This document shows, piece by piece, positions 1 through 64,000 of a stretch of 64,000 bases of DNA. The stretch is from the NCBI GenBank assembly GCA_044892525.1, contig CM097885.1, positions 868,001 through 932,000 of the forward strand, written 5' to 3'. The stretch comes from Schmidtea polychroa (lineage: Eukaryota). The notes under the pieces were generated by a model. That model was not told the origin of the DNA and made no database searches. It saw only the letters and a program-made list of their open reading frames with translations. Numbering within the stretch: the first letter of the stretch is position 1; each line of letters begins with the position of its first letter. Position numbers and translations under genes: made by a program.

Positions 1-3000
1 TCGAGGAAGAATGAGTCTGTATCCCCGGCTATGATATTTATTTGGCAATCGAACTGTGCTCGATATTTTGACAGTTCAATATATTGTAGTTCATACATTC
101 TAAGTTTAGATAAGTCTAGCACTGTTTGACCAATGTAGCTAGGCCTATCTAAACAAACTACATCTTTATTCAGCAAAAGGGCAATCAAATCATCAGCAAT
201 TTTAATTGAACGTCTAAATGTTGGCTTTGAAGTGTATTTAACCAATTTTTCGGCATTGTTGCACAATCTCAGATTTATTCTTTTCTTCAGATTCTCCACT
301 GTCTTGCCGTAAACACTATTATTTAAAAGTTTATAAAAATCTCTATCTAAACTATTTTGTGATTCAGCTCGAAGTTGGGTATTTGTGTTGATATAATCCT
401 TCAATATCGGCTTTTGTGTAAATTTTATTGCCCGATGTATATTGGTGACTTCCACTCCAAGGGCCATATATAATTTCAAAAGTCTCCAATGAATAACATA
501 ATTAGTTTTCGCATGATGGGTTAATAATAATTTTGGTATATTTGAATCTGGTGGACACATTTTCTCTGCTGCGACTGGGAAATCATCTAATAGGTCGTGG
601 ATATTTGACGGTATGACTAAATCAACTTCCAATGTGTATCCATAAGTTAAATTTTCTAGTTTGGAACTAATACAGTCAACTAAAATGGATAATAATTCCA
701 CTTCATTATATATCCACTCAAAATCGCTACATGGCAAGTATTGGCTTAACGCCCACCCATACAGGTTGTTTATATCGATATAAAGCAACTCTGTTTCATC
801 ATCTGTTACTGCGAAGTGTTTATTTACAAATGTGAGACCACCACGGATCCCACCCTCGAAGAAATTATACATCTCCATGTCCATCAGTAATTCCACTGGT
901 TCTTCTAAGGTCATGAGCGCAGATGCCCAAGACATTCCAGGGATTCCAAAAAAATTGAGTGGCTCGAGTCCATTATGTGCTTTTGATCTTGCTCGAAATT
1001 GTTGGAAGAAATCGGCAAGTAAAAACACATCAAGTTTTAAATAAATTTGTAAATAATCCATTAGAGTTTCGCAACTTGTTTCTTGCCATATTTGTTGCGC
1101 TATTATATACTCTTCATTTGTAACGCCTTCCCAAATAGCGGGCAATTCATATGTTGTTTCTAATATTTCCTCACTTGTGGCAAAATCATAAGGAAAAATT
1201 CCTTTGTTGTTTATGATGGTTCCAGTATTGAATACTGAACGGGTCAAAGGCAATTCGTTCAATGTTTTTACTGCATTATGTAATGAAGTATTGACAAACT
1301 GATATGAGTCAATAAATCTTATTGTAAATTTACCCAGCCATGCTATCAATGTTAAAAATTTCTCTGTGCTTGTTGGTATGCAGCTGAGACTCCAATGATG
1401 AAATTGATTGAGCCCATATTTCAAAATGTGATGTAGATCATACCCTTTCAGATTATGAAATACGATGGGTAATGTTTCTCTGATTTTCCTTTGTTGATTG
1501 CATACATTGCATGAGGCTCCGAGATATTTGCCAGTGAAATGATCATGGTCTTTCACTTTCTCTGGCATTGGCTTTTTGCACAAGTAACAATTGACAACTG
1601 TGTGGAATTGCAGCTTTTCCTGATTTGTCAAAAATTTCATTTGACAATGCCCACTTGTCTTATAATAAACCTTCACTATATTGTTGACAATATTTTCTAC
1701 ATCCATCAGAAATCTGTATACACAATCTGGTCCAATAAAATGACTATATTTCGTTGACCCAGTAAAATTATTTACCAGTAACAGCCCCGCTGCTATAGGT
1801 AAATGTTTTTGGTGTTGTCTTTCATCAAGAGGTAAAACAGCTTCGAAGTCAGCATATATAACAAAAGGCGGAGTTACCATTTTTGACCAGTCATTAAATT
1901 TTAAATCTGAGTTTTCTGGCAACGTGTATAATGTTGTGCCCAATTGGTTTTTCTTGCATAAAGCTACATGCCTGTCAAAAGCATCTTCTCTTCTAAAACC
2001 ATTTAAACATGTCTCGCACCATCTGCATTGAATACGGACTGGGCAACTATGAGTTTTTCTACAATTCATTAATCGCTGTAAATCTGGAACTGCAGTATAG
2101 TGGTATTGGCCATTCGATTCTAACAATAGTAAATACATCGGTGTAACCCCAGTTACTTTAGTCCGATGTATTATATCAATATGTGGATGTTTCATTATAA
2201 TATCCACATTATCGATATCAATCATATTTTTAGGATTGTAACTGAGGACATTGATAGCAATTCCTTCGTTATGCTTTTCGAATTTTGAAATGTCCTTCAA
2301 TTTCATTGGCATATCTAATTCATTATATACCAATTCGGATAAGAACTGTGTATAATTTTCAACATTTGTATTATCAGTAATAATGATATCTTTTTTCAAA
2401 TTGGCTAGCACACTGTATATGAAACACATATCATCTCCGTTGATCACATTTATTAATGCATTTTTATTTATTAAGGCTTTCGGAGTTGGAATATAATTTC
2501 TTCCGGATAATCTGGATATTTCGGAAATCTTAGTTATTTTGAAATTTATTTCAATTATTCTTATCAGACGCCATCCGCTTTCAAGTTCCGATCTGATATG
2601 AATTTTCTCGTGCAGCTTTTCAATACCATCTGCAATAAACTTTTCAAAATTGTTCTCAGTTACCATCACCGCTTTGTTAGAAAATCTTGATGATTGGAAT
2701 TCTCCATCCTTTTCGAAATCACATTCTATCCCGAATTGAACTTTCACAGTTTTCATCTCCTTGATTGTAGATAATAGTTTCTCAGAGAAATTTTCGGGTA
2801 GATTTATCTCATTCATGTTTTTGAACGACATTTTAATTGTTTTATGACAATTTTTCAAGTCAGATTCAATCTCGACTTCTTCAGTAGGTTCCCATTCATT
2901 AACAATCTGGAAATCATCCCATATATTGTCCTCTTCTACTATTTGTTCCGTTTCCACAGGTTCTTCCATCGGTTCTTCCACTGGTTCTTCCACTTGTTCT

Positions 3001-5785
3001 TCCACTGGTTCTTCCACTTGTTCTTCCACTGGTTCTTCCATCGGTTCTTCCACTGGTTCTTCCACTTGTTCTTCCACTGGTTCTTCCACTTGTTCTTCCA
3101 CTGGTTCTTCCATCGGTTCTTCCACTGGTTCTTCCACTGATTCTTCAATATCTTCTATCAAATTAGTTGATCCACAACCAATTTGATAATTTAAAAAATT
3201 CCTTGATTCACCTATAACGATAACATCATCATCATCAGATTCATCTATAATGATGATGTTATAATTAAGTTTTTGTTTTTTAGTAGGTACGTCTATTATA
3301 CCGTTATTAAATAATTTTTTAAAAAATTCTTTCTTATCAGATTTAAAATATGTAAGATGATCTTTGTGATCATTATAAAATATTTCATATGGCTTAGTGA
3401 AAAGAGCTTCGCAAAATGGGCATAAATAATATTTTTTATTATAATAATTTCTTAAATAGTATTTTTCCATTGCTTCATGGCATTGTTTCCCATCATGTTC
3501 TTTTGCGGTGCAACATTGTTTGTATAAATTGCCTTAAATAATTACAATTGCTTTATTATGTTTCTTTTTAAACATATTTAACAATAAACATCTCTCAAAA
3601 GTTTATATTTTTATGGGCGGAAAGGTTGATTTTGATCTTGGTTTATATAGCGAAATGCAATATAAAAAGGAATTATTTAATTTTATAATGTATTTATTTT
3701 ATTATTTTATGTTTTATGTTTTATTTATTTTTAACCATTAAATGGTTTAATTATATGGTTTAATTATATGGTTTATTTATAATATTGAATTTCATTTATA
3801 TTATCGGTAATTCATTTATCTCTATTGATTATCATTTATCTTAATTATTATTATTCCAAAATTATTAATATATTAAAATTTATAATTAAGTTAATTTGTC
3901 CAGGGTATATTCAATTATTTATTCAAATTCAAAATAAGATAAAATCAATTATAATCATTCATAAAATAAATCATTAAGTGGATGTCCTAGATGATTTGAT
4001 TTTATTGTATTTGTGTTAGTCTTTTTATTTGCCATACGTACATACATGCATCAATTTTTAATTTTTTCGAATTTTCAATTTTTTTTTTATAAATTTTAAC
4101 TTTTTATAGATTTACACTTTTAAATTTCATTGTGCATCTAAATTTATTTTTCACCTCTATACACCATAAAAATGGACAAGGGCAGCATTTAGCTCACTAT
4201 GTAAACTTTATTTAATGAGTTACAATATTATTGAATGCCCTTAGTTATTTTAAAATTGTTCAATTTTTTTTTTATCACAATTCATATTTTTGAAATGAAG
4301 TTTCATTTATACATTCATTATTTTTTATAATAAAATTCATGTTGAACGTCTTAATATAGTTAAAATATATATATATTGTCTAATAAATTTCATTTAAAAT
4401 TTGAACTTTGTACTAATTTATTATATATGGCCCTTGGAGTGGAAGTCTCAATAATTCTCAATAATTTTAAGAAATTTATTTAAATCTAAATCTAAATCTA
4501 AATATCTAAATATTTACCAATAAACATCTGATTAAATATCATTTTTTTTTACTATTTTAAATTTTCTTAAACAAAGAACTATAGAAATATGACAATTATT
4601 TAACAATCCATATACTTTTAATTTCACTTACATGAAATACTAGAAGTTTCGTGATGCAATCAAATTTTAAATTAATCTCATCTTAGTTGATTAATGTAAA
4701 AATAATATTGCAAATAAAAATTCGATTTTAAAATGAAGTTTTATTTATATTTTCATCATTTTTTTTTATAATAAAATTAAAGTTGATCGTCGTAATATTG
4801 TTAAAATAAACTAACAATAACTATATTAATATTGTCTAAAAAAATAATTTCAGTAAATATATTAACTTTGTACTTTTTTTATTTTCAGTTTATATATCAA
4901 TATATTTGTATTTATGTGATACGTATATTATTTATGCTTCAAAGGACTTGGGCAAAAATTTGAGTTGCATAAATGAACATTTTTATCTTCAAATCTGAAA
5001 TTTTTATAATACAATTAAAATTGTTAATATTATATATTGAAAATCTGAAACATCAATTGTTTTTGTAGTCATACTTTTCTTTAACAGGTAAAGTATATAA
5101 TTTCTTCACCTATTTTTCATGAAAATTGTTTTAGAAAATTATTCTCAGAGATATCAAAAGCAGAAGTTTATATTTTTTTAATTTGACATCAGTGACAGAA
5201 TTCTGTTTATTTCTGGTATAATAAATATCTTTTCTATAATTAGGTTACTTATAGTAAAAAATAATATTCCTTATCAATAATTAAAATATTGTCTAAAAAA
5301 TAATTTCAGTAAATATATTAACTTTGTACTAATTTTAATTAATAATTAATATATTACTAATTTTCATTAATTTTAAGAAATTTATTTAAATGAATTCATC
5401 TAAATATTAACATCTGATTAAATATCATTTTTTTACTAATTTAAATTTTCTTAAACAAAGAAATATATAACTAGAAATCTAAGTTAAATTTTGTAATTTA
5501 CTTACATTTTATCTTCTTTGCGAAATATTCAATAGTTCCAGCAGCACAAGCAACTGAATCATCAACTGAATCCACATTAAAATTTCCTGGAAAAGACAAT
5601 TAAAAATAAGCAATGAATTATTATTATTTAACTTTTTCGTCCATATTCGTTTGCAGGTATCGAAGTAACAAAATGTTCTTCAATTATGACACAATCGCTA
5701 TCTAGAAAATAAATATATATATATATATTAAAATGAATTAAAAAATAATGAAAATACCATTTTCGTAATCGATGTCTGTGATCAT
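1..5785 (-). CDS. Protein-primed family B DNA polymerase (Polinton/Maverick-type), subfamily A; apparently intact, spliced, runs off the left edge. Predicted exons 5785-5758, 5701-5633, 5586-5506, 3532-<1
   Basis: Manual translation is open from 3532 to 1 (absent from the ORF track, presumably because the stop lies outside the window). Motifs: VIYADFEA (ExoI), CYLC..DHDHFTGKYLGASCNVCN (EndoVII-like), FHNLKGYD (ExoII), YLKLDV (ExoIII), YIDINNLYG (pol A), KLLNNSVYGK (pol B), AGDTDSFF (pol C). The upstream exons are bounded by GT..AG and stay in frame; they are predicted only. Confidence 0.9.
2945..3145 (-). repeat. 12-bp coding tandem repeat (EEPV/EEQV/EEPM) in the pPolB-A N-terminal region
   Basis: GGTTCTTCCACT-type units in frame with pPolB; the overlapping small ORFs are its alternative frames. 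Confidence 0.9.
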
Positions 5786-5978
5786 TATTTCTAAAGTTAT
5801 TTTGTAATAATGAAAATGTTTATAATGAAAAGCATACTTTATTCTCCAGCCAATTAAAATTAAGATAGAAAATATATTACGTTGTGGTATTTTAAAATTA
5901 TTTTGTGAAAAGTGAAATAAATATGTGCTTAAATTAACTATGATCATAATTACATATTTTTATTTAAAATAAATAGAT

Positions 5979-5981
<3 letters not shown>

Positions 5982-6033
<52 letters not shown>
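5982..6033. repeat. (TA)n microsatellite
   Basis: Direct inspection. Confidence 0.95.
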
Positions 6034-6036
<3 letters not shown>

Positions 6037-6529
6037 TAAATGTCTGATAATGACCATTTTATTTTACCATTTATTTTACCCTTATTTTGATTCGATTCAA
6101 TTATGTATTATATATAGTAGACTTTCGAATGATATAAAACTTGTGTGTGAGTAAAACCGTCCATTATTTATTGCTCCTTATCAATGTTTTCATATACAGA
6201 CACACATAGATTATCTGACCAAAATAAAACAAATATATATATATAGTTTTCATAAATTTTAATCAAATTACATGTATTTTCTTAAAAAATTTTGATTTTA
6301 CCCTTATTTATTGCCCTTTACACACATTCACTTTAGATCTCGCTTAGAAATATTTTTCTATCCTTAAGGTGTGTAATACAAAGACATATGCAATACAAGT
6401 GCATGAGTAACAAAGACATTTGCAATGCAAATGCACGAGTAACAAAGACATTTGCAAACGTAGTATTAAAACGTGTTTTGACTTTGAAAATTTTCTATAA
6501 AGTAATTCGTTAAATGGACTTAGAAAATT

Positions 6530-7053
6530 TTTAATTTTTGACCTTGATTTGACCTTAAAATTAGGGGTAGGGGGTAGGGGGTTGACCTTAAAATTTTCTA
6601 TGACCTTAAAATTTTCTATGACCTTAAAAATAGGGGTAGGGGGTAGGGGGGTTGACCTTAAAATTTTCTATGACCTTAAAAATAGGGGTAGGGGGTAGGG
6701 GGGTTGACCTTAAAATTTTCTATGACCTTAAAAATAGGGGTAGGGGGTAGGGGGGTTGACCTTAAAATTTTCTATGACCTTAATAATAGGGGTAGGGGGT
6801 AGGGGGGTTGACCTTAAAATTTTCTATGACCTTAAAATTTGGGAAAATTAGACTTTGGCCTCAGAAGTTGACCTTAAAATAGTCTAAAATCGACTTTGAC
6901 CTCAGAATTTGACCTTAAAGTGGCTTAAATTGACCTTAAACTGTCCTGAAAATGACATTGACCTTAAAATTTGACCTTAAGTTGACCTCAAAATTTTCTA
7001 TGACCTTAAGTTGACCTTAACGATGAGTCATCGTGCGCTCACTTCTACCTACT
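6530..7053 (-). repeat. Left terminal region of element A: TGACCTTAA array, ~52-bp G-rich tandem units, putative terminus AGTAGGTAGAAGTGAG at 7053
   Basis: Five TAGGGGTAGGGGGTAGGGGG units (~6562-6810) and many TGACCTTAA copies. It ends in ...CTCACTTCTACCTACT, resembling the CTCACTATATACTACT termini elsewhere, and abuts a truncated MULE end. Confidence 0.65.
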
Positions 7054-8778
7054 TAAACATCGAAAGCATTTTTATTATTTAAAAAAAAAAATTGTATGTA
7101 ATTGATGTAACAATTTTAACATTTGTTGACTTTTAAAACTATTAGGCCGCTTGAAGTTCTTAATTATGGGCTAAACCTCTTAAATAATCTAAAATGTTTC
7201 GAGTTCCATATGACTCTACTATAGACTTGATTCTTCTGGCAGTTTCGATATAAATTCTTTTTGATGGTGGTGGAATAATTCCTGACGTTAATTGTTCCAA
7301 TTTCAATCGAGTCAGGCCTTCTTCTTTCTTTAAAATTTTAAGAAAACGCCAGAAATTTGGGTTACTTGATGCCATCAATGAACTAAAAGATCGATGCCAT
7401 CCTTCAATCGAGTTATTTGTTTTAGGAAGATCATCGATTGATGCTTCGTAACAATTCCAAAGCGATATCGGAACTCTTGGTGATCTTCTTCCTGTTGCAG
7501 ATCTTGTTGGTCTTCCAATCCACTGATCCTCGATATAATCGATAAGTGGACAAAGCAATTGTTCGTTTTCTCTGAAGAAATCAGAGTCTAAAAGTACATT
7601 GAAACACTCAATGACATCTTCTTCTGGCACAAAAGCTAAAGCTGCAAGTTGTCGCAAATATAAAGAAAAATCAGGATCCTGTATATCCTTATATTTGTCG
7701 CTAATTGGACTGTTTCTTTGTATTTCTCTCCATATACATTGAGAAAAATGGAAGAAACAACCACGAATTCTTGTATCGGGGAAGCAATCTTTGATTGAAT
7801 TAATAATTGCTTGTTCAAAATCCGATAACACAGATACTGGTGATGGAGCAGGCTTTATTTGCTTTAATTGGCGAAAAACTTTAGTATAAGTTTCTTGTCT
7901 TTTGTTAGGCAAAAGAGCATAAACCAAAGGTATCACTGTTTTATCGATAATACAATGTACCGTAAACATCTGAAAAAATAAACTTGGAGCAGTTTTAAAT
8001 GTTCCATCAACGTATAAATGCGGAGATGATACTAATGTATCAATTAATCGACTTGTGCTGAACATCACAATTCTATCTGCGCCATCATTTGAATCGTAGA
8101 TTACAAAATCATCTCCAATTGCAGTTTTTCTTAAGTTTTCGGGTATAAATAAATCCGAAAGTGATGTCGGCGAAGGCAATATCCCTGATGCTTGATTTCT
8201 TTGTCTTCTGATAGTTCTTTTGATCGAATCTATCTTCGGCAACTTGCTACAAACAGCTTGAGACGATGTTGACGTTGCCGCTGCAATAATTTGAAGCGGT
8301 GTTTCGGTGGAAGTTTTTGAACTTTCTTTTATTTCAGAATAAAGCTCTTTAGCTTTAATAACGGCAACTTTTGGAACATGATTATGTTCTCCTATTTCTT
8401 TTTCCACTTGATTATCAACAGTGTGGCATCTTCCTTTGCACTTAAATGTCAAATATTCCACACATTTCCAATAAGTTTTTTCGTTATGTTGCCTATCTTT
8501 TTGATAAAGAAAACTATTATATAAAAGTTGATTAACACCTTTTTGACTTTTAATAAATTTAATCTCCATTTTTATAATTGGAATCAATATTTAGCTAATT
8601 TAATAATTTAACTATGAAGAAATGAAAGGAAACGGAAACAATTTAAAGGGACTTTTTATTAATTTTTCGATATTTTGTTTTCGATATTTTTGTTTTCGAA
8701 ATTTTGTCTATTCAATATTTTATTTTCGGTGTTTTTGTTTTAGTTTTTTTAATTTTCGGTATTTTGTCCGGGATTCCC
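7054..8778 (-). mobile_element. Mutator-like (MULE) DNA transposon; 5' end intact, 3' TIR truncated
   Basis: The 5' end GGGAATCCCGGACAAAATACCGAAAA is followed by internal AAAATATCGAAAA-type repeats (8660-8778). Only AAACATCGAAA remains at ~7055. Confidence 0.8.
7160..8569 (-). CDS. MULE transposase with N-terminal FLYWCH zinc finger
   Basis: FLYQK..YWKC..CKGRC..HNH, YVDGTFK, SDFEQA, GCFFHFSQC, TNNSIEGWH. First ATG at 8569 (the ORF track starts at 8587). Confidence 0.92.
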   Translation of the reverse strand: MEIKFIKSQKGVNQLLYNSFLYQKDRQHNEKTYWKCVEYLTFKCKGRCHTVDNQVEKEIGEHNHVPKVAVIKAKELYSEIKESSKTSTETPLQIIAAATSTSSQAVCSKLPKIDSIKRTIRRQRNQASGILPSPTSLSDLFIPENLRKTAIGDDFVIYDSNDGADRIVMFSTSRLIDTLVSSPHLYVDGTFKTAPSLFFQMFTVHCIIDKTVIPLVYALLPNKRQETYTKVFRQLKQIKPAPSPVSVLSDFEQAIINSIKDCFPDTRIRGCFFHFSQCIWREIQRNSPISDKYKDIQDPDFSLYLRQLAALAFVPEEDVIECFNVLLDSDFFRENEQLLCPLIDYIEDQWIGRPTRSATGRRSPRVPISLWNCYEASIDDLPKTNNSIEGWHRSFSSLMASSNPNFWRFLKILKKEEGLTRLKLEQLTSGIIPPPSKRIYIETARRIKSIVESYGTRNILDYLRGLAHN

Positions 8779-11700
8779 GTTATATATTTCTATTTCATTT
8801 GTAAGTTGCCCTTCACATTCAAAGTATGTTTTGCAATTATGATATAGGTCCTTAAACATATTAAGTGTATCATTATTAATGCCTAGTTCTGTTAGTGTTT
8901 GCCATATAAGTTGATGTGGCACACTTCCGAATGCATCAGCGAGGTCTAACCAGATTATGTTAATGTCGCCATTATTGCGAATTGCTCTCTCTTTAATAAG
9001 TGTAAGTACAGTGTTATGCTCAGCGCAGCCATCAGGTATGCCTATAGCCTTTTGGTTTATACTAATCAGGCCTTCAGTTCTTATCCATTCAAGTAGTCTT
9101 ATATTAATTATGGCCGAAAAAATCCTATAAGCTGTGTCAAGTATTGCAAGGGGGCGCCAGGAGGAGACTTCAAAGCTGGAGTTTTCTTTGTGGGGCTAAA
9201 TGATCAATTTAGTCTTAAAATCTTTCCATCTAGTAGGAGTTTTAATATTTCTAAGAATGTTATTATAGAGGGAACATAAAAAAGATAGTTCAGGGTCAGA
9301 TTATTAATATTATCCTTAATCTCACTAATTGTTATTATTTTATTAGTAATTTGTTCGGGTTCTTTGGTTGAGTTGTTGTATTGTGGGTTTTCAATATTTA
9401 TTAAGGGTTTTTTAAAGCTATCTATTATTTTTTCACTCGATGGTGGAATAATTTGGACAATGTTATTAAGTATTTTATTCAGAGTTATTTTAGGTTTCTT
9501 ATTATAATTGTATCTTATTTGGTAGGTCAGTTCATTTTGTTTTGTTTTGTTGTTGATATTATGTATACTTAAGGGTTTGTCATATTTGTTAGGAAAAATA
9601 GAGGCATGTATTTTAGATATCTCATTTAGACCTATTTCAGGGGTTATGTCATTGTTATTTAATTGTATATTGAGGTTGTTAAAAAATTCTTATATTTATT
9701 AATATTGTCGTTGGGTAGTCTTTCAGTTATCGTTTTAATAATAATTTCTCTTAATTGTGTTCTAATTAGGTTAATGTTAGGTGAAGAGATTATGCTATTG
9801 TTCTTATTAAGGCAAAGTGCGAAGTGACAGATATAAAAACCTGAGTCGTTTATAGAGCACGTGGGGTATTGTTGTTCTGTAGCTGTTATAGTTATAGGTG
9901 ATATTATATTTTGCATACTAAGTATCGTGTTTAATATATCCTTAACTATTGTTTCATGTTTATTAATGCTGTGTCCGCAGGTAGGGTCTATAAGGGTAGC
10001 TAGTTTTCTAGATTTATATAAGTAAAATAGTGCCCAAGCATGGCCTGTTAAGTTAAGTGGGAAGATGATTTCATTCCATTCAGGGTATTTATGAAATGGA
10101 AATGATTCAAAAAATGTTTTAAGGTTTTTCTTTATTAAGGATATACCTATGAAATTATCGATAATTATAGTGGAGTGGAGTTTGGTAAAGGCGTGTAGGT
10201 ATAGTTTAACAGTATGCTGATTTAGTCAATCTAATCCTATGTCGGCATTAACCAGTGGTATATCATCTGGTCTTGTCTTGTCGTCTTTTTCTATTGGCGT
10301 GACACCTTTATGTTTATTAAAATGGTCAAGTTTGGTGTGTGTTTCTATTGTTGCTCCGCAGTAGCATGTGATTTGGTTAGTATTACATATTTTGTTTTTG
10401 TGCTTTGTGCTAATATGTTTATCAATCTCGTCTTGTGTGGATCTTACTGTAAGTTTATTTATGCATGGTTTCCTAAGTGATTTATTATTGCAGTTTATGG
10501 TACCTTCCTCATTTATTGTTAAGGTATGTTCCTTAAGCTTAATGTTAATCATTTCTCTAGATAAAGGTACCGCTAAGTCTTTATGAGTTTCATTAATGTG
10601 TTCAGTGATAGTGTTCAATAAAAAGTTACATTTAATGTTTGTGTTACGTTGTGAACATAAAACGCATTGGAAGGTGTCATATTTGTTGATTTCGGTTGTG
10701 TGTACTTCTAATCTATTTTGTTAGTTGGTCTTCGAATTTAGTTGCACCTATCTTACCTTTACAATTGGGGTAGTAACATATTAGGTAACCATCACCTCTT
10801 AGTTTAAAAATTGGTTCCCTTAGTGTGCGTAGAGCAAATTTATTGGGTTTTAGGACTGGGGTGTTTATTTTTTCAATTTCGTTTGATTCTAGTATTGGTT
10901 GGAGATCAGTTTTATTTATAATGGGGCTAGCATTAGTACACGTAGTGTTGATGTCATCTTTTGGGGTGGGGATTAATATGTTATTATGTGTTATTGTGGT
11001 TGTTTTTCCTAGTACATCAAGTTTATTTACGATTTTAAAAGCTTCGAATGTTTGCGTATTCATGTATGATGGTTTAGTGTCATGGATATTAGAGTCGTTA
11101 CTTGAAGTGTTCGATTGTGTGGGTGTGTTTTCAAAAAGATCTATACTCGAGTCTATTTGTGGGTGAATATTGCTCTTACTGTAGATCATAGGGCTGGGGT
11201 TTACAGAGTTCGTAAGCGGGCTATATGATATAGTTTCAGTCGTTGTTTGTGGTAGCATTTTAGTATTTATATTTCCATCAGAAAGTTCAGAGGATTCAGA
11301 GTCAGAGATTTGGATATCGTCAATGTCTGGCACCACAGTATTCGTTGGGTGTTCAGTTACGTCGTCATTAATTATATCAGATAGTATAGGAGATTCAGAG
11401 TCAGAAGTGTTTTGATTAATTATGTTAGTTTTAGAGTTATCATTAAGGTCGAGTTCATTATTTGCATCAGGAAGTATGTCAGATTCAGAGTCAGAGGGGT
11501 TACTGCAGTCAAGGTCTACATTACGGCTATGAAGGATATCTTTGTCAATATCAGGAGTTTCACGAATGTCAAGATTAGTAATATTAATTTCAGGGTCAGA
11601 TTCATCGTTTTTATCACTGTCAGAGGGTATACCAGGTATTTGGTTGGAAAACTTATAGCAGGCAGTATCTTTATTCACGTCATCTTGATCATCAATGTCA

Positions 11701-13610
11701 ATTAGGTTTGTAGTTAGGTCATTTGGGGCTGCAATTTTCCCTAACTGGTTCAAGGGTATTTTATTAATATGGTCATATGTCCATGAAAGATTCAGAAAAA
11801 TGTGGCCTTTTGGATGTATTTATGTTGCGTTTTGGTAATATATTTTTTGAGATAGTGCTTATTTGGGTTGAGATTTGAGAGCTTAGGTTTAATGGTCACA
11901 GTTGTAGTTGATTTATTTTTGTAGATGAGGTGAGTGGGTATTTCTATTTAGGGGTATTTCTATTTAAATAGTCATATTTAAACAAACTAATTATTTTTAA
12001 AAAAATGGAATCGCCATTTTGTTTAATGAAATTTAATAAATCGTTTTTTAAATTATTTCGAAATATATTTTTTATTTCTGGTTGGTATTTTTCTTGATTA
12101 ATTTTTATAATTTCATCTATCCTATCTATTAAAAAATAATCATAATTTTCAATTTGTTTGGGGTCTAGGTCATAGATCTCTTTATTATTCAAAACATTGT
12201 TATTGTTATTTTTATTATAATTACTAATAATGATATCTTCACTACACTTATTATAATCGCAATTCTGATCATAATTACCGTTATTTATCTTTTTCGAGGA
12301 AGGGCATATTGTTGTATATTTTTTTTCATAGTATCGAATCGGGTTAACTTTGTTTTTAATGGCTTTTTCGTCATTTAATCTTTCATTAATCGGGTTCCGA
12401 GAGGGGCATTCCGTCTCATTGTCGGTGTGGTGTTTTGGTTTACCGTAATCAGGAGTCGATTTCTTTTTATCAGTAATATATCTGCAAATACCATTATTTA
12501 TTTTCTTAAAATCATTAAATAATTGGTTATCGAATGGGGCTCTGATTTTTTCAAATCTTTCGCAGATAGTCCTAATATTCCGATCTCCATTCGAATTGTT
12601 GATCTCATAATTAGATCCAAATAAAAAGCCAGTTTTCTGCCCAGTGCTATGAATGTTATCTAGAAGTGATTCTTCTAAGCACTGGGAAACGGCGGGAGCA
12701 TTAGTACAAAATTCAAGTTTTTTAAATTGCATAAAAATTTTCATTGAATTCTGAGGAGGCATTCCAAACAGATCGGGACAGATTTCGTAGTTATAGTAAT
12801 TGTTAGGAGAGGCAGTTAAGGCTTCTGTCTGATTAGTTTATATGCAATTATGAGCACTAAAATTTTTCGTTTAAATCTATCCTTAATAGGATAGAGTTTA
12901 TAATAAATAGGGTTTATGAAAGAATGGTCAACGTCATCGGTTACAGAGTTTCTTTGTAAAGAAGCCTCTATGATATCATGAGAGTAATTATGGCTTACTG
13001 AGTCTAAGGAGATGTGAGAGTTAGTTGTTTCGACGATAGAAGTATCGTTTAATGGAGAAGGTTTGAAGGATATGGGATTTTTCATAGAGTCATTATCCAT
13101 ATTAGAGTGTGAAAGGTGGTTAGAGTATTTCTTTGAGATGTTGGACTCATCTTTAATGGGAGTTGAAGTAATATTTGGGAGATAGAGATTATCAAGATTA
13201 GTATTTGATGAGGCACTGCTCGATAGTTGGACATCATCGCAGTCTTCATCATCAAGATCACAGGTATTAGTTTTATTGGTAGGAGGATTTAAGTAAAATG
13301 GAGTATTATTATCCGACGAAGCTTTAAGGACTGGAGTGATAGGAGTTGTAGCTGAGATTGAGAGTATTGGCCTTGACAAGGTGTTTGTTGTCAAAAAGTC
13401 TCTTGATAATCGAGCAGATGAGATAACAGGTGTTTTTTTATGAATATTTCTAATATAATTAGATTTTGATAATTTAATATTAGAATTAGTGAATTTAAAA
13501 GATTTTAATATTTTATTTAGGCTTGAAGATTTAATGGTATTCATCTTTTTAGGTGAATTGGGGATATCGCGGTTATGGTCTATAAAGGTGGTGATTGGTT
13601 TTGAGAAGTG
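8779..13610 (-). mobile_element. Degraded NeSL/R2-superclade non-LTR retrotransposon (S/D-rich N-terminus, zinc fingers, Ulp1-like domain, partial RT)
   Basis: RT motifs SSWRPLAILDTAYRIFS, QKAIGIPDGCAEHN and IIWLDLADAFGSVPH (8780-9260). Ulp1-like EIIFPLNLTGHAWALF..IDP..NDSGFYIC (9800-10220). C/H zinc-finger motifs 10226-10790. Several stops and frameshifts. Confidence 0.85.
11944..12762 (-). CDS. Unknown K/N-rich ORF inside the retroelement 5' region
   Basis: 272-aa open frame with no recognisable domain; contains the conserved hairpin at 12632-12700. Confidence 0.3.
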   Translation of the reverse strand: MPPQNSMKIFMQFKKLEFCTNAPAVSQCLEESLLDNIHSTGQKTGFLFGSNYEINNSNGDRNIRTICERFEKIRAPFDNQLFNDFKKINNGICRYITDKKKSTPDYGKPKHHTDNETECPSRNPINERLNDEKAIKNKVNPIRYYEKKYTTICPSSKKINNGNYDQNCDYNKCSEDIIISNYNKNNNNNVLNNKEIYDLDPKQIENYDYFLIDRIDEIIKINQEKYQPEIKNIFRNNLKNDLLNFIKQNGDSIFLKIISLFKYDYLNRNTPK

Positions 13611-13614
13611 GGAT

Positions 13615-14060
13615 AAAAGATTAAATTTTTAAATTAAAGTAAATATTGGTTCTAAATTTTAAATTAAAGTTATTAAGGTCCAAATTTTAAAATTAAGTAA
13701 TCAATGGTAAAAAATTAAAGTTAAATAAGTAAATTAAAGTAAGATTTTTAAATTTATTAACAATTGAAATTTTTTAATGAAAGTTTTTATGAAATAATTT
13801 TTTATGAATAATTTTTAATAGAAATTTTAATGAAATATTTTTCAATGGTAATTTTTAATGGAAATGTTTATGAAATAATAATAAAAAAAATAATAATAAT
13901 ATATCAACCAAATACTATACAACACATAAAAAATTAACTAAACACATAAAAATAACTAGACACATAACAAAACATATAAACATTAACTAGACACATAAAA
14001 AACATAAAAATTTACCAAACAAATAACAAATGTATATATATAAACTTTTATTTAATAAAA
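13615..14060 (-). repeat. Right-end arm of pPolB subfamily B (3' flank plus ~29-bp AT-rich array)
   Basis: Reverse complement of 37470-37890. Confidence 0.8.
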
Positions 14061-17056
14061 TTAGTCCTCATCAGACAAAATAACGTCATCGATATCGATA
14101 TCATCTTCTCCAAAATCTTCTCCAACATCTTCAATAAGTTCTTCCTCATCTTCTCCAACATTTTCATCAAATTCATCTCCAACAATTTCTCCAACATTTT
14201 CTCCAATATTTAATTCACTTAATCTTACATGCCCATTTTTTCAGCAGCTTCAGGGAAATCTTCCAACTTCTCATTTAGCTCAGAAGAAATTACAAGATCA
14301 ACTTCAAGAGTGTATCCATAAGACAAAGAATCAAGATTTAAATTCCTACATTCATCCATTTTTAAATCAAATCCATCAAGAACCCAACTAAATTCACCAC
14401 AAGGTAATGATTGACTTAAAGCCCAACCATAAAGATTATTAATATCTATATAAAGTAACTCGGTGTTCTCATCGGTTTTTACGTAATGCTAATTCAAAAA
14501 AGTAATACCGCCTCTTATTCCACCCTCATAAAAGCTAAACATTTCGTTTTCAGTTATGAGCTCAATTGGTTCATTTAAAGACATTAATGCAGAAGACCAA
14601 GACATACCTGGAATTCCGAAATAATTCAATGGTTCCAATCTATTGTGAACAATAGATTTCATCCGAAACTGATGAAAGAAATCAGCCAAAAGAAAACAAT
14701 CAAGTTTTAAGTAGATCATCATATAATCTAATAAAGTTAGGCAATTAGTTTCTACCCAAATCTCCTGAGCTTTTTCATACTAAAGCTCAGTAACACCCTC
14801 CCAGATTGGTGGTAATTCATAAGTAGTTTGGAGAATATCTAAAGATGTAGCGAAATTATAAGGGAAGATTCCTTTTTCAGAAACTATAGTGCCAGAAAAA
14901 GCAGAATTAGTAAAAGGCAAAGAATTCAAAGTTTTGACTGCTTTAGCTAAAGAATCATTAACAAATTGATAAGAATCAATGAATTGATAAGAATCAATTC
15001 TTTTGCCTAAATGCGCAATCAAAGAAATAAATTTTTCAGTCGTTATTGGGATGCAACCTAAAGTCCAATTTTTAAATTTATTTAATCCGTATTTAAGTAT
15101 ATGATGCATATCGTATCCCTTCAAGTTGTGAAATACGATAGGCAAAATTTTATTTATTTTCTTATTTTTGTTACATGTGCTACAAGCTGCACCCAAATAT
15201 TTCCCCGTAAAATGATCGTGATCTCTAACAGGATCAACGATAGATTTCATACAAAGATAACAAACAGATGCACTAACAAATTGACGTTGTTCAATTTTCG
15301 TTAATTTAATCATAGGTTTCCTACCCATTTTATAATAAAAAGGAAGAACCTTATTTAATGCTATATCCTCTATAGCACTTAAAAAACTCTCGACGCAATC
15401 TAAACCTATGAACTGTTGATAAGATTTAGATCCGTCAAAGTTATTTACAAGTAAAAGACCAGCAGATATTGGCATGTGTCGTTGGAAATGAACATTATCA
15501 GAAGGTAAAATAGCCTCAAAATCGGCATAAACTACAAAAGGAGGAGTTACTGTTTTCGACCAGTCAGTAAACTGCAATAATTTATTTTGAGGGAAAGTGT
15601 AAAGAGTTGTTCCTAATTGATTACGTTTACATAATATTTCATGTTTTTCCAGTGCGTGTTTATACCTAAACCCATTCAAACACCGATGGCACCATAATGA
15701 ACGTATGCGTGTAGGACAACTAGTGTTGATACCACAATTCAGTAACCTATTTAAATTACTTATAGCAACGTAATGGAAATTGTTTCCTTTATTTAAAAGT
15801 AGTAAATTAATTACAGTTCCATTTAAAACTTTGGAACGATGTATAATATCTAAATGTGGATGTTTTAATACATAATTATCAGTTAATTGTTTGCTATTAT
15901 CATATGAAAAAACATTAATTATTAAACCCGAATTTTTAGATTCAAATTTCCTAATGTCTTTTAATTTCATAGGTAATTCTAACGGGTCGTATACTAAGTC
16001 AGATAAATTATAACTCGATGTCCTATTTCTAGCATAACTACTAACTTCATCATATTTTAAAATAGCTAAAATGCTATATAAAAAACATGAATCATCAGTG
16101 TTTTTTATATTAATTAAACAATATTTATTTTTTAGATAAGTAGGTGTTTCAATGAAACTCCTACCACTTAATCTACTTAACCTACTTATTTTTGTTATGG
16201 TGAAATGTATTTCAGTAATATTTTATATATTCCAACTGCTTCCTAACTCAGTAATATTAGTAATTTTCTCATTTAATTCTTTAATGCCTTCATCAAAAAA
16301 TGATGCAGTTAAAGGCTTTGCATAATTTGAGATATTATAAACCTTTATTTCCCCGTCTTTTTCAAATTCGATTGTTATTCCAAATTGAATTTTGACGGAG
16401 CCTTATTCGTTAATAATATCTCGTAATTTTATTATTAGTTGTTCAGGAAATATTACTTCTTTTATATTTAAGTCGCTGTATTTAAGCTTAATATTTGATG
16501 GGTACCTCTTAAATCTCTTTGTACTGTCGATACATTTCCACTTATTTGTATTATATTTAATCCATCCCAAGAATCAAAGGAAGTGAATAATCCATCATTG
16601 GATTCAACAACCAATCCATCATTGGATTCAACAAAAGGCAATCCGACCTGGGATTCAACAAAAGACAATCCGTCCTGGGATTCAACAACCAATCCATCAT
16701 TGGATTCAACAAAAGACAATCCGACCTGGAATTCAACAAAAGACAATCCAGCCTGGGATTCAACCTCTAATCCGACCTGGGATTCAAAAGAAGTATCTAA
16801 TTTAATTTTTTTATTTGTATTATTTTTTTCTATAGTTGAGGGTCTTTAAAAACACTATCTTTTTTAAAATTAAATCTATCTAAATGATTTTTATGTTTAT
16901 TATAAAAAACGCTATATGTTACAGGGTCACTAGTCTTACATACGGGACATATAAAATAAGTTTTATTATAATATTTTTTCGTGTAATAATTCTCCATTAT
17001 GGAATGGCAATTATTATCATGTTCTTTCGATGAACAATAATTTGGATAAAGTATAC
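14061..17056 (-). pseudogene. pPolB subfamily B, exon 4, with stops/frameshifts and deletion of polymerase motifs B and C
   Basis: ORFs 14780-15970 and 14489-14722; FPEAAEK is joined directly to the acidic tail; splice acceptor at 17057-17058. Confidence 0.9.
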
Positions 17057-17209
17057 CTATAAAATAAAAATTTAATAAAAATATATAATTTAAATGAAAT
17101 ATTTTAATAAATGTTTACGCAAAAATTTGCAAATTATTATTATTTTACAAATTTTATTTACTAAAAAATAAAAATTTACTAAATTAAAAATATTAACATT
17201 TACTTTTTT

Positions 17210-18470
17210 TAAATTAAAAAACCAATCAATAAAAATGCATCGAATTATCAAGAAATTAATTAAATTTATCTTAGAACTAACTTAAATTTTTTAAATATTC
17301 ATTCTATCCACATGAAATTCATGAAAATGATAAAAATTCACAAAAACCATCAACTCTAAAAAAAAATAACTAAGGAATACCTTAAACACAAATATTTATC
17401 TAAATAATATTTCAAATTAATTCATTAAAATTGAAGACTACACGCTCTATTTCGTCATTACATTCAATTAAAATTAAATAAATCAGGATAAGAACTTTGA
17501 TAAAAAATATTATTCTAAAATGGTAAGAATTAACACTGTAGTGTTAAATGAGAAGTTAATTATTCTTTAAATCTAATTATAATTATAATCATAATTTTCT
17601 TTAATTTAACCCTTTATTTACTTAATTTAGTCCTTGTTTACCGAATATAGAAGTTTAAAATATAGACCATTGATTACTTTAATTTAAAAATGTATCCCTT
17701 AATTTAAATAATTTCCATCTAAAATTATTTCAAAAAAATTTTTTTTCTAAAATTGTCATTGAAAAATATTTCATAAAAATTTTCATTAAAAATTATCTTA
17801 AAAATTATTCCATAAAAATTTCCATCTAAAATTACTTAAAAAATTATTTCATAAAAAATTTCATTAAAAAATTTCAATTATTTTGTTTTATTATTTTGTT
17901 AATAAATTTAAAATCTTACTTTAATTTGCTTATTACATTACTTATTTAAAAATTATTACTTTAATTTACTTATTTAAAATATTTGACCATTGATTACTTA
18001 ATTTAAAAATTTGGACCTTAATTAACTTTAATTTAATTTTTTAGAACCTTAATTTACTTTAATTTTAAATTTTGACCTTTAATTAACTTTAATTCAAAAT
18101 TTGGATCTTAATTTACTTTAATTGAAAAATTTAGACCTTAATTGAAAATTTTAGACCTTAATTTACTTAATTGAAATTTTAAACCTTAATTTACTTAAGT
18201 TTAAAAATATATACCATAATTTATTTTTACTTTAAATTTTAGACCATAATTTACTTAATTGAAAATTTTAGACCTAATTTAATTGAAAATTTTAGACCTT
18301 AATTTACTTAATTGAAAATTTTAGACCTTAATTTACTTAAGTGAAATTTTAGACCTTAATTTACTTAAGTTTAAAAATATATACCATAATTTACTGTAAT
18401 TGAAAAATTTGGACCATAATTTACTGTAATTTAATTTTTTAGAACCATAATTTACTGTAATTGAAAAATT
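17210..18470 (-). repeat. Upstream region and left-arm array of subfamily B
   Basis: Reverse complement of ~56795-57810; GACCTTAATTTACTT-type degenerate units. Confidence 0.8.
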
Positions 18471-19405
18471 CGAGCGACTAATTTATTGGTTAACTTTGCA
18501 GTCATTTAAAGCAAAACTTAATTTATTCATCTAATGTTCGTTACAATAGTTAATAATATGAGAAAAATATGGTCATTATTCATTGATAATTTTAAATTCT
18601 TTATCATTTGGAGTAAATTTGTTTGAGGCAAAAATAATTAAAGGAGTCATAATAGAAATATGGTTATCATTTAACCAATTAAGGGGCTTATTAGTTAGAA
18701 ATATATATATTATAAAGTAACAATTATTTTCTAATTTAATTAGTAGATCATTAGACGTAATATATCTTTGCGAGAAATTTAAAATGTTTGAGTAACCAAA
18801 ACATGGATATTTTGTGCGATAAATTTATGAATATTGGTTAATTTTGTTATTTTTAGTCATTTAAAATAATATTTAGCAAAGGTAATTTAGCAAAATATCG
18901 TTGTAAGATTTATCCACCCGATAACAATATTCCTTCAATAGATTAACTGATATTCAACCTATTTAATTTCTGGAAATATAATTAAAATCATAAATTTCCT
19001 TCAATAAAGTTAAATCAAAAACGCAAGAGACGCTCAAGCAAATCAAGAATTAAAAAATAAACACATTGCAGAAACAGAATTTATATAAAGTCAAACCCTG
19101 ACTCCTCCAACAGATTCAAGTCTAAATAAAATTCAATCAAAAGCAATAACACTAGTAAGTAGGACTCCAACCCACTTTCAAGGTCATGAAATATGTCCAG
19201 ATCAAATATAGGTCAATTGAATCATTTATTTTTAAATTAACATTTTATTTATTTACTTCTTTTTAATTTTTTCTTTTTAATTATATTAATTAATTATTTT
19301 ATTTTGTTTTATTTTAATTACTTACTTTAGTTAATTTTTAATTTATTACATTAATTAATTTCTTAGTTTATTAATATTTTATTTTAATTACTTACGCTAT
19401 TTAAA

Positions 19406-19472
<67 letters not shown>

Positions 19473-19950
19473 TATTTTATTTATTTCTTTATTTTTTCTT
19501 CAATTTTACATTTACATTATATTCTAAAAAGAGAGTTAATTATAACAATAATATTTCAATTTGTATAAAATTTTAATTAGTAATTATTCAATTTGAATAA
19601 AATATTTATTAGAAATTATTTAATTTATTATAAAATAAAACGCTGTGTTAATTTTAAATAAACTGGATATTAATTTTTTGAAAAAAATAAATAAATAAAA
19701 TAGTCTAAAAGGTTAAATTATGGTCTAAAATTTAAAATTTAAAAATTGAAAATTGAAAATTAAAAACTAAACTAATCAAACTAAATCAAACGCTATAACC
19801 TTAAATCAAGAATTCACTAAAGTAGATCAGAAGATATTAATTATCAAAATGTAACAAAGACTCTGAAATTCATCAATTTCATCTAATGACCTGGTGATAT
19901 TCAATACCATTCTCAAGAATGCTAAAGTCGGGAATTCTTTGAATTTAACA
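18300..19950 (+). repeat. Segmental duplicate of ~49000-50600
   Basis: Near-identical sequence, including the junction GAAAAATTCGAGCGACTAATTTATTGG. Confidence 0.9.
19154..19680 (+). repeat. Polinton-like terminal inverted repeat (left orientation)
   Basis: AGTAAGTAGGACTCCAACCCACTTTCAAGGTCAT..GTCCAGATCAAATATAGGTCAAT; inverted homolog of 30860-31300. Confidence 0.7.
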
Positions 19951-20580
19951 AATAAATAAAAAATTAAATAAAAAATTATTGTTGATTATAGTTTATCATT
20001 AATTATTTTTTTGTTTGGGGTTGTAAAGAAAATACTTTGACAACACAAGATTTTTAAATTTATTAACAAAAAGTTGGAATAATAGTCAGTAATTGAGAAT
20101 TGAAATTTTTTAATGAAAATCTTTAATAGAAATGTTTTAAGATAATTTTTAATGAAAATTTTAATGGAATAATTTTCAAAGATAATTTTCAAAGAAATTT
20201 TAATTGATTAATTTTTTAAGTAAATGTTTTTAATAAAATTTTTTTTATAGATTAATAATAATAATATTATTATTTCAACCAAATACTATACAACACATAA
20301 AAATAACTAGACACATAACAAAACATATATATATTAACTAAACACATAAAAATTAACTAGACACATAAAAAACATAAAAATTACCAAACAAATAAAAAGA
20401 ACAAATGTAAAGATATAAACTTTTATTTAATAAACTCAGTCTTCATCATTATCAATATCATCTTTTCCAACATCTTCTCCAACATTTAATTGACTTAATA
20501 TTACATACCCATATGATAAACTAGTATTTTTCCCCACCCAAACCCTTTTGTCATCTTTGTTAGTTAGTTATTTATTTAAA

Positions 20581-21899
20581 TTAGTCCTCATCAGACAAAA
20601 TAACGTCATCGATATCGATATCATCTTCTCCAAAATCTTCTCCAACATCTTCAATAAATTCTTCCTCATCTTCTCCAACATTTTCATCAAATTCATCTCC
20701 AACAATTTCTCCAATATTTTCTCCAACAATTTCTCCAACATTTTCGCCAATATTTAATTCACTTAATCTTACATGCCTATATGCAAGACTAGTATTTTTC
20801 CCCACCCAAACCCTTTTGTCATCTTTGTTAGTTAGTGCTATTTTATTATTTTTAATTGTAAAAATTTGATGATTTTTGTTTGTTAATTTTGTTTGAGGAA
20901 TCGAAAAAATTTGATTAGTTTTATAACAATCCAGGTATGACTGATGTTTTATGTCACTACCTTTCAATGTTACACCTTTAGCCTTTTTTGTTTCCTCATC
21001 ACCCAACAAGCTTTAACACTTGGGTCTAAGAAAAACCCATTCCCTATATTTAAGACCTTTATTCTCGTCTTTGAACTTTCCAATGACAGAATCAAGGTTC
21101 TTACTATATAAGGAATGACAACTATTGTAATCGAAGTATGTAATAAATTATCTCGAATCATTGCAGGTAAAAGAACCTCAAGTTTACAGTTAATGACTTC
21201 GAGGAAAAAAGAGTCTGTATCACCTGCAACGATATTAATTTTATTAACAAATTGATAAAAATCAATGAATCTTAAGCTTATTTTGCCTAAATGCGCAATC
21301 AAAGAAATAAATTTTTCAGTCGTGATTGGGATGCAACCAAAAGTCCAATTTTTAAATTTGTTTAAACCATATTTAAAAATATGGTGCATATCGTATCTCT
21401 TCAAGTTGTGAAATACGATAGGCAAAATTTTATTTATTTTCCTATTTATGTTGCATGTGCTACAAGCTGCACCCAAGTATTTCCCAGTAAAATGATTGTG
21501 ATCTCTAACAGGATCGACGATACATTTCAAACAAAGGTAACAAACAGATGCACTAACAAATTGACGTTGTTCAATTTTTGTTAATTTCATCATAGGTTTG
21601 CTTCCCATTTTATAATAAAAAGGAAGAACCTTATTTAATGCTATATCCTCTATAGCACTTAAAAAACTCTCGACGCAATCTAAACCTATGAACTGTTGAT
21701 AAGATTTAGATCCATCAAAGTTATTTACAAGTAAACGACCAGAAGATATTGGCATGTGTCGTTTGAAATGAACATTATCGGAAGGTAAAATAGCCTCAAA
21801 ATCGGCATCAACTACAAAAGGAGGAGTTACTGTTTTCGACCAGTCAGTAAACTGTAATAATTTATTTTGAGAGAAGGTGTAAAGAGTTGTTCCTAACTG
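20581..21899 (-). pseudogene. pPolB-B internally deleted derivative (Exo/EndoVII region fused to motif C and tail)
   Basis: YQFVN|KINIVAGDTDS junction; frameshifted; duplicate of 61997-63298. Confidence 0.9.
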
Positions 21900-22600
21900 A
21901 TTTTTTATGTGTTTAGTTAATGTTTATATGTTTTGTTATGTGTCTAGTTATTTTTATGTGTTTAGTTAATTTTTATGTGTTGTATAGTATTTGGTTGAAA
22001 TAATAATATTATTATTAATCTATAAAAAAAAATTTCATTAAAAAAATTTACTTAAAAAATTAATCCACTAAAATTTTCGTTGAAAATTATCTTAAAAAAT
22101 TTTTATTAAAGATTTTCATTAAAAAATTTCAATTCTTAATTACTGACTATTATTCCAACTTTTTGTTAATAAATTTAAAAATCTTACTTTAATTTACTTA
22201 TTACTTTAATTAAAAAATTTGAAACTTAATTTACTTATTTCAGCCCATTGATTACCAAATATATCTATTAATTTACTTTAATTCAAAAATCTTAGCCCAT
22301 AATTTACTATATTTCAATTTTTAGACCCTTAATTTACTGTAATTCAATTTTTGAACCATCATTTACTTTAATTTTAAATTTAAGAACCATAATTTACTTT
22401 AGTTTAAAAATTTGAACCTTAATTAACTAATAAAAGTTAAATTATCATTTTCAATTAATATTTTACAAACATAAAATTACAATATTTGAAATTCTAAATA
22501 TCTCTATTAACATGTTTGCAATTAATTTTAAAAATACAAAAATTTTACAAAATTTTCAAATTGAATATTAAATATTTTTTTAATTTGCATTTGATAATGT
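21900..22600 (+). repeat. Right-end arm of subfamily B, inverted relative to the adjacent pPolB fragment
   Basis: Inverted copy of 20050-20350; direct duplicate of 63300-64000. Confidence 0.85.
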
Positions 22601-23139
22601 TTATTCTTAATAAGATTTTCCCATGAGAAAATTCATATTTGTTTAAATGCAAAACTTTAAATTTAATTCTATAAAAAAAATTATTTTTCAAGACGTCTAA
22701 AAGCTCTAGGACAAGAAGAAAATACAGTTTAGAAAGGTAGTGAGTTAATTTCCTAATGAATTACAGAAGGGTATAGGACAAAGTTCCAGTTCTCTATTCT
22801 CAATTTATCATCAATCAGCAGCAACATTGACAAAGTTTATCTTAAACAAGCTGCAAATTTATATATAAAATTACATAAAAATTGTTGATAAATTGTTAAA
22901 GTTTTAATAATATATTTCGAATAATAAAAATTTCCCTTGATAAAATTCTGAATATGAAATAAATATTAAAAATTATATTAAAATTTAAAACTGTAAAAAT
23001 TTTAAATTTTATTTATAAATTTCATTTTTAAATTGTTTTATTAATCAATTTATTAGAAAATAATCTTAATGAAGCATTTTAAGTTTTATTTTAGTTTTAA
23101 CTAATTTTTCTAAATTTTATTTAAATTTATTTTTGTAGT

Positions 23140-24535
23140 CGTTTGTGATATGGAGGCCTTTAAGCAGTTAGTCTTAGTTAACGTAGCTCTCTTACAAATT
23201 ACCTTTTACCTTGACTGCATTGATGGAGGTGCTACTCGTCAAGAACCTACCTCATGCAGTTATCCATTTGTATGCCGAATGTCCTTTACCGTCGAACTTC
23301 CTGTGGCTTCGTCATAATCGTTCTTATTGGTCTAACAATGTACCGCACTACGTCGATCCCTCTTATAAGGTTTCTGAATTTCAACATTTTGCTCTTATCA
23401 TAGCCCATTTTTGACTGCTTTGGTGACAACATCAGAGTGCCTTCTTTTATTTTTTACCTTTTTAGGATCTGAACTTCACAGTGGATACATAAAGATTTTC
23501 AGCAAAAGCCTCAGCGATATGTAATTTCATTTATTTCCATTTTCAGCGTAGATTAGACTAGTAATGTCATGTAATTCTGAACACTTCTCATGCTTTCTTT
23601 CTTTATTTTCAATTTCTAGTTTATTATTTACATCCATCATTTTTATTTTTGTTTTTATTCTGATATTGCATTTATTATTTCTATGTAGGTAGTTTAATAC
23701 CTAAATCGGTATTCCTTACTAAATCGAAAGGTTTAAGCGGTCCTTATACATGCATCCTACTGATCCCAGTTGGTGTATAAAATAAACTGCATTGATGAAG
23801 GTTCGAACCTTCATCGTTTTCTCTCTTGCAGTCAGTCATTTGTGTGGACCTTGTATTTCTTTGTCTTTTTTGCCAGATCCTCTATCTCAGTGGTAGATAA
23901 TCCTTAGTATTGTGTATATTTACTTTACCAATTTACTTTTACCAACTGTGCTTTAACAGCTTCGTACTCGGCCAGTGAGCTTATCCTTTCATCCCTGCAC
24001 TCTTCAATTCGCCTATCACGCTTCGCCAATAGAACCTCTGCTACTTGTTTGAATCCTTTCTGTGCATTCGAACCTAACGGCAACTAATTACTCTTGCCGC
24101 TAGTATCTTTTTTAGTGTCCTAGTTAAAACTGAGCTCGCTCTTCCTCTATTTTTGAAGGCTTTCTTAAATCGGCATCCAAGCTAGTTCGCTGGTCATGTT
24201 TTCGGTTATTGTGAGTCATTTCCCAATATTTTTGATTTCAAGCTTTGGCTGGACGCTTTGTTTTGCCTGTGTTTTAATAGAATGGGAATAGGTACCTTTT
24301 CTCGGAGAGATGCTTTTTCAGGAATGGTGATGTAGAAGTGATGGACTCCTTCTCCTGGTAGTATTCCTCACTATATCTGCTTATGTTTTTGATGTAGCTT
24401 CTTTTGCATTCATTCTGTTTTCGTCTAAGTACCTAATGATATAGATAAATATTGGAACTGGGGCATAATTTATTCATAATCCGAAGGCTTCAATGGTTAT
24501 ACGTCTCCTGGCTTCTCTGATAAAGTTCTCTTTTT
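23140..24535 (-). pseudogene. Fragments of an R2/NeSL-like non-LTR ORF (RT start and post-RT region)
   Basis: 24050-24130 is homologous to RT fragment 40180-40265; RIEECRDERIS is shared with 27930-28020; KWITA.GRFL..SINAVKV resembles the pre-knuckle region. Confidence 0.6.
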
Positions 24536-24929
24536 CTCCTTGGAATTGCCGCCTATTTCTGCGCAGTGCTAGGAATCTTATATTGGAGTGATTCTCCTAA
24601 GCGCTGGGAAACGGCGGGAGTAATCTGGTAATAATTTGAGTTTCTGAATAACATTAAAGAAATATTTTCACGGTAAAAAAGGGGACCTCCATCCGGCATT
24701 GGATCATCCTCCTGCAGCAGAATTATCTTTTTCATTTTCCTTAACTTTTAATTTTTCTATTTCTTTAACCTTTTTATAGAAAACTTTATTATCCTTTTCT
24801 ATATTTGAAAATTTTACATTATTAAAAGCGAAAATATCATTAATACCGCAATTTTGATTATTAATTACCCTTATTTTAGCTTTCGGATAATTTTGAAATA
24901 ATAAATATGGCATTTTCATGCTTTTCCTT

Positions 24930-26280
24930 GTCATCGGGCGAGATTTTTTTCCAATCAACCAGTGTGATTCCATCAAGTCCTGGAGCAGTGTTTTGGAGTT
25001 GTGAGAAGATTTATTATTTAGGATCTTCGTTATCTCCTCTTTAGGTTTTGTTTTATATTTGAATCTTTTAATACAAAGCAGTTCATTTTTAGCCCTGGTT
25101 TTGTTATGGACAATGTCTGCTGGTTTTTTAATTTTCTATTTTTTCCATTTCATTAAGGGCTGTGTCACGGTCCATATTGTCGTTATTTAAATTAGTTATT
25201 AAACCTTTAATAAGTGGGAGGTATTTTTTAATATTATCGTCAGGTATTTTGTAGGTAAAATAGTTTTCCTCAACAGTTCTGATATTTTTTTTGCATAATA
25301 GTAATTTTAGGAATGGTTAGTTTAGTATTCTTTATCAGGCATTGGATGAGGTGGCACACAAAAAAGGCAACTGGGATATTCATATTTTGTGAGTGTAATT
25401 GCGAGTGGTGAAACGATTTTTTGCAGATCAAGAATGGTATTCAGTATGCTATTAGCGAGAGATAAGTGTATGGAGTGGCTATCGTCAAGTAAAGAATCTA
25501 TTATAACAGCTAATTGTCTCCGCTTATCAAGATAAAAGAAAAACCAGTTGTCTTTGCCATTTGACATTGGCATAATAATTTCGTTCCACTCTGCGAAGTC
25601 TTTGAAGGGGAAGGAGGAGAAGAAGGTTTTGTAATTATGCTGGATTAGAAAGTTATCAACATAAGGGTCAACAAACATGGTAGATTTTTTCATGGCGAAA
25701 GAGTAAACGAATGCCTTTATTGTGTGCTGGGACCATCAAGCTGATTCCTCATACACGTTATTTGTGAATAAGCAATCATTTGGTATTTCTCTACTATAGT
25801 TAAAATCAAAACCATTTAGACATTCTTCATCTGATGAAGTTTGTTTCCCTTCCTTTGTGTTTCAAGGTTATCTGCAATCACCTCCTGGGTGTTTACTACA
25901 TTATTCATAATATTATAGTCATAATAATATTGTTAGTATTTGGTGGTATTGGGTGGCGTTGAGCTATATGATTGATAATGCCATCTACTGGGACCCAGCT
26001 CCTACATGCACAGTATATATCGGCATTTTTATCAATAATTCCATTTCTATGTTTTTTTGACATGTGCTCCCATACATATGCCAATGGAGTGTCCCAATTC
26101 CACGTCGTAAAGCATTTTTTGTAGTTCTTATTGTGGCTATTACATGTGAGGTGATTATTTTTGTCGATTTTAATAAATATCATTTTGAGGGTATCTTTAT
26201 CATTTTGTATTTCATGCACATATTGTTCGACATGTCTGTAAATGTCTTTGTGCTTCCCTGTTAGGGGAATAATAGCTGCT
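24930..26280 (-). pseudogene. NeSL-like fragment: zinc fingers, Ulp1-like domain, RT domain 0
   Basis: FFSSFPFKDFAEWNEIIMP..NWFFF..IID; TAPGLDGITLVDWKKISPD. Confidence 0.8.
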
Positions 26281-26639
26281 TTTACCTTTTTATCAAATGA
26301 ATTACTTCTCTACAAAATTCTTTAGATATTGGGTAAAATTAGTGTCAAAGTTATTTATCAGCATATGCATTGACAATACAGATAATGTAAATACAAATTA
26401 TGAATATATTAATAATATTTATCATTTAATAACAAAATTACGGTTTATGAAGTAGGGGGATTTCGATGGTTTGGCTAACGAAGCAAACCGGGTAGTTTCT
26501 AAAAGGGCAGAATTGATAGAGGCGTAAGAGTATACCTAGTATGCTAGTATACCTATGTTCATGTTATTAAAGATGAAAGGGTGACTGATGAGGATGTTGG
26601 CATTACGTATGATATTATTACATATAGGCAGTATTAGTT

Positions 26640-27710
26640 GGTAGTCAGGAGAAATTTTTCTCCAATTAGCAAGGGTAATCAAATCCATTCCTGGAGCAGT
26701 ATTGTCCAGTTGTTTGAAAATATATTTAATTTCGTCAATATCGAATGGGGTAGATGAGTGGTTCTCAGGATAATTTGGAATATATTTAATTGATTCAGGA
26801 TGACAATTAGCTATTTCACCATAATGGGCTTTTGAAAATTAACCTCGTTGTTTAAAATTCTCGCAATCTCCTCCTTGGGGTTAAACTTGTACCTATTTCT
26901 TTTTATCATGACTAATTCATTATTATTTTTTTTTATGGACTATATCTGCTGGTTTTTAATTAAATATTTTTTCTCATTAATATTAGCGTTTATTTTTTCT
27001 ATTTCTCCTAGTACATTATCACAGTCGGTTGCGTCTATATTAAGATCAATTATAAGACTACTGATAAATGTCCGATATTTTCGTACATCATCAGTAGGCA
27101 GTCTAGTATTACATAATTTTGTCAATATTACCTTTAATTCTCTCAATCATATTCGGAATATTGGGAGAAGTTAATTTTCTATTTAATATTAGACATTCAG
27201 TCATGTGGCACACAAAGAAGGCTGATTCATCTGGACTAATACATCGTGGATATTGGATTTGCTCTAGTTTAATTTCAACTGGCGTAACGATTTTTTGCAA
27301 GTCAAGGATAGTGGTGAGGACGTTATTACCAAGAGCGTTGTAAGACGAGTAAGAATCATTAACTGTAGGATCTATTATAAGAGCGAGTTTACGGCGTTTG
27401 TCAAGAAAGAACAAAAACCAGTTGTTTTTACCATTATACCTTGGCATGACAATCTCATTCCATTCTGCGAAGTCTCTAAAAGGAAAGGATTCGAAGAAAG
27501 TACGGAAGTTGTGCTGGATTAGCGAGTTACCTATTTATGGATCGACGAAGATGGTGGAGTTTCTTATTGCGAATGAGAAGATGAAAGCCTTGATTGTGTG
27601 CTGGGACCATCATGTTGATTCTTTTTCCAAATTAATTGAAAAAAGAATGGTATCCGGGATTTCTTTACCTATAACTTCATTATTATTTGGTGTTAGGTTA
27701 GATAATTAGT
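26640..27710 (-). pseudogene. NeSL-like fragment: Ulp1-like domain to RT domain 0
   Basis: NNWFLFFLDK..IIDP..DESAFFVCH; DNTAPGMD..ITLANWRKISPD. Confidence 0.8.
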
Positions 27711-28336
27711 TGCAAGAATATTTTTAAAAAAATCTCTATTCCCATTGCTATTTCCCTCACCTACCTCGTTATTGAGTTCAATTAGGTTATTTAAATGAAA
27801 ATCATTTATATGGTTTTTTCTGCCCAGTGCTCTTGAATGCTATATAGAGGGAATTCTGCTAAGCACTGGTAAACGGCGGGATTCTCGAATATCTTGTCAA
27901 AAATTTTAATTGGTATCATATCGTTCTCGGCCAATAAGCTTATCCTCTCATCCCTGCACTCTTCAATACGTCTAAGTCTATCACGCTTCACAAATAGTAC
28001 CTCTGCCAACAGAGCTGGCACACCCAGCCCCCCATTTTTAATTTTACTATTTATAAATGATGAACAAGTATTGGTTGGCAGGTGTAACCATTTGCGAACC
28101 TATATCATTCCTACGATTTAAGTTTGCAATAGATCCTGAAGTTGGCTAGATTTTTAAAATATCATTTTTTTTAATTTCATGAGTAAATTCTTTATTATAA
28201 TCAAGATTTAATTTATTTTTTTCTTGAATTTTAAGATTTATATTATTCATTTTTATATATAAAAGTTGATAAAAATAAAAGTTGAAAAATAAAAATAAAA
28301 ATAAAAGGGAATTCAATAAAAAAATAATTTATAAAA

Positions 28337-28558
28337 ATGATTGACTTTATTGAAAGAATGAGAAATGAATTGAATGAAGTTAAACTTAAGAGAATAAAAA
28401 GAAGAGAAGAAGAACCATTAGAATACATTAAAGAGTTGGTGGTAGAGAATGAAAAGTATCGACATTTTTACATGAATGCAGTAGAAGTAGCTGAGAAAAG
28501 ATTAGATAAAATAAAACAATTACAGGAAAGAATAAAAGAACTTGAATCGATTATTTAA
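28337..28558 (+). CDS. Small coiled-coil-like hypothetical protein (73 aa)
   Basis: AAAATG start, E/K-rich helical composition, clean frame in AT-rich surroundings. Confidence 0.5.
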   Translation: MIDFIERMRNELNEVKLKRIKRREEEPLEYIKELVVENEKYRHFYMNAVEVAEKRLDKIKQLQERIKELESII

Positions 28559-28577
28559 AAAAATGATAAAAAATCCA

Positions 28578-28661
28578 AACCTTGATGGCGCAGTGGGCTA
28601 GACTGACACAGTGGTTCAAAATGCTAGCGGTTCAAATCACATCTGAGGTTAGTTTTTTTTT
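28578..28661 (+). ncRNA. tRNA-like / Pol III type-2 unit (degenerate)
   Basis: A box TGGCGCAGTGG, B box GGTTCAAATC, terminal pairing AACCTT/GAGGTT, T9 terminator. The cloverleaf is imperfect. Confidence 0.55.
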
Positions 28662-29404
28662 CAACATAAAATAATATTAAAAATTTGAAAATAATATTGA
28701 AAATAGTGTGGGTATCTTATATTTATAAAGTACTTGTATATTTTATTTTATTTATTTTATTTTATTTTATTTTTTTATTAATTAATTATTTTTTAAACAT
28801 AAATATGAAAAAAAAAATATTGAAACGGGTGATGGTGGCGAACCGGTAATTATCGCCACCTGTCTTTCGAACACCCCCGGATCGATTCTTTAATGTGCAC
28901 ATTTATTTCTCAGTTGTTTTCGGACCTCTTTCGAATTCGCTTTCGAATTCATTTGTACTTTCGAGCAGCACACTTAAAACGCCGATGAAATCGTATTCGA
29001 GCGAGAAGCGAATAATAAGGTGTGCTGCTAAAAAAATGATCCGGATCAAAAAAAACTGTTGAGAGGACAGTGAAAAAAAAAAAAAAATACCACTGTCCCC
29101 TCAGAGCAGTTTTACTATTTTTCATTTATTTTTTAATTTATATAATTTAAAATCAATAATCTGATAAAGATCAAATAGCCCTCTAACTTTTTCATAATGC
29201 CATTTTCTTTTCTATTCTCTTTTTAGTTTGAAGCTTTTGAGTTTGAAGCTTTAAAGATTAAAACAGTTAGAGTCATTAAGGGTGGTTGTTTTCAAAATAT
29301 AGGGTTAAAATACTATAAAAGTATAAGTTGTTTTTCTAATAGCTTAAGTGATTTGGAGGCATGTTTTGTTGGGAGGGCTGTTTTGGTTGGGTATATAAAC
29401 ACAC

Positions 29405-29860
29405 TACTTTTATTTTATGATAATTACTAATTAAAATTTTATTCAAATTGAAATATTATTGTTACAATTTACACTCTTGTTAGAATATATTAAATGTAAA
29501 TGTAAAATAATAACAATAAAAAAAAATAATAATAATAAATAAAAAAATTAAATAAAAAAATTTAAATTAAAAAAAATAATAATAATTAGTTAAATAATTA
29601 ATTAAAAATTAATTAAAAATTAAATAAAAAAAATCATTTAAATAACGTAAGTAATTAAAATAAAATATTAATAATTAATTAATTAATTAAATGTAATAAA
29701 TTGAAAATTAACTAAAGTAATTAATTAAAACAAAAAACATAATAAAATAATTACTTAATAAATTTAAAAAAAAATTAAATAAAATGATTCGATTGACCTA
29801 TATTTGATCTGGACATTGGGATGACTTGAAAGTGTTCTGGAGTCCTCACTATATACTACA
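29405..29860 (+). repeat. Polinton-like TIR (right orientation) fused to the middle of pPolB
   Basis: Ends GGAGTCCTCACTATATACTAC; paralog of 30860-31300. Confidence 0.8.
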
Positions 29861-30680
29861 ACAGTTTATACGGTAAAACTGTGGAAAACTTGAAGAAACG
29901 TATAACTTTGAGATTATGCAACAAAAGCAAAAGATTGATAACTTATTGTAGTCATCCTATGATTCGTCGTAGCATCAAGATTGCGGATGATCTCATTGCT
30001 GTTATACTCAATAAGGAAATTGTGTGTTTAGATAGACCAATGTATATTGGACAAATCGTACTTGATTTATCCAAACTTCGCATGTACCAATTTCAATATA
30101 AAGAGCTACTGAGTTATAGAGAAGAATTCAATTGTCAAATTAATATCGTAGCCGGTGACACAGATTCCTTCTTTTTAAAGTGTAAAAATGTTGATTTACG
30201 CTTACAACTGTATCCAAAAACGATTGAAGATGGGATCTTAGATACTTCAAATTATGCAGTGACCGATCCGTTGTTCTCTGATGAAATTTGTTCTGTAATC
30301 GGGAAAGTTAAGGATGAGAATAAAGGAAATCAATATAAAGAATGGGTGTTTCTTCGACCCAAGTGCTACTCACTCCAAGGCGATAAAAACACTCTAAAAG
30401 CCAAAGGAATAAGACTTACAAACTCTAATCTTACACATGAAGCCTATAAAAAGTGTATACTGATGGTGGAACAGTGAGCATCCCACAAAAAAGAATAGGA
30501 AGTGTCAATCATCAGTTGTATACTTTCATGACAGAAAAACGAGCTCTCCAATGTTTGGACGATAAAAGGTATTGGTACAATTGTAATGAAAGCTATGCCT
30601 ACGGTCACTATAAGATTCGTCAAATGCATATTGCAACTGCTATGTCTAGAAATGAATGCAAATCGAAACAAGGACTTTAA
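29861..30680 (+). pseudogene. pPolB subfamily C, C-terminal part (motif B to stop), one frameshift
   Basis: NSLYGKTVEN, AGDTDSFF, LRPKCY, KAKG, DDKR. Confidence 0.9.
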
Positions 30681-30859
30681 CAATTAAATTTATGTGAATA
30701 ATAAAATATATATTGTGAATTATTTGACTTCGTTAATTAAAATATGTTTTATCATTTAATAATTCATTTGTCCAATTAATTTAGATAATTAGTTTTAAGT
30801 AAGAATTATTATTTATCATGAAAAACTTTGCTTTGTTTTGAAAAATTAATGCCCATTTT

Positions 30860-31300
30860 ATTTTAAATTAACACAGCTTTATTTTATGATTATTACTAAT
30901 TAAAATTTTATTCAAATTGAAATATTATTGTTACAATTTACACTCTTGTTAGAATATATTAAATGTAAATGTAAAATAATAACAATAAAAAAAAATAATA
31001 ATAATAATAAATAAATAAAAATTAAATTAAAAAAAAATTAATTAAATAACGTAAGTAATTAAAATAAAATATTAATAAATAATTAATTAATTAAATGTAA
31101 TAAATTGAAAATTAACTAAAGTAATTAATTAAAACAAAAAACATAATAAAATAATTAATTAATAAATTTAAAAAAAAATTAAATAGAAAAAATTAAATAA
31201 ATTTAAAAAAAAATAAATAGAAATGATTCTATTGACCTATATTTGATCTGGACATTGGGATGACCTTGAAAGTGTCCTGGAGTCCTCACTATATACTACT
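30860..31300 (+). repeat. Polinton-like right TIR ending ...ACTATATACTACT
   Basis: The reverse complement starts AGTAGT, the typical Polinton terminal microsatellite; recurs at 51779 and 55956. Confidence 0.8.
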
Positions 31301-33416
31301 AATTATAATCATAATTTTCTTTAATTTAACCCTTTATTTACTTAATTTAGCCCTTGTTTACCGAATATAGAAGTTTAAAATATAGACCATTGATTACTTT
31401 AATTTAAAAATGTATCCCTTAATATACATAATTTCCATCTAAAATTATTTCAAAAAAATTTTTTTTCTAAAATTGTCATTGAAAAATTTTCATAAAAGTT
31501 TTCATTTAAAATTTTCATTGAAAAATATTTCATAAAAATTTTTTTTAAAAATTATCTTAAAAATTATTCCATAAAAATTTCCATCTAAAATTACTTAAAA
31601 AATTATTTCATAAAAATTTTCATTAAAAAATTTCAATTCTCAAACACCTTCTATTATTTTGTTAATAATTTTAAAATACCGCAATGTAATATATTAATTT
31701 TTTCCTAACCTTCCTTGATTTTGATTGGTTAGAATTTGTTCCTATAAACAATAATAATCTATAAACAATAATAATCTATAAACAATAATCAATCATTAGT
31801 CACATTTAACAAATAATTAACCTTTAAAAATGAGTTCTTTAATAGAAAACGTTATGAATGTTCGAGAAAAAATTCAGGAATTTGGTAAATTTTAATTTAT
31901 TTATTAATTAATTTATTAATTAATTTAGATAATATTAATGAAGACAATTTAAAATCGAAGATTAAAGGAAATTTGAAAAGAAAAAGTAAACATAATTTTT
32001 AATTTATTAATTTAATTAATTAATAATTTAGGTAATAAGAATAAAGAGAAAAAATATGTCAATGTTTCAATAAATCGAAATGAAAATTTACAATGTAAGT
32101 ATTGATTACTTTTTATAATTTAAAGGAAATTTAATATAATTTTTTATTTAAGTAAATGTTAATATTTTTAATTTAGTAAATTTTTATTTTTTAGTAAATA
32201 AAATTTGTAAAATAATAATAATTTGCAAATTTTTGCTTAAACATTTATTAAAATCTTTCATTTAAATTATATATTTTTAATAAATTTTTATTTTATAGGT
32301 ATACTTTATCCAAATTATTGTTCATCGAAAAAACATAATAATAATTGCCATTCTATAATGGAGAATTATTACACGAAAAAATATTATAATAAAACTTATT
32401 TTATATGTCCCGTATGTAAGACTAGTGACCCTGTAACATGTTGCGTTTTTTATAATAAACATAAAAATCATTTAGATAGGTTTAATTTTAAAAAAGATAG
32501 TGTTTTTAAAAGACCCTCAACTATAGAAAAAAATATAACAAATAAAAATATTAAATTAGATACTTCTTTTGAATCCCAGGTCGGATTAGAGGTTGAATCC
32601 CAGGCTGGCTTGTCTTTTGTTGAATTCCAGGTCGGATTGTCTTTTGTTGAATCCAATGATGGATTATTCACTTCCTTTGATTCTTGGGATGGATTAAATA
32701 TAATACAAATAGGTGGAAATGTATCGACAGTACAAAGAGATTTAAGAGGTACCCATCAAATATTAAGTTTAAATACTAGCGACTTAAATATAAAAGAAAT
32801 AATATTTCCTGAACAACTAATAATAAAATTACGAGATATTATTAACGAATTAGGATCCGTCAAAATTCAATTCGGAATAACAATCGAATTTGAAAAAGAC
32901 GGGTAAATAAAGGTTAATAATATCTCCAATTACGCAAAACCTTTACCTGCATCATTTTTTGATCAAGGCATTAAGGAACTAAATGAGAAAATAACTAATA
33001 TTACAAAGTTAGGAAGCAATTGGATTATAAAAAATATAACAGAAATCCACTTCACTATAACAAAAATAAGTAGGTTAAGTAGATTAAGTGGTAGGAGTTT
33101 CATTGAAACACCTACTTATCTAAAAAATAAATATCGTTTAATTAATATAAAAAACACTGATGATTCATGTTTTTTATATAGCATTTTAGCTATTTTAAAA
33201 TATGATGAAGTTAGTAGTTATGCTAGAAATAGGACATCGAGTTATAATTTATCCGACTTAGTATATAACCCGTTAGAATTACTTATGAAATTAAAAGACA
33301 TTAGGAAATTTGAATCTAAAAATTCGGGTTTAATAATTAATGTTTTTTCATATGATACTAGCAAACAATTAACTGATAATTATGTATTAAAACATCCACA
33401 TTTAGATATTATACAT

Positions 33417-35691
33417 CAGGGGTGCCCACTAATTTTTCTAGGAGTGCTACATTCACACCCAAAATGTGTATGCGATCTACTTTTTCAATACTTACATAAT
33501 ATTTACCTACAATGCAATAAATTCATCACAATAGAACAAATATATGTCAAAATATGGAAAATTAAACTATGTAACTATTTATTATAAAAAAATGTAACTT
33601 AGGAAATCAAATTTAATGAAAATTATTGTTATATAGAACTTTTCGATGTTGATGCTCTACATTGGGTTGAATCCACTAGATTTTTGTAGTTTGGGATATA
33701 AGTGCTAAGACAACTTCTTAGGCTGGATTCCAAATGGTCATCTGTTAATGTTGCTCGGTACTTTGACTTAATAGTTTTCATATGTGAAAATGCAGACTCA
33801 CATAAATAAGTTGAACCAAAAGATGATAATAAATTTTCGAAGCATTTTTTCAAGTTTGAATATTTATCCTCTGATAGATATTTCCATACATTTGGTTCGG
33901 AAGATCTTGATTTAATGAAGATATCATTTTGAAGTGTGACTATTTCCATATCAAGTATAGGGATATCCATTTTAAACAAAGTTGAAATTGAATCTGCAAC
34001 AATTTCTGGCTTTATTTTTGGAATAAACGGAAAGGACATAAATGCAGCCACAATTTCAAGTTTCTTGAAGTCTTGAAAACGTCTCTCGAACTCTAAAACC
34101 AAAATTTTGATCTGTTCGGCATATCTCGTAATATTAAAGTTGACATTTTCAGATTCTTTTAATTGTGACAACATATTTGGAAAATAACTTAAATTTTTGT
34201 CTTTTATTTTGATAATAAGTAAATGAAGCTTTTGTATAAATGCAATGATTGAACTTATCATATCGAATATCAATTTATCCTTACGATGTAAGTCGAGATT
34301 TAATTCATTCAGAATTGCAGTAATATCTACTAAAAATGCCAAATCCAAGAGCCAAACATCATCTTCCAATTGCTTGAACTCATCACCTCTTGCGGCAAGG
34401 AACAACTTAATCTCAGAAAGCAAATCTCTAAATCTTTGTAAGAATTTTCCTCTACTTAGCCACTTTACATCTGAATGCATCAGTAATTCAGCAGGACCTT
34501 CGCTATTACTTTCTTCAATTTGTAATTTGAAAAGTCGTCTCTGAAGACTTCTTGCACGAATCGAGTTAGCAATTTTGAATGTTATTTCCATAATATCTCT
34601 CATATTCAGAATTTTAGCACACAAGGCTTGTTGATGAATAATACAGTTGTAGGAAAGAAAATCTGGGAATTCACAATCATTCCTACAATATGCTATAAAT
34701 CCGTTGTGACGCCCTGTCATAGCTGGTGCGCCATCTGTTGTTATTGATACAAGCTTACAAATTTGGAGCTGAATGCTGTTGGCATAAGCTTTAAAATTCT
34801 GAAATATATCCTCACCTCGAGTTGTACTTTTGAGTGGTATAATTGTTAATAATTCTTCCTTCGTAGAAAAATCTTTAAAGACCATTCGAATAAAAATTAT
34901 AAGCAGCGAAATATCAGCCGCATCAGTTGATTCGTCTGCTTGCAATGAAAATGCAGTACAATTTCCTATGTCTAACATTAACTGATATTTTAAATTGGTA
35001 CTTATTTCTTGGACTCTTCGTGTAACTGTATTACGGGACAATTGCATATCAGTAATAGCAGAAATTATATCTGATTTATTTTTAAAATCACAAAATAATG
35101 ATTCTGCCGCTTCTAAAAATGCTTCTTTTACAATTACTCCATCACTAAAAGATTTCTTATTTTTTGCCAGAATGTAGCTTACTCGGAAAGATGCAGCTGT
35201 AGCTGACTTTGATTTGGATGCTAGCGTCGTAAAAAATAACTGTTGAAAAAAAATGCATGTTTTCAGTTCCATGATTTTAGACTTGCGTAGTTCACTGTCA
35301 AGTGGATAATCAACTGCAAAATTCTTATGAATTGTCTTGAAATGCCTTTCCAAATTCCCTCTTTTTGGTAATGAAATAGTAGCTTTACAAATTAAGCAAC
35401 AACATTTACCTTTAATCATTACAAAAAAGTACTCCTTCTCCATTTCTTCGCTATAATGATAAGTCTTGGCTTTTCTATTTAGCATTTTTTATTTAGCATT
35501 TTTTATTTAGCATTTTTAAACAAAATTAATTTAACAATAAAGCTTAAGAAAATTTTTCACTTTGTTACACAAAAATTTAAGCATAAAACAGAAATTTTAT
35601 ATAAAATCTAAATTTATATAAAAAATATTTAAAAAATATTTATGAAGATCTACTAAAAAATCCTTCGCGATCGAACTTATGGGCACCCCTG
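33417..35691 (-). mobile_element. Complete hAT transposon (Buster/SPIN/GTF2IRD2-like), 2275 bp
   Basis: TIRs CAGGGGTGCCCA/TGGGCACCCCTG; 8-bp TSD TTATACAT (33409-33416 and 35692-35699). Confidence 0.97.
33629..35485 (-). CDS. hAT transposase, 618 aa
   Basis: CLIC..HF..H zinc finger, SLQADESTD, ITTDGAPAM, CIIHQQAL, VKWLS, FGSTYLCESAFS. Confidence 0.95.
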   Translation of the reverse strand: MLNRKAKTYHYSEEMEKEYFFVMIKGKCCCLICKATISLPKRGNLERHFKTIHKNFAVDYPLDSELRKSKIMELKTCIFFQQLFFTTLASKSKSATAASFRVSYILAKNKKSFSDGVIVKEAFLEAAESLFCDFKNKSDIISAITDMQLSRNTVTRRVQEISTNLKYQLMLDIGNCTAFSLQADESTDAADISLLIIFIRMVFKDFSTKEELLTIIPLKSTTRGEDIFQNFKAYANSIQLQICKLVSITTDGAPAMTGRHNGFIAYCRNDCEFPDFLSYNCIIHQQALCAKILNMRDIMEITFKIANSIRARSLQRRLFKLQIEESNSEGPAELLMHSDVKWLSRGKFLQRFRDLLSEIKLFLAARGDEFKQLEDDVWLLDLAFLVDITAILNELNLDLHRKDKLIFDMISSIIAFIQKLHLLIIKIKDKNLSYFPNMLSQLKESENVNFNITRYAEQIKILVLEFERRFQDFKKLEIVAAFMSFPFIPKIKPEIVADSISTLFKMDIPILDMEIVTLQNDIFIKSRSSEPNVWKYLSEDKYSNLKKCFENLLSSFGSTYLCESAFSHMKTIKSKYRATLTDDHLESSLRSCLSTYIPNYKNLVDSTQCRASTSKSSI

Positions 35692-37900
35692 TTATACATC
35701 GTTCCTAAGTTTCAAATGGAACTGTAATTAATTTACTACTATTAAATAAAGGAAACAATTTCCATTACGTTGCTATAAGTAATTTAAATAGGTTACTGAA
35801 TTGTGGTATCAACACTAGTTGTCCTACACGCATACGTTCATTATGGTGCCATCGGTGTTTGAATGGGTTTAGGTATAAACACGCACTGGAAAAACATGAA
35901 ATATTATGTAAACGTAATCAATTAGGAACAACTCTTTACACTTTCCCTCAAAATAAATTATTGCAGTTTACTGACTGGTCGAAAACAGTAACTCCTCCTT
36001 TTGTAGTTGATGCCGATTTTGAGGCTATTTTACCTTCTGATAATGTTCATTTCCAACGACACATGACAATATCTGCTGGTCTTTTACTTGTAAATAACTT
36101 TGACGGATCTAAATCTTATCAACAGTTCATAGGTTTAGATTGCGTCGAGAGTTTTTTAAGTGCTATAGAGGATATAGCATTAAATAAGTTTCTTCCTTTT
36201 TATTATAAAATGGGTAGGAAACCTATGATTAAATTAACGAAAATTGAACAACGTCAATTTGTTAGTGCATCTGTTTTTTATCTTTGTATGAAATCTATCG
36301 TTGATCCTGTTAGAGATCACGATCATTTTACGGGGAAATACTTGGGTGCAGCTTGTAGCACATGTAACAAAAATAAGAAAATAAATAAAATTTTGCCTAT
36401 CGTATTTCACAACTTGAAGGGATACGATATGCATCATATACTTAAATACGGATTAAATAAATTTAAAAATTGGACTTTAGGTTGCATCCCAATAACGACT
36501 GAAAAATTTATTTCTTTGATTGCGCATTTAGGCAAAAGAATTGATTCTTATCAATTCATTGATTCTTATCAATTTGTTAATGATTCTTTAGCTAAAGCAG
36601 TCAAAACTTTGAATTCTTAGCCTTTTACTAATTCTGTTTTTTCTGGCACTATAGTTTCTGAAAAAGGAATCTTCCCTTATAATTTCGCTACATCTTTAGA
36701 TATTCTTCAAACTACTTATGAATTACCACCAATCTGGGAGGGTGTTACTGTGCTTTAGTATGAAAAAGCTCAGGAGATTTGGGTAGAAACTATTTGCCTA
36801 ATTTTATTAGATTATATGATGATCTACTTAAAACTTGATTGTTTTCTTTTGGCTGATTTCTTTCATCAGTTTCGGTTGAAATCTATTGCTCACAATAGAT
36901 TGGAACCATTGAATTATTTCGGAATTCCAGGTATGTCTTGGTCTTCTGCATTAATGTCTTTAAATGAACCAATTGAGCTCATAACTGAAAACGAAATGTT
37001 TAGCTTTTATGAGGGTGGAATAAGAGGCGGTATTACTTTTGTGAATAAGCATTACGTAAAAACCGATAAGAACACCGAGTTACTTTATATAGATATTAAT
37101 AATCTTTATGGTTGGGCTTTAAGTCAATCATTACCTTGTGGTGAATTTAGTTGGGTTCTTGATGGATTTGATTTAATAATGGATGAAAGTAGGAATTTAA
37201 ATCTTGATTCTTTGTCTTATGGATACACTCTTGAAGTTGATCTTGTAATTTCTTCTGAGCTAAATGAGAAGTTGGATGATTTCCCTGAAGCTGCTGAAAT
37301 ATTGGGCATGTAAGATTAAGTGAATTAAATATTGGAGAAAATGTTGGAGAAATTGTTGGAGAAAATGTTGGAGAAATTGTTGGAGATGAATTTGATGAAA
37401 ATGTTGGAGAAGATTTTGGAGAAGATGATATCGATATCGATGACGTTATTTTGTCTGATGAGGACTAATTTTATTAAATAAAAGTTTATATATATACATT
37501 TGTTATTTTTTTGGTAAATATTTATGTTTTTTATGTGTCTAGTTAATGTTTATATGTTTTGTTATGTGTCTAGTTATTTTTATGTGTTTAGTTAATTTTT
37601 TATGTGTTGTATAGTATTTGGTTGATATATTATTATTATTATTTTTATTATTATTTCATAAACATTTCCATTAAAAATTACCATTGAAAAATATTTCATT
37701 AAAATTTCTATTAAAAATTATTCATAAAAAGTTATTTCATAAAAACTTTCATTAAAAAATTTCAATTGTTAATAAATTTAAAAATCTTACTTTAATTTAC
37801 TTATTTAACTTTAATTTTTTACCATTGATTACTTAATTTTAAAATTTGGACCTTAATTAATTTTAATTTAATTTTTTAGAACCTTAATTTAGTTATTTGT

Positions 37901-39284
37901 GCCGATGAGAACACCGAGTTACTTTATATAGATATTAATAATCTTTATGGTTGGGCCTTAAGTCAATCATTACCTTGTTGTGAATTTAGTTGGGTTCTTG
38001 ATGGATTTGATTTAATAATGGATGAATGTAGGAATTTAAATCTTGATTCTTTGTCTTATGGATACACTCTTGAAGTTGATCTTGTAATTCCTTCTGAGCT
38101 TCATGATAAGTTGGATGATTTCCCTGTAGCAGCTGAAAAAATGAAACCTGCTGGGTCTAAGGTTAAAAAAGTATTATTAACTCATCTTCCAAAATCTAAT
38201 TATGTGATTCATTGGAGATTATTAAAATTATATTTGGAACTTGGTGTTAAAGTAACACGTGTAAATAGGGGTGTAAGATTTAAGCAATCTCCAATTTTTA
38301 AAAAATATATAGATACAAATACAGAATTAAGGTCAAAAAGCATAAATAATTTAGATAAAAATTATTATAAATTGTTAAATAACAGTTTATACGGCAAAAC
38401 AGTTAAAAATTTAAAGAGAAGAATGAATCTTCGTCTTTGTACAACTGCCGGTAAATAAGTAACATATTCTTCAAAGCCGACTTTTAAAAAACTATTAAAA
38501 TAGATGATAATTTAATTGCGGCATTAGTGAATTCAGATTCTATATGTTTAGATAGACCAAGTTACATTGGTCAATCTGTACTTGATCTATCTAAACTTAG
38601 AATGTATGTATTACAATATATTATATTGAATATAAGGATCTAGAATCATTTCGCAATGAGTTTAATAATAAAATTAATATCGTTGCAGGTGATACAGATT
38701 CTTTTTTCCTCGAAGTCATTAACTGTAAACTTGAGGTTCTTTTACCTGCAATGATTCGAGATAATTTATTAGATACTTCCAATTACAATAGTTGTCATTC
38801 CTTATATAGTAAGAACTTTGATTCTGTCATTGGAAAGTTCAAAGACGAGAATAAAGGTCTTAAATATAAGGAATGGGTTTTTCTTAGACCTAAATTATAT
38901 AGCTTGTTGGGTGATGAGGAAACAAAAAAGGCTAAAGGTGTAACATTGAAAGGTAGTGACATAAAACATCAGTCATACCTGGATTGTTATAACACTAACC
39001 AGATTTTTTCGGTTCCTCAGACTAAAATAACAAGCAAAAATCATCAAATTTTTACAATTAAAAATACTAAAATAGCACTAACTAACAAAGATGACAAAAG
39101 GGTTTGGGTGGGAAAAAATACTAGTCTTGCATATAGGCATGTAAGATTAAGTGAATTAAATATTAGAGAAAATGTTGGAGAAATTGTTGGAGAAGATGAG
39201 GAAGAATTTATTGAAGATGTTGGAGAAGATTTTGGAGAAGATGATATCGATATCGATGACGTTATTTTGTCTGATGAGGACTAA
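37901..39284 (+). pseudogene. pPolB-B C-terminal half (motifs A, B, C and acidic tail), disrupted
   Basis: YIDINNLYG, KLLNNSLYGK, AGDTDSFF, DDKR; stop at 38456 and frameshifts. Confidence 0.9.
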
Positions 39285-39785
39285 TTTTATTAAATAAAAG
39301 TTTATATATATACATTTGTTATTTTTTTGGTAAATATTTGTTTTGTTATGTGTCTAGTTAATGTTTATATGTTTTGTTATGTGTCTAGTTATTTTTATGT
39401 GTTTAGTTAATTTTTTATGTGTTGTATAGTATTTGTTATTGTTGTATAGTATATAGTTATTTGTGCCCATTCATTACTTTAATTTAAAATTTTGGACCTT
39501 GATTTACTTTATTTTAATTTTTTAGAACCATTATTTACTTTAATTTAAAAATTTGAATCTTACTTTACTTAGTTGAGCCCTTAATTAACTTTAATTTTAA
39601 ATTTTGAACCATTATTTACTTTAATTTAAAAATTTGAACCTTAATTTAGTTATTTGAGCCTATTCATTACTTTAATTCAAAAATCTTAGCCCATAATTTA
39701 CTTTAATTCAAAAAAATCTGAACCTTGATTTACTTAAATTTAATTTTTTAGACCCATAATTTGCTTTATTTTAAAAATATACTAT
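39285..39785 (+). repeat. Right-end arm and array of subfamily B
   Basis: Same 3' flank and ~29-bp units as 21900-22430. Confidence 0.75.
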
Positions 39786-40109
39786 GCGTTTTTAATGTAA
39801 ACCACCTTTTCTATTGAAATTCTCATGACCAAGGAGACCCCCTCACTGTAGTCTGAAAAATCCATGCTTTTTTATTGAAGACTACCTTTTTCTATTGAAA
39901 TTCTCAGGACCAAGGAGACCCACCCAAATAATATTTATACTTGGCTTGTTTATTGAAAAAAAAATTTTTTGTATTTAAAATCCCAGAAAAAATACATTGG
40001 AGCGTACGGCAACAATTATGTATTCAAAAAATGTCTACGGCAAAAATTATGCAATCAAAAGTTTGCAACATTTTTACCCCCCCCCTATTTCTCCCGCGGG
40101 CCCCTAACT

Positions 40110-40900
40110 ACCTATTCGCGCATCAGAAAAGATGCAATCCAGCAGAGTATTGTTTTCAAGACAACCATCTACTGGTTTCAATCCCTTCTGTGCATTCGAA
40201 TCCCAACGGCAACTACTTACTTTTGCCACTAAGATCTTATTAAGTGTCCTAGTTAACACTGAGTTAACGGGAAAAAAATAAAAATCACCTGAATTTTTAG
40301 GGGTTTCTACTTTTAGGATTAATGAGGTTCGTGCTGTCTTTTAAGGTCATGAAATATGTCTGGAAATGGGCGTGGGGCTTGTGGGTTCTCCATCGCCTGC
40401 TCCAGGCCCATCTCCTTCATCCTGTCTTCTAACTCTTTAAAAACTGCTTTATATTTTTTTATTATCTAGGTGCTTGCGAATAGATTCCTTTGAAAGTTCC
40501 AACATCCAAGGTGAAGTATTTCTAGAAGGTGAGAGGAAGACTGTAACGATTTTTAAGGTGAAGTGGAGCCATGAAGAGCTCTTCTTCATTACTTTAGTAA
40601 TAAGCAAGATTTTTTGTATAGTTTCCTCAAGATAGTCTCAATACGTAAGGTGCGATGGGCTTTAGATATATGGACTCCACGTCCCCTCAGCGTTAAGAAA
40701 GGTAAAAAGCAATATTCACAGACAAACTACTGTTCCACATCCCTCTCCAGTTTTGTAGTGTTGTTATTTCCTGTCATTTCATATTTATTTTGTTCGTGGA
40801 AGTTCATTCGTGTTGGATATCCTCCAACATGATACCCAACTGGCCAACAAGTAAAAATAGTAAAAGGGGACCTCACGAATGAAGTGGTGTGGGGAATAAA
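40110..40900 (-). pseudogene. R2/NeSL-like RT fragment
   Basis: NAQKGLKPVDGCLENNTLLDCIFSDAR. Confidence 0.7.
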
Positions 40901-41269
40901 GAACAAAATGCGACGAGGGCTAATATATCAATAGTAAACTTTAGTAGTCAAATAAAAAAAATTTAAATTTAAACTTTTAGTTCATAAAACTTCATATCTT
41001 AAAAAAAAACAAAAACAAAAAATATTTTTTAAAACTTTAAAAATTAAAACTGTACTGTCATTCTTGTCATCGCGGGATTGATGACATTTTATAAGCATAT
41101 AATAATAATAGTAATGATAATAATAATAATAATTATAATAATATTAGTAATAATAATAATAATATTAGTAATAATAGTATTAATAATATTTCAACTAAAT
41201 ACTAGGCAACACACAAAATTTAACTAGAACAAAAGTAAAGATAAAAAATTTATTCAATAATATTCTTCA

Positions 41270-43030
41270 TGATCTGTTAATATGACCTCTTCTATAATCA
41301 TCGGTTTCTACATCAATTTCTATTTGTTCATTTTCTCCATCGGTTTCTCCATAATTAACCTTATATAATCTTACATGTCCATATGCAAAACTAGTATTTT
41401 TCCCCACCAAAACCGTTTTATCATCTGCATTTGTAAGAGCTATTTTTTTATTTTTTATTGTATATATTTGATGATTTTTTGATGTTATCCTTAATTGTGG
41501 TATTGAAAAAATTTGTTTTGTATTGTAAAAATGTAGATATCACTGATGTTTTAAGTCATTACCTTTCAATGTTACTCCTTTTGCTTTTTAATTTCATCTT
41601 CACCTAACAAACTATAATATTATGGCATAAGAAAACCACATTCTTTATATTTAAGACCTTTATTCATATCTTTGAATTTTCAAATGACAGAATCAAGGTT
41701 CTTACTGTATAAGGGATGATTTGGGTTATAATTTCAAGTGTCTGGAAGGTTATCCCTAATCATCATACATTATTTAATAGTAAATTGTTCCTATAATAAT
41801 CAAAACTATTCATAAAATTGTTGTTGCTAAATCTTATTCAAATTTTACTTATAGGTTTCCTACCCATTTTTAATAATAAATGTAAGGTTAAATCCTCTAC
41901 AGCAACTAACAGTATTACAAAATTACAAACTAAAATTTAATAAAACTTTTTAATAAATTTAATAAATTAAAACTTTGATTAGCATGCATCCAATCAAAAT
42001 TTAATAAATGAAAGTATTTAATTATCTAAATTTAAAAAATGTCTAATAAAAATAGCACTAATATAAATAGAAAATAGTACATCTGTTATTGGAATGACAT
42101 GTAAACCTCCTGTTCATTACCTTCAATATAATATGTAATATTCGAAATATGCTATTGCTTATTCTTTTAAGGTATTTATTTTTAATTATCTCTATTGATT
42201 TTTGGTTGGAACAAGTTAATTTAAAAGCCTAATCAAAAGTCTATCAATATTGCAATGTTCAACAATGTCCTTGAATAAATTTACTGTATAAGGAATGATT
42301 TGGGTCATAATTTGAAGTGTCTAGTAGGTTATCTCTAATCATCACAGGTGAAAGAATATCAAGAGAAAAAATTTTAATTTCCAAGATTAATTGATATCAA
42401 TGTCCCCCAGCAACGATATTAATTATATTACAATATATTTTTGTAACTCTTCATGATGCAGCTGATATATTCTAAGTATCGATAGATCAAGTGCAGATTG
42501 TCCAATGTAACTTGGTCTATTTAAACATATAGAATCAGGATTTAACAATGCTGCTATTAAATTATCATCGATTTTTATTGATTTTTAAATGTAGGTTTTG
42601 ATGTACACGAGACTATAAAACTTCTTCCGCTTAACCTACTTATTTAATTATTTCAGTGATAGTGAAATGAATTTCTGTTATTTTATTAATTAACAAGCTA
42701 CTTCCTTGTGATTTTTTAATACTTGTGATTTATACTTGTTATTTGTGAAATTCTTTTTTAGATTTTTTCATTTTTTCATTTTATTCCCTAATTTCTTCAT
42801 CGAAAAATGTATCAGTTAAAGGTTTTGCATTATTATACGTAACCTTATTCGTTAATGATATAATAATTTATCTATTAGTGATTCAGGAAATATTATTTCT
42901 TTAATATTTAAGTCACTAGTGTTAATACTTAATATTTGGTGGTAACTCTTAAATCACTTAGAACAATTGGTAAATTTTCTCCTATTTGTATATTATTTAA
43001 TAGTAAATTGTTCCTATAATAATCAAAGTT
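41270..43030 (-). pseudogene. Scrambled fragments of a further pPolB subfamily (D)
   Basis: KNKKIALTNADDKTVLVGKNTSFAYGHVRL; CLNRPSYIGQSALDLS; IVAGD; KEIIFPES. Internal duplication 41770-42250 vs 42990-43380. Confidence 0.8.
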
Positions 43031-44920
43031 ATTCATCAAATTGTTGTTGCTCAATATTAGTCAAATTTTTAAAATTTTATAAAAAATTACAATCTAAAAT
43101 TTAATAAAAACTTTTAGTAAATTTATTAAATTAAAACTTTAATTAGCATGCATCCAATCAAAATGAAAATATTTAATTATCTAAATTTAAAAAATGTCTA
43201 ATATAAATAGAAAATAGTATATCTGTTATTGGTATGACATGTTAACCTCCTGTTCATTACCTTCAATATAATATGTAATATTTGAAATATCCTATTACTT
43301 ATTATTTTAAGGTATTTATATTTCATTATCTATATTATTGATTTTTGGTAGGAACAAGTTAATTTAAAAGTCTATCAATTCAGTATTCAAATTGATATTA
43401 TTTGGGATGAAAATAGAAAATATCTTGGAGAAATTCTTCGATTAATTAATAAAGACAAGTATTTTAACTAAAAACTTTCATTTATCAACTGCGAAAAAGA
43501 TTGTAAAATTAAGATAGTTGAAGGTAAAAAATCTAAAATTCAGATACTTATTCAAGGACTCAAGATAAATGGAGTTATAAATAAACCAATTTGGAAAATT
43601 AAAAATGTCTATGAATAAATTTATGAATAAAATTTGAGTTTTTTATTGTTATTTAAAATATATTTTAAAGAAATCTATAATTTGGTTTATAAAATTATTA
43701 GTTGTCTGTAAAGTTAATATTTGACTATAAAATTAAGATTTTTAATTTGTCTATAAAAGTTTAATGTGGACAATATATAATTAAAATACTCTAAAATTAT
43801 CATAATAATTAATAAAATGGAATAAAAAAAATTTTGCATAGGATATGCTCTTATAAAAAATTTTATCAATTCAAAAATATATGTAGCATAAGATAAATCA
43901 TTTAAAAAAATTTAAATAAATTATAATATATAAAAAAATCCAATTAAAATATTTATAATTCAAAAATATATAGCATAAAATAAATCATTTAAAAAAAATG
44001 AATTAAAATTCAAAAAAATATATACATTTGTTTTCATCTTTTTCTTTCTTGTTTTTCTTGTGTTCATTTTTTTCATGAAAATTTTCTGTCAAAGTTTCAT
44101 GAATATTTTAAGCTATATTTATCTAAAAAAAATTTTAAATTTAATTCTTTAACAAAAAGATTATATATTTACCATCGTTATGAAAGAGCTTTATTTCGCC
44201 AAAAATCCAGAACATATGAAAAATTAATGAATAAACAACAATAAAATACAAGGTACATGATATAAATCTTTATTTATAGTAAACGACAACGTCTAACTAA
44301 ATGATCATAAGCAGATAAGCACGGAATACAGTTAAAGTAGTCGAATTCGTGGATTCGATAATGGTTCGACTTCCCAGAAACTACTACTATTCGCATCGGC
44401 AAAGAGAGTGTCCAGAAACCCTTTCTCCCAGCGTGTTCCTGCCACTGGGATTACCCGATATTTGCTAGACTTTTCATAGAGTTGCATAGGTTTCACGAAA
44501 GTATAGCATGAAGTGTACCACAGCGATGAATAGGGTTGTATAGTTTTTATTTAAAAAATAGATTAAATGAATGAAATTGAAAGGAAATGAAAAGTTTAAT
44601 TAAAAAGGAAATTAAACAAAAACTAAGGTTGGTGGATTTTAAAGATGAAGCAAATCAAGTATGGAGAAAAGTATTATGTAGTGTCCACATAATAATAATC
44701 AAGTTTTTTTTACATTTATTAAATGGAAGAGTCGTTTGGATTTGCAGTAAAATATAATAACGTTGACCCAAACATATTGATAAAAACAGCCGAACTTAAA
44801 AACCTAAATGAATTTCAACAAGTAAAAACTGCATCTCCTAATAGGAATATGTACAAGCACCCTTAAAAGACTTAAATTAGATCCTAATTGTTCTAGTTTT
44901 TATAGATATGACATTCCATT

Positions 44921-45520
44921 AGAATAGTATATAGTGAGGACTCCAGTGCACTTTCAAGGTCATGGAATATCAAGATCAAATATAGACCAATCGAATCATT
45001 TATTTTTTAAATTAACATTTTATTTAATTACTTCTTTTTAAATTTTTTCTTTTTAATTTTATTAATTAATTATTTTATTATGTTTTTATTTAATTTATTA
45101 CATTTAATTAAATTATTAGTTTATTAATATTTTATTTTAATTACTTACGCTATTTAATTATTATTATTATTATTATTTTTAAATAATTTATTTATTTTTT
45201 AATTTAAATTTTATTTAATTACTTCTATTTAATTTTTTTTCTTTTAAATTTTCTTAATTAATTATTTTATTATGTTTTTATTTTAGTATTATTTAATTTA
45301 TTTATTTATTATTATTATTATTATTTTTTTTTAATTATACATTTACATTATATTCTAACAAGAGGTAAATTATAACAATAATATTTCAATTTCTAATTAA
45401 AATTTTATTCAAATTGAATAATTACTAATTAAAATTTTATTCAAATTAAAATATTATTGTTATAATTTAACTTTTGTTAGAATATAATGTAAATGTAAAA
45501 TTTAAAAAAAATAATAATTT
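44921..45520 (+). repeat. Polinton-like TIR (left orientation)
   Basis: TAGTATATAGTGAGGACTCCAGTGCACTTTCAAGGTCAT. Confidence 0.75.
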
Positions 45521-45529
45521 TAAAAAATA

Positions 45530-46150
45530 AAAGGTCAAGGTCAAGGTCAATGTCAAGGTCAAGGTCAAGGTCATTTTTTTTAAATAAGTGATCCTGAGGG
45601 CCCATACTTTTTTTCATCCCAAAGATTTATGTTCCCGCCAACAGATTTTATTGATCGATAGCTCATCGTAAAGCCCAGTGCAAGACCTTTAAGTTGAATT
45701 AAAGATTCCTATCATCCGATGACTCATCATATTTTTAGAACAAAGACAATGACTCATTAAGGTAATTCTATTTTTAGTAATAAAGACATCCATTTTTAGT
45801 AACATTTGAATCTATTTTTAGTAACATTTTTGAACAAAGACAATGATTTAACCGAGGACTCATCGTTTTTAGAACAATGAATCAGCCGGTGACTAATCAG
45901 ATTTTAAGAACGATGACTCATTCGATGACTCATCAAAATTTTAGAACAAAGACAAAGGCTCACCCAATGACTCATCACATTTTTAGAACGATGACTCTTC
46001 ATAGTTTTAGAACGATGATTCATACGGTGACTCATCATATTTTAAGAACAAATATAATGACTCATCATTATTTTAGAACGGTTACTCATTCGATGACACG
46101 TCAAGGTCATTCTATTTTAAGTAACAAAAACATCTATTTTTAGTAACATT
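45530..46150 (+). promoter_or_regulatory. Array of AAGGTC hexamers followed by TGACTCA-containing degenerate repeats
   Basis: (AAGGTC)n at 45531-45573; about seven exact TGACTCA in 45720-46065. A regulatory role is inferred only. Confidence 0.45.
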
Positions 46151-46269
46151 TCGATCCGATGTTTAATTATCGATAATAATTTAATTTATTATTATTATTT
46201 GGAAAGATATTAACCCCCGCGTGGAAGATGTTATTTTCAAAATTATTATTATTATTTTCAAAGTTCTAT

Positions 46270-46271
<2 letters not shown>

Positions 46272-46346
<75 letters not shown>

Positions 46347-46835
46347 TGCAATTATTCATAAAACTTAATTTCTACATCAATTTCATGATTTTCAACATTT
46401 TCATCATTTGCATGAATATTTTAATAATTTTCAATATTTTTCAATATTTATTTACTATTATTATTATTTTAAATTATTATTTTTACAGTTATTTTGAAAG
46501 TTTTTCATCTTATTATTATTATTATTTTCAAAGTTATTTTCAAAGAATTATTATTATTATTTGCAAAGTTCTAATTATTATTTTTTTTAGAAGTTTCATT
46601 ATTATTATTTACTTACATATTCATAAAACTTAATTTCTACGTCAATTTCATGATTCTCAACTATTTCATCATTTGCATTTTTTAATAATTATCAATATTT
46701 TCATAATTTTCTACATTTTCAATATTTTCACGATTTTCATGATTTTCAACATTTTCATGATTATTTCAGGAACTTTTTCATCAAATATTGTTCAAAGTAT
46801 TATTTTCAAAGAATTATTTTCAAAGTTTTAATCAA

Positions 46836-46872
<37 letters not shown>

Positions 46873-46919
46873 GAAAAACCTAAAATATTTTTTACAGATA
46901 CATACACAAATCATTAAAC

Positions 46920-46976
<57 letters not shown>
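46272..46976. repeat. (TTA)n microsatellites and low-complexity DNA
   Basis: Direct inspection; also at 19406-19470 and 50083-50151. Confidence 0.9.
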
Positions 46977-49831
46977 GCAAATAATAGTCAAAAACATAAA
47001 ATATTTTTACACACACACAACCCATTAACAGTTATTATTATCAATATTAGTGAAAACCTAAAATAATTTTTACACACTAAGTTATGGGGTAGAGAATTAT
47101 TATATGTTTGCAGTATTCTGTGTTTTCCTTTACAAGAAATTACATTACAAAATACATGCGTCATTGGCACTATGACCAAATTAATTAATGTTTTCACTAA
47201 CAACAATATATATTTACAGAGGCCTCCCACTAGTTGGATTACAACCGCCCATCACGACGATCAGCTTCTAAATATATATTAATTAAAGGATAAAGAGCAC
47301 CCACCCAACCCTATTATATTTAATTTACAAAGGGTTTCTCGCTCTTCTGCTGGTAATCTATCTCAAAATTATTATCTCCATCGGGGCATTTGATATTGAT
47401 TTCATGGAATACATCTCGCAAATTGGACGTATTTCATAGTTTCTGATGCTGCGTCAACTTTCATTGCTAACATTTGTATTGCTTTAAAAGCAATTAATTT
47501 ACATTATCTAACATTTTATCGTCACAGGCTTGATAAATTAGGCAACTGTTATTTGTGGTATACTTTATCAATATAATTTCTTATCAATTCCCACCATAAA
47601 ACACAGATACCTAAATATAATATATATATATATATATATTTATGAATTAATTCATGTCTTACATTAATATTAATATTCTTCAGGAATGACGAGTACTTTA
47701 CTTAATTGCTAAAACGTCGATTTTTCCCATTTTTCTTGACCTTTGTTGAAAGAAAGTTTACATAATTTAAGTCTGATAAGTAAACATTCATGTTGAAGGA
47801 CACCCACAATCAGCTAATTTATTTAAAAAATCCAGAACATAACTCCTTTAGTGTTTCACTATTTTTTCTGGTTCATCTTCTTCATAATCATATAAATCAT
47901 TTTCTTCATTACTAAGTAAAATAATTAAAATATTGTAGTAAATTCTTTATTTACTTACTTTATGGATACTAAAACGAAAGAAATAAAGTTATATCAAAAG
48001 TATATTTAAATAATTTAAATTTAAATAATTTAAATTTAGTTATTTAAATATATTTAAACAATTTAGTTATTTAAGCATATTTAAACATTAATATTATTAT
48101 ATAGTATAATTTTATATAATTTTATATATTCTAAATTTAATAAATAAAATTAATTAATTATAATTAATTAATAATTTAATAATAAAAAATTTATAATGAA
48201 GATTCTTTGAATTAAAAAATATTCTGTTAGTATTTCCAGGCAGAAAAAAACGAATTCAATAATTAAAATCTTAATTTTCAAGTTATATATTTAGGGTTGT
48301 GGCCAGAAGTTAATCGCCATCTAATCATTTGTTTTCAATTTCGCTCATTTTTGTTCAAAACATTCAGGTGAGTTGTTATCTGAAAAGTTTCTTTGAGCTC
48401 AGTTTTGTTAAAACACTCACTGTATTTTTGAGGGACGTGACACTGGAAATAAATTAACAATGAGTGGTCATCCATACATTTTGTTGGTCTGAGCTATCGA
48501 TTTATTTTAGAAATAGGTATATTAAAAACATTTAAGGTATCATTCAGTAAAATAATATAGTATTTTTTAGTTAATTTATAAATAACAGTATTTTGATATA
48601 TTAATAAAGACCATATACTCCGAGTTTATCCGACAAAATATTCTGTCCCCCTATGGGTATTGCTAGCAAGGGTACTGGTCACATTCAACATGTCGCAAGA
48701 GTATATTAATCAGTTAGAAATTCTTAGGTAATTTAGTGAGATGATCACAAATTCGTGAATATTTTAAATGTAACTTTACACTTATGTCAAGCGACTAATT
48801 TATTGGTTAACTTTGTAGTCATTTAAAGCAAAACTTAATTTATTCATCTAATGTTCGTTACAATAGTTAATAATATGAGAAAAATATGGTCATTATTCAT
48901 TGATAATTTTAAATTCTTTATCATTTGTAGTAAATTTGATTGAGGCAAAAATAATTAAAGGAGTCATAATAGAAATATGGTTAGAAATAGAAATAATTTT
49001 AGACCTTAATTTACTTAATTGAAATTTTAGACCTTAATATACTTAAGTTTAAAAATATATACCATAATTTACTGTAATTGAAAAATTTGGACCATAATTT
49101 ACTGTAATTTAATTTTTTAGAACCATAATTTACTGTAATTGAAAAATTCGAGCGACTAATTTATTGGTTAACTTTGCAGTCATTTAAAGCAAAACTTAAT
49201 TTATTCATCTAATGTTCGTTACAATAGTTAATAATATGAGAAAAATATGGTCATTATTCATTGATAATTTTAAATTCTTTATCATTTGGAGTAAATTTGT
49301 TTGAGGCAAAAATAATTAAAGGAGTCATAATAGAAATATGGTTATCATTTAACCAATTAAGGGGCTTATTAGTTAGAAATATATATATTATAAAGTAACA
49401 ATAATTTTCTAATTTATTTAGATGATCATTAGACGTAATATATCTTTGCGAGAAATTTAAAATGTTTGAGTAACCAAAACATGGATATTTTGTGCGATAA
49501 ATTTATGAATATTGGTTAATTTTGTTATTTTTAGTCATTTAAAATAATATTTAGCAAAGGTAATTTAGCAAAATATCGTTGTAAGATTTATCCACCCGAT
49601 AACAATATTCCTTCAATAGATTAACTGATATTCAACCTATTTAATTTCTGGAAATATAATTAAAATCATAAATTTCCTTCAATAAAGTTAAATCAAAAAC
49701 GCAAGAGACGCTCAAGCAAATCAAGAATTAAAAAATAAACACATTGCAGAAACAGAATTTATATAAAGTCAAACCCTGACTCCTCCAACAGATTCAAGTC
49801 TAAATAAAATTCAATCAAAAGCAATAACACT

Positions 49832-50083
49832 AGTAAGTAGGACTCCAACCCACTTTCAAGGTCATGAAATATGTCCAGATAAAATATAGGTCAATTGAAT
49901 CATTTATTTTTAAATTAACATTTTATTTATTTACTTCTTTTTAATTTTTTCTTTTTAATTATATTAATTAATTATTTTATTTTGTTTTATTTTAATTACT
50001 TACTTTAGTTAATTTTTAATTTATTACATTAATTAATTTCTTAGTTTATTAATATTTTATTTTATTTACTTACGCCATTTAAA

Positions 50084-50153
<70 letters not shown>

Positions 50154-51779
50154 TATTTTATTTATTTCTTTATTTTTTCTTAAATTTTACATTTACATTA
50201 TATTCTAAAAAGAGAGTTAATTATAACAATAATATTTCAATTTGTATAAAATTTTAATTAGTAATTATTTAATTTATTATAAAATAAAACGCTGTGTTAA
50301 TTTTTAATAAACTGGATATTAATTTTTTGGAAAAAATAAATAAATAAAATAGTCTAAAAGGTTAAATTATGGTCTAAAATTTAAAATTTAAAAATTGAAA
50401 ATTGAAAATTAAAAACTAAACTAATCAAACTAAATCAAACGCTATAACCTTAATTCAAGAATTCACTAAAGTAGATCAGAAGATATTAATTATCAAAATG
50501 TAACAAAGACTCTGAAATTCATCAATTTCATCTAATGACCTGGTGATATTCAATACCATTCTCAAGAATGCTAAAGTCGGGAATTCTTTGAATTTAACAA
50601 TTTCATCTAACTATCCGGCGTAATTCGATCCGATTCTAAAAAGTATTTATCTTTGTAGTTGAATAAAAGTTTATTGTTGATTATAGTTTATCATTAATTA
50701 TTTTTTTTGTTAGGGGTGTTAAAGAAAATACTTGACTGATTCATTTTTCTCAGATAAAATTTGTTCTGTAATCGGGAAATTCAAGGATGAGAATAAAGGA
50801 AATCATTATAAAGAATGGGTGTTTCTTCGTCCCAAGTGCTACTCACTCCAAGGCGATAAAACACTCTAAAAGCCAAAGGAATAAGACTTACAAATTCTAA
50901 TATCACCCATGAAGCTTATAAAAAAAGTGTATACTGATGGTGGAACAGTGAGCATCCCATTAAAAAAGAATAGGAAGTGTCAATCATCAGTTGTATACTT
51001 TCATGACAGAAAAACGAGCTCTCCAATGTTTGGACGATAAAAGGCATTGGTACAATTGTAATGAAAGCTATGCCTACGGTCACTATAAGATTCGTCACAT
51101 GCATATTGCAACTTCTATGTCTAGAAATGAATGCAAATCGAAACAAGCACTTTAACAATTAAATTTATGTGAATAATAAAATATATATTGTGAATTATTT
51201 GACTTCGTTAATTAAAATATGTTTTATCATTTAATAATTCATTTGTCCAAATAATTTAGATAATTAGTTTTAAGTAAGAATTATTATTTATCATGAAAAA
51301 CTTTGCTTTGTTTTGAAAAATTAATGCCCATTTTATTTTAAATTAACACAGCTTTATTTTATGATAATTACTAATTAAAATTTTATTCAAATTGAAATAT
51401 TATTGTTACAATTTACACTCTTGTTAGAATATATTAAATGTAAATGTAAAATAATAACAATAAAAAAAACATAATAATAATAATAAATAAATAAAAATTA
51501 AATTAAAAAAAAAATTAATTAAATAACGTAAGTAATTAAAATAAAATATTAATAAATAATTAATTAATTAAATGTAATAAATTGAAAATTAACTAAAGTA
51601 ATTAATTAAAACAAAAAACATAATAAAATAATTAATTAATAAATTTAAAAAAAAAATTTAATAGTAGTAATTAAATAAATTTAAAAAAAAAATAAATAGA
51701 AATGATTCTATTGACCTATATTTGACCTGGACATTGGGATGACCTTGAAAGTGTCCTGGAGTCCTCACTATATACTACT
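49832..51779 (+). mobile_element. Mini element: left TIR, filler, pPolB-C 3' fragment, right TIR
   Basis: Inverted TIR pair; pPolB fragment at 50750-51154; no TSD seen. Confidence 0.55.
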
Positions 51780-54700
51780 AATTATAATCATAATTTTCTT
51801 TAATTTAACCCTTTATTTACTTAATTTAGCCCTTGTTTACCGAATAAAGAAGTTTAAAATATAGACCATTGATTACTTTAATTTAAAAATGTATCCCTTA
51901 ATTTACATAATTTCCATCTAAAATTATTTCAAAAAAATTTTTTTTCTAAAATTGTCATTGAAAAATATTTCATAAAAGTTTTCATTTAAAATTTTCATTG
52001 AAAAATATTTCATAAAAATTTTTTTTAAAAATTATCTTAAAAATTATTCCATAAAAATTTCCATCTAAAATTACTTAAAAAATTTTCATTAAAAAATTTC
52101 AATTCTCAAATACCTTCTATTATTTTGTTAATAAATTTAAAATCTTACTTTAATTTGCTTATTACATTACTTATTTAAAAATTATTACTTTAATTTACTT
52201 ATTTAAAATATTTGACCATTGATTACTTAATTTAAAAATTTGGACCTTAATTTACTTTAATTTTAAATTTGGACCTTAATTTACTTTAATTGAAAATTTT
52301 AGACCTTAATTGAAAATTTTAGACCATAATTTTCATGTAAAATTGTCATTGAAAAAATTTTCATTTCTCAGGCGCCGTTTAGTAGGTGGTTAGGAGCCCG
52401 CTTCAAATGCAAGCCTTTTTTTTTGCTGCAACATTTGATTGCGCAATTGTTGCAACTTGTTTTTTTTCTATTGAAAATTCTAGAAAAAAAATATTCGTAG
52501 CTTACTGTACAGCAAAAAAAATGAGTTGCAACAATTGCGTAATCAAAATTTGCAGCAAAAAAAAAGTTGCCGCAGACCCCCTCCCCCCCCCCCTAAAATT
52601 TTCAATTAGGGTCTAAAATTTTCAATTAAAGTAAATTAAGGTACAAATTTTGAATTAAAGTTAATTAAGGGTCAAAATTTAAAATTAAAGTAAATTAAGG
52701 TTCTAAAAAATTAAATTAAAGTTAATTAAGGTCCAAATATTTTAAATAAGTAAATTAAAGTAATAATTTTTAAATAAGTAATGTAATAAGCAAATTAAAG
52801 TAAGATTTTAAATTTATTAACAAAATAATAGAAGGTGTTTGAGAATTGAAATTTTTTAATGAAAATTTTTATGAAATATTTTTCAATGACAATTTTAGAA
52901 AAAAAAATTTTTGAAATAATTTTAGATGGAAATTATTTAAATTAAGGGATACATTTTTAAATTAAAGTAATCAATGATCTATATTTTAAACTTCTATATT
53001 CGGTAAACAAGGACTAAATTAAGTAAATAAAGGGTTAAATTAAAGAAAATTATGATTATAATTATAATTAGATTTAAAGAATAATTACCTTTTCATTTAA
53101 CACTACAGTGTTAATTCTTACCATTTTAGAATAATATTTTTTATCAAAGTTCTTATCTTGATTTATTTAATTTTAATTGAAAGTAATGACGAAATAGAAC
53201 GTGTTGTCTTCAATTTTAATGAATTAATTTGAAATATTATTTAGATAAATATTTGTGTTTAAGGTATTCCTTAGTAATATTTTTTTTAGAGTTGATGGTT
53301 TTTGTGAATTTTTATCATTTTCATGAATTTCATGTGGATAGAATGAATATTTAAAAATTTTAAGTTAGTTCTAAGATAAATTTAATTAATTTCTTGATAA
53401 TTGGATGCATTTTTATTGATTGGTTTTTTAATTTTAAATAAAAATTATTTTTAATGACAGTTAGGTTATTAATCACGTGATAGGATATGACTTCGTAATA
53501 ATATTTTTTTTCATATATTTTCTAAGAATTTCATGTAGATTTATTTAAAAATTTAAAGTTTTAATGACGATTTTATTTGAATTTCTTGATAATTTGTTAA
53601 ATTTTAAATAAAAATTAATTTTTTTTAATGACTGTTAGGTTAATAATTAAGTAATTGGTTTAATTTTAGATGACTTTGTAATGCATTAGACTAAATAATT
53701 TTTTTCAATAATTTTCTAAGAATATTAACACATTGATGAACTTTTTTAAAAAAAACATAAGCTAAGAAACCAGTTAACCTTATAAAGAACTTTAAATTTA
53801 CTTGATAATTTACAGAAATAATATACAAAATTTAATTTACAGAAATAATTTACAAAATAATAATACAGAAATTTATGATTAAGTTTGCTTTTATGAACAA
53901 TCAATATATATCATCTCTAGTTAGGTATTTGATAGGTGAAATATTTGTAGTAAATAATAAGTTTATTATGTCTTTGTTACATAACTCGACTTTAGCGTCA
54001 AAATGTGTTTTTAAAATAAATTTTAATTTTAAAATACCGCAATGTAATATATTAATTTTTTCCTAACCTTCCTTGATTTTGATTGGTTAGAATTTGTTAC
54101 TATAAACAATAATAATCTATAAACAATAATAATCTATAAACAATAATCAATCATTAGTCAAATTTAACAAATAATTAACCTTTAAAAATGAATTCTTTAA
54201 TAGAAAACGTTATGAATGTTCGAGAAAAAATTCAGGAATTTGGTAAATTTTAATTTATTTATTAATTAATTTATTAATTAATTTAGATAATATTAATGAA
54301 GACAATTTAAAATCTTTATTTTTTCTTAAATTTTACATTTACATTATATTCTAAAAAGAGAGTTAATTATAACAATAATATTTCAATTTGTATAAAATTT
54401 TAATTAGTAATTATTCAATTTGAATAAAATATTTATTAGAAATTATTTAATTTATTATAAAATAAAACGCTGTGTTAATTTTAAATAAACTGGATATTAA
54501 TTTTTTGGAAAAAATAAATATATAAAATAGTCTAAAAGGTTAAATTATGGTCTAAAATTTAAAATTTAAAAATTGAAAATTGAAAATTAAAAACTAAACT
54601 AATCAAACTAAATCAAACGCTATAACCTTAATTCAAGAATTCACTAAAGTAGATCAGAAGATATTAATTATCAAAATGTAACAAAGACTCTGAAATTCAT

Positions 54701-57700
54701 CAATTTCATCTAATGACCTGGTGATATTCAATACCATTCTCAAGAATGCTAAAGTCGGGAATTCTTTGAATTTAACAATTTCATCTAACTATCCGGCGAT
54801 ATTCGATCCGATTCTATAAAGTATTTATCTTTGTAGTTGAATAAAAGTTTATTGTTGATTATAGTTTATCATTAATTATTTTTTTGTTAGGGGTGTTAAA
54901 GAAAATACTTGACTGATTCATTTTTCTCAGATAAAATTTGTTCTGTAATCGGGAAATTCAAGGATGAGAATAAAGGAAATCAATATAAAGAATGGGTGTT
55001 TCTTCGTCCCAAGTGCTACTCACTCCAAGGCGATAAAACACTCTAAAAGCCAAAGGAATAAGACTTACAAATTCTAATATCACCCATGAAGCTTATAAAA
55101 AAAGTGTATACTGATGGTGGAACAGTGAGCATCCCATTAAAAAAGAATAGGAAGTGTCAATCATCAGTTGTATACTTTCATGACAGAAAAACGAGCTCTC
55201 CAATGTTTGGACGATAAAAGGCATTGGTACAATTGTAATGAAAGCTATGCCTACGGTCACTATAAGATTCGTCACATGCATATTGCAACTTCTATGTCTA
55301 GAAATGAATGCAAATCGAAACAAGCACTTTAACAATTAAATTTATGTGAATAATAAAATATATATTGTGAATTATTTGACTTCGTTAATTAAAATATGTT
55401 TTATCATTTAATAATTCATTTGTCCAATTAATTTAGATAATTAGTTTTAAGTAAGAATTATTATTTATCATGAAAAACTTTGCTTTGTTTTGAAAAATTA
55501 ATGCCCATTTTATTTTAAATTAACACAGCTTTATTTTATGATAATTACTAATTAAAATTTTATTCAAATTGAAATATTATTGTTGCAATTTACACTCTTG
55601 TTAGAATATATTAAATGTAAATGTAAAATAATAACAATAAAAAAAACATAATAATAATAATAAATAAATAAAAATTAAATTAAAAAAAAAATTAATTAAA
55701 TAACGTAAGTAATTAAAATAAAATATTAATAAATAATTAATTAATTAAATGTAATAAATTGAAAATTAACTAAAGTAATTAATTAAAACAAAAAACATAA
55801 TAAAATAATTAATTAATAAATTTAAAAAAAAAATTAAATAGTAGTAATTAAATAAATTTAAAAAATAAATAAATAGAAATGATTCTATTGACCTATATTT
55901 GACCTGGACATTGGGATGACCTTGAAAGTGTCCTGGAGTCCTCACTATATACTACTAATTATAATCATAATTTTCTTTAATTTAACCCTTTATTTACTTA
56001 ATTTAGCCCTTGTTTAGCGAATATAGAAGTTTAAAATGTAGACCATTGATTACTTTAATTTTAAAATGTATCCCTTAATTTACATGATTTCCATCTAAAA
56101 TTATTTCAAAAAAATTTTTTTTCTAAAATTGTCATTGAAAAATATTTCATAAAAGTTTTCATTTAAAATTTTCATTGAAAAATATTTCATAAAAATTTTT
56201 TTTAAAAATTATCTTAAAAATTATTCCATAAAAATTTCCATCTAAAATTACTTAAAAAATTATTTCATAAAAATTTTCATTAAAAAATTTCAATTCTCAA
56301 ACACCTTCTATTATTTTGTTAATAAATTTAAAATCTTACTTTAATTTGCTTATTACCCTACTTATTTAAAAATTATTACTTTAATTTACTTATTTAAAAT
56401 ATTTGACCATTGATTACTTAATTTAAAAATTTGGACCTTAATTAACTTTAATTTAATTTTTTAGAACCTTAATTTACTTTAATTTTAAATTTTGACCCTT
56501 AATTAACTTTAATTCAAAATTTGGACATTAATTGAAAATTTTAGACCATACTTTTCCATAAAATTGTCATTGAAAAAATTTTCATTTCTCAGGCGCCGTT
56601 TAGTAGGTGGTTAGGAGCCCGCTTCAAATGCAAGCCGTTTGCGCAATTGTTGCAACTTGTTTTTTTTCTATTGAAAATACTAAAAAAAAAATAATCGTAG
56701 CTTACTGTACAACAAAAAAAATGAGTTGCAACAATTGCGTAATCAAAATTTGCAGCAAAAAAAAAGTTGCCGCAGACCCCCTCCCCCCCCCTGAAATTTT
56801 CAATTAAGGTCTAAAATTTTCAATTAAGTAATTAAGGTCTAAATTTCTCAATTACAGTAAATTATGGTTCTAAAAAATTAAATTACAGTAAATTATGGTC
56901 CAAATTTTCAAAAACAGTAAATTATGGTATATATTTTTAAACTTAAGTATATTAAGGTCTAAAATTAAGTAAATTAAAGTAAATTAAGGTACAAATTTTG
57001 AATTAAAGTTAATTAAGGGTCAAAATTTAAAATTAAAGTAAATTAAGGTTCTAAAAAATTAAATTAAAGTTAATTAAGGCCCAAAGTTTTAAATTAAGTA
57101 ATCAATGGTCAAATATTTTAAATAAGTAAATTAAAGTAATAATTTTTAAATAAGTAATGTAATAAGCAAATTAAAGTAAGATTTTAAATTTATTAACAAA
57201 ATAATAGAAGGTGTTTGAGAATTGAAATTTTTTAATGAAAATTTTTATGAAATATTTTTCAATGACAATTTTAGAAAAAAAAATTTTTTGAAATAATTTT
57301 AGATGGAAATTATTTAAATTAAGGGATACATTTTTAAATTAAAGTAATCAATGATCTATATTTTAAACTTCTATATTCGGTAAACAAGGACTAAATTAAG
57401 TAAATAAAGGGTTAAATTAAAGAAAATTATGATTATAATTATAATTAGATTTAAAGAATAATTACCTTTTCATTTAACACTACAGTGTTAATTCTTACCA
57501 TTTTAGAATAATATTTTTTATCAAAGTTCTTATCTTGATTTATTTAATTTTAATTGAAAGTAATGACGAAATAGAACGTGTTGTCTTCAATTTTAATGAA
57601 TTAATTTGAAAGATTATTTAGATAAATATTTGTGTTTAAGGTATTCCTTAGTAATATTTTTTTTAGAGTTGATGGATTTTGTGAATTTTTATCATTTTCA

Positions 57701-58660
57701 TGAATTTCATGTGGATAGAATGAATATTTAAAAATTTTAAGTTAGTTCTAAGATAAATTTAATTAATTTCTTGATAATTGGATGCATTTTTATTGATTGG
57801 TTTTTTAATTTTAAATAAAAATTATTTTTAATGACAGTTAGGTTAATAATCACGTGATAGGATATGACTTTGTAATAATATTTTTTTTCATATATTTTCT
57901 AAGAATTTCATTTAGATTTATTTAAAAATTTAAAGTTTTAATGACGATTTTAATTGAATTTCTTGATAATTTGTTAAATTTTAAATAAAAATTAATTTTT
58001 TTTAATGACTGTTAGGTTAATAATTAAGTAATTGGTTTAATTTTAGATGACTTTGTAATGCATTTGACTAAATAATTTTTTTCAATAATTTTCTAAGAAT
58101 ATTAACACATTGATGAACTTTTTTAAAAAAACATAAGCTAAGAAACCAGTTAACCTTATCAAGAACTTTAAATTTACTTGATAATTTACAGAAATAATAT
58201 ACAAAATTTAATTTACAGAAATTATTTACAAAATAATAATACAGAAATTTATGATTAAGTTTGCTTTTATGAACAATCAATATATATCATTTCTAGTTAG
58301 GTATTTGATAGGTGAAATATTTGTAGTAAATAATAAGTTTATTATGTCTTTGTTACATAACTCGACTTTAGCGTCAAAATGTGTTTTTAAAATAAATTTT
58401 AATTTTAAAATACCGCAATGTAATATATTAATTTTTTCCTAACCTTCCTTGATTTTGATTGGTTAGAATTTGTTCCTATAAACAATAATAATCTATAAAC
58501 AATAATCAATCATTAGTCACATTTAACAAATAATTAACCTTTAAAAATGAATTCTTTAATAGAAAACGTTATGAATGTTCGAGAAAAAATTCAGGAATTT
58601 GGTAAATTTTAATTTATTTATTAATTAATTTAGATAATATTAATGAAGACAATTTAAAAT
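50168..58660 (+). repeat. Tandem duplication, ~4.1-4.3 kb units (50168-54313 and 54314-58660)
   Basis: Paired ORFs 50916/55093, 52386/56607 and 53875/58251; the junction lies inside pPolB-B exon 2. Confidence 0.92.
54930..55331 (+). pseudogene. pPolB-C 3' fragment followed by a right TIR ending at 55956
   Basis: IGKFKDENKG..LRPKCY; duplicate of 50750-51154. Confidence 0.85.
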
Positions 58661-60171
58661 CGAAGATTAAAGGAAATTTGAAAAGAAAAAGTAAACATAA
58701 TTTTTAATTTATTAATTTAATTAATTAATAATTTAGGTAATACGAATAAAGAGAAAAAATATGTCAATGTGTCAATAAATCGAAATGGAAATTTACAATG
58801 TAAGTATTGATTACTTTTTATAATTTAAAGGAAATTTAATATAATTTTTTATTTAAGTAAATGTTAATATTTTTAATTTAGTAAATTTTTATTTTTTAGT
58901 AAATAAAATTTGTAAAATAATAATAATTTGCAAATTTTTGCGTAAACATTTATTAAAATCTTTCATTTAAATTATATATTTTTATTAAATTTTTTATTTT
59001 ATAGGTATACTTTATCTAAATTATTGTTCACGAAAAAACATGATAATAATTGCCATTCTATAATGGAGAATTATTACACGAAAAAATATTATAATAAAAC
59101 TTATTTTATATGTCACGTATGTAAGACTAGTGACCCTGTAACATGTAGCGTTTTTTATAATAAACATAAAAAACATTTAGATAGATTTAATTTTAAAAAA
59201 GATAGTGTTTTTAAAAGACCCTCAACTATAGAAAAAAATAATACAAATAAAAAAATTAAATTAGATACTTCTTCTTTTGAATCCCAGGTCGGATTAGAGG
59301 TTGAATCCCAGGCTGGATTGTCTTTTGTTGAATTCCAGGTCGGATTGTCTTTTGTTGAATCCAATGATGGATTGGTTGTTGAATCCCAGGTCGGATTGGT
59401 TGTTGAATTCAATGATTGATTATTCACTTCCTTTGATTCTTGGGATGGATTAAATATAATACAAATAGGTGGAAATGTATCGACAATACAAAGAGATTTA
59501 AGAGGTACCCATCAAATATTAAGTTTAAATACTAGCGACTTAAATATAAAAGAAATAATATTTCCTGAACAACTAATAATAAAATTACGAGATATTATTA
59601 ACGAATTAGGATCCGTCAAAATTCAATTCGGAATAACAATCGAATTTGAAAAAGACGGGGAAATAAAGGTTAATAATATCTCCAATTACGCAAAACCTTT
59701 AACTGCATATTTTTTGATCAAGGCATTAAGGAACTAAATGAGAAAATAACTAATATTACAAAGTTAGGAAGCAATTGGATTATAAAAAATATAACAGAAA
59801 TCCACTTCACTATAACAAAAATAAGTAGGTTAAGTAGATTAAGTGGTAGGAGTTTCATTGAAACACCTACTTATCTAAAAAATAAATATTGTTTAATTAA
59901 TATAAAAAACACTGATGATTCATGTTTTTTATATAGCATTTTAGCTATTTTAAAATATGATGAAGTTAGTAGTTATGCTAGAAATAGGACATCGAGTTAT
60001 AATTTATCCGACTTAGTATACGACCCGTTAGAATTACCTATGAAATTTAAAGACATTAGGAAATTTGAATCTAAAAATTCGGGTTTAATAATTAATGTTT
60101 TTTCATATGATAATAGCAAACAATTAACTGATAATTATGTATTAAAACATCCACATTTAGATATTATACAT
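58547..60171 (+). pseudogene. pPolB-B 5' part with the three introns, truncated
   Basis: Same exon/intron layout as the 31830 copy; stop at 59417. Confidence 0.88.
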
Positions 60172-60207
60172 CCCAAAAACGCCATCGCTCTGATAGACAA
60201 CTTACCC

Positions 60208-61110
60208 GTAAAGGCAAAGAATTCAAAGTTTTGACTGCTTTAGCTAAAGAATCATTAACAAATTCATAAGAATCAATTCTTTTGCCTAATTGCGCATTCA
60301 AAGAAATAAATTTTTCAGTCGTTATTGGGATGCAACCTTAAGTCTAAATTTTAAATTTATTTATTCCGTATTTAAGTATATGATGCATATCGTATCCCTT
60401 CAAGTTGTGAAATACGATAGGCAAAATTTTATTTATTTTCTTATTTTTGTTACATGTGCTACAAGCTGCACCCAAATATTTCCCTGTAAAATGATCGTGA
60501 TCTCTAACAGGATCAACGATAGATTTCATACAAAGATAACAAACAGATGCACCAACAAATTGACGTTGTTCAATTTTCGTTAATTTAATCATAGGTTTCC
60601 TACCCATTTTATAATAAAAAGGAAGAACCTTATTTAATGCTATATCCTCTATAGCACTTAAAAAACTCTCGACGCAATCTAAACCTATGAACTGTTGATA
60701 AGATTTAGATACGTCAAAGTTATTTACAAGTAAAAGACCAGCAGATATTGTCATGTGTCGTTGGAAATGAACATTATCAGAAGGTAAAATAGCCTCAAAA
60801 TCGGCATCAACTACAAAAGGAGGAGGTACTGTTTTCGACCAGTCACTAAACTGCAATAATTTATTTTGAGGGAAAGTGTAAAGAGTTGTTCCTAATTGAT
60901 TACGTTTACATAATATTTCATGTTTTTCCAGTGCGTGTTTGTACCTAAACATATTCAAACACCGATGGCACCATAATGAACTTATGCGTGTAGGACAACT
61001 AGTGTTGATACCACAATTCAGTAACCTATTTAAATTACTTATAGCAACGTAATGGAAATTGTTTCCTTTATTTAAAAGTAGTAAATTAATTACAGTTCCA
61101 TTTAAAACTG
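60208..61110 (-). pseudogene. Inverted pPolB-B exonuclease/EndoVII segment
   Basis: ORF 60344-60958. Confidence 0.9.
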
Positions 61111-61194
61111 TTTTCGACCAGTCAGTAAACTGTAATAATTTATTTTGAGGGAAGGTGTAAAGAGTTGTTCCTAACTGATTTTTTATGTGTTTAG

Positions 61195-61996
61195 TAATTG
61201 GAGATATTATTAACCTTTATTTCCCCGTCTTTTTCAAATTCGATTGTTATTCCGAATTGAATTTTGAGGGAGCCTTATTCGTTAATAATATCTCGTAATT
61301 TTATTATTAGTTGTTCAGGAAATATTACTTCTTTTATATTTAAGTCGCTGTATTTAAGCTTAATATTTGATGGGTCCTCTTATATCTCTTTTACTGTCGG
61401 TACATTTCCACCTATTTGTATTATATTTAATCCATCCCAAGAATCAAAGGAAGTGAATAATCCATCATTGGATTCAACAACCAATCCGACCTGGGATTCA
61501 ACAAAAGGCAATCCGACCTGGGATTCAACAACCAATCCATCATTGGATTCAACAAAAGGCAATCTGACCTGGGATTCAACAAAAGACAATCCGTCCTGGG
61601 ATTCAACAACCAATCCATCATTGGATTCAACAAAAGACAATTCGACCTGGAATTCAACAAAAGACAATCCAGCCTGGGATTCAACCTCTAATCCGACCTG
61701 GGATTCAAAAGAAGAAGTATCTAATTTAATTTTTTTATTTGTATTATTTTTTTCTATAGTTGAGGGTCTTTTAAAAACACTATCTTTTTTAAAATTAAAC
61801 CTATCTAAATGATTTTTATGTTTATTATTAAAAACGCTATATGTTACAGGGTCACTAGTCTTACATACGGGACATATAAAATAAGTTTTATTATAATATT
61901 TTTTCGTGTAATAATTCTCCGTTATAGAATGGCAATTATTATCATGTTCTTTCGATGAACAATAATTTGGATAAAGTATACCTATAAAATAAAAAT
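61195..61996 (-). pseudogene. pPolB-B N-terminal fragment with expanded ESQVGL/ESNDGL repeat
   Basis: Matches 16325-17075. Confidence 0.88.
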
Positions 61997-63298
61997 TTAA
62001 ATAACGTCATCGATATCGATATCATATTCTCCAAAATCTTCTCCAACATCTTCAATAAATTCTTCCTCATCTTTTCCAACATTTTCATCAAATTTATCTC
62101 CATCAATTTCTCCAATATTTTCTCCAACAATTTCTCCAACATTTTCACCAATATTTAATTCACTTAATCTTACATGCCTATATGCAAGACTAGTATTTTT
62201 CCCCACCCAAACCCTTTTGTCATCTTTGTTAGTTAGTGCTATTTTATTATTTTTAATTGTAAAAATTTGATGATTTTTGTTTGTTAATTTTGTTTGAGGA
62301 ATCGAAAAAATTTGATTAGTTTTATAACAATCCAGGTATGACTGATGTTTTATGTCACTACCTTTCAATGTTACACCTTTAGCCTTTTTTGTTTCCTCAT
62401 CACCCAACAAGCTATAACACTTGGGTCTAAGAAAAACCCATTCCTTATATTTAAGACCTTTATTCTCGTCTTTGAACTTTCCAATGACAGAATCAAGGTT
62501 CTTACTATATAAGGAATGACAACTATTGTAATTGTAAGTATGTAATAAATTATTTCGAATCATTGCAGGTAAAAGAACCTCAAGTTTACAGTTAATGACT
62601 TCGAGGAAAAAAGAGTCTGTATCACCTGCAACGATATTAATTTTATTAACAAATTGATAAGAATCAATGAATCTTAAGCTTATTTTGTCTAAATGCGCAA
62701 TCAAAGAAATAAATTTTTCAGTCGTGATTGGGATGCAACCTAAAGTCCAATTTTTAAATTTGTTTAAACCATATTTAAGAATATGGTGCATATCGTATCT
62801 CTTCAAGTTGTGAAATACGATAGGCAAAATTTTATTTATTTTCCTATTTATGTTGCATGTGCTACAAGCTGCACCCAAGTATTTCCTAGTAAAATGATTG
62901 TGATCTCTAACAGGATCGACGATACATTTCAAACAAAGGTAACAAACAGATGCACTAACAAATTGACGTTGTTCAATTTTTGTTAATTTCATCATAGGTT
63001 TGCTTCCCATTTTATAATAAAAAGGAAGAACCTTATTTAATGCTATATCCTCTATAGCACTTAAAAAACTCTCGACGCAATCTAAACCTATGAACTGTTG
63101 ATAAGATTTAGATCCATCAAAATTATTTACAAGTAAAAGACCAGAAGATATTGGCATGTGTCGTTTGAAATGAACATTATCGGAAGGTAAAATAGCCTCA
63201 AAATCGGCATCAGCTACAAAAGGAGGAGTTACTGTTTTCGACCAGTCAGTAAACTGTAATAATTTATTTTGCGGGAAGGTGTAAAGAATTGTTCCTAA
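61997..63298 (-). pseudogene. pPolB-B in-frame deletion derivative (386-aa ORF)
   Basis: FIDSYQFVN|KINIVAGDTDS fusion lacking ExoIII and motifs A and B. Confidence 0.88.
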
Positions 63299-64000
63299 CT
63301 GATTTTTTATGTGTTTAGTTAATGTTTATATGTTTTGTTATGTGTCTAGTTATTTTTATGTGTTTAGTTAATTTTTATGTGTTGTATAGTATTTGGTTGA
63401 AATAATAATATTATTATTAATCTATAAAAAAAAATTTCATTAAAAAAATTTACTTAAAAAATTAATCCACTAAAATTTTCGTTGAAAATTATCTTAAAAA
63501 ATTTTTATTAAAGATTTTCATTAAAAAATTTCAATTCTTAATTACTGACTATTATTCCAACTTTTTGTTAATAAATTTAAAAATCTTACTTTAATTTACT
63601 TATTACTTTAATTAAAAAATTTGAAACTTAATTTACTTATTTCAGCCCATTGATTACCAAATATATCTATTAATTTACTTTAATTCAAAAATCTTAGCCC
63701 ATAATTTACTATATTTCAATTTTTAGACCCTTAATTTACTGTAATTCAATTTTTGAACCATCATTTACTTTAATTTTAAATTTAAGAACCATAATTTACT
63801 TTAGTTTAAAAATTTGAACCTTAATTAACTAATAAAAGTTAAATTATCATTTTCAATTAATATTTTACAAACATAAAATTACAATATTTGAAATTCTAAA
63901 TATCTCTATTAACATGTTTGCAATTAATTTTAAAAATACAAAAATTTTACAAAATTTTCAAATTGAATATTAAATATTTTTTTAATTTGCATTTGATAAT

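Follow-up and report, generated by a model that had tools for sequence, protein, structure and literature searches.

Positions 1-7053 of a 64,000-nucleotide stretch of Schmidtea polychroa DNA (the window, whose coordinates are used below) carry a gene for a protein-primed polymerase (pPolB) close to a repeat terminus, which raises the question of whether such a polymerase can form a mobile unit of its own. An earlier note, made from the letters alone, had taken the locus for a polymerase-only unit bounded by inverted repeats and had proposed a new element class. The reading favored here, with a probability of roughly 0.8, is that 1-7053 is the right end of a complete Maverick, that the other pPolB pieces in the window belong to further Maverick families, and that the polymerase-only units of one of these, family B, are copy-back derivatives.

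The flagged locus is part of a complete Maverick

Positions 1-7053 are the right 7 kb of one complete, conventional Maverick/Polinton of 17,454 bp, termed family A. Extension by 10.4 kb to the left of the window finds an A32-like ATPase, an integrase with rve and chromodomain matches, a penton-like protein, a double-jelly-roll capsid protein, and an adenain-like protease, so that the flagged locus is not a polymerase-only unit. Its features are as follows.

Window -10400 to 7053 (contig 857600-875053; in-window part 1-7053): complete family-A Maverick/Polinton, defined by a 95.6% alignment to another copy, by TIR pairing, and by termini and TSD read directly
3-3470 (-): pPolB-A, residues 1-1156 of a 1300-aa ORF in the window; stop codon at window -367
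3534-6164: AT-rich non-coding region, ~19% GC, which separates the pPolB start from the right TIR and differs in length among copies
6165-7053: right TIR, 889 bp, 89.7% identical to the 827-bp left TIR, with 19 GACCTTAA iterons at 6551-7013; ends ...GCTCACTTCTACCTACT
7054-7059: right copy of the 6-bp TSD TAAACA, read directly; left copy at L032:9594-9599

The left boundary at -10400 is given by the pairing of the TIRs and by the alignment to another copy, which is contiguous from -10401 to 4915. The adjoining stretch at 4915-5285 is absent or variable in other family-A copies. The left TIR (-10400 to -9574) pairs with 7053 to 6165 over 891 columns, and the iteron core GACCTTAA compares with an expectation of 0.9 occurrences per strand in the whole window. 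On the right side, the terminus that had been suspected at 7053 is genuine, as the repeat family has its boundary there and the other family-A copies, six of six, end no more than a few bases away. The sequence up to this point ends ...CTTCTACCTACT, its reverse complement begins AGTAGGTAG..., and the termini of the element read 5'-AGTAGGTAG...CTACCTACT-3', which is of the 5'-AG...CT-3' type. The TSD is perfect on both sides, and perfect 6-bp TSDs flank all six family-A copies in which both ends are readable, one of them inside a microsatellite. TIR, 6-bp TSD, pPolB, rve integrase, capsid, penton, ATPase, and protease, by which a Polinton/Maverick is recognized, are all found in the element. 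Its completeness is considered secure because genes, TIRs, and TSD were read directly.

Genes of the family-A element

The pPolB-A ORF starts with an ATG at 3470 downstream of a stop at 3533, and its start lies 3,583 bp from the terminus. The start at 5785, about 1.3 kb from the terminus, that had been assigned to it is not upheld; the intervening sequence is the non-coding region listed above. The translation shows Exo and Pol motifs, and the C-terminal 611 aa match PF03175 DNA_pol_B_2 (100.1 bits, E 1.8e-28), a match that was missed in a Pfam scan of the whole 1300-aa protein and found when the scan was confined to the C-terminal half. An Endo VII/HNH-like zinc-finger insert occupies aa 645-681. 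An OTU-like Cys/His motif N-terminal of this insert, recognized only by eye, agrees with the TP+vOTU architecture reported in PMC11161782. In one public sequencing run, guessed to be RNA, contigs lie over the pPolB-A frame (1-3300) and almost none over 3300-5700 (contig-level data).

The ATPase matches Pox_A32 with 29.3 bits (Pfam cut-off 22.8) and the protease Peptidase_C5 with 30.8 bits (cut-off 21.3). The integrase, an ORF of 385 aa, scores 32.4 bits for rve, just under the cut-off of 32.6, with additional matches to rve_3 (E 0.001) and, at 21.2 bits and thus below the Pfam cut-off, to Chromo (E 2.8e-4). A TBP-like gene is also encoded (TBP, 55.2 bits in Pfam). The AF2 model of the capsid protein (pLDDT 85.1) matches the capsid proteins of iridovirus, PBCV-1, mavirus, and Sputnik (Foldseek E 1e-17 to 1e-12, probability 1.00), and its best viral structural match is a Cotesia sesamiae bracovirus protein (E 1.6e-27, 24% identity). 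The model of a 360-aa protein (pLDDT 87.8) matches adomavirus LO5, virophage and mavirus minor capsid proteins, and the pentons of MELD virus and adenovirus (E 1e-10 to 3e-4), at TM scores of only 0.3-0.5. By these model matches, the 360-aa protein is penton-like and the other structural gene encodes a double-jelly-roll major capsid protein. A PDB sequence search with the capsid protein and pPolB-A yielded nothing useful.

From what is known of the family, the integrase would insert linear double-stranded DNA and thereby create the 6-bp TSD, and pPolB would replicate the element by protein priming from the TIR ends through its N-terminal terminal-protein/vOTU region.

Further polymerase pieces in the window

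The window holds 13 separate pPolB pieces, in keeping with the earlier count of more than ten. The statement that no other Maverick gene lies in these 64 kb is likewise borne out: the 12 other proteins of the complete family-A element find no match in the window by tblastn, and none of rve, Pox_A32, and Peptidase_C5 is found by Pfam in the 29 window ORFs of 100 aa or more. The remaining pieces are assigned to families B and C, two more Maverick pPolB families; in both, a terminus follows the 3' end of pPolB at a distance of 0.6-0.8 kb.

13637-17205 (-): family-B pPolB fragment, aa ~1-72 and 211-992 (family-A scale), 56% aa identity to A, truncated at both ends, with PF03175 and Endonuclease_7 matches
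20598-22598 (-): family-B pPolB fragment with an internal deletion that joins aa 528-748 to ~1141-1300, 98.95% identical to 61999-64000
29860-31300 (+): family-C pPolB 3' fragment, aa 1072-1274 (family-A scale), 67% aa identity, then a tail that runs to the terminus ...CTCACTATATACTACT at 31300
31688-40114 (+): rearranged family-B arm with ~0.65 kb of upstream DNA, a pPolB that contains an internal duplication, and a 0.83-kb tail in which ~30-bp repeats occur
50733-51779 (+): family-C pPolB 3' remnant with tail and terminus, a local duplicate of 30260-31300
54910-55956: second duplicate of 30260-31300, family C
58855-62000: three family-B fragments of the pPolB 5' part in differing orientations, 59030-60171 (+), 61183-60191 (-), and 61982-61197 (-)

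The terminus noticed earlier about 0.6 kb past the pPolB-C frame is real, with at least 15 dispersed copies (94-98% identity) ending their match exactly at 31300. The outer terminus of family B, ...CCCCTAACTACCT, lies at 40113/40114 and is the only end of this family in the window; query position 1514, equivalent to window 40114, is where more than 20 dispersed family-B copies end. The pPolB of this arm is interrupted by a hAT insertion at 33419-35691.

The B and C copies of the window are rearranged, locally duplicated fragments and not intact units, so the pPolB-B unit of about 7 kb described previously is not present there. The segments 56795-57300 and 37660-37890, thought to be an inverted repeat arm that defines this unit, are only arrays of ~13-, 30-, and 40-bp tandem repeats, and the core GACCTTAA is found in some of the arrays of ~30-bp units. 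The high identity of 20598-22598 and 61999-64000 marks them as a local duplication, and matches of 97-99% run past the terminus into the flank at no fewer than six places within 1.3 Mb of the contig start. This segmental duplication, local and close to the end of the chromosome, further inflates the pPolB density of the window. A 23-nt pattern of the window family-B terminus occurs at only 30 sites in the genome, 11 of them in the first 1.3 Mb of the contig, which indicates that the dispersed family-B units carry a different end variant. The other ~230 kb of examined DNA contain no family-B copies. A mitochondrial origin with genetic code 4, an idea that arose from the low GC content, was dropped: there are no tRNA/Rfam matches, and the contig measures 271 Mb.

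Derivatives of the family-A element

Seven family-A copies, chosen by their pPolB match, were examined. The full gene set is present in three. One copy has lost ATPase and integrase by internal deletion, one is truncated, and in another the left part is replaced by an inverted right arm. The last, of 13.7 kb, consists of pPolB sequence only and has a copy-back junction with an 88-bp perfect inverted repeat and a 44-nt loop. The copies of family A thus form a graded series, with complete elements at one end and a pPolB-only copy-back palindrome at the other. That all derivatives keep pPolB is in part an effect of ascertainment, since the copies were picked by this gene. Nor do the TSDs of the derivatives prove that these have moved, because in situ rearrangement of a complete insertion also keeps the TSD. 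One of the examined loci includes a neighboring element with a 95% identical capsid protein.

Palindromic units of family B

Inverted-repeat units with pPolB as their only gene, as the earlier note had envisaged, do occur genome-wide, though not at 1-7053. Family B takes the form mainly of 13-16 kb units with two inverted arms, accompanied by a form of ~7.6 kb. Each arm is composed of one 1301-aa pPolB with 1.8 kb of DNA upstream of it and a 0.83-kb tail, and the two arms flank a ~770-bp asymmetric spacer of 21-bp repeats. Five units in which both outer ends were mapped measure 13,026-15,825 bp. The 89 family-B matches listed form 30 pairs, located on at least four large contigs, all of which are divergent (-,+) with a spacing of 5158-7910 bp, and the pPolB ORFs in these pairs are mostly open at 1301 aa. 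The spacer is present in 38 of 38 scored central regions, and in the one pair read, the arms around it are 99.2% identical. The longest ORF in the central 4 kb of the unit is at most 103 aa. An integrase and capsid module is absent from the units, as the mapped pieces fill the 13-16 kb and leave no space for a further gene. Without this module, the units are classed as non-autonomous derivatives and not as full Polinton members.

Families A, B (outer and inner ends), and C have similar terminal motifs, in which a GC-rich stretch precedes ...ACCTACT or ...ACTACCT. At its inner end, the family-B arm carries a terminus-like module, AGTAGTATGATG...ACATATACCTACT, and three of 38 loci have, in place of a full second arm, only a 63-bp stub whose start coincides with the module. 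Between the family-B tail and the inner arm end there is no long TIR, and only the ~7-nt end motif is common to both; sensitive BLAST of tail, inner arm end, and family-A TIR against each other gives AT-rich noise only. The boundaries shared at dispersed loci suggest that the units transpose as such. Because no complete Maverick with family-B pPolB and family-B termini was found, the parent of the family is hypothetical.

Genes that might act as helpers are plentiful. The integrase gives 116 matches in 107 scored candidates of thousands and the capsid protein 98 among the matches listed, almost all with open frames. A very abundant capsid/integrase family stands out by 97% capsid-protein identity and at least 80 open copies. 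It has no pPolB link in coordinate lists that sample 39-107 of thousands of candidates and is absent from 40 scored matches to the family-A protease-pPolB junction. Among the integrase/capsid loci listed, which are small samples of thousands of candidates, none lies within 10 kb of a listed family-B unit.

Origin of the polymerase-only units

The pPolB-only units are probably non-autonomous copy-back/TIR-extension derivatives of Mavericks that are mobilized in trans, and not a new class. They would arise when the protein-primed linear replicon of a Maverick turns back on itself, and such copy-back products would retain the polymerase and two identical ends. Insertion of the family-B units may then rely on integrase supplied in trans by autonomous Mavericks.

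The proposal that these units form their own class, whether as a replicon of the linear-plasmid type or as the polymerase-bearing segment of a bipartite Maverick-like virus, appears unlikely. It draws on the large number of family-B units, on their content of pPolB alone with frames open in both arms, on the lack of an integrase or capsid gene beside them among the matches listed, and on the abundant capsid/integrase family that has no pPolB link among the candidates scored. The open frames, however, are explicable by high identity between copies, with no need for selection, and the absent linkage may be a sampling effect given the small fraction of candidates scored. Against a separate class, moreover, the copy that had prompted it is a complete Maverick, the Maverick end motif recurs at the B and C termini, the genome has many intact integrase and capsid genes, and the series of family A, which itself gives a pPolB-only copy-back form, demonstrates a simple origin. 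The new class put forward in the earlier note therefore finds no support.

The pairs could also be immobile, produced by segmental duplication, gene conversion, or a long-read assembly artefact that makes inverted duplicates. Local segmental duplication has clearly spread the B and C copies of the window, where matches pass the terminus into the flank, but as an account of the pairs it is very unlikely: they are found on several large contigs, matches stop at query 1514 in the dispersed copies, and both the single orientation and the spacer are without exception. An assembly artefact would not recur with one common asymmetric spacer. It is hardly credible that each pair represents two independent insertions of a ~7-kb single-gene unit, set head to head by target preference. 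The terminus-like module at the inner end of each arm would suit this idea, and the 63-bp stub fits the ~7.6-kb single-arm form; yet the spacer is always joined to the same arm, every pair is divergent, and the arms of the pair read are nearly identical, and independent insertions would not rebuild an identical junction.

A stronger version of the copy-back reading, which is rather doubtful, regards family B as self-sustaining Maverick satellites that possess only a polymerase and identical ends, replicate extrachromosomally by protein priming, and are integrated and perhaps packaged by other Mavericks. In its strongest form, a bipartite helper-satellite system, the very abundant capsid/integrase family would lack its own polymerase and be paired with the family-B satellite. 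Were the satellite reading true, the repeated occurrence of the snap-back architecture would record protein-primed linear replication in the genome.

Implications of the proposed copy-back derivatives

Protein-primed linear replication has long been assumed for Mavericks, and we know of no direct demonstration of it. Protein-primed linear replicons yield snap-back and TIR-extension structures when replication errs. Since such structures are typical of faulty protein-primed replication, the palindromic units would be indirect sequence evidence of a linear, self-replicated Maverick stage. Here, a single animal-type genome contains near-identical Mavericks by the dozen, whose capsid, integrase, and polymerase genes are open, along with an amplified palindromic family that retains the polymerase alone. 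The palindromic units also offer a natural system for asking which of ends, polymerase, and integrase are needed in cis and which in trans. Full-text literature searches outside subscription journals and Repbase gave no description of polymerase-only palindromic Maverick derivatives.

Comparison with known systems

In its size of 17,454 bp, 6-bp TSD, long TIRs, 5'-AG...CT-3' termini, and core gene set, family A resembles known Polintons/Mavericks, such as the Anolis Polinton, for which PMC3014272 gives 17,487 bp, a 6-bp TSD, and 584-bp TIRs. It differs in its additional TBP-like gene, in the ~3.6 kb of AT-rich non-coding DNA from the pPolB start to the TIR, and in an integrase with a putative chromodomain that scores under the Pfam cut-off. 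The best viral structural match of its capsid protein is to a Maverick-derived bracovirus protein of Cotesia, and proteins of insect adintoviruses are among the matches of capsid and penton. Unlike bracoviruses and adintoviruses, family A consists of integrated, TSD-flanked chromosomal copies of a multi-copy family.

Closest to the palindromic units are the derivatives of protein-primed linear replicons. The protein-primed kalilo plasmid of Neurospora reportedly has a hairpin deletion derivative, and defective adenovirus genomes are copy-back derivatives of such a replicon. Common to these and to the present units are two inverted arms with one original end, a small asymmetric loop, and the retention of the replication ends; the loop corresponds to the 44 nt beside the 88-bp stem in the family-A derivative and to ~770 bp in family B. 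The kalilo and adenovirus derivatives are extrachromosomal, whereas the units described here are chromosomal and dispersed, number at least dozens of copies, and have an open polymerase in each arm. Mitochondrial and cytoplasmic linear plasmids are also extrachromosomal and usually encode pPolB and an RNA polymerase. A linear plasmid was rejected as the identity of the present copies, which are chromosomal and TSD-flanked, with no tRNA or rRNA gene in the window and no RNA polymerase among the Pfam matches.

The Foldback and Galileo elements share with the palindromic units very long inverted arms, internal tandem repeats, and a short middle segment. Their arms are non-coding, and Galileo is moved by a P-type transposase, according to PMC3573991. 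The arms of the present units, in contrast, carry a pPolB gene and Maverick-type ends.

Structure of the family-A element

The flagged region (window 1-7053) had been taken in the earlier note for a polymerase-only unit of a candidate new element class. Extension of the sequence leftwards adds 10.4 kb that carry integrase, ATPase, protease, and capsid genes, and the whole family-A element measures 17,454 bp. The flagged copy itself thereby combines the same pPolB and TIRs with integrase and capsid genes in full length, the very combination that the note had set against its own reading. A new class at this locus is not supported.

Genes of the family-A element (negative coordinates lie left of the window)
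3..3533, ATG at 3470 (-): pPolB-A ORF, running past the left window edge
-6996 to -6409 (-), L013:3004-3591 in the fetched left DNA: TBP-like protein, Pfam TBP 55.2 bits, one repeat
Left 10.4 kb: A32-like ATPase, Pox_A32 29.3 bits (cut-off 22.8)
Left 10.4 kb: integrase, 385 aa, rve 32.4 bits (cut-off 32.6), plus rve_3 and Chromo
Left 10.4 kb: adenain-like protease, Peptidase_C5 30.8 bits (cut-off 21.3)
Left 10.4 kb: double-jelly-roll capsid protein, 426 aa, AF2 model, pLDDT 85.1
Left 10.4 kb: penton-like protein, 360 aa, predicted model, pLDDT 87.8

The 426-aa model matches the double-jelly-roll capsid proteins of iridovirus, PBCV-1, mavirus, and Sputnik (E 7e-17 to 1e-12), with a Cotesia bracovirus protein as its best viral structural match. 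The 360-aa model matches adomavirus LO5, virophage minor capsid proteins, and pentons with E values down to 1e-10 at modest TM scores of 0.3 to 0.5. The TBP-like protein is 92-94% identical in two other full copies and just 52% identical to the version in a neighbouring related element. A small ORF beside the left TIR (L013:578-907, +) has a weak Bcl-2 family match far under the cut-off (E 0.019, 15.9 bits).

In the genome, pPolB-A forms a 1300-aa frame with a DNA_pol_B_2 match (100.1 bits, E 1.8e-28) over its C-terminal 611 aa. Nothing supports the previously proposed gene start at 5785. The ATG lies at 3470, and window 3534-6164 (19% GC) contains no ORF of at least 100 aa. An Endo VII/HNH-like zinc-finger insert at aa 645-681 stays under the cut-off (E 2e-4). 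The N-terminal region holds an acidic EEPVEEQV tandem repeat (window ~2930-3150, aa ~130-195), and its repeat number varies between copies, which leads to ORF lengths of 1300-1339 aa.

The terminus at 7053 is real. Six other family-A copies were compared together with their flanks; five lose similarity at window 7053-7056, and by exact matching of the end motif the right ends of all six fall on the counterpart of 7053. The window copy and another one align without a break from -10401 to 4915 (95.6% over 15.5 kb). The left 827 bp of the window copy are an inverted repeat of 6165-7053 (89.7% identity), the element ends read 5'-AGTAGGTAGAAGTGAGC...GCTCACTTCTACCTACT-3', and TAAACA flanks both ends. 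Perfect 6-bp TSDs occur in all six copies with both ends available, the window copy included (TAAACA, CTCCGA, CATTTA, AGTATT, AATTTA, and TATTAT, the last within a microsatellite). With the ATPase, integrase, protease, capsid, and penton-like genes, the TIRs, and the TSD, all defining Maverick/Polinton features are therefore present, which shows family A to be a complete Maverick.

Derivatives of family A

Seven family-A copies were examined, all picked by pPolB match, which biases the set in favour of copies with this gene retained. The full gene set is present in three; one has lost ATPase and integrase through an internal deletion, one is cut off by the end of another element, one has its left part swapped for an inverted right arm (7053 to 1606), and one, of 13.7 kb, holds pPolB sequence only. 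This last copy consists of an inverted arm (7053 to 1470), a junction, and the full right arm. The junction, in which a perfect inverted repeat of 88 bp encloses a 44-nt loop directly beyond the stop codon, is the signature of copy-back synthesis. Family-A copies thus display directly how pPolB-only units arise.

At locus c134 (240-7642 and 22066-22467; contig ~134.97-134.99 Mb), a family-A copy with the TSD AGTATT lies within a related Maverick whose capsid protein and integrase are 95% and 89% identical to those of family A. Beside another copy, at locus c64b (36354-39406; ~64.54 Mb), stands a pPolB only 25-33% identical to that of family A, which is a member of a much more distant polymerase-bearing family.

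Families B and C

The window's family-B pieces share ~56-60% protein identity with pPolB-A. For a 480-aa family-B query, the matches listed in the genome number 89, with identities of 95-100%. They comprise 30 pairs, all 30 in (-,+) orientation, and 29 unpaired matches, four of them near the window. Pair spacing is 5158-7910 bp (median 6802), and the frames are mostly open at ~1200-1310 aa, 1301 being common. In the 4-kb centre of one pair, two inverted arms (99.2% identical) enclose an asymmetric spacer of ~770 bp built of 21-bp repeats; no ORF there exceeds 103 aa. The spacer is present in 38 of 38 scored central regions of the genome. More than 20 dispersed copies cease to match the window copy at 40114 (...CCCCTAACTACCT), 0.83 kb past the stop codon, and the five units with both ends mapped (13,026 to 15,825 bp) are filled by the mapped pieces. 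Family B is shown to be a pPolB-only unit of two arms whose ends resemble those of Mavericks, and it occurs at dispersed sites on at least four large contigs. In three of the 38 loci the second arm is a 63-bp stub starting at a terminus-like module (AGTAGTATGATG...ACATATACCTACT), which suggests a putative single-arm form of ~7.6 kb.

The earlier proposal of pPolB-only units bounded by inverted repeats holds as to their existence, given the pairs, spacer, and shared ends, and fails as to their boundaries. The proposed repeat arms are instead arrays of ~13-, 30-, and 40-bp repeats. The core GACCTTAA, present 19 times in the family-A TIR (0.9 expected on each strand of the entire window), also occurs in some of the ~30-bp arrays. 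A 2.27-kb hAT element (ends CAGGGGTGCCCA...; 619-aa transposase ORF, -) interrupts a family-B pPolB at window 33419-35691 with the 8-bp TSD TTATACAT; the uninterrupted counterpart lies at 15870-15811.

Beyond the family-C piece (window 29860-30462), which is 67% identical to pPolB-A, lies a terminus at 31300 (...CTCACTATATACTACT). It is the shared end of at least 15 dispersed copies (94-98% identity), and (-,+) pairs are spaced 2.1, 7.3, 11.2, and 32.5 kb apart.

Genomic setting

The window covers 868-932 kb of a contig of 271.6 Mb, within an assembly of 781 Mb; it is AT-rich (GC 0.19-0.35) and contains no tRNA genes or Rfam matches. Its long ORFs translate cleanly with the standard code; those other than pPolB encode a FLYWCH+MULE transposase, a hAT transposase, and a reverse-transcriptase fragment. 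The sequence is eukaryotic nuclear DNA. The FLYWCH+MULE ORF (7160-8590, -; 476 aa) looks intact and lies ~100 bp from the family-A right end. A minus-strand ORF run (8749-13628 and 24704-27534), in which an RVT_1 fragment and remnants of Ulp1/C48-like proteases occur, probably represents a further large repeat family.

The window is, as noted earlier, rich in pPolB pieces without other Maverick genes. With the 13 proteins of the complete family-A element as tblastn queries, it yields 13 separate pPolB pieces and no match to the other 12 proteins, and Pfam finds no integrase, ATPase, or protease on 29 window ORFs. Two causes underlie this real skew: internal and local duplication, which leaves the pieces dependent on one another, and source elements that are themselves pPolB only. 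Within the window, 20598-22598 matches 61999-64000 (98.95%) and 13637-15846 matches 37894-35692 (97.4%), and within the first 1.3 Mb of the contig the window belongs to a group of large local duplicates. Many sites between 0.32 and 1.34 Mb repeat its B and C fragments, flanks included, at 97-99% identity. At the chromosome end, Maverick debris makes up an array of large duplicated blocks.

Origin of the polymerase-only units

Polymerase-only units are real and are best explained as defective copy-back derivatives. Family B would have come from a Maverick with an outward-facing pPolB next to its end, as in family C; copy-back or TIR extension would give a unit with two identical ends, which an integrase made elsewhere could insert. 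We infer this origin with support from at least 116 integrase and 98 capsid-protein matches in the genome, nearly all open frames among the matches listed. A complete Maverick of family B that could be the parent did not turn up among them. A bipartite or helper-satellite arrangement would be an unlikely alternative account of the same units. One very abundant capsid/integrase family has a capsid protein 97% identical to that of family A in at least 80 open copies, and coordinate comparison among the matches listed linked no polymerase to it.

Comparison with known systems

The openly available full-text literature searched yielded no description of polymerase-only palindromic Maverick derivatives. 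PMC11161782 lists among its references a deletion derivative of the protein-primed kalilo plasmid that forms a hairpin, and reports an N-terminal terminal-protein domain, a vOTU protease, and frequent homing-endonuclease inserts in polinton pPolBs. The OTU-like Cys/His motifs recognized by eye and the HNH-like insert of pPolB-A fit this architecture. In overall form, family A resembles the published Anolis Polinton (17,487 bp, 584-bp TIRs; PMC3014272), which compares with 17,454 bp here and likewise has a 6-bp TSD.

Follow-up and report, generated by a model that had tools for sequence, protein, structure and literature searches.

A predicted three-intron leader on a Polinton-type DNA polymerase gene of Schmidtea polychroa, with a last splice that would supply the first cysteine of a putative zinc module

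The window analyzed here, a stretch of 64,000 nucleotides of Schmidtea polychroa DNA (assembly GCA_044892525.1, contig CM097885.1, positions 868,001 to 932,000 of the forward strand), is an AT-rich nest of repeats in which MULE, hAT and reverse-transcriptase elements lie among many polymerase pieces of a family that we call B. At its start, on the minus strand, lies a copy of another family, A, whose polymerase shares 55–61% protein identity with that of B. Copy A is a gene for a Polinton-type protein-primed DNA polymerase, with an open frame of 1,177 codons (3533-3) that runs off the window start.

For the region upstream of this frame, an earlier account made from the letters alone (hereafter, the sequence-only reading) had proposed three small exons, and the coordinates and phase 1 of all three of the introns that it named are borne out by the DNA pattern. 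On the minus strand, predicted exon 1 (5785-5758, 28 nt, beginning with ATG) is followed by intron 1 (5757-5702, 56 nt), exon 2 (5701-5633, 69 nt, with an acidic-hydrophobic word and a basic end), intron 2 (5632-5587, 46 nt), exon 3 (5586-5506, 81 nt, its last base being the first base of a cysteine codon) and intron 3 (5505-3533, 1,973 nt), after which the long terminal coding exon 4 begins at 3532; each predicted intron has GT-AG ends and is of phase 1. It is from this pattern that we infer splicing of the leader: the reading frame stays open once the three GT..AG introns are removed, and GC content is 0.32–0.36 in the exons as against 0.09–0.20 in the introns. Both exon 2 (5680-5695) and a linker further downstream (3215-3290) of the minus-strand gene contain acidic-hydrophobic words, which we take to be of the SUMO-interacting type, and short basic words, presumably of the nuclear-signal type; the B leader has a basic word only, without an acidic-hydrophobic one.

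Exon chains were scored with a splice-site matrix trained only on the 16 introns of relatives, the last donor being fixed and the first two phases left free. The chain given in the sequence-only reading scored best in both A and B, and its score was reached by none of 300 shuffles in either family; any open chain at all arose in only 20 of 300 shuffles for A and 6 of 300 for B. This control is lenient, since shuffling destroys the AT-rich blocks and the last donor was held fixed. Under the same matrix, the intron 1 acceptor ranks first of 85 AG and its donor tenth of 71 GT, and the donor and acceptor of intron 2 rank 15 of 71 and 25 of 85, respectively.

Contigs from 4 of 12 sequencing runs, no run being on record as RNA, were compared over 3160-5965 and contain no joint at any predicted intron; in the two runs guessed to be RNA, exons 1–3 are without cover, which weighs neither way. 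Variation was scored in runs X2 and X3, which belong to one study and whose kind is not on record; the differences listed are 12 of the 18 indels and 40 of the 51 substitutions. None of the listed differences falls at a splice dinucleotide or at the ATG; nine of the listed indels lie in intron 3, and the only exonic one is of 3 nt, in exon 4. This sparing of the splice sites and start codon lends weak support to the gene model. Four of the five listed changes in exons 2–3 alter a residue, as against none of three in the zinc module described below, and we see no sign of amino-acid constraint in the small exons. One contig each in X2 and X3 tracks the start of intron 3 to window position 5502 and then passes into unrelated sequence; another family, or a rearranged copy, may share that intron end.

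The sequence-only reading had also claimed the same four-exon layout for the divergent family B, and we see it in two B copies. One of them (31664..32540, plus strand) comprises a promoter block, three leader exons (31830-31884, 31929-31985 and 32032-32094) and exon 4 from 32299, and is broken further downstream; the other (58400..59240, plus strand, leader from 58547) has the same layout and is frameshifted early in exon 4. Exons 1–3 of these copies measure 55, 57 and 63 nt, and the introns 44 or 32, 46, and 204 or 205 nt. All B leader introns are of phase 1 in the two copies, with junction codons G/AT, A/GT and T/GT (the slash marks the splice), and the contrast between T/GC at the last junction of A and T/GT at that of B is present in the DNA as claimed. 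The small exons were said to have diverged beyond recognition; this holds for exons 1 and 3, which do not align between A and B (shuffle p 0.14–0.99), but not for exon 2, where a weak similarity is detectable (global z 3.0, p 0.0045; local p 0.038; six tests). With exons 1 and 3 unalignable, introns 1 and 2 of A and B offer no demonstrable positional homology.

Upstream of the start codon, A carries a 32-nt block, a likely promoter element (5871..5902, minus strand), that is identical to B at 31664-31695 in 30 of 32 positions (score 54 vs a maximum of 39 in 1000 shuffles) and that is absent, at 4 mismatches, from 19 close loci. Between the block and the ATG lie, on the minus strand, ATTGG (5850..5854, 69 nt before the ATG), which we take to be an inverted CCAAT-type box, and TATAAA (5819..5824, 39 nt before the ATG), and the order 32-nt block, ATTGG, TATAAA, ATG is identical in A and B. 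One relative, L003, matches B's CCAAT-region word at 19 of 20 nt and has two leader introns. As equal phase is weak evidence (see below), we base the argument for a common origin of A and B on the shared promoter block together with the shared cysteine junction. Summed contig depth at 5869-5901 is near 7,600–11,000 in X2/X3 vs about 100 around it, a value that is not copy number; many other contigs therefore carry the A/B promoter block. Still further upstream of A, twenty TNAAGGTCA words, which we take to resemble nuclear-receptor half sites, stand at 6539-7020 (window total 35 vs 2.4 expected), and the relative L017 also has AGGTCA repeats before its TATA box.

Exon 4 opens with a predicted zinc module (3303..3532, minus strand; from an eight-sequence alignment and models), in which a CCHC-type pattern (split Cys, C7, H12, C17) is followed by CxxC..H..H (C37, C40, H55, H58); C7, H12, C17, C37, H55 and H58 are invariant in all eight alignment rows. 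The split codon encodes the first cysteine of a C-x6-C-x4-H-x4-C motif. Without splicing, the frame of A reads an in-frame stop just upstream of 3533 and then Gly instead of Cys, so that the full motif arises only if an exon whose last base is T is joined by a phase-1 splice. We consider the spacing of this split cysteine the strongest argument, at the level of the DNA, for intron 3 and an upstream start. The 5' region was searched in 8 of the 19 close metagenome loci, and 6 of these (L001, L002, L004, L005, L011 and L017) carry the Cys/His module. In all six, the module is contiguous just after the start codon, a cysteine lies 5–7 residues before the invariant second cysteine, matching the exon 4 start of A and B, and the start codon stands 2–7 codons before the aligned cysteine, with no coding leader; in four of the six, a TATA word precedes the start. 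Three proteins (P0013, P0014 and P0022) begin, at the protein level only, like these leaderless relatives. The sequence-only reading had called the structure functional, which we restate as a strong probability: since the frame without the last splice reads a stop and Gly, and since the restored cysteine occupies a conserved motif position, the leader is very probably functional.

Structure prediction, which had been named as a check on the N-terminus, resolved an N-terminal module, a disordered linker and two domains within the first 529 residues of exon 4 (58-row alignment; mean pLDDT 77.5). The compact N-terminal module spans about residues 14–75. Of the two roles that had been suggested for the Cys/His-rich N-terminus, zinc binding is plausible as a prediction, given the invariant ligands; the region is a separate module and not the terminal protein, as the latter maps downstream, to residues 227–336. 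For the zinc module itself, Pfam gave no match better than E 0.023 (8 members), and a fold search with its 80 residues gave at best Z 2.5 and a Foldseek E of 1.3, zinc fingers being among the weak rows. Residues 227–336 (2523..2852, minus strand), the predicted terminal-protein (D1) domain, match the little fingers of Y-family polymerases (PolIV, Z 8.1, rmsd 2.4, 92 aligned). The loop that precedes the last strand contains a Ser-Gly pair whose serine, Ser318 (2579-2577), is invariant in 58 rows; this residue fits the description of the terminal-protein linking Ser/Tyr as standing between helix 2 and the last strand (PMC11071308, section 7). Residues 350–486 match many OTU chains (best Otu2, Z 7.3, rmsd 2.9, 93 aligned) and are predicted to form a vOTU protease domain (2073..2483, minus strand) with Cys369 and His477, both invariant in 58 rows. 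The exonuclease and family B polymerase motifs (3..1856, minus strand) follow, exonuclease I–III and polymerase A–C all six lying in exon 4, with an endonuclease VII-like insertion near 1589. A Foldseek search of the 529-residue model against the PDB returned nothing at E 0.001, and the best viral fold matches are adintovirus, MELD and bidna-like polymerases.

The acidic linker, predicted to be disordered, contains a 12-nt minisatellite (2950..3145, minus strand) and the GxG word QIGCG (3171..3185, minus strand), a candidate protease site. The pattern [MILQ]xGG or [MILQ]xGxG is found upstream of the terminal-protein domain, often 12–20 residues before it, in 26 of 34 clade proteins vs 3.3 expected, in a count from which 7 clade rows with fewer than 25 upstream residues and 2 outgroup rows were dropped, in which Q joined the pattern after the data had been inspected, and in which the family B word was read by eye. 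The M/I/L-only pattern, presumably that of the adenovirus protease, is found in 11 of 34 clade proteins vs 2.7 expected, and in 2 of 15 outgroup rows vs 0.45. The mavirus protease is described as cutting GG/X and GX/G (PMC6048507), and the GG or GxG word before the terminal protein may likewise be a protease site.

Relatives were drawn from a protein search (579 matches among 8,000 candidates; among the 120 matches listed, about 59 form a closer group) and from a metagenome scan (77 loci kept, 19 of them at 40–63% identity). Viral contigs yielded 5 distant loci with an alignment as query and no match with a single-sequence query; prokaryotic genome contigs yielded relatives of 24–35% only. The contigs of the close relatives have a few name prefixes in common and may come from a small number of hosts. 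In a FastTree analysis of a 337-residue stretch from 80 sequences, with rows covering fewer than 250 residues omitted, A and B form one group (0.825) that adjoins P0001–P0004 (0.864), and deeper nodes are weak; forms that start directly at the cysteine fall into another clade (0.992) or, in the case of P0013, outside both. Alignment A3 omits the B copy at 17054, whose chosen stretch contains a stop. The leader was probably gained on the A/B branch or slightly earlier, and we call this gain likely rather than shown because of the 0.825 support for A and B and the weak deeper nodes. What had been termed an ancestral structure can thus be upheld for the A/B ancestor, from which the leader was probably inherited, but not for the clade, since the six relatives that start 2–7 codons before the cysteine are without a coding leader.

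Conserved phase had been offered as an argument for common origin, and here the relatives speak otherwise: all 16 introns predicted in five of them are of phase 1, at other positions, so that phase 1 is to be expected in this clade and its agreement between A and B counts for little. For two of the 16, splice sites of a different phase within 12 nt would also keep the frame. For 8–12 independent positions and a phase-1 share of 30–40%, values that are estimated or assumed, the chance that all are of phase 1 is 7e-4 or less; most genomes are reported to have an excess of phase 0, and mobile domains to favour phase 1 (PMC3488318). We regard the presence of introns in this clade as unambiguous, given the positions shared by L003 and L007: each has two short GT-AG phase-1 introns (718-760 and 1133-1176 in L003; 291-333 and 706-753 in L007) that interrupt the conserved protein at the same two places, one at the boundary between terminal protein and OTU and one inside OTU, and A lacks both. 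L006 has tandem exon-intron units that are 80% alike. Some relatives lack the zinc module and others have it once or twice; a phase-1 intron borders it on the upstream side in A and B and on the downstream side in L011 and L017.

As to the elements themselves, A has the repeat block at 6539-7020 on one side, and its other end lies outside the window. No integrase, packaging ATPase, capsid or protease was found among the 12 window ORF proteins scanned, in a window that A runs off, and tblastn with 549 ORFs of 117 loci detected no integrase, ATPase or capsid gene in the window; the distant relatives L020, L042, L064 and L078 (about 30% identity) carry rve and/or A32 ATPase genes (30 of 103 ORFs scanned). 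Family B is present in several broken copies. Inverted repeat blocks, 70–80% alike, lie on both sides of B with no other ORF between (56802-57441 vs 39464-39781, 37650-37894 and 13625-14236). Family B is possibly a polymerase-only unit; the same idea for family A was dropped as unproven. Two internally deleted B derivatives, 99% alike (20050-22600 and 61999-64000), have an inverted copy of the 3' flank joined to mid-polymerase and resemble copy-back products. Ends of a third family (29849-29859, 31289-31299, 51768-51778 and 55945-55955; AGTAGT or GTAGT-ATATAG, minus strand) stand a few hundred bases after the polymerase C-terminus, one of them abutting a polymerase fragment at 29860; we take the AGTAGT form to be a typical Polinton/Maverick end. 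Among the surrounding elements, the immediate upstream neighbor of A is a MULE transposase whose frame is open over 476 codons (7160-8590); it lies within a broken non-LTR retroelement (8749-13628) that contains a piece of Ulp1-like protease, and a hAT-like transposase of 619 codons (33629-35488) interrupts a B polymerase copy.

We consider the gene model with its three-intron leader likely to be correct, and the explanation that we favor, with good though not full confidence, is a spliced leader on a Polinton/Maverick-type polymerase whose last splice supplies the first cysteine of the zinc module. Transcription would begin from a host-type promoter about 40–110 nt upstream of 5785, and the transcript would be spliced through three phase-1 introns, the last splice giving the first cysteine of a likely zinc-binding module. 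The resulting protein would comprise, in order, the leader, a CCHC plus C2H2-type zinc module, the acidic linker, terminal protein, vOTU, exonuclease and polymerase. The main jobs of the leader would be to supply the start codon and to restore the cysteine, its residues being little constrained. Everything upstream of the terminal protein may be an accessory piece that can be clipped at the GG or GxG word, with leader, zinc module and linker removed together, and whose make-up differs within the clade as phase-1 exons are gained, lost or duplicated.

A simpler course would be for transcription to start inside what we call intron 3 and for translation to start at the conserved Met at 3470, the small exons being an artefact of AT-rich DNA. 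In the nearest proteins, P0001 and P0003, annotation places the start at the corresponding Met; the matrix from relatives gives the acceptor at 3532 a low score (rank 47 of 85); and the clade TATA word STATATAAAC, which lies 36–42 nt before the ATG in L001–L004, occurs once in intron 3 (3641-3650). However, the codons upstream of Met 3470 are coding, since C7, H12 and C17 are invariant in 8 of 8 rows, and the exon chain was matched by none of 300 shuffles in two families. The TATA word is not above chance (2 found vs 0.82 expected; 18 of 100 shuffles reach 2), none is present in B's intron 3, and as a second promoter about 110 nt before exon 4 it was rejected on that ground; we hold a leaderless gene to be very unlikely. 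Somewhat less improbable, though still unlikely, is a real leader of which our model is incomplete, either because the 2-kb intron contains an additional or alternative exon or because exons 1–2 are spliced in another way. Donors 1 and 2 are only middling, strong donor-like sites inside intron 3 come near the chosen score of 8.3 (4631, 8.4; 4815, 6.7), and the intron holds 15 open symmetric exon candidates. The best of these, with a GC content of 0.24, scores only 3.2 vs 14.4 and 9.6 for the model exons, and among the 12 candidates shown, one would keep the cysteine if spliced last; B's intron 3 is only 204 nt long, and part of the extra length of A's consists of internal duplications. The further exon for which the sequence-only reading had left room in this intron has thus not turned up in convincing form.

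That A is a domesticated host gene, which gained its introns after mobility had ceased, would accord with a frame intact over 1,177 codons where the B copies are broken. Yet the same layout is found in family B, which is multi-copy and scrambled, A itself sits in a transposon nest with a repeat block upstream, and relatives on unrelated contigs also carry introns, and we give domestication hardly any credence. The spliced leader may, on the other hand, be exactly as modelled and owe its uniform phase not to exon shuffling but to the mode of intron insertion, through a fixed target or an intron-making element. This alternative, which concerns the evolutionary part only, we consider quite possible, if short of probable. 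A phase-1 intron inside the OTU domain of L003 and L007 is not explained by exon shuffling, and introners have been described in dinoflagellate eupolintoviruses (PMC12166617); the tandem exon-intron units of L006, and a zinc module bounded by phase-1 introns upstream in A/B and downstream in L011/L017, speak against it.

A broader view, which we put forward as a tentative and rather doubtful one, would extend the spliced leader to a clade-wide system of phase-1 cassettes before the terminal protein, in which exons that encode leaders or zinc modules can be inserted, lost or copied, and which would form a protease-removable adaptor like the pro-region of adenoviral pTP. Family B might then be a minireplicon with a polymerase as its sole gene, which either serves full elements or borrows from them.

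If the leader is spliced as modelled, elements that are often treated as intron-free would here depend on host splicing, and dependence on spliceosomal introns would tie them to nuclear transcription. As intact vertebrate Mavericks have been described as intronless, annotation based on open reading frames would truncate or discard the polymerases of this clade. In the closest database entries, the protein begins only beyond the first zinc motif, and studies of protein priming depend on a correct N-terminus. The uniformity of phase 1 bears on how genes of mobile elements gain introns, and the conserved GG or GxG word bears on the maturation of a fused terminal protein.

The spliced leader does not define a new kind of system. 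The polymerase pPolB of Polintons/Mavericks (PMC11071308) shares with A the domain order, a little-finger-like D1 with a Ser-Gly loop, and the vOTU Cys/His; A differs in that its D1 is preceded by a predicted zinc module and spliced leader, and the words 'intron', 'splic' and 'zinc' do not occur in the main text of that paper. Vertebrate Mavericks have the same type of polymerase as A (PMC8097293), and intact ones are reported there to be intronless, with Kapitonov and Jurka 2006 cited in agreement; in contrast to these elements, no integrase, ATPase or capsid genes and no target duplications are seen beside A in the part that the window covers. We found no description of a spliced Polinton polymerase leader in the literature, where intron annotations could stand in supplements, and no spliced Polinton polymerase in the portions covered of PMC8502044, 10.1101/2023.08.22.554363, PMC12220804, PMC11296320, PMC7851563 and PMC5718144. 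As in A, the adintovirus PolB combines OTU and PolB (PMC8502044), and the best viral fold match is Drosophila-associated adintovirus 2 (E 1.7e-18). The Alpha adintovirus PolB is defined by OTU plus pfam03175; OTU is present in A, PF03175 is not matched by our query at E 0.05, yet is listed for many close relatives, and A may be of either the Alpha or the Beta class.

The adenovirus pre-terminal protein is trimmed by the viral protease. The adenovirus E2B mRNAs for pTP and polymerase, as described in PMC11304566, are made by joining three short exons at the 5' end to one long terminal coding exon. This likeness is one of analogy only, pTP and polymerase being separate proteins that share a leader there, whereas A is one fused gene with all three introns within the coding region, and with relatives that have no leader. 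The spliceosomal-type introners of dinoflagellate eupolintoviruses are described as recent transposon insertions (PMC12166617); in contrast, the A/B introns are short and AT-rich, are kept across 40% protein divergence, and are all of phase 1.

Follow-up and report, generated by a model that had tools for sequence, protein, structure and literature searches.

The window, that is, the whole analysed stretch of 64,000 nucleotides (G000:C1:868001-932000), belongs to a 781-Mb AT-rich genome and contains a mosaic of decayed pPolB copies together with pieces of MULE, hAT, and non-LTR retroelements (Table 1). The pPolB family of the window is herein referred to as family B; families A and C are separate pPolB families of the same genome. 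On re-reading of the sequence, the three introns proposed in the first-pass annotation were found in place, all with GT-AG ends and in phase 1, behind an ATG at 31830. The last base of leader exon 3 is the first base of the codon for the first Cys of a putative zinc-binding motif, and the first in-frame ATG of the main exon is located at 32358. The promoter words include a reverse CCAAT at 31723 and TATAAA at 31743, 31760, and 31777, in 17-bp tandem units. Nuclear Pol II expression, which had been taken as implied by the introns, would fit both the introns and these words, but would be expected of any integrated Polinton.

The spliced leader had also been described as continuous with the pPolB ORF. 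In the window this is not so: an in-frame stop (32904-32906) is located 201 residues into exon 4, an hAT transposon with a 619-aa frame (Pfam Dimer_Tnp_hAT) splits the gene, and the rest of it lies in several broken frames. The reported recurrence of the layout at 58547 holds for the exon-intron pattern, with exons of 55, 57, and 63 nt and introns of only 32, then 46 and 205 nt (58602-58633, 58691-58736, and 58800-59004). However, this copy is a broken paralogue, 94% identical to the copy at 31830, and therefore provides no independent support for the introns. Elsewhere in the window are a MULE transposase with a FLYWCH finger, open for 476 codons (7160-8590, minus strand), and decayed non-LTR retroelement pieces (8749-13628 and 24704-27534, both on the minus strand) with RVT_1 and a weak Ulp1-like Peptidase_C48 match. 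The contig-end megabase that includes the window (G000:C1:0.38-1.34 Mb) holds 16 of the first 100 listed leader matches, mostly on the plus strand, and may be a duplicated transposon graveyard or a piRNA-cluster-like region. In planarians, Polintons are targeted by piRNAs (PMC8532177).

Table 1. Features of the window; positions are counted from its first nucleotide.
Feature	Positions	Strand	Remarks
Minus-strand pPolB copy, ending inside intron 3	14234..17205	-	
Family A arm, 3' part and terminus	29858..31301	+	Directly upstream of the promoter of the 31830 leader
Promoter words, Pol II-type	31723..31797	+	Sequence words; putative function
Leader exon 1, 55 nt, ATG at 31830, ends in phase 1	31830..31884	+	GC 0.27, stop-free
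Predicted intron 1, 44 nt, GTAAAT..TTTAG	31885..31928	+	GC 0.045; 47-nt counterpart in family C
Leader exon 2, 57 nt	31929..31985	+	GC 0.18, stop-free
Predicted intron 2, 46 nt, GTAAAC..TTTAG	31986..32031	+	GC 0.065; 46-47-nt counterpart in family C
Leader exon 3, 63 nt	32032..32094	+	GC 0.19, stop-free
Predicted intron 3, 204 nt, GTAAGT..TATAG	32095..32298	+	GC 0.093
Main pPolB exon (exon 4), start	32299..33417	+	Cys/His motif, then terminal-protein-like and vOTU-like parts
hAT DNA transposon, 2,275 bp, inside pPolB	33418..35692	-	8-bp target duplication
Remaining pPolB (vOTU His, C2H2, exonuclease, EndoVII-like insert, Pol A motif)	35693..37313	+	Broken frames
Second 3' pPolB segment, partly overlapping (Pol A, B, C motifs)	37880..39284	+	Broken
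Right terminal repeat, degenerate	39476..40116	+	83% like family B end
Incomplete copy, from promoter through exon 1 and intron 1 into exon 2	54024..54314	+	
Second leader-bearing copy	58547..60172	+	Frame lost 18 residues into exon 4

The GC content is 18-27% in the leader exons and 4-9% in the introns, adjoining exons being two to six times richer. As in spliceosomal introns of the U2 type, GT-AG ends, a branch-like word, and a T-rich 3' tract are present in the predicted introns, such words being common in AT-rich DNA. No leader-type chain arose in 1000 dinucleotide shuffles of 31700-32298, a loose control with a rule written after the real case had been seen. To compare copies, the 30 best genomic matches were fetched (40 scored of 1578 candidates). 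Intact splice pairs and an open leader were found in 29 of 32 copies examined, which were picked by similarity and so are not independent. Among the 30 best matches, 18 of the 22 dispersed copies are open for more than 566 codons, and all 8 copies read in the contig-end cluster run into a stop soon after entering exon 4. The introns were met only within element copies. When the window copy is set against a second one, L032, changes are found at 8 of 175 exon sites and at 6 of 294 intron sites; thus, no exon constraint is visible at that distance.

A comparison across families is more informative. The family C protein is 48-50% identical to that of family B. In the C leader, exons measuring 58, 57, and 60 nt alternate with three phase-1 introns (47, 46, and 553 nt); the letters are unlike those of B, and a Cys is again found at junction 3. 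In a second C copy, exons 2 and 3 differ by 6 and 6 nt and introns 2 and 3 by 1 and 454 nt; the exon indels, being multiples of three, keep the frame. The same three phase-1 mini-exons in family C, together with these indels, indicate that the B introns are probably real, and a leader common to a family ~50% identical in protein is likely to be old. In both B and C, the Cys completed by intron-3 splicing is located seven residues before the next Cys. Relatives of the Cys/His region were found with HMMER (32 proteins), and 22 of them gave 24 scorable motif instances; 11 proteins had no pattern match, several of them called from later starts, and 2 instances lay too near the start. A Cys is located 5-7 residues upstream of the second Cys in 23 of the 24 instances, 5 of them at seven residues as in B and C. 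The protein P0013 carries the motif with its first Cys and without an intron.

The polymerases of families A and B are ~48-50% identical. Within the conserved region of family A are two inserts of 48 and 39 nt with GT-AG ends, in phase 1, and with GC of 0.15 and 0.10; opposite them, the homologues have gaps of 16 residues (5/5) and 11-13 residues (5/5). Both inserts are stop-free multiples of three, and from these sequence features we predict introns inside conserved domains, although they could also be coding inserts. A third insert, near L033:3735, has no distinct acceptor and is not counted among the introns. Much of the non-coding DNA between centre and promoter is common to A and B (L032:296-1300 and L033:960-2000), which, given polymerases only ~48% identical, suggests module exchange. 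In the 5' region of a family A copy (L033:2062-2400, G000:C3), a short element is found that has inverted ends and, apparently, a duplication of 8 bp.

Taken on the sequences of these families, the three leader introns are very probably spliced. The opposite reading, in which the 470 upstream bases are AT-rich non-coding DNA with chance GT and AG words, draws on the composition of the region (~90% AT), where such words are common, and on the lack of any spliced read or processed copy. None of the 15 listed joints, out of 63 in contigs of four runs on L032:1250-5790, falls at the leader introns, the genome search gave 0 matches for processed copies without intron 3 or intron 2, and no spliced N-terminus scored in the protein searches. 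Nevertheless, the shuffles, the same layout in different letters in family C, and the intron-like inserts that interrupt conserved domains in family A make an unspliced leader very improbable. Contig depth, which cannot rank parts, was not counted as evidence: AT-rich DNA drops out, and cut reads occur at 1501-1545. In run X1, guessed to be RNA, this depth is 0.15 in the intron-3 bin, 3-4 in the bins of exons 1-3, and ~50-400 over most of the main exon; in runs X3 and X4, it is roughly even. One X2 contig opens with 13 T and then enters the sequence 14 bases into intron 3, too short a stretch to be counted as bridging; internal priming, antisense RNA, and unspliced RNA are the options for this start.

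If the introns are spliced, the mini-exons might still be mainly 5' untranslated, with translation from 32358 and loss of the first half of the Cys/His motif. The proteins P0001, P0067, P0071, and P0073 are indeed called from the matching Met, and the leader peptides of B and C, compared by eye, look unrelated. However, the three junctions keep one stop-free frame in both B and C, and the exon indels of C are multiples of three. The Cys, Cys, His, and Cys upstream of the Met are conserved in relatives, and P0083, a member of the P0001 cluster, carries the motif upstream. Hence, an untranslated leader appears improbable, and a coding leader is only slightly less probable than splicing itself. 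In most relatives, the protein begins 2-5 residues upstream of the first Cys; with the unlike leader peptides of B and C, this suggests that the leader may not matter as a protein.

The order of domains in the gene is Cys/His motif, terminal-protein-like domain, vOTU, exonuclease, and polymerase. The open frame of L032 contains the Cys/His motif, a low-complexity spacer, a modelled domain, a C2H2 finger, what we take to be exonuclease motifs, an EndoVII-like insert (Pfam E 0.003), and, further on, motifs that we take to be Pol A, B, and C. The Pfam family PF03175 was above cut-off in two window fragments and was not listed by Pfam for the whole L032 frame. The model of residues 140-470 (pLDDT 85) matched first the Pol IV little finger (Z 8.1, rmsd 2.4, 92 aligned, a middling Z) and after it OTU domains (Z 5-6, up to 6.1, rmsd 3.2, 93 aligned, also middling). 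In the available text of PMC11071308, a little-finger-like domain followed by OTU corresponds to terminal protein and vOTU. The vOTU Cys and His are invariant in 33 of 33 rows, and the best viral fold match was Drosophila-associated adintovirus 2 (E 1e-19). The protein is assigned to Alpha-class adintovirus PolB by its domains. The single-sequence fold of the P0013 N-terminus was unusable (pLDDT 39), so that the putative zinc binding is deduced from the residue pattern. In PDB, sequence searches gave 0 matches with a single protein and 4 weak zinc-finger or nuclease matches with a profile; no relative was found in IMG/VR, and the sole match in JGI metagenomes was the 4.1-kb contig of P0013 itself. 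The N-terminal Cys/His motif occurs in two or three tandem copies, with no Pfam match, in P0047, P0050, P0056, P0064, P0065, P0016, and P0017.

The intron-3 donor 24-mer has 684 exact copies in the genome (control, 0). Outside the contig-end cluster, 48 of the 84 listed leader places form 24 divergent pairs spaced by 2.2-6.4 kb, and no convergent pair within 8 kb was found among these 84; for the control, family C, there was 1 pair among 99 leader places. The element at G000:C3:115027418-115041180 is a 13,763-bp palindrome with arms 99.86% identical over 6.6 kb, AGTAG ends, a 6-bp direct duplication, and one outward pPolB frame of 1309 codons per arm; it has no other frame longer than 114 codons. 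Two further B palindromes with 6-bp duplications are 13.5 and 15.0 kb long. In total, target duplications of 6 bp were found for three of four B palindromes, the ends of the fourth (L013/L014) being outside the stretches fetched, and for the single family A palindrome (13.1 kb; 1/1). The B terminal 22-mer has 365 copies; 60 of 100 listed places pair, and 26 of the 30 pairs are spaced by 12.5-16.8 kb. The subtype of the window is 90-94% like the young family and also occurs in a monomeric form, 9.0 kb long, which has terminal repeats of ~660 bp and a 6-bp duplication; the 4.2 kb in the middle of this form, unread, equal the gene in length. Neither integrase nor packaging ATPase, protease, or capsid was found in the mapped B elements and the A arm. 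Thus, the family encodes pPolB alone, in palindromes of 13-15 kb or a monomer of 9 kb. Monomer-type copies have a second terminus-like AGTAG motif inside the left end (L050:2161 and L052:2222).

The centre of the B palindromes, as read in the 500 bases upstream of L013-L030, is a repeat module of 0.5-1.5 kb with a poly-G tract and a GC-rich hairpin at each border (z of -2.9 and -3.7 in two copies). The central GC-rich stems look error-prone in several copies. The centre of L032 is deleted down to a 14-nt loop, and a piece of the B centre matches window positions 45570-45760. In family A, both borders of the centre match the terminal 24-mer of family C with 1 mismatch (23/24). Across seven loci covering centres and ends, Rfam gave only a sub-threshold hairpin match.

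Family C, in contrast, is a complete Polinton with an rve integrase, an A32 ATPase, a TBP, and frames that we take to encode capsid proteins. It also ends in AGTAG and has 264 exact leader donors. Its TBP homologue (L045:4179-4670; PF00352, E 8e-15) is located head-to-head with the packaging ATPase, and its integrase frame (L045:2354-2520) is broken by an (ATT)n tract of variable length. This tract resembles a microsatellite-filled intron, and many genomic matches end at the same residue. The family C integrase has at least 150 genome matches at 84-100%, and a C leader is located within 10 kb of 32 of its 54 places on C1. In C1 0-83 Mb, a C leader was found within 10 kb of 14 of 25 family C integrase places and a B leader near none (0/25); this linkage was checked with the family C integrase only, and complete Polintons that combine a B-type polymerase with a different integrase may exist. 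At four unpaired B places (L046-L049), two of them the monomer-like subtype of the window and two rearranged, no helper-type gene cassette was found directly upstream; L046 has two short family C cassette matches ~2 kb upstream. Since the B elements have no integrase of their own yet carry AGTAG ends and 6-bp duplications, their integrase most likely comes from complete Polintons.

We regard it as likely that the element of the window is a decayed Polinton-derived element whose sole gene is a host-spliced pPolB, with a helper integrase and palindromic kin. Under this interpretation, host Pol II would transcribe pPolB and the transcript would be spliced, so that translation would begin in the first of three phase-1 mini-exons, which together encode a variable leader of ~58 residues, and would continue across the third junction, where the first Cys codon of the motif is restored. 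Family B would have lost integrase, ATPase, and capsid and kept the Polinton-type AGTAG ends. The polymerase would copy its own element, protein-primed from the outer ends, and its insertion would be carried out by the integrase that complete Polintons of this genome encode.

The palindromes, with one outward gene per arm and a non-coding centre bounded by Polinton-like ends, might arise when a displaced strand folds back at an inner inverted repeat, possibly that of a small gene-less Polinton lying upstream of pPolB; the arms would then be re-copied from each other through a long panhandle. Such arm correction is analogous to adenovirus terminal-repeat repair, and a fold-back replication model was reportedly proposed for Polintons by Kapitonov and Jurka in 2006. 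Within elements, the arms differ at 0, 0, 0, 0, and 1 of 2380 sites in five of six young pairs, and the median between elements is 21 of 2380; in the remaining pair, L020/L021, one arm is disrupted and the difference is wide. The near-identical arms suggest fold-back replication. However, they are also expected if the palindromes are real and their arms are kept identical by arm-to-arm gene conversion in the chromosome, or evened by assembly or polishing, with no fold-back form needed. The existence of a monomeric 9-kb form and the error-prone look of the central stems would agree with such evening. Arms of different elements may also match fully (L020/L022, 0 differences). On the other hand, differing flanks and a direct 6-bp duplication indicate that each palindrome was inserted as one unit, and L013 and L014 are identical to each other while differing at 46 sites or more from all the other copies sampled, a pattern not expected from cross-copy polishing. 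Conversion may still account for it. We consider evening of the arms in the chromosome or in the assembly unlikely, chromosomal arm-to-arm conversion being the main rival to the fold-back mechanism. For fold-back with re-copying through the panhandle, argued in part by analogy, the chances appear about even. More tentative, at somewhat less than even, is the broader proposal that these elements are self-replicating Polinton satellites with a host-spliced polymerase, a fold-back genome, and a captured mini-Polinton centre, living as parasites that depend on complete Polintons for integration and, perhaps, for packaging. Lineages A and B, ~50% identical, would both be of this kind, in hundreds of copies, one of them gaining introns in conserved domains.

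Among known systems, the Alpha-class Polintons/Mavericks (adintoviruses), as described in the available part of PMC8502044, likewise have a PF03175 pPolB with terminal-protein-like and vOTU-like domains, the Cys and His being kept. Terminal inverted repeats and the 6-bp target duplication are also common to both. In contrast, the mapped B and A elements have no integrase, ATPase, protease, or capsid, and B elements often carry two gene copies as one palindrome. The B element works like a Polinton but falls outside the autonomous class. The earlier remark that pPolB is usually intronless agrees with the intact vertebrate Mavericks of PMC8097293, as far as its available text goes, unlike the family B gene with its predicted spliceosomal introns. 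Excerpts of PMC4405056 state that all Polintons have pPolB and integrase in common, and the known reductions in those of PMC4028283 lose virion genes. Such capsid-less Polintons resemble B in the loss of the virion module and in transposon life, but keep the integrase, whereas B keeps the polymerase and has lost the integrase (excerpts of PMC4028283 and PMC4405056). In the available sections of PMC11071308, pGKL-type cytoplasmic linear plasmids have a Polinton-derived TP-vOTU-EXO-PALM polymerase without virion genes, as B does. These plasmids are unintegrated and have their own transcription genes, whereas B is integrated with target duplications. Teratorn has internal TIRs; unlike B, it fuses a herpesvirus with piggyBac, spans 41-182 kb, and encodes a transposase of its own.

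The start codon of the adenovirus E2B polymerase lies in a small upstream exon. Adenoviruses descend from Polintons (available text of PMC11071308) and splice extensively, their Polinton-derived pPolB being expressed in the nucleus among heavily spliced transcripts (available text of PMC7851563). Unlike B, they do not integrate; their vOTU is inactive, and their terminal protein is a separate one (PMC11071308, in part). Introns in related elements include introners in dinoflagellate Polinton-like elements (10.1101/2025.03.18.643946, in excerpts) and group I introns (PMC12220804, in excerpts). In the part of the literature covered, neither spliced leaders of Polinton pPolB genes nor palindromes with pPolB as their sole gene are described; the founding paper by Kapitonov and Jurka, the 2015 paper by Krupovic and Koonin, Repbase, and supplements, all outside this coverage, might contain either.

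New here are the palindromic polymerase-only architecture and the inner introns predicted in family A. The pPolB-only palindromes reverse the usual reduction, in which the integrase is kept and virion genes are lost. They provide a natural high-copy test of the Polinton fold-back model, arm identity and free panhandle DNA being measurable, and hundreds of palindromes of 13-15 kb bear on host genome stability and on assembly. Polinton genes are annotated as single ORFs, so that a spliced start would lead to wrong N-termini, and families rich in introns, A among them, would pass for dead. In P0083, P0093, and P0097, the called N-termini are Phe-rich just before the Cys motif, as if the 3' end of an intron had been read through, and spliced starts may therefore be common in the clade.
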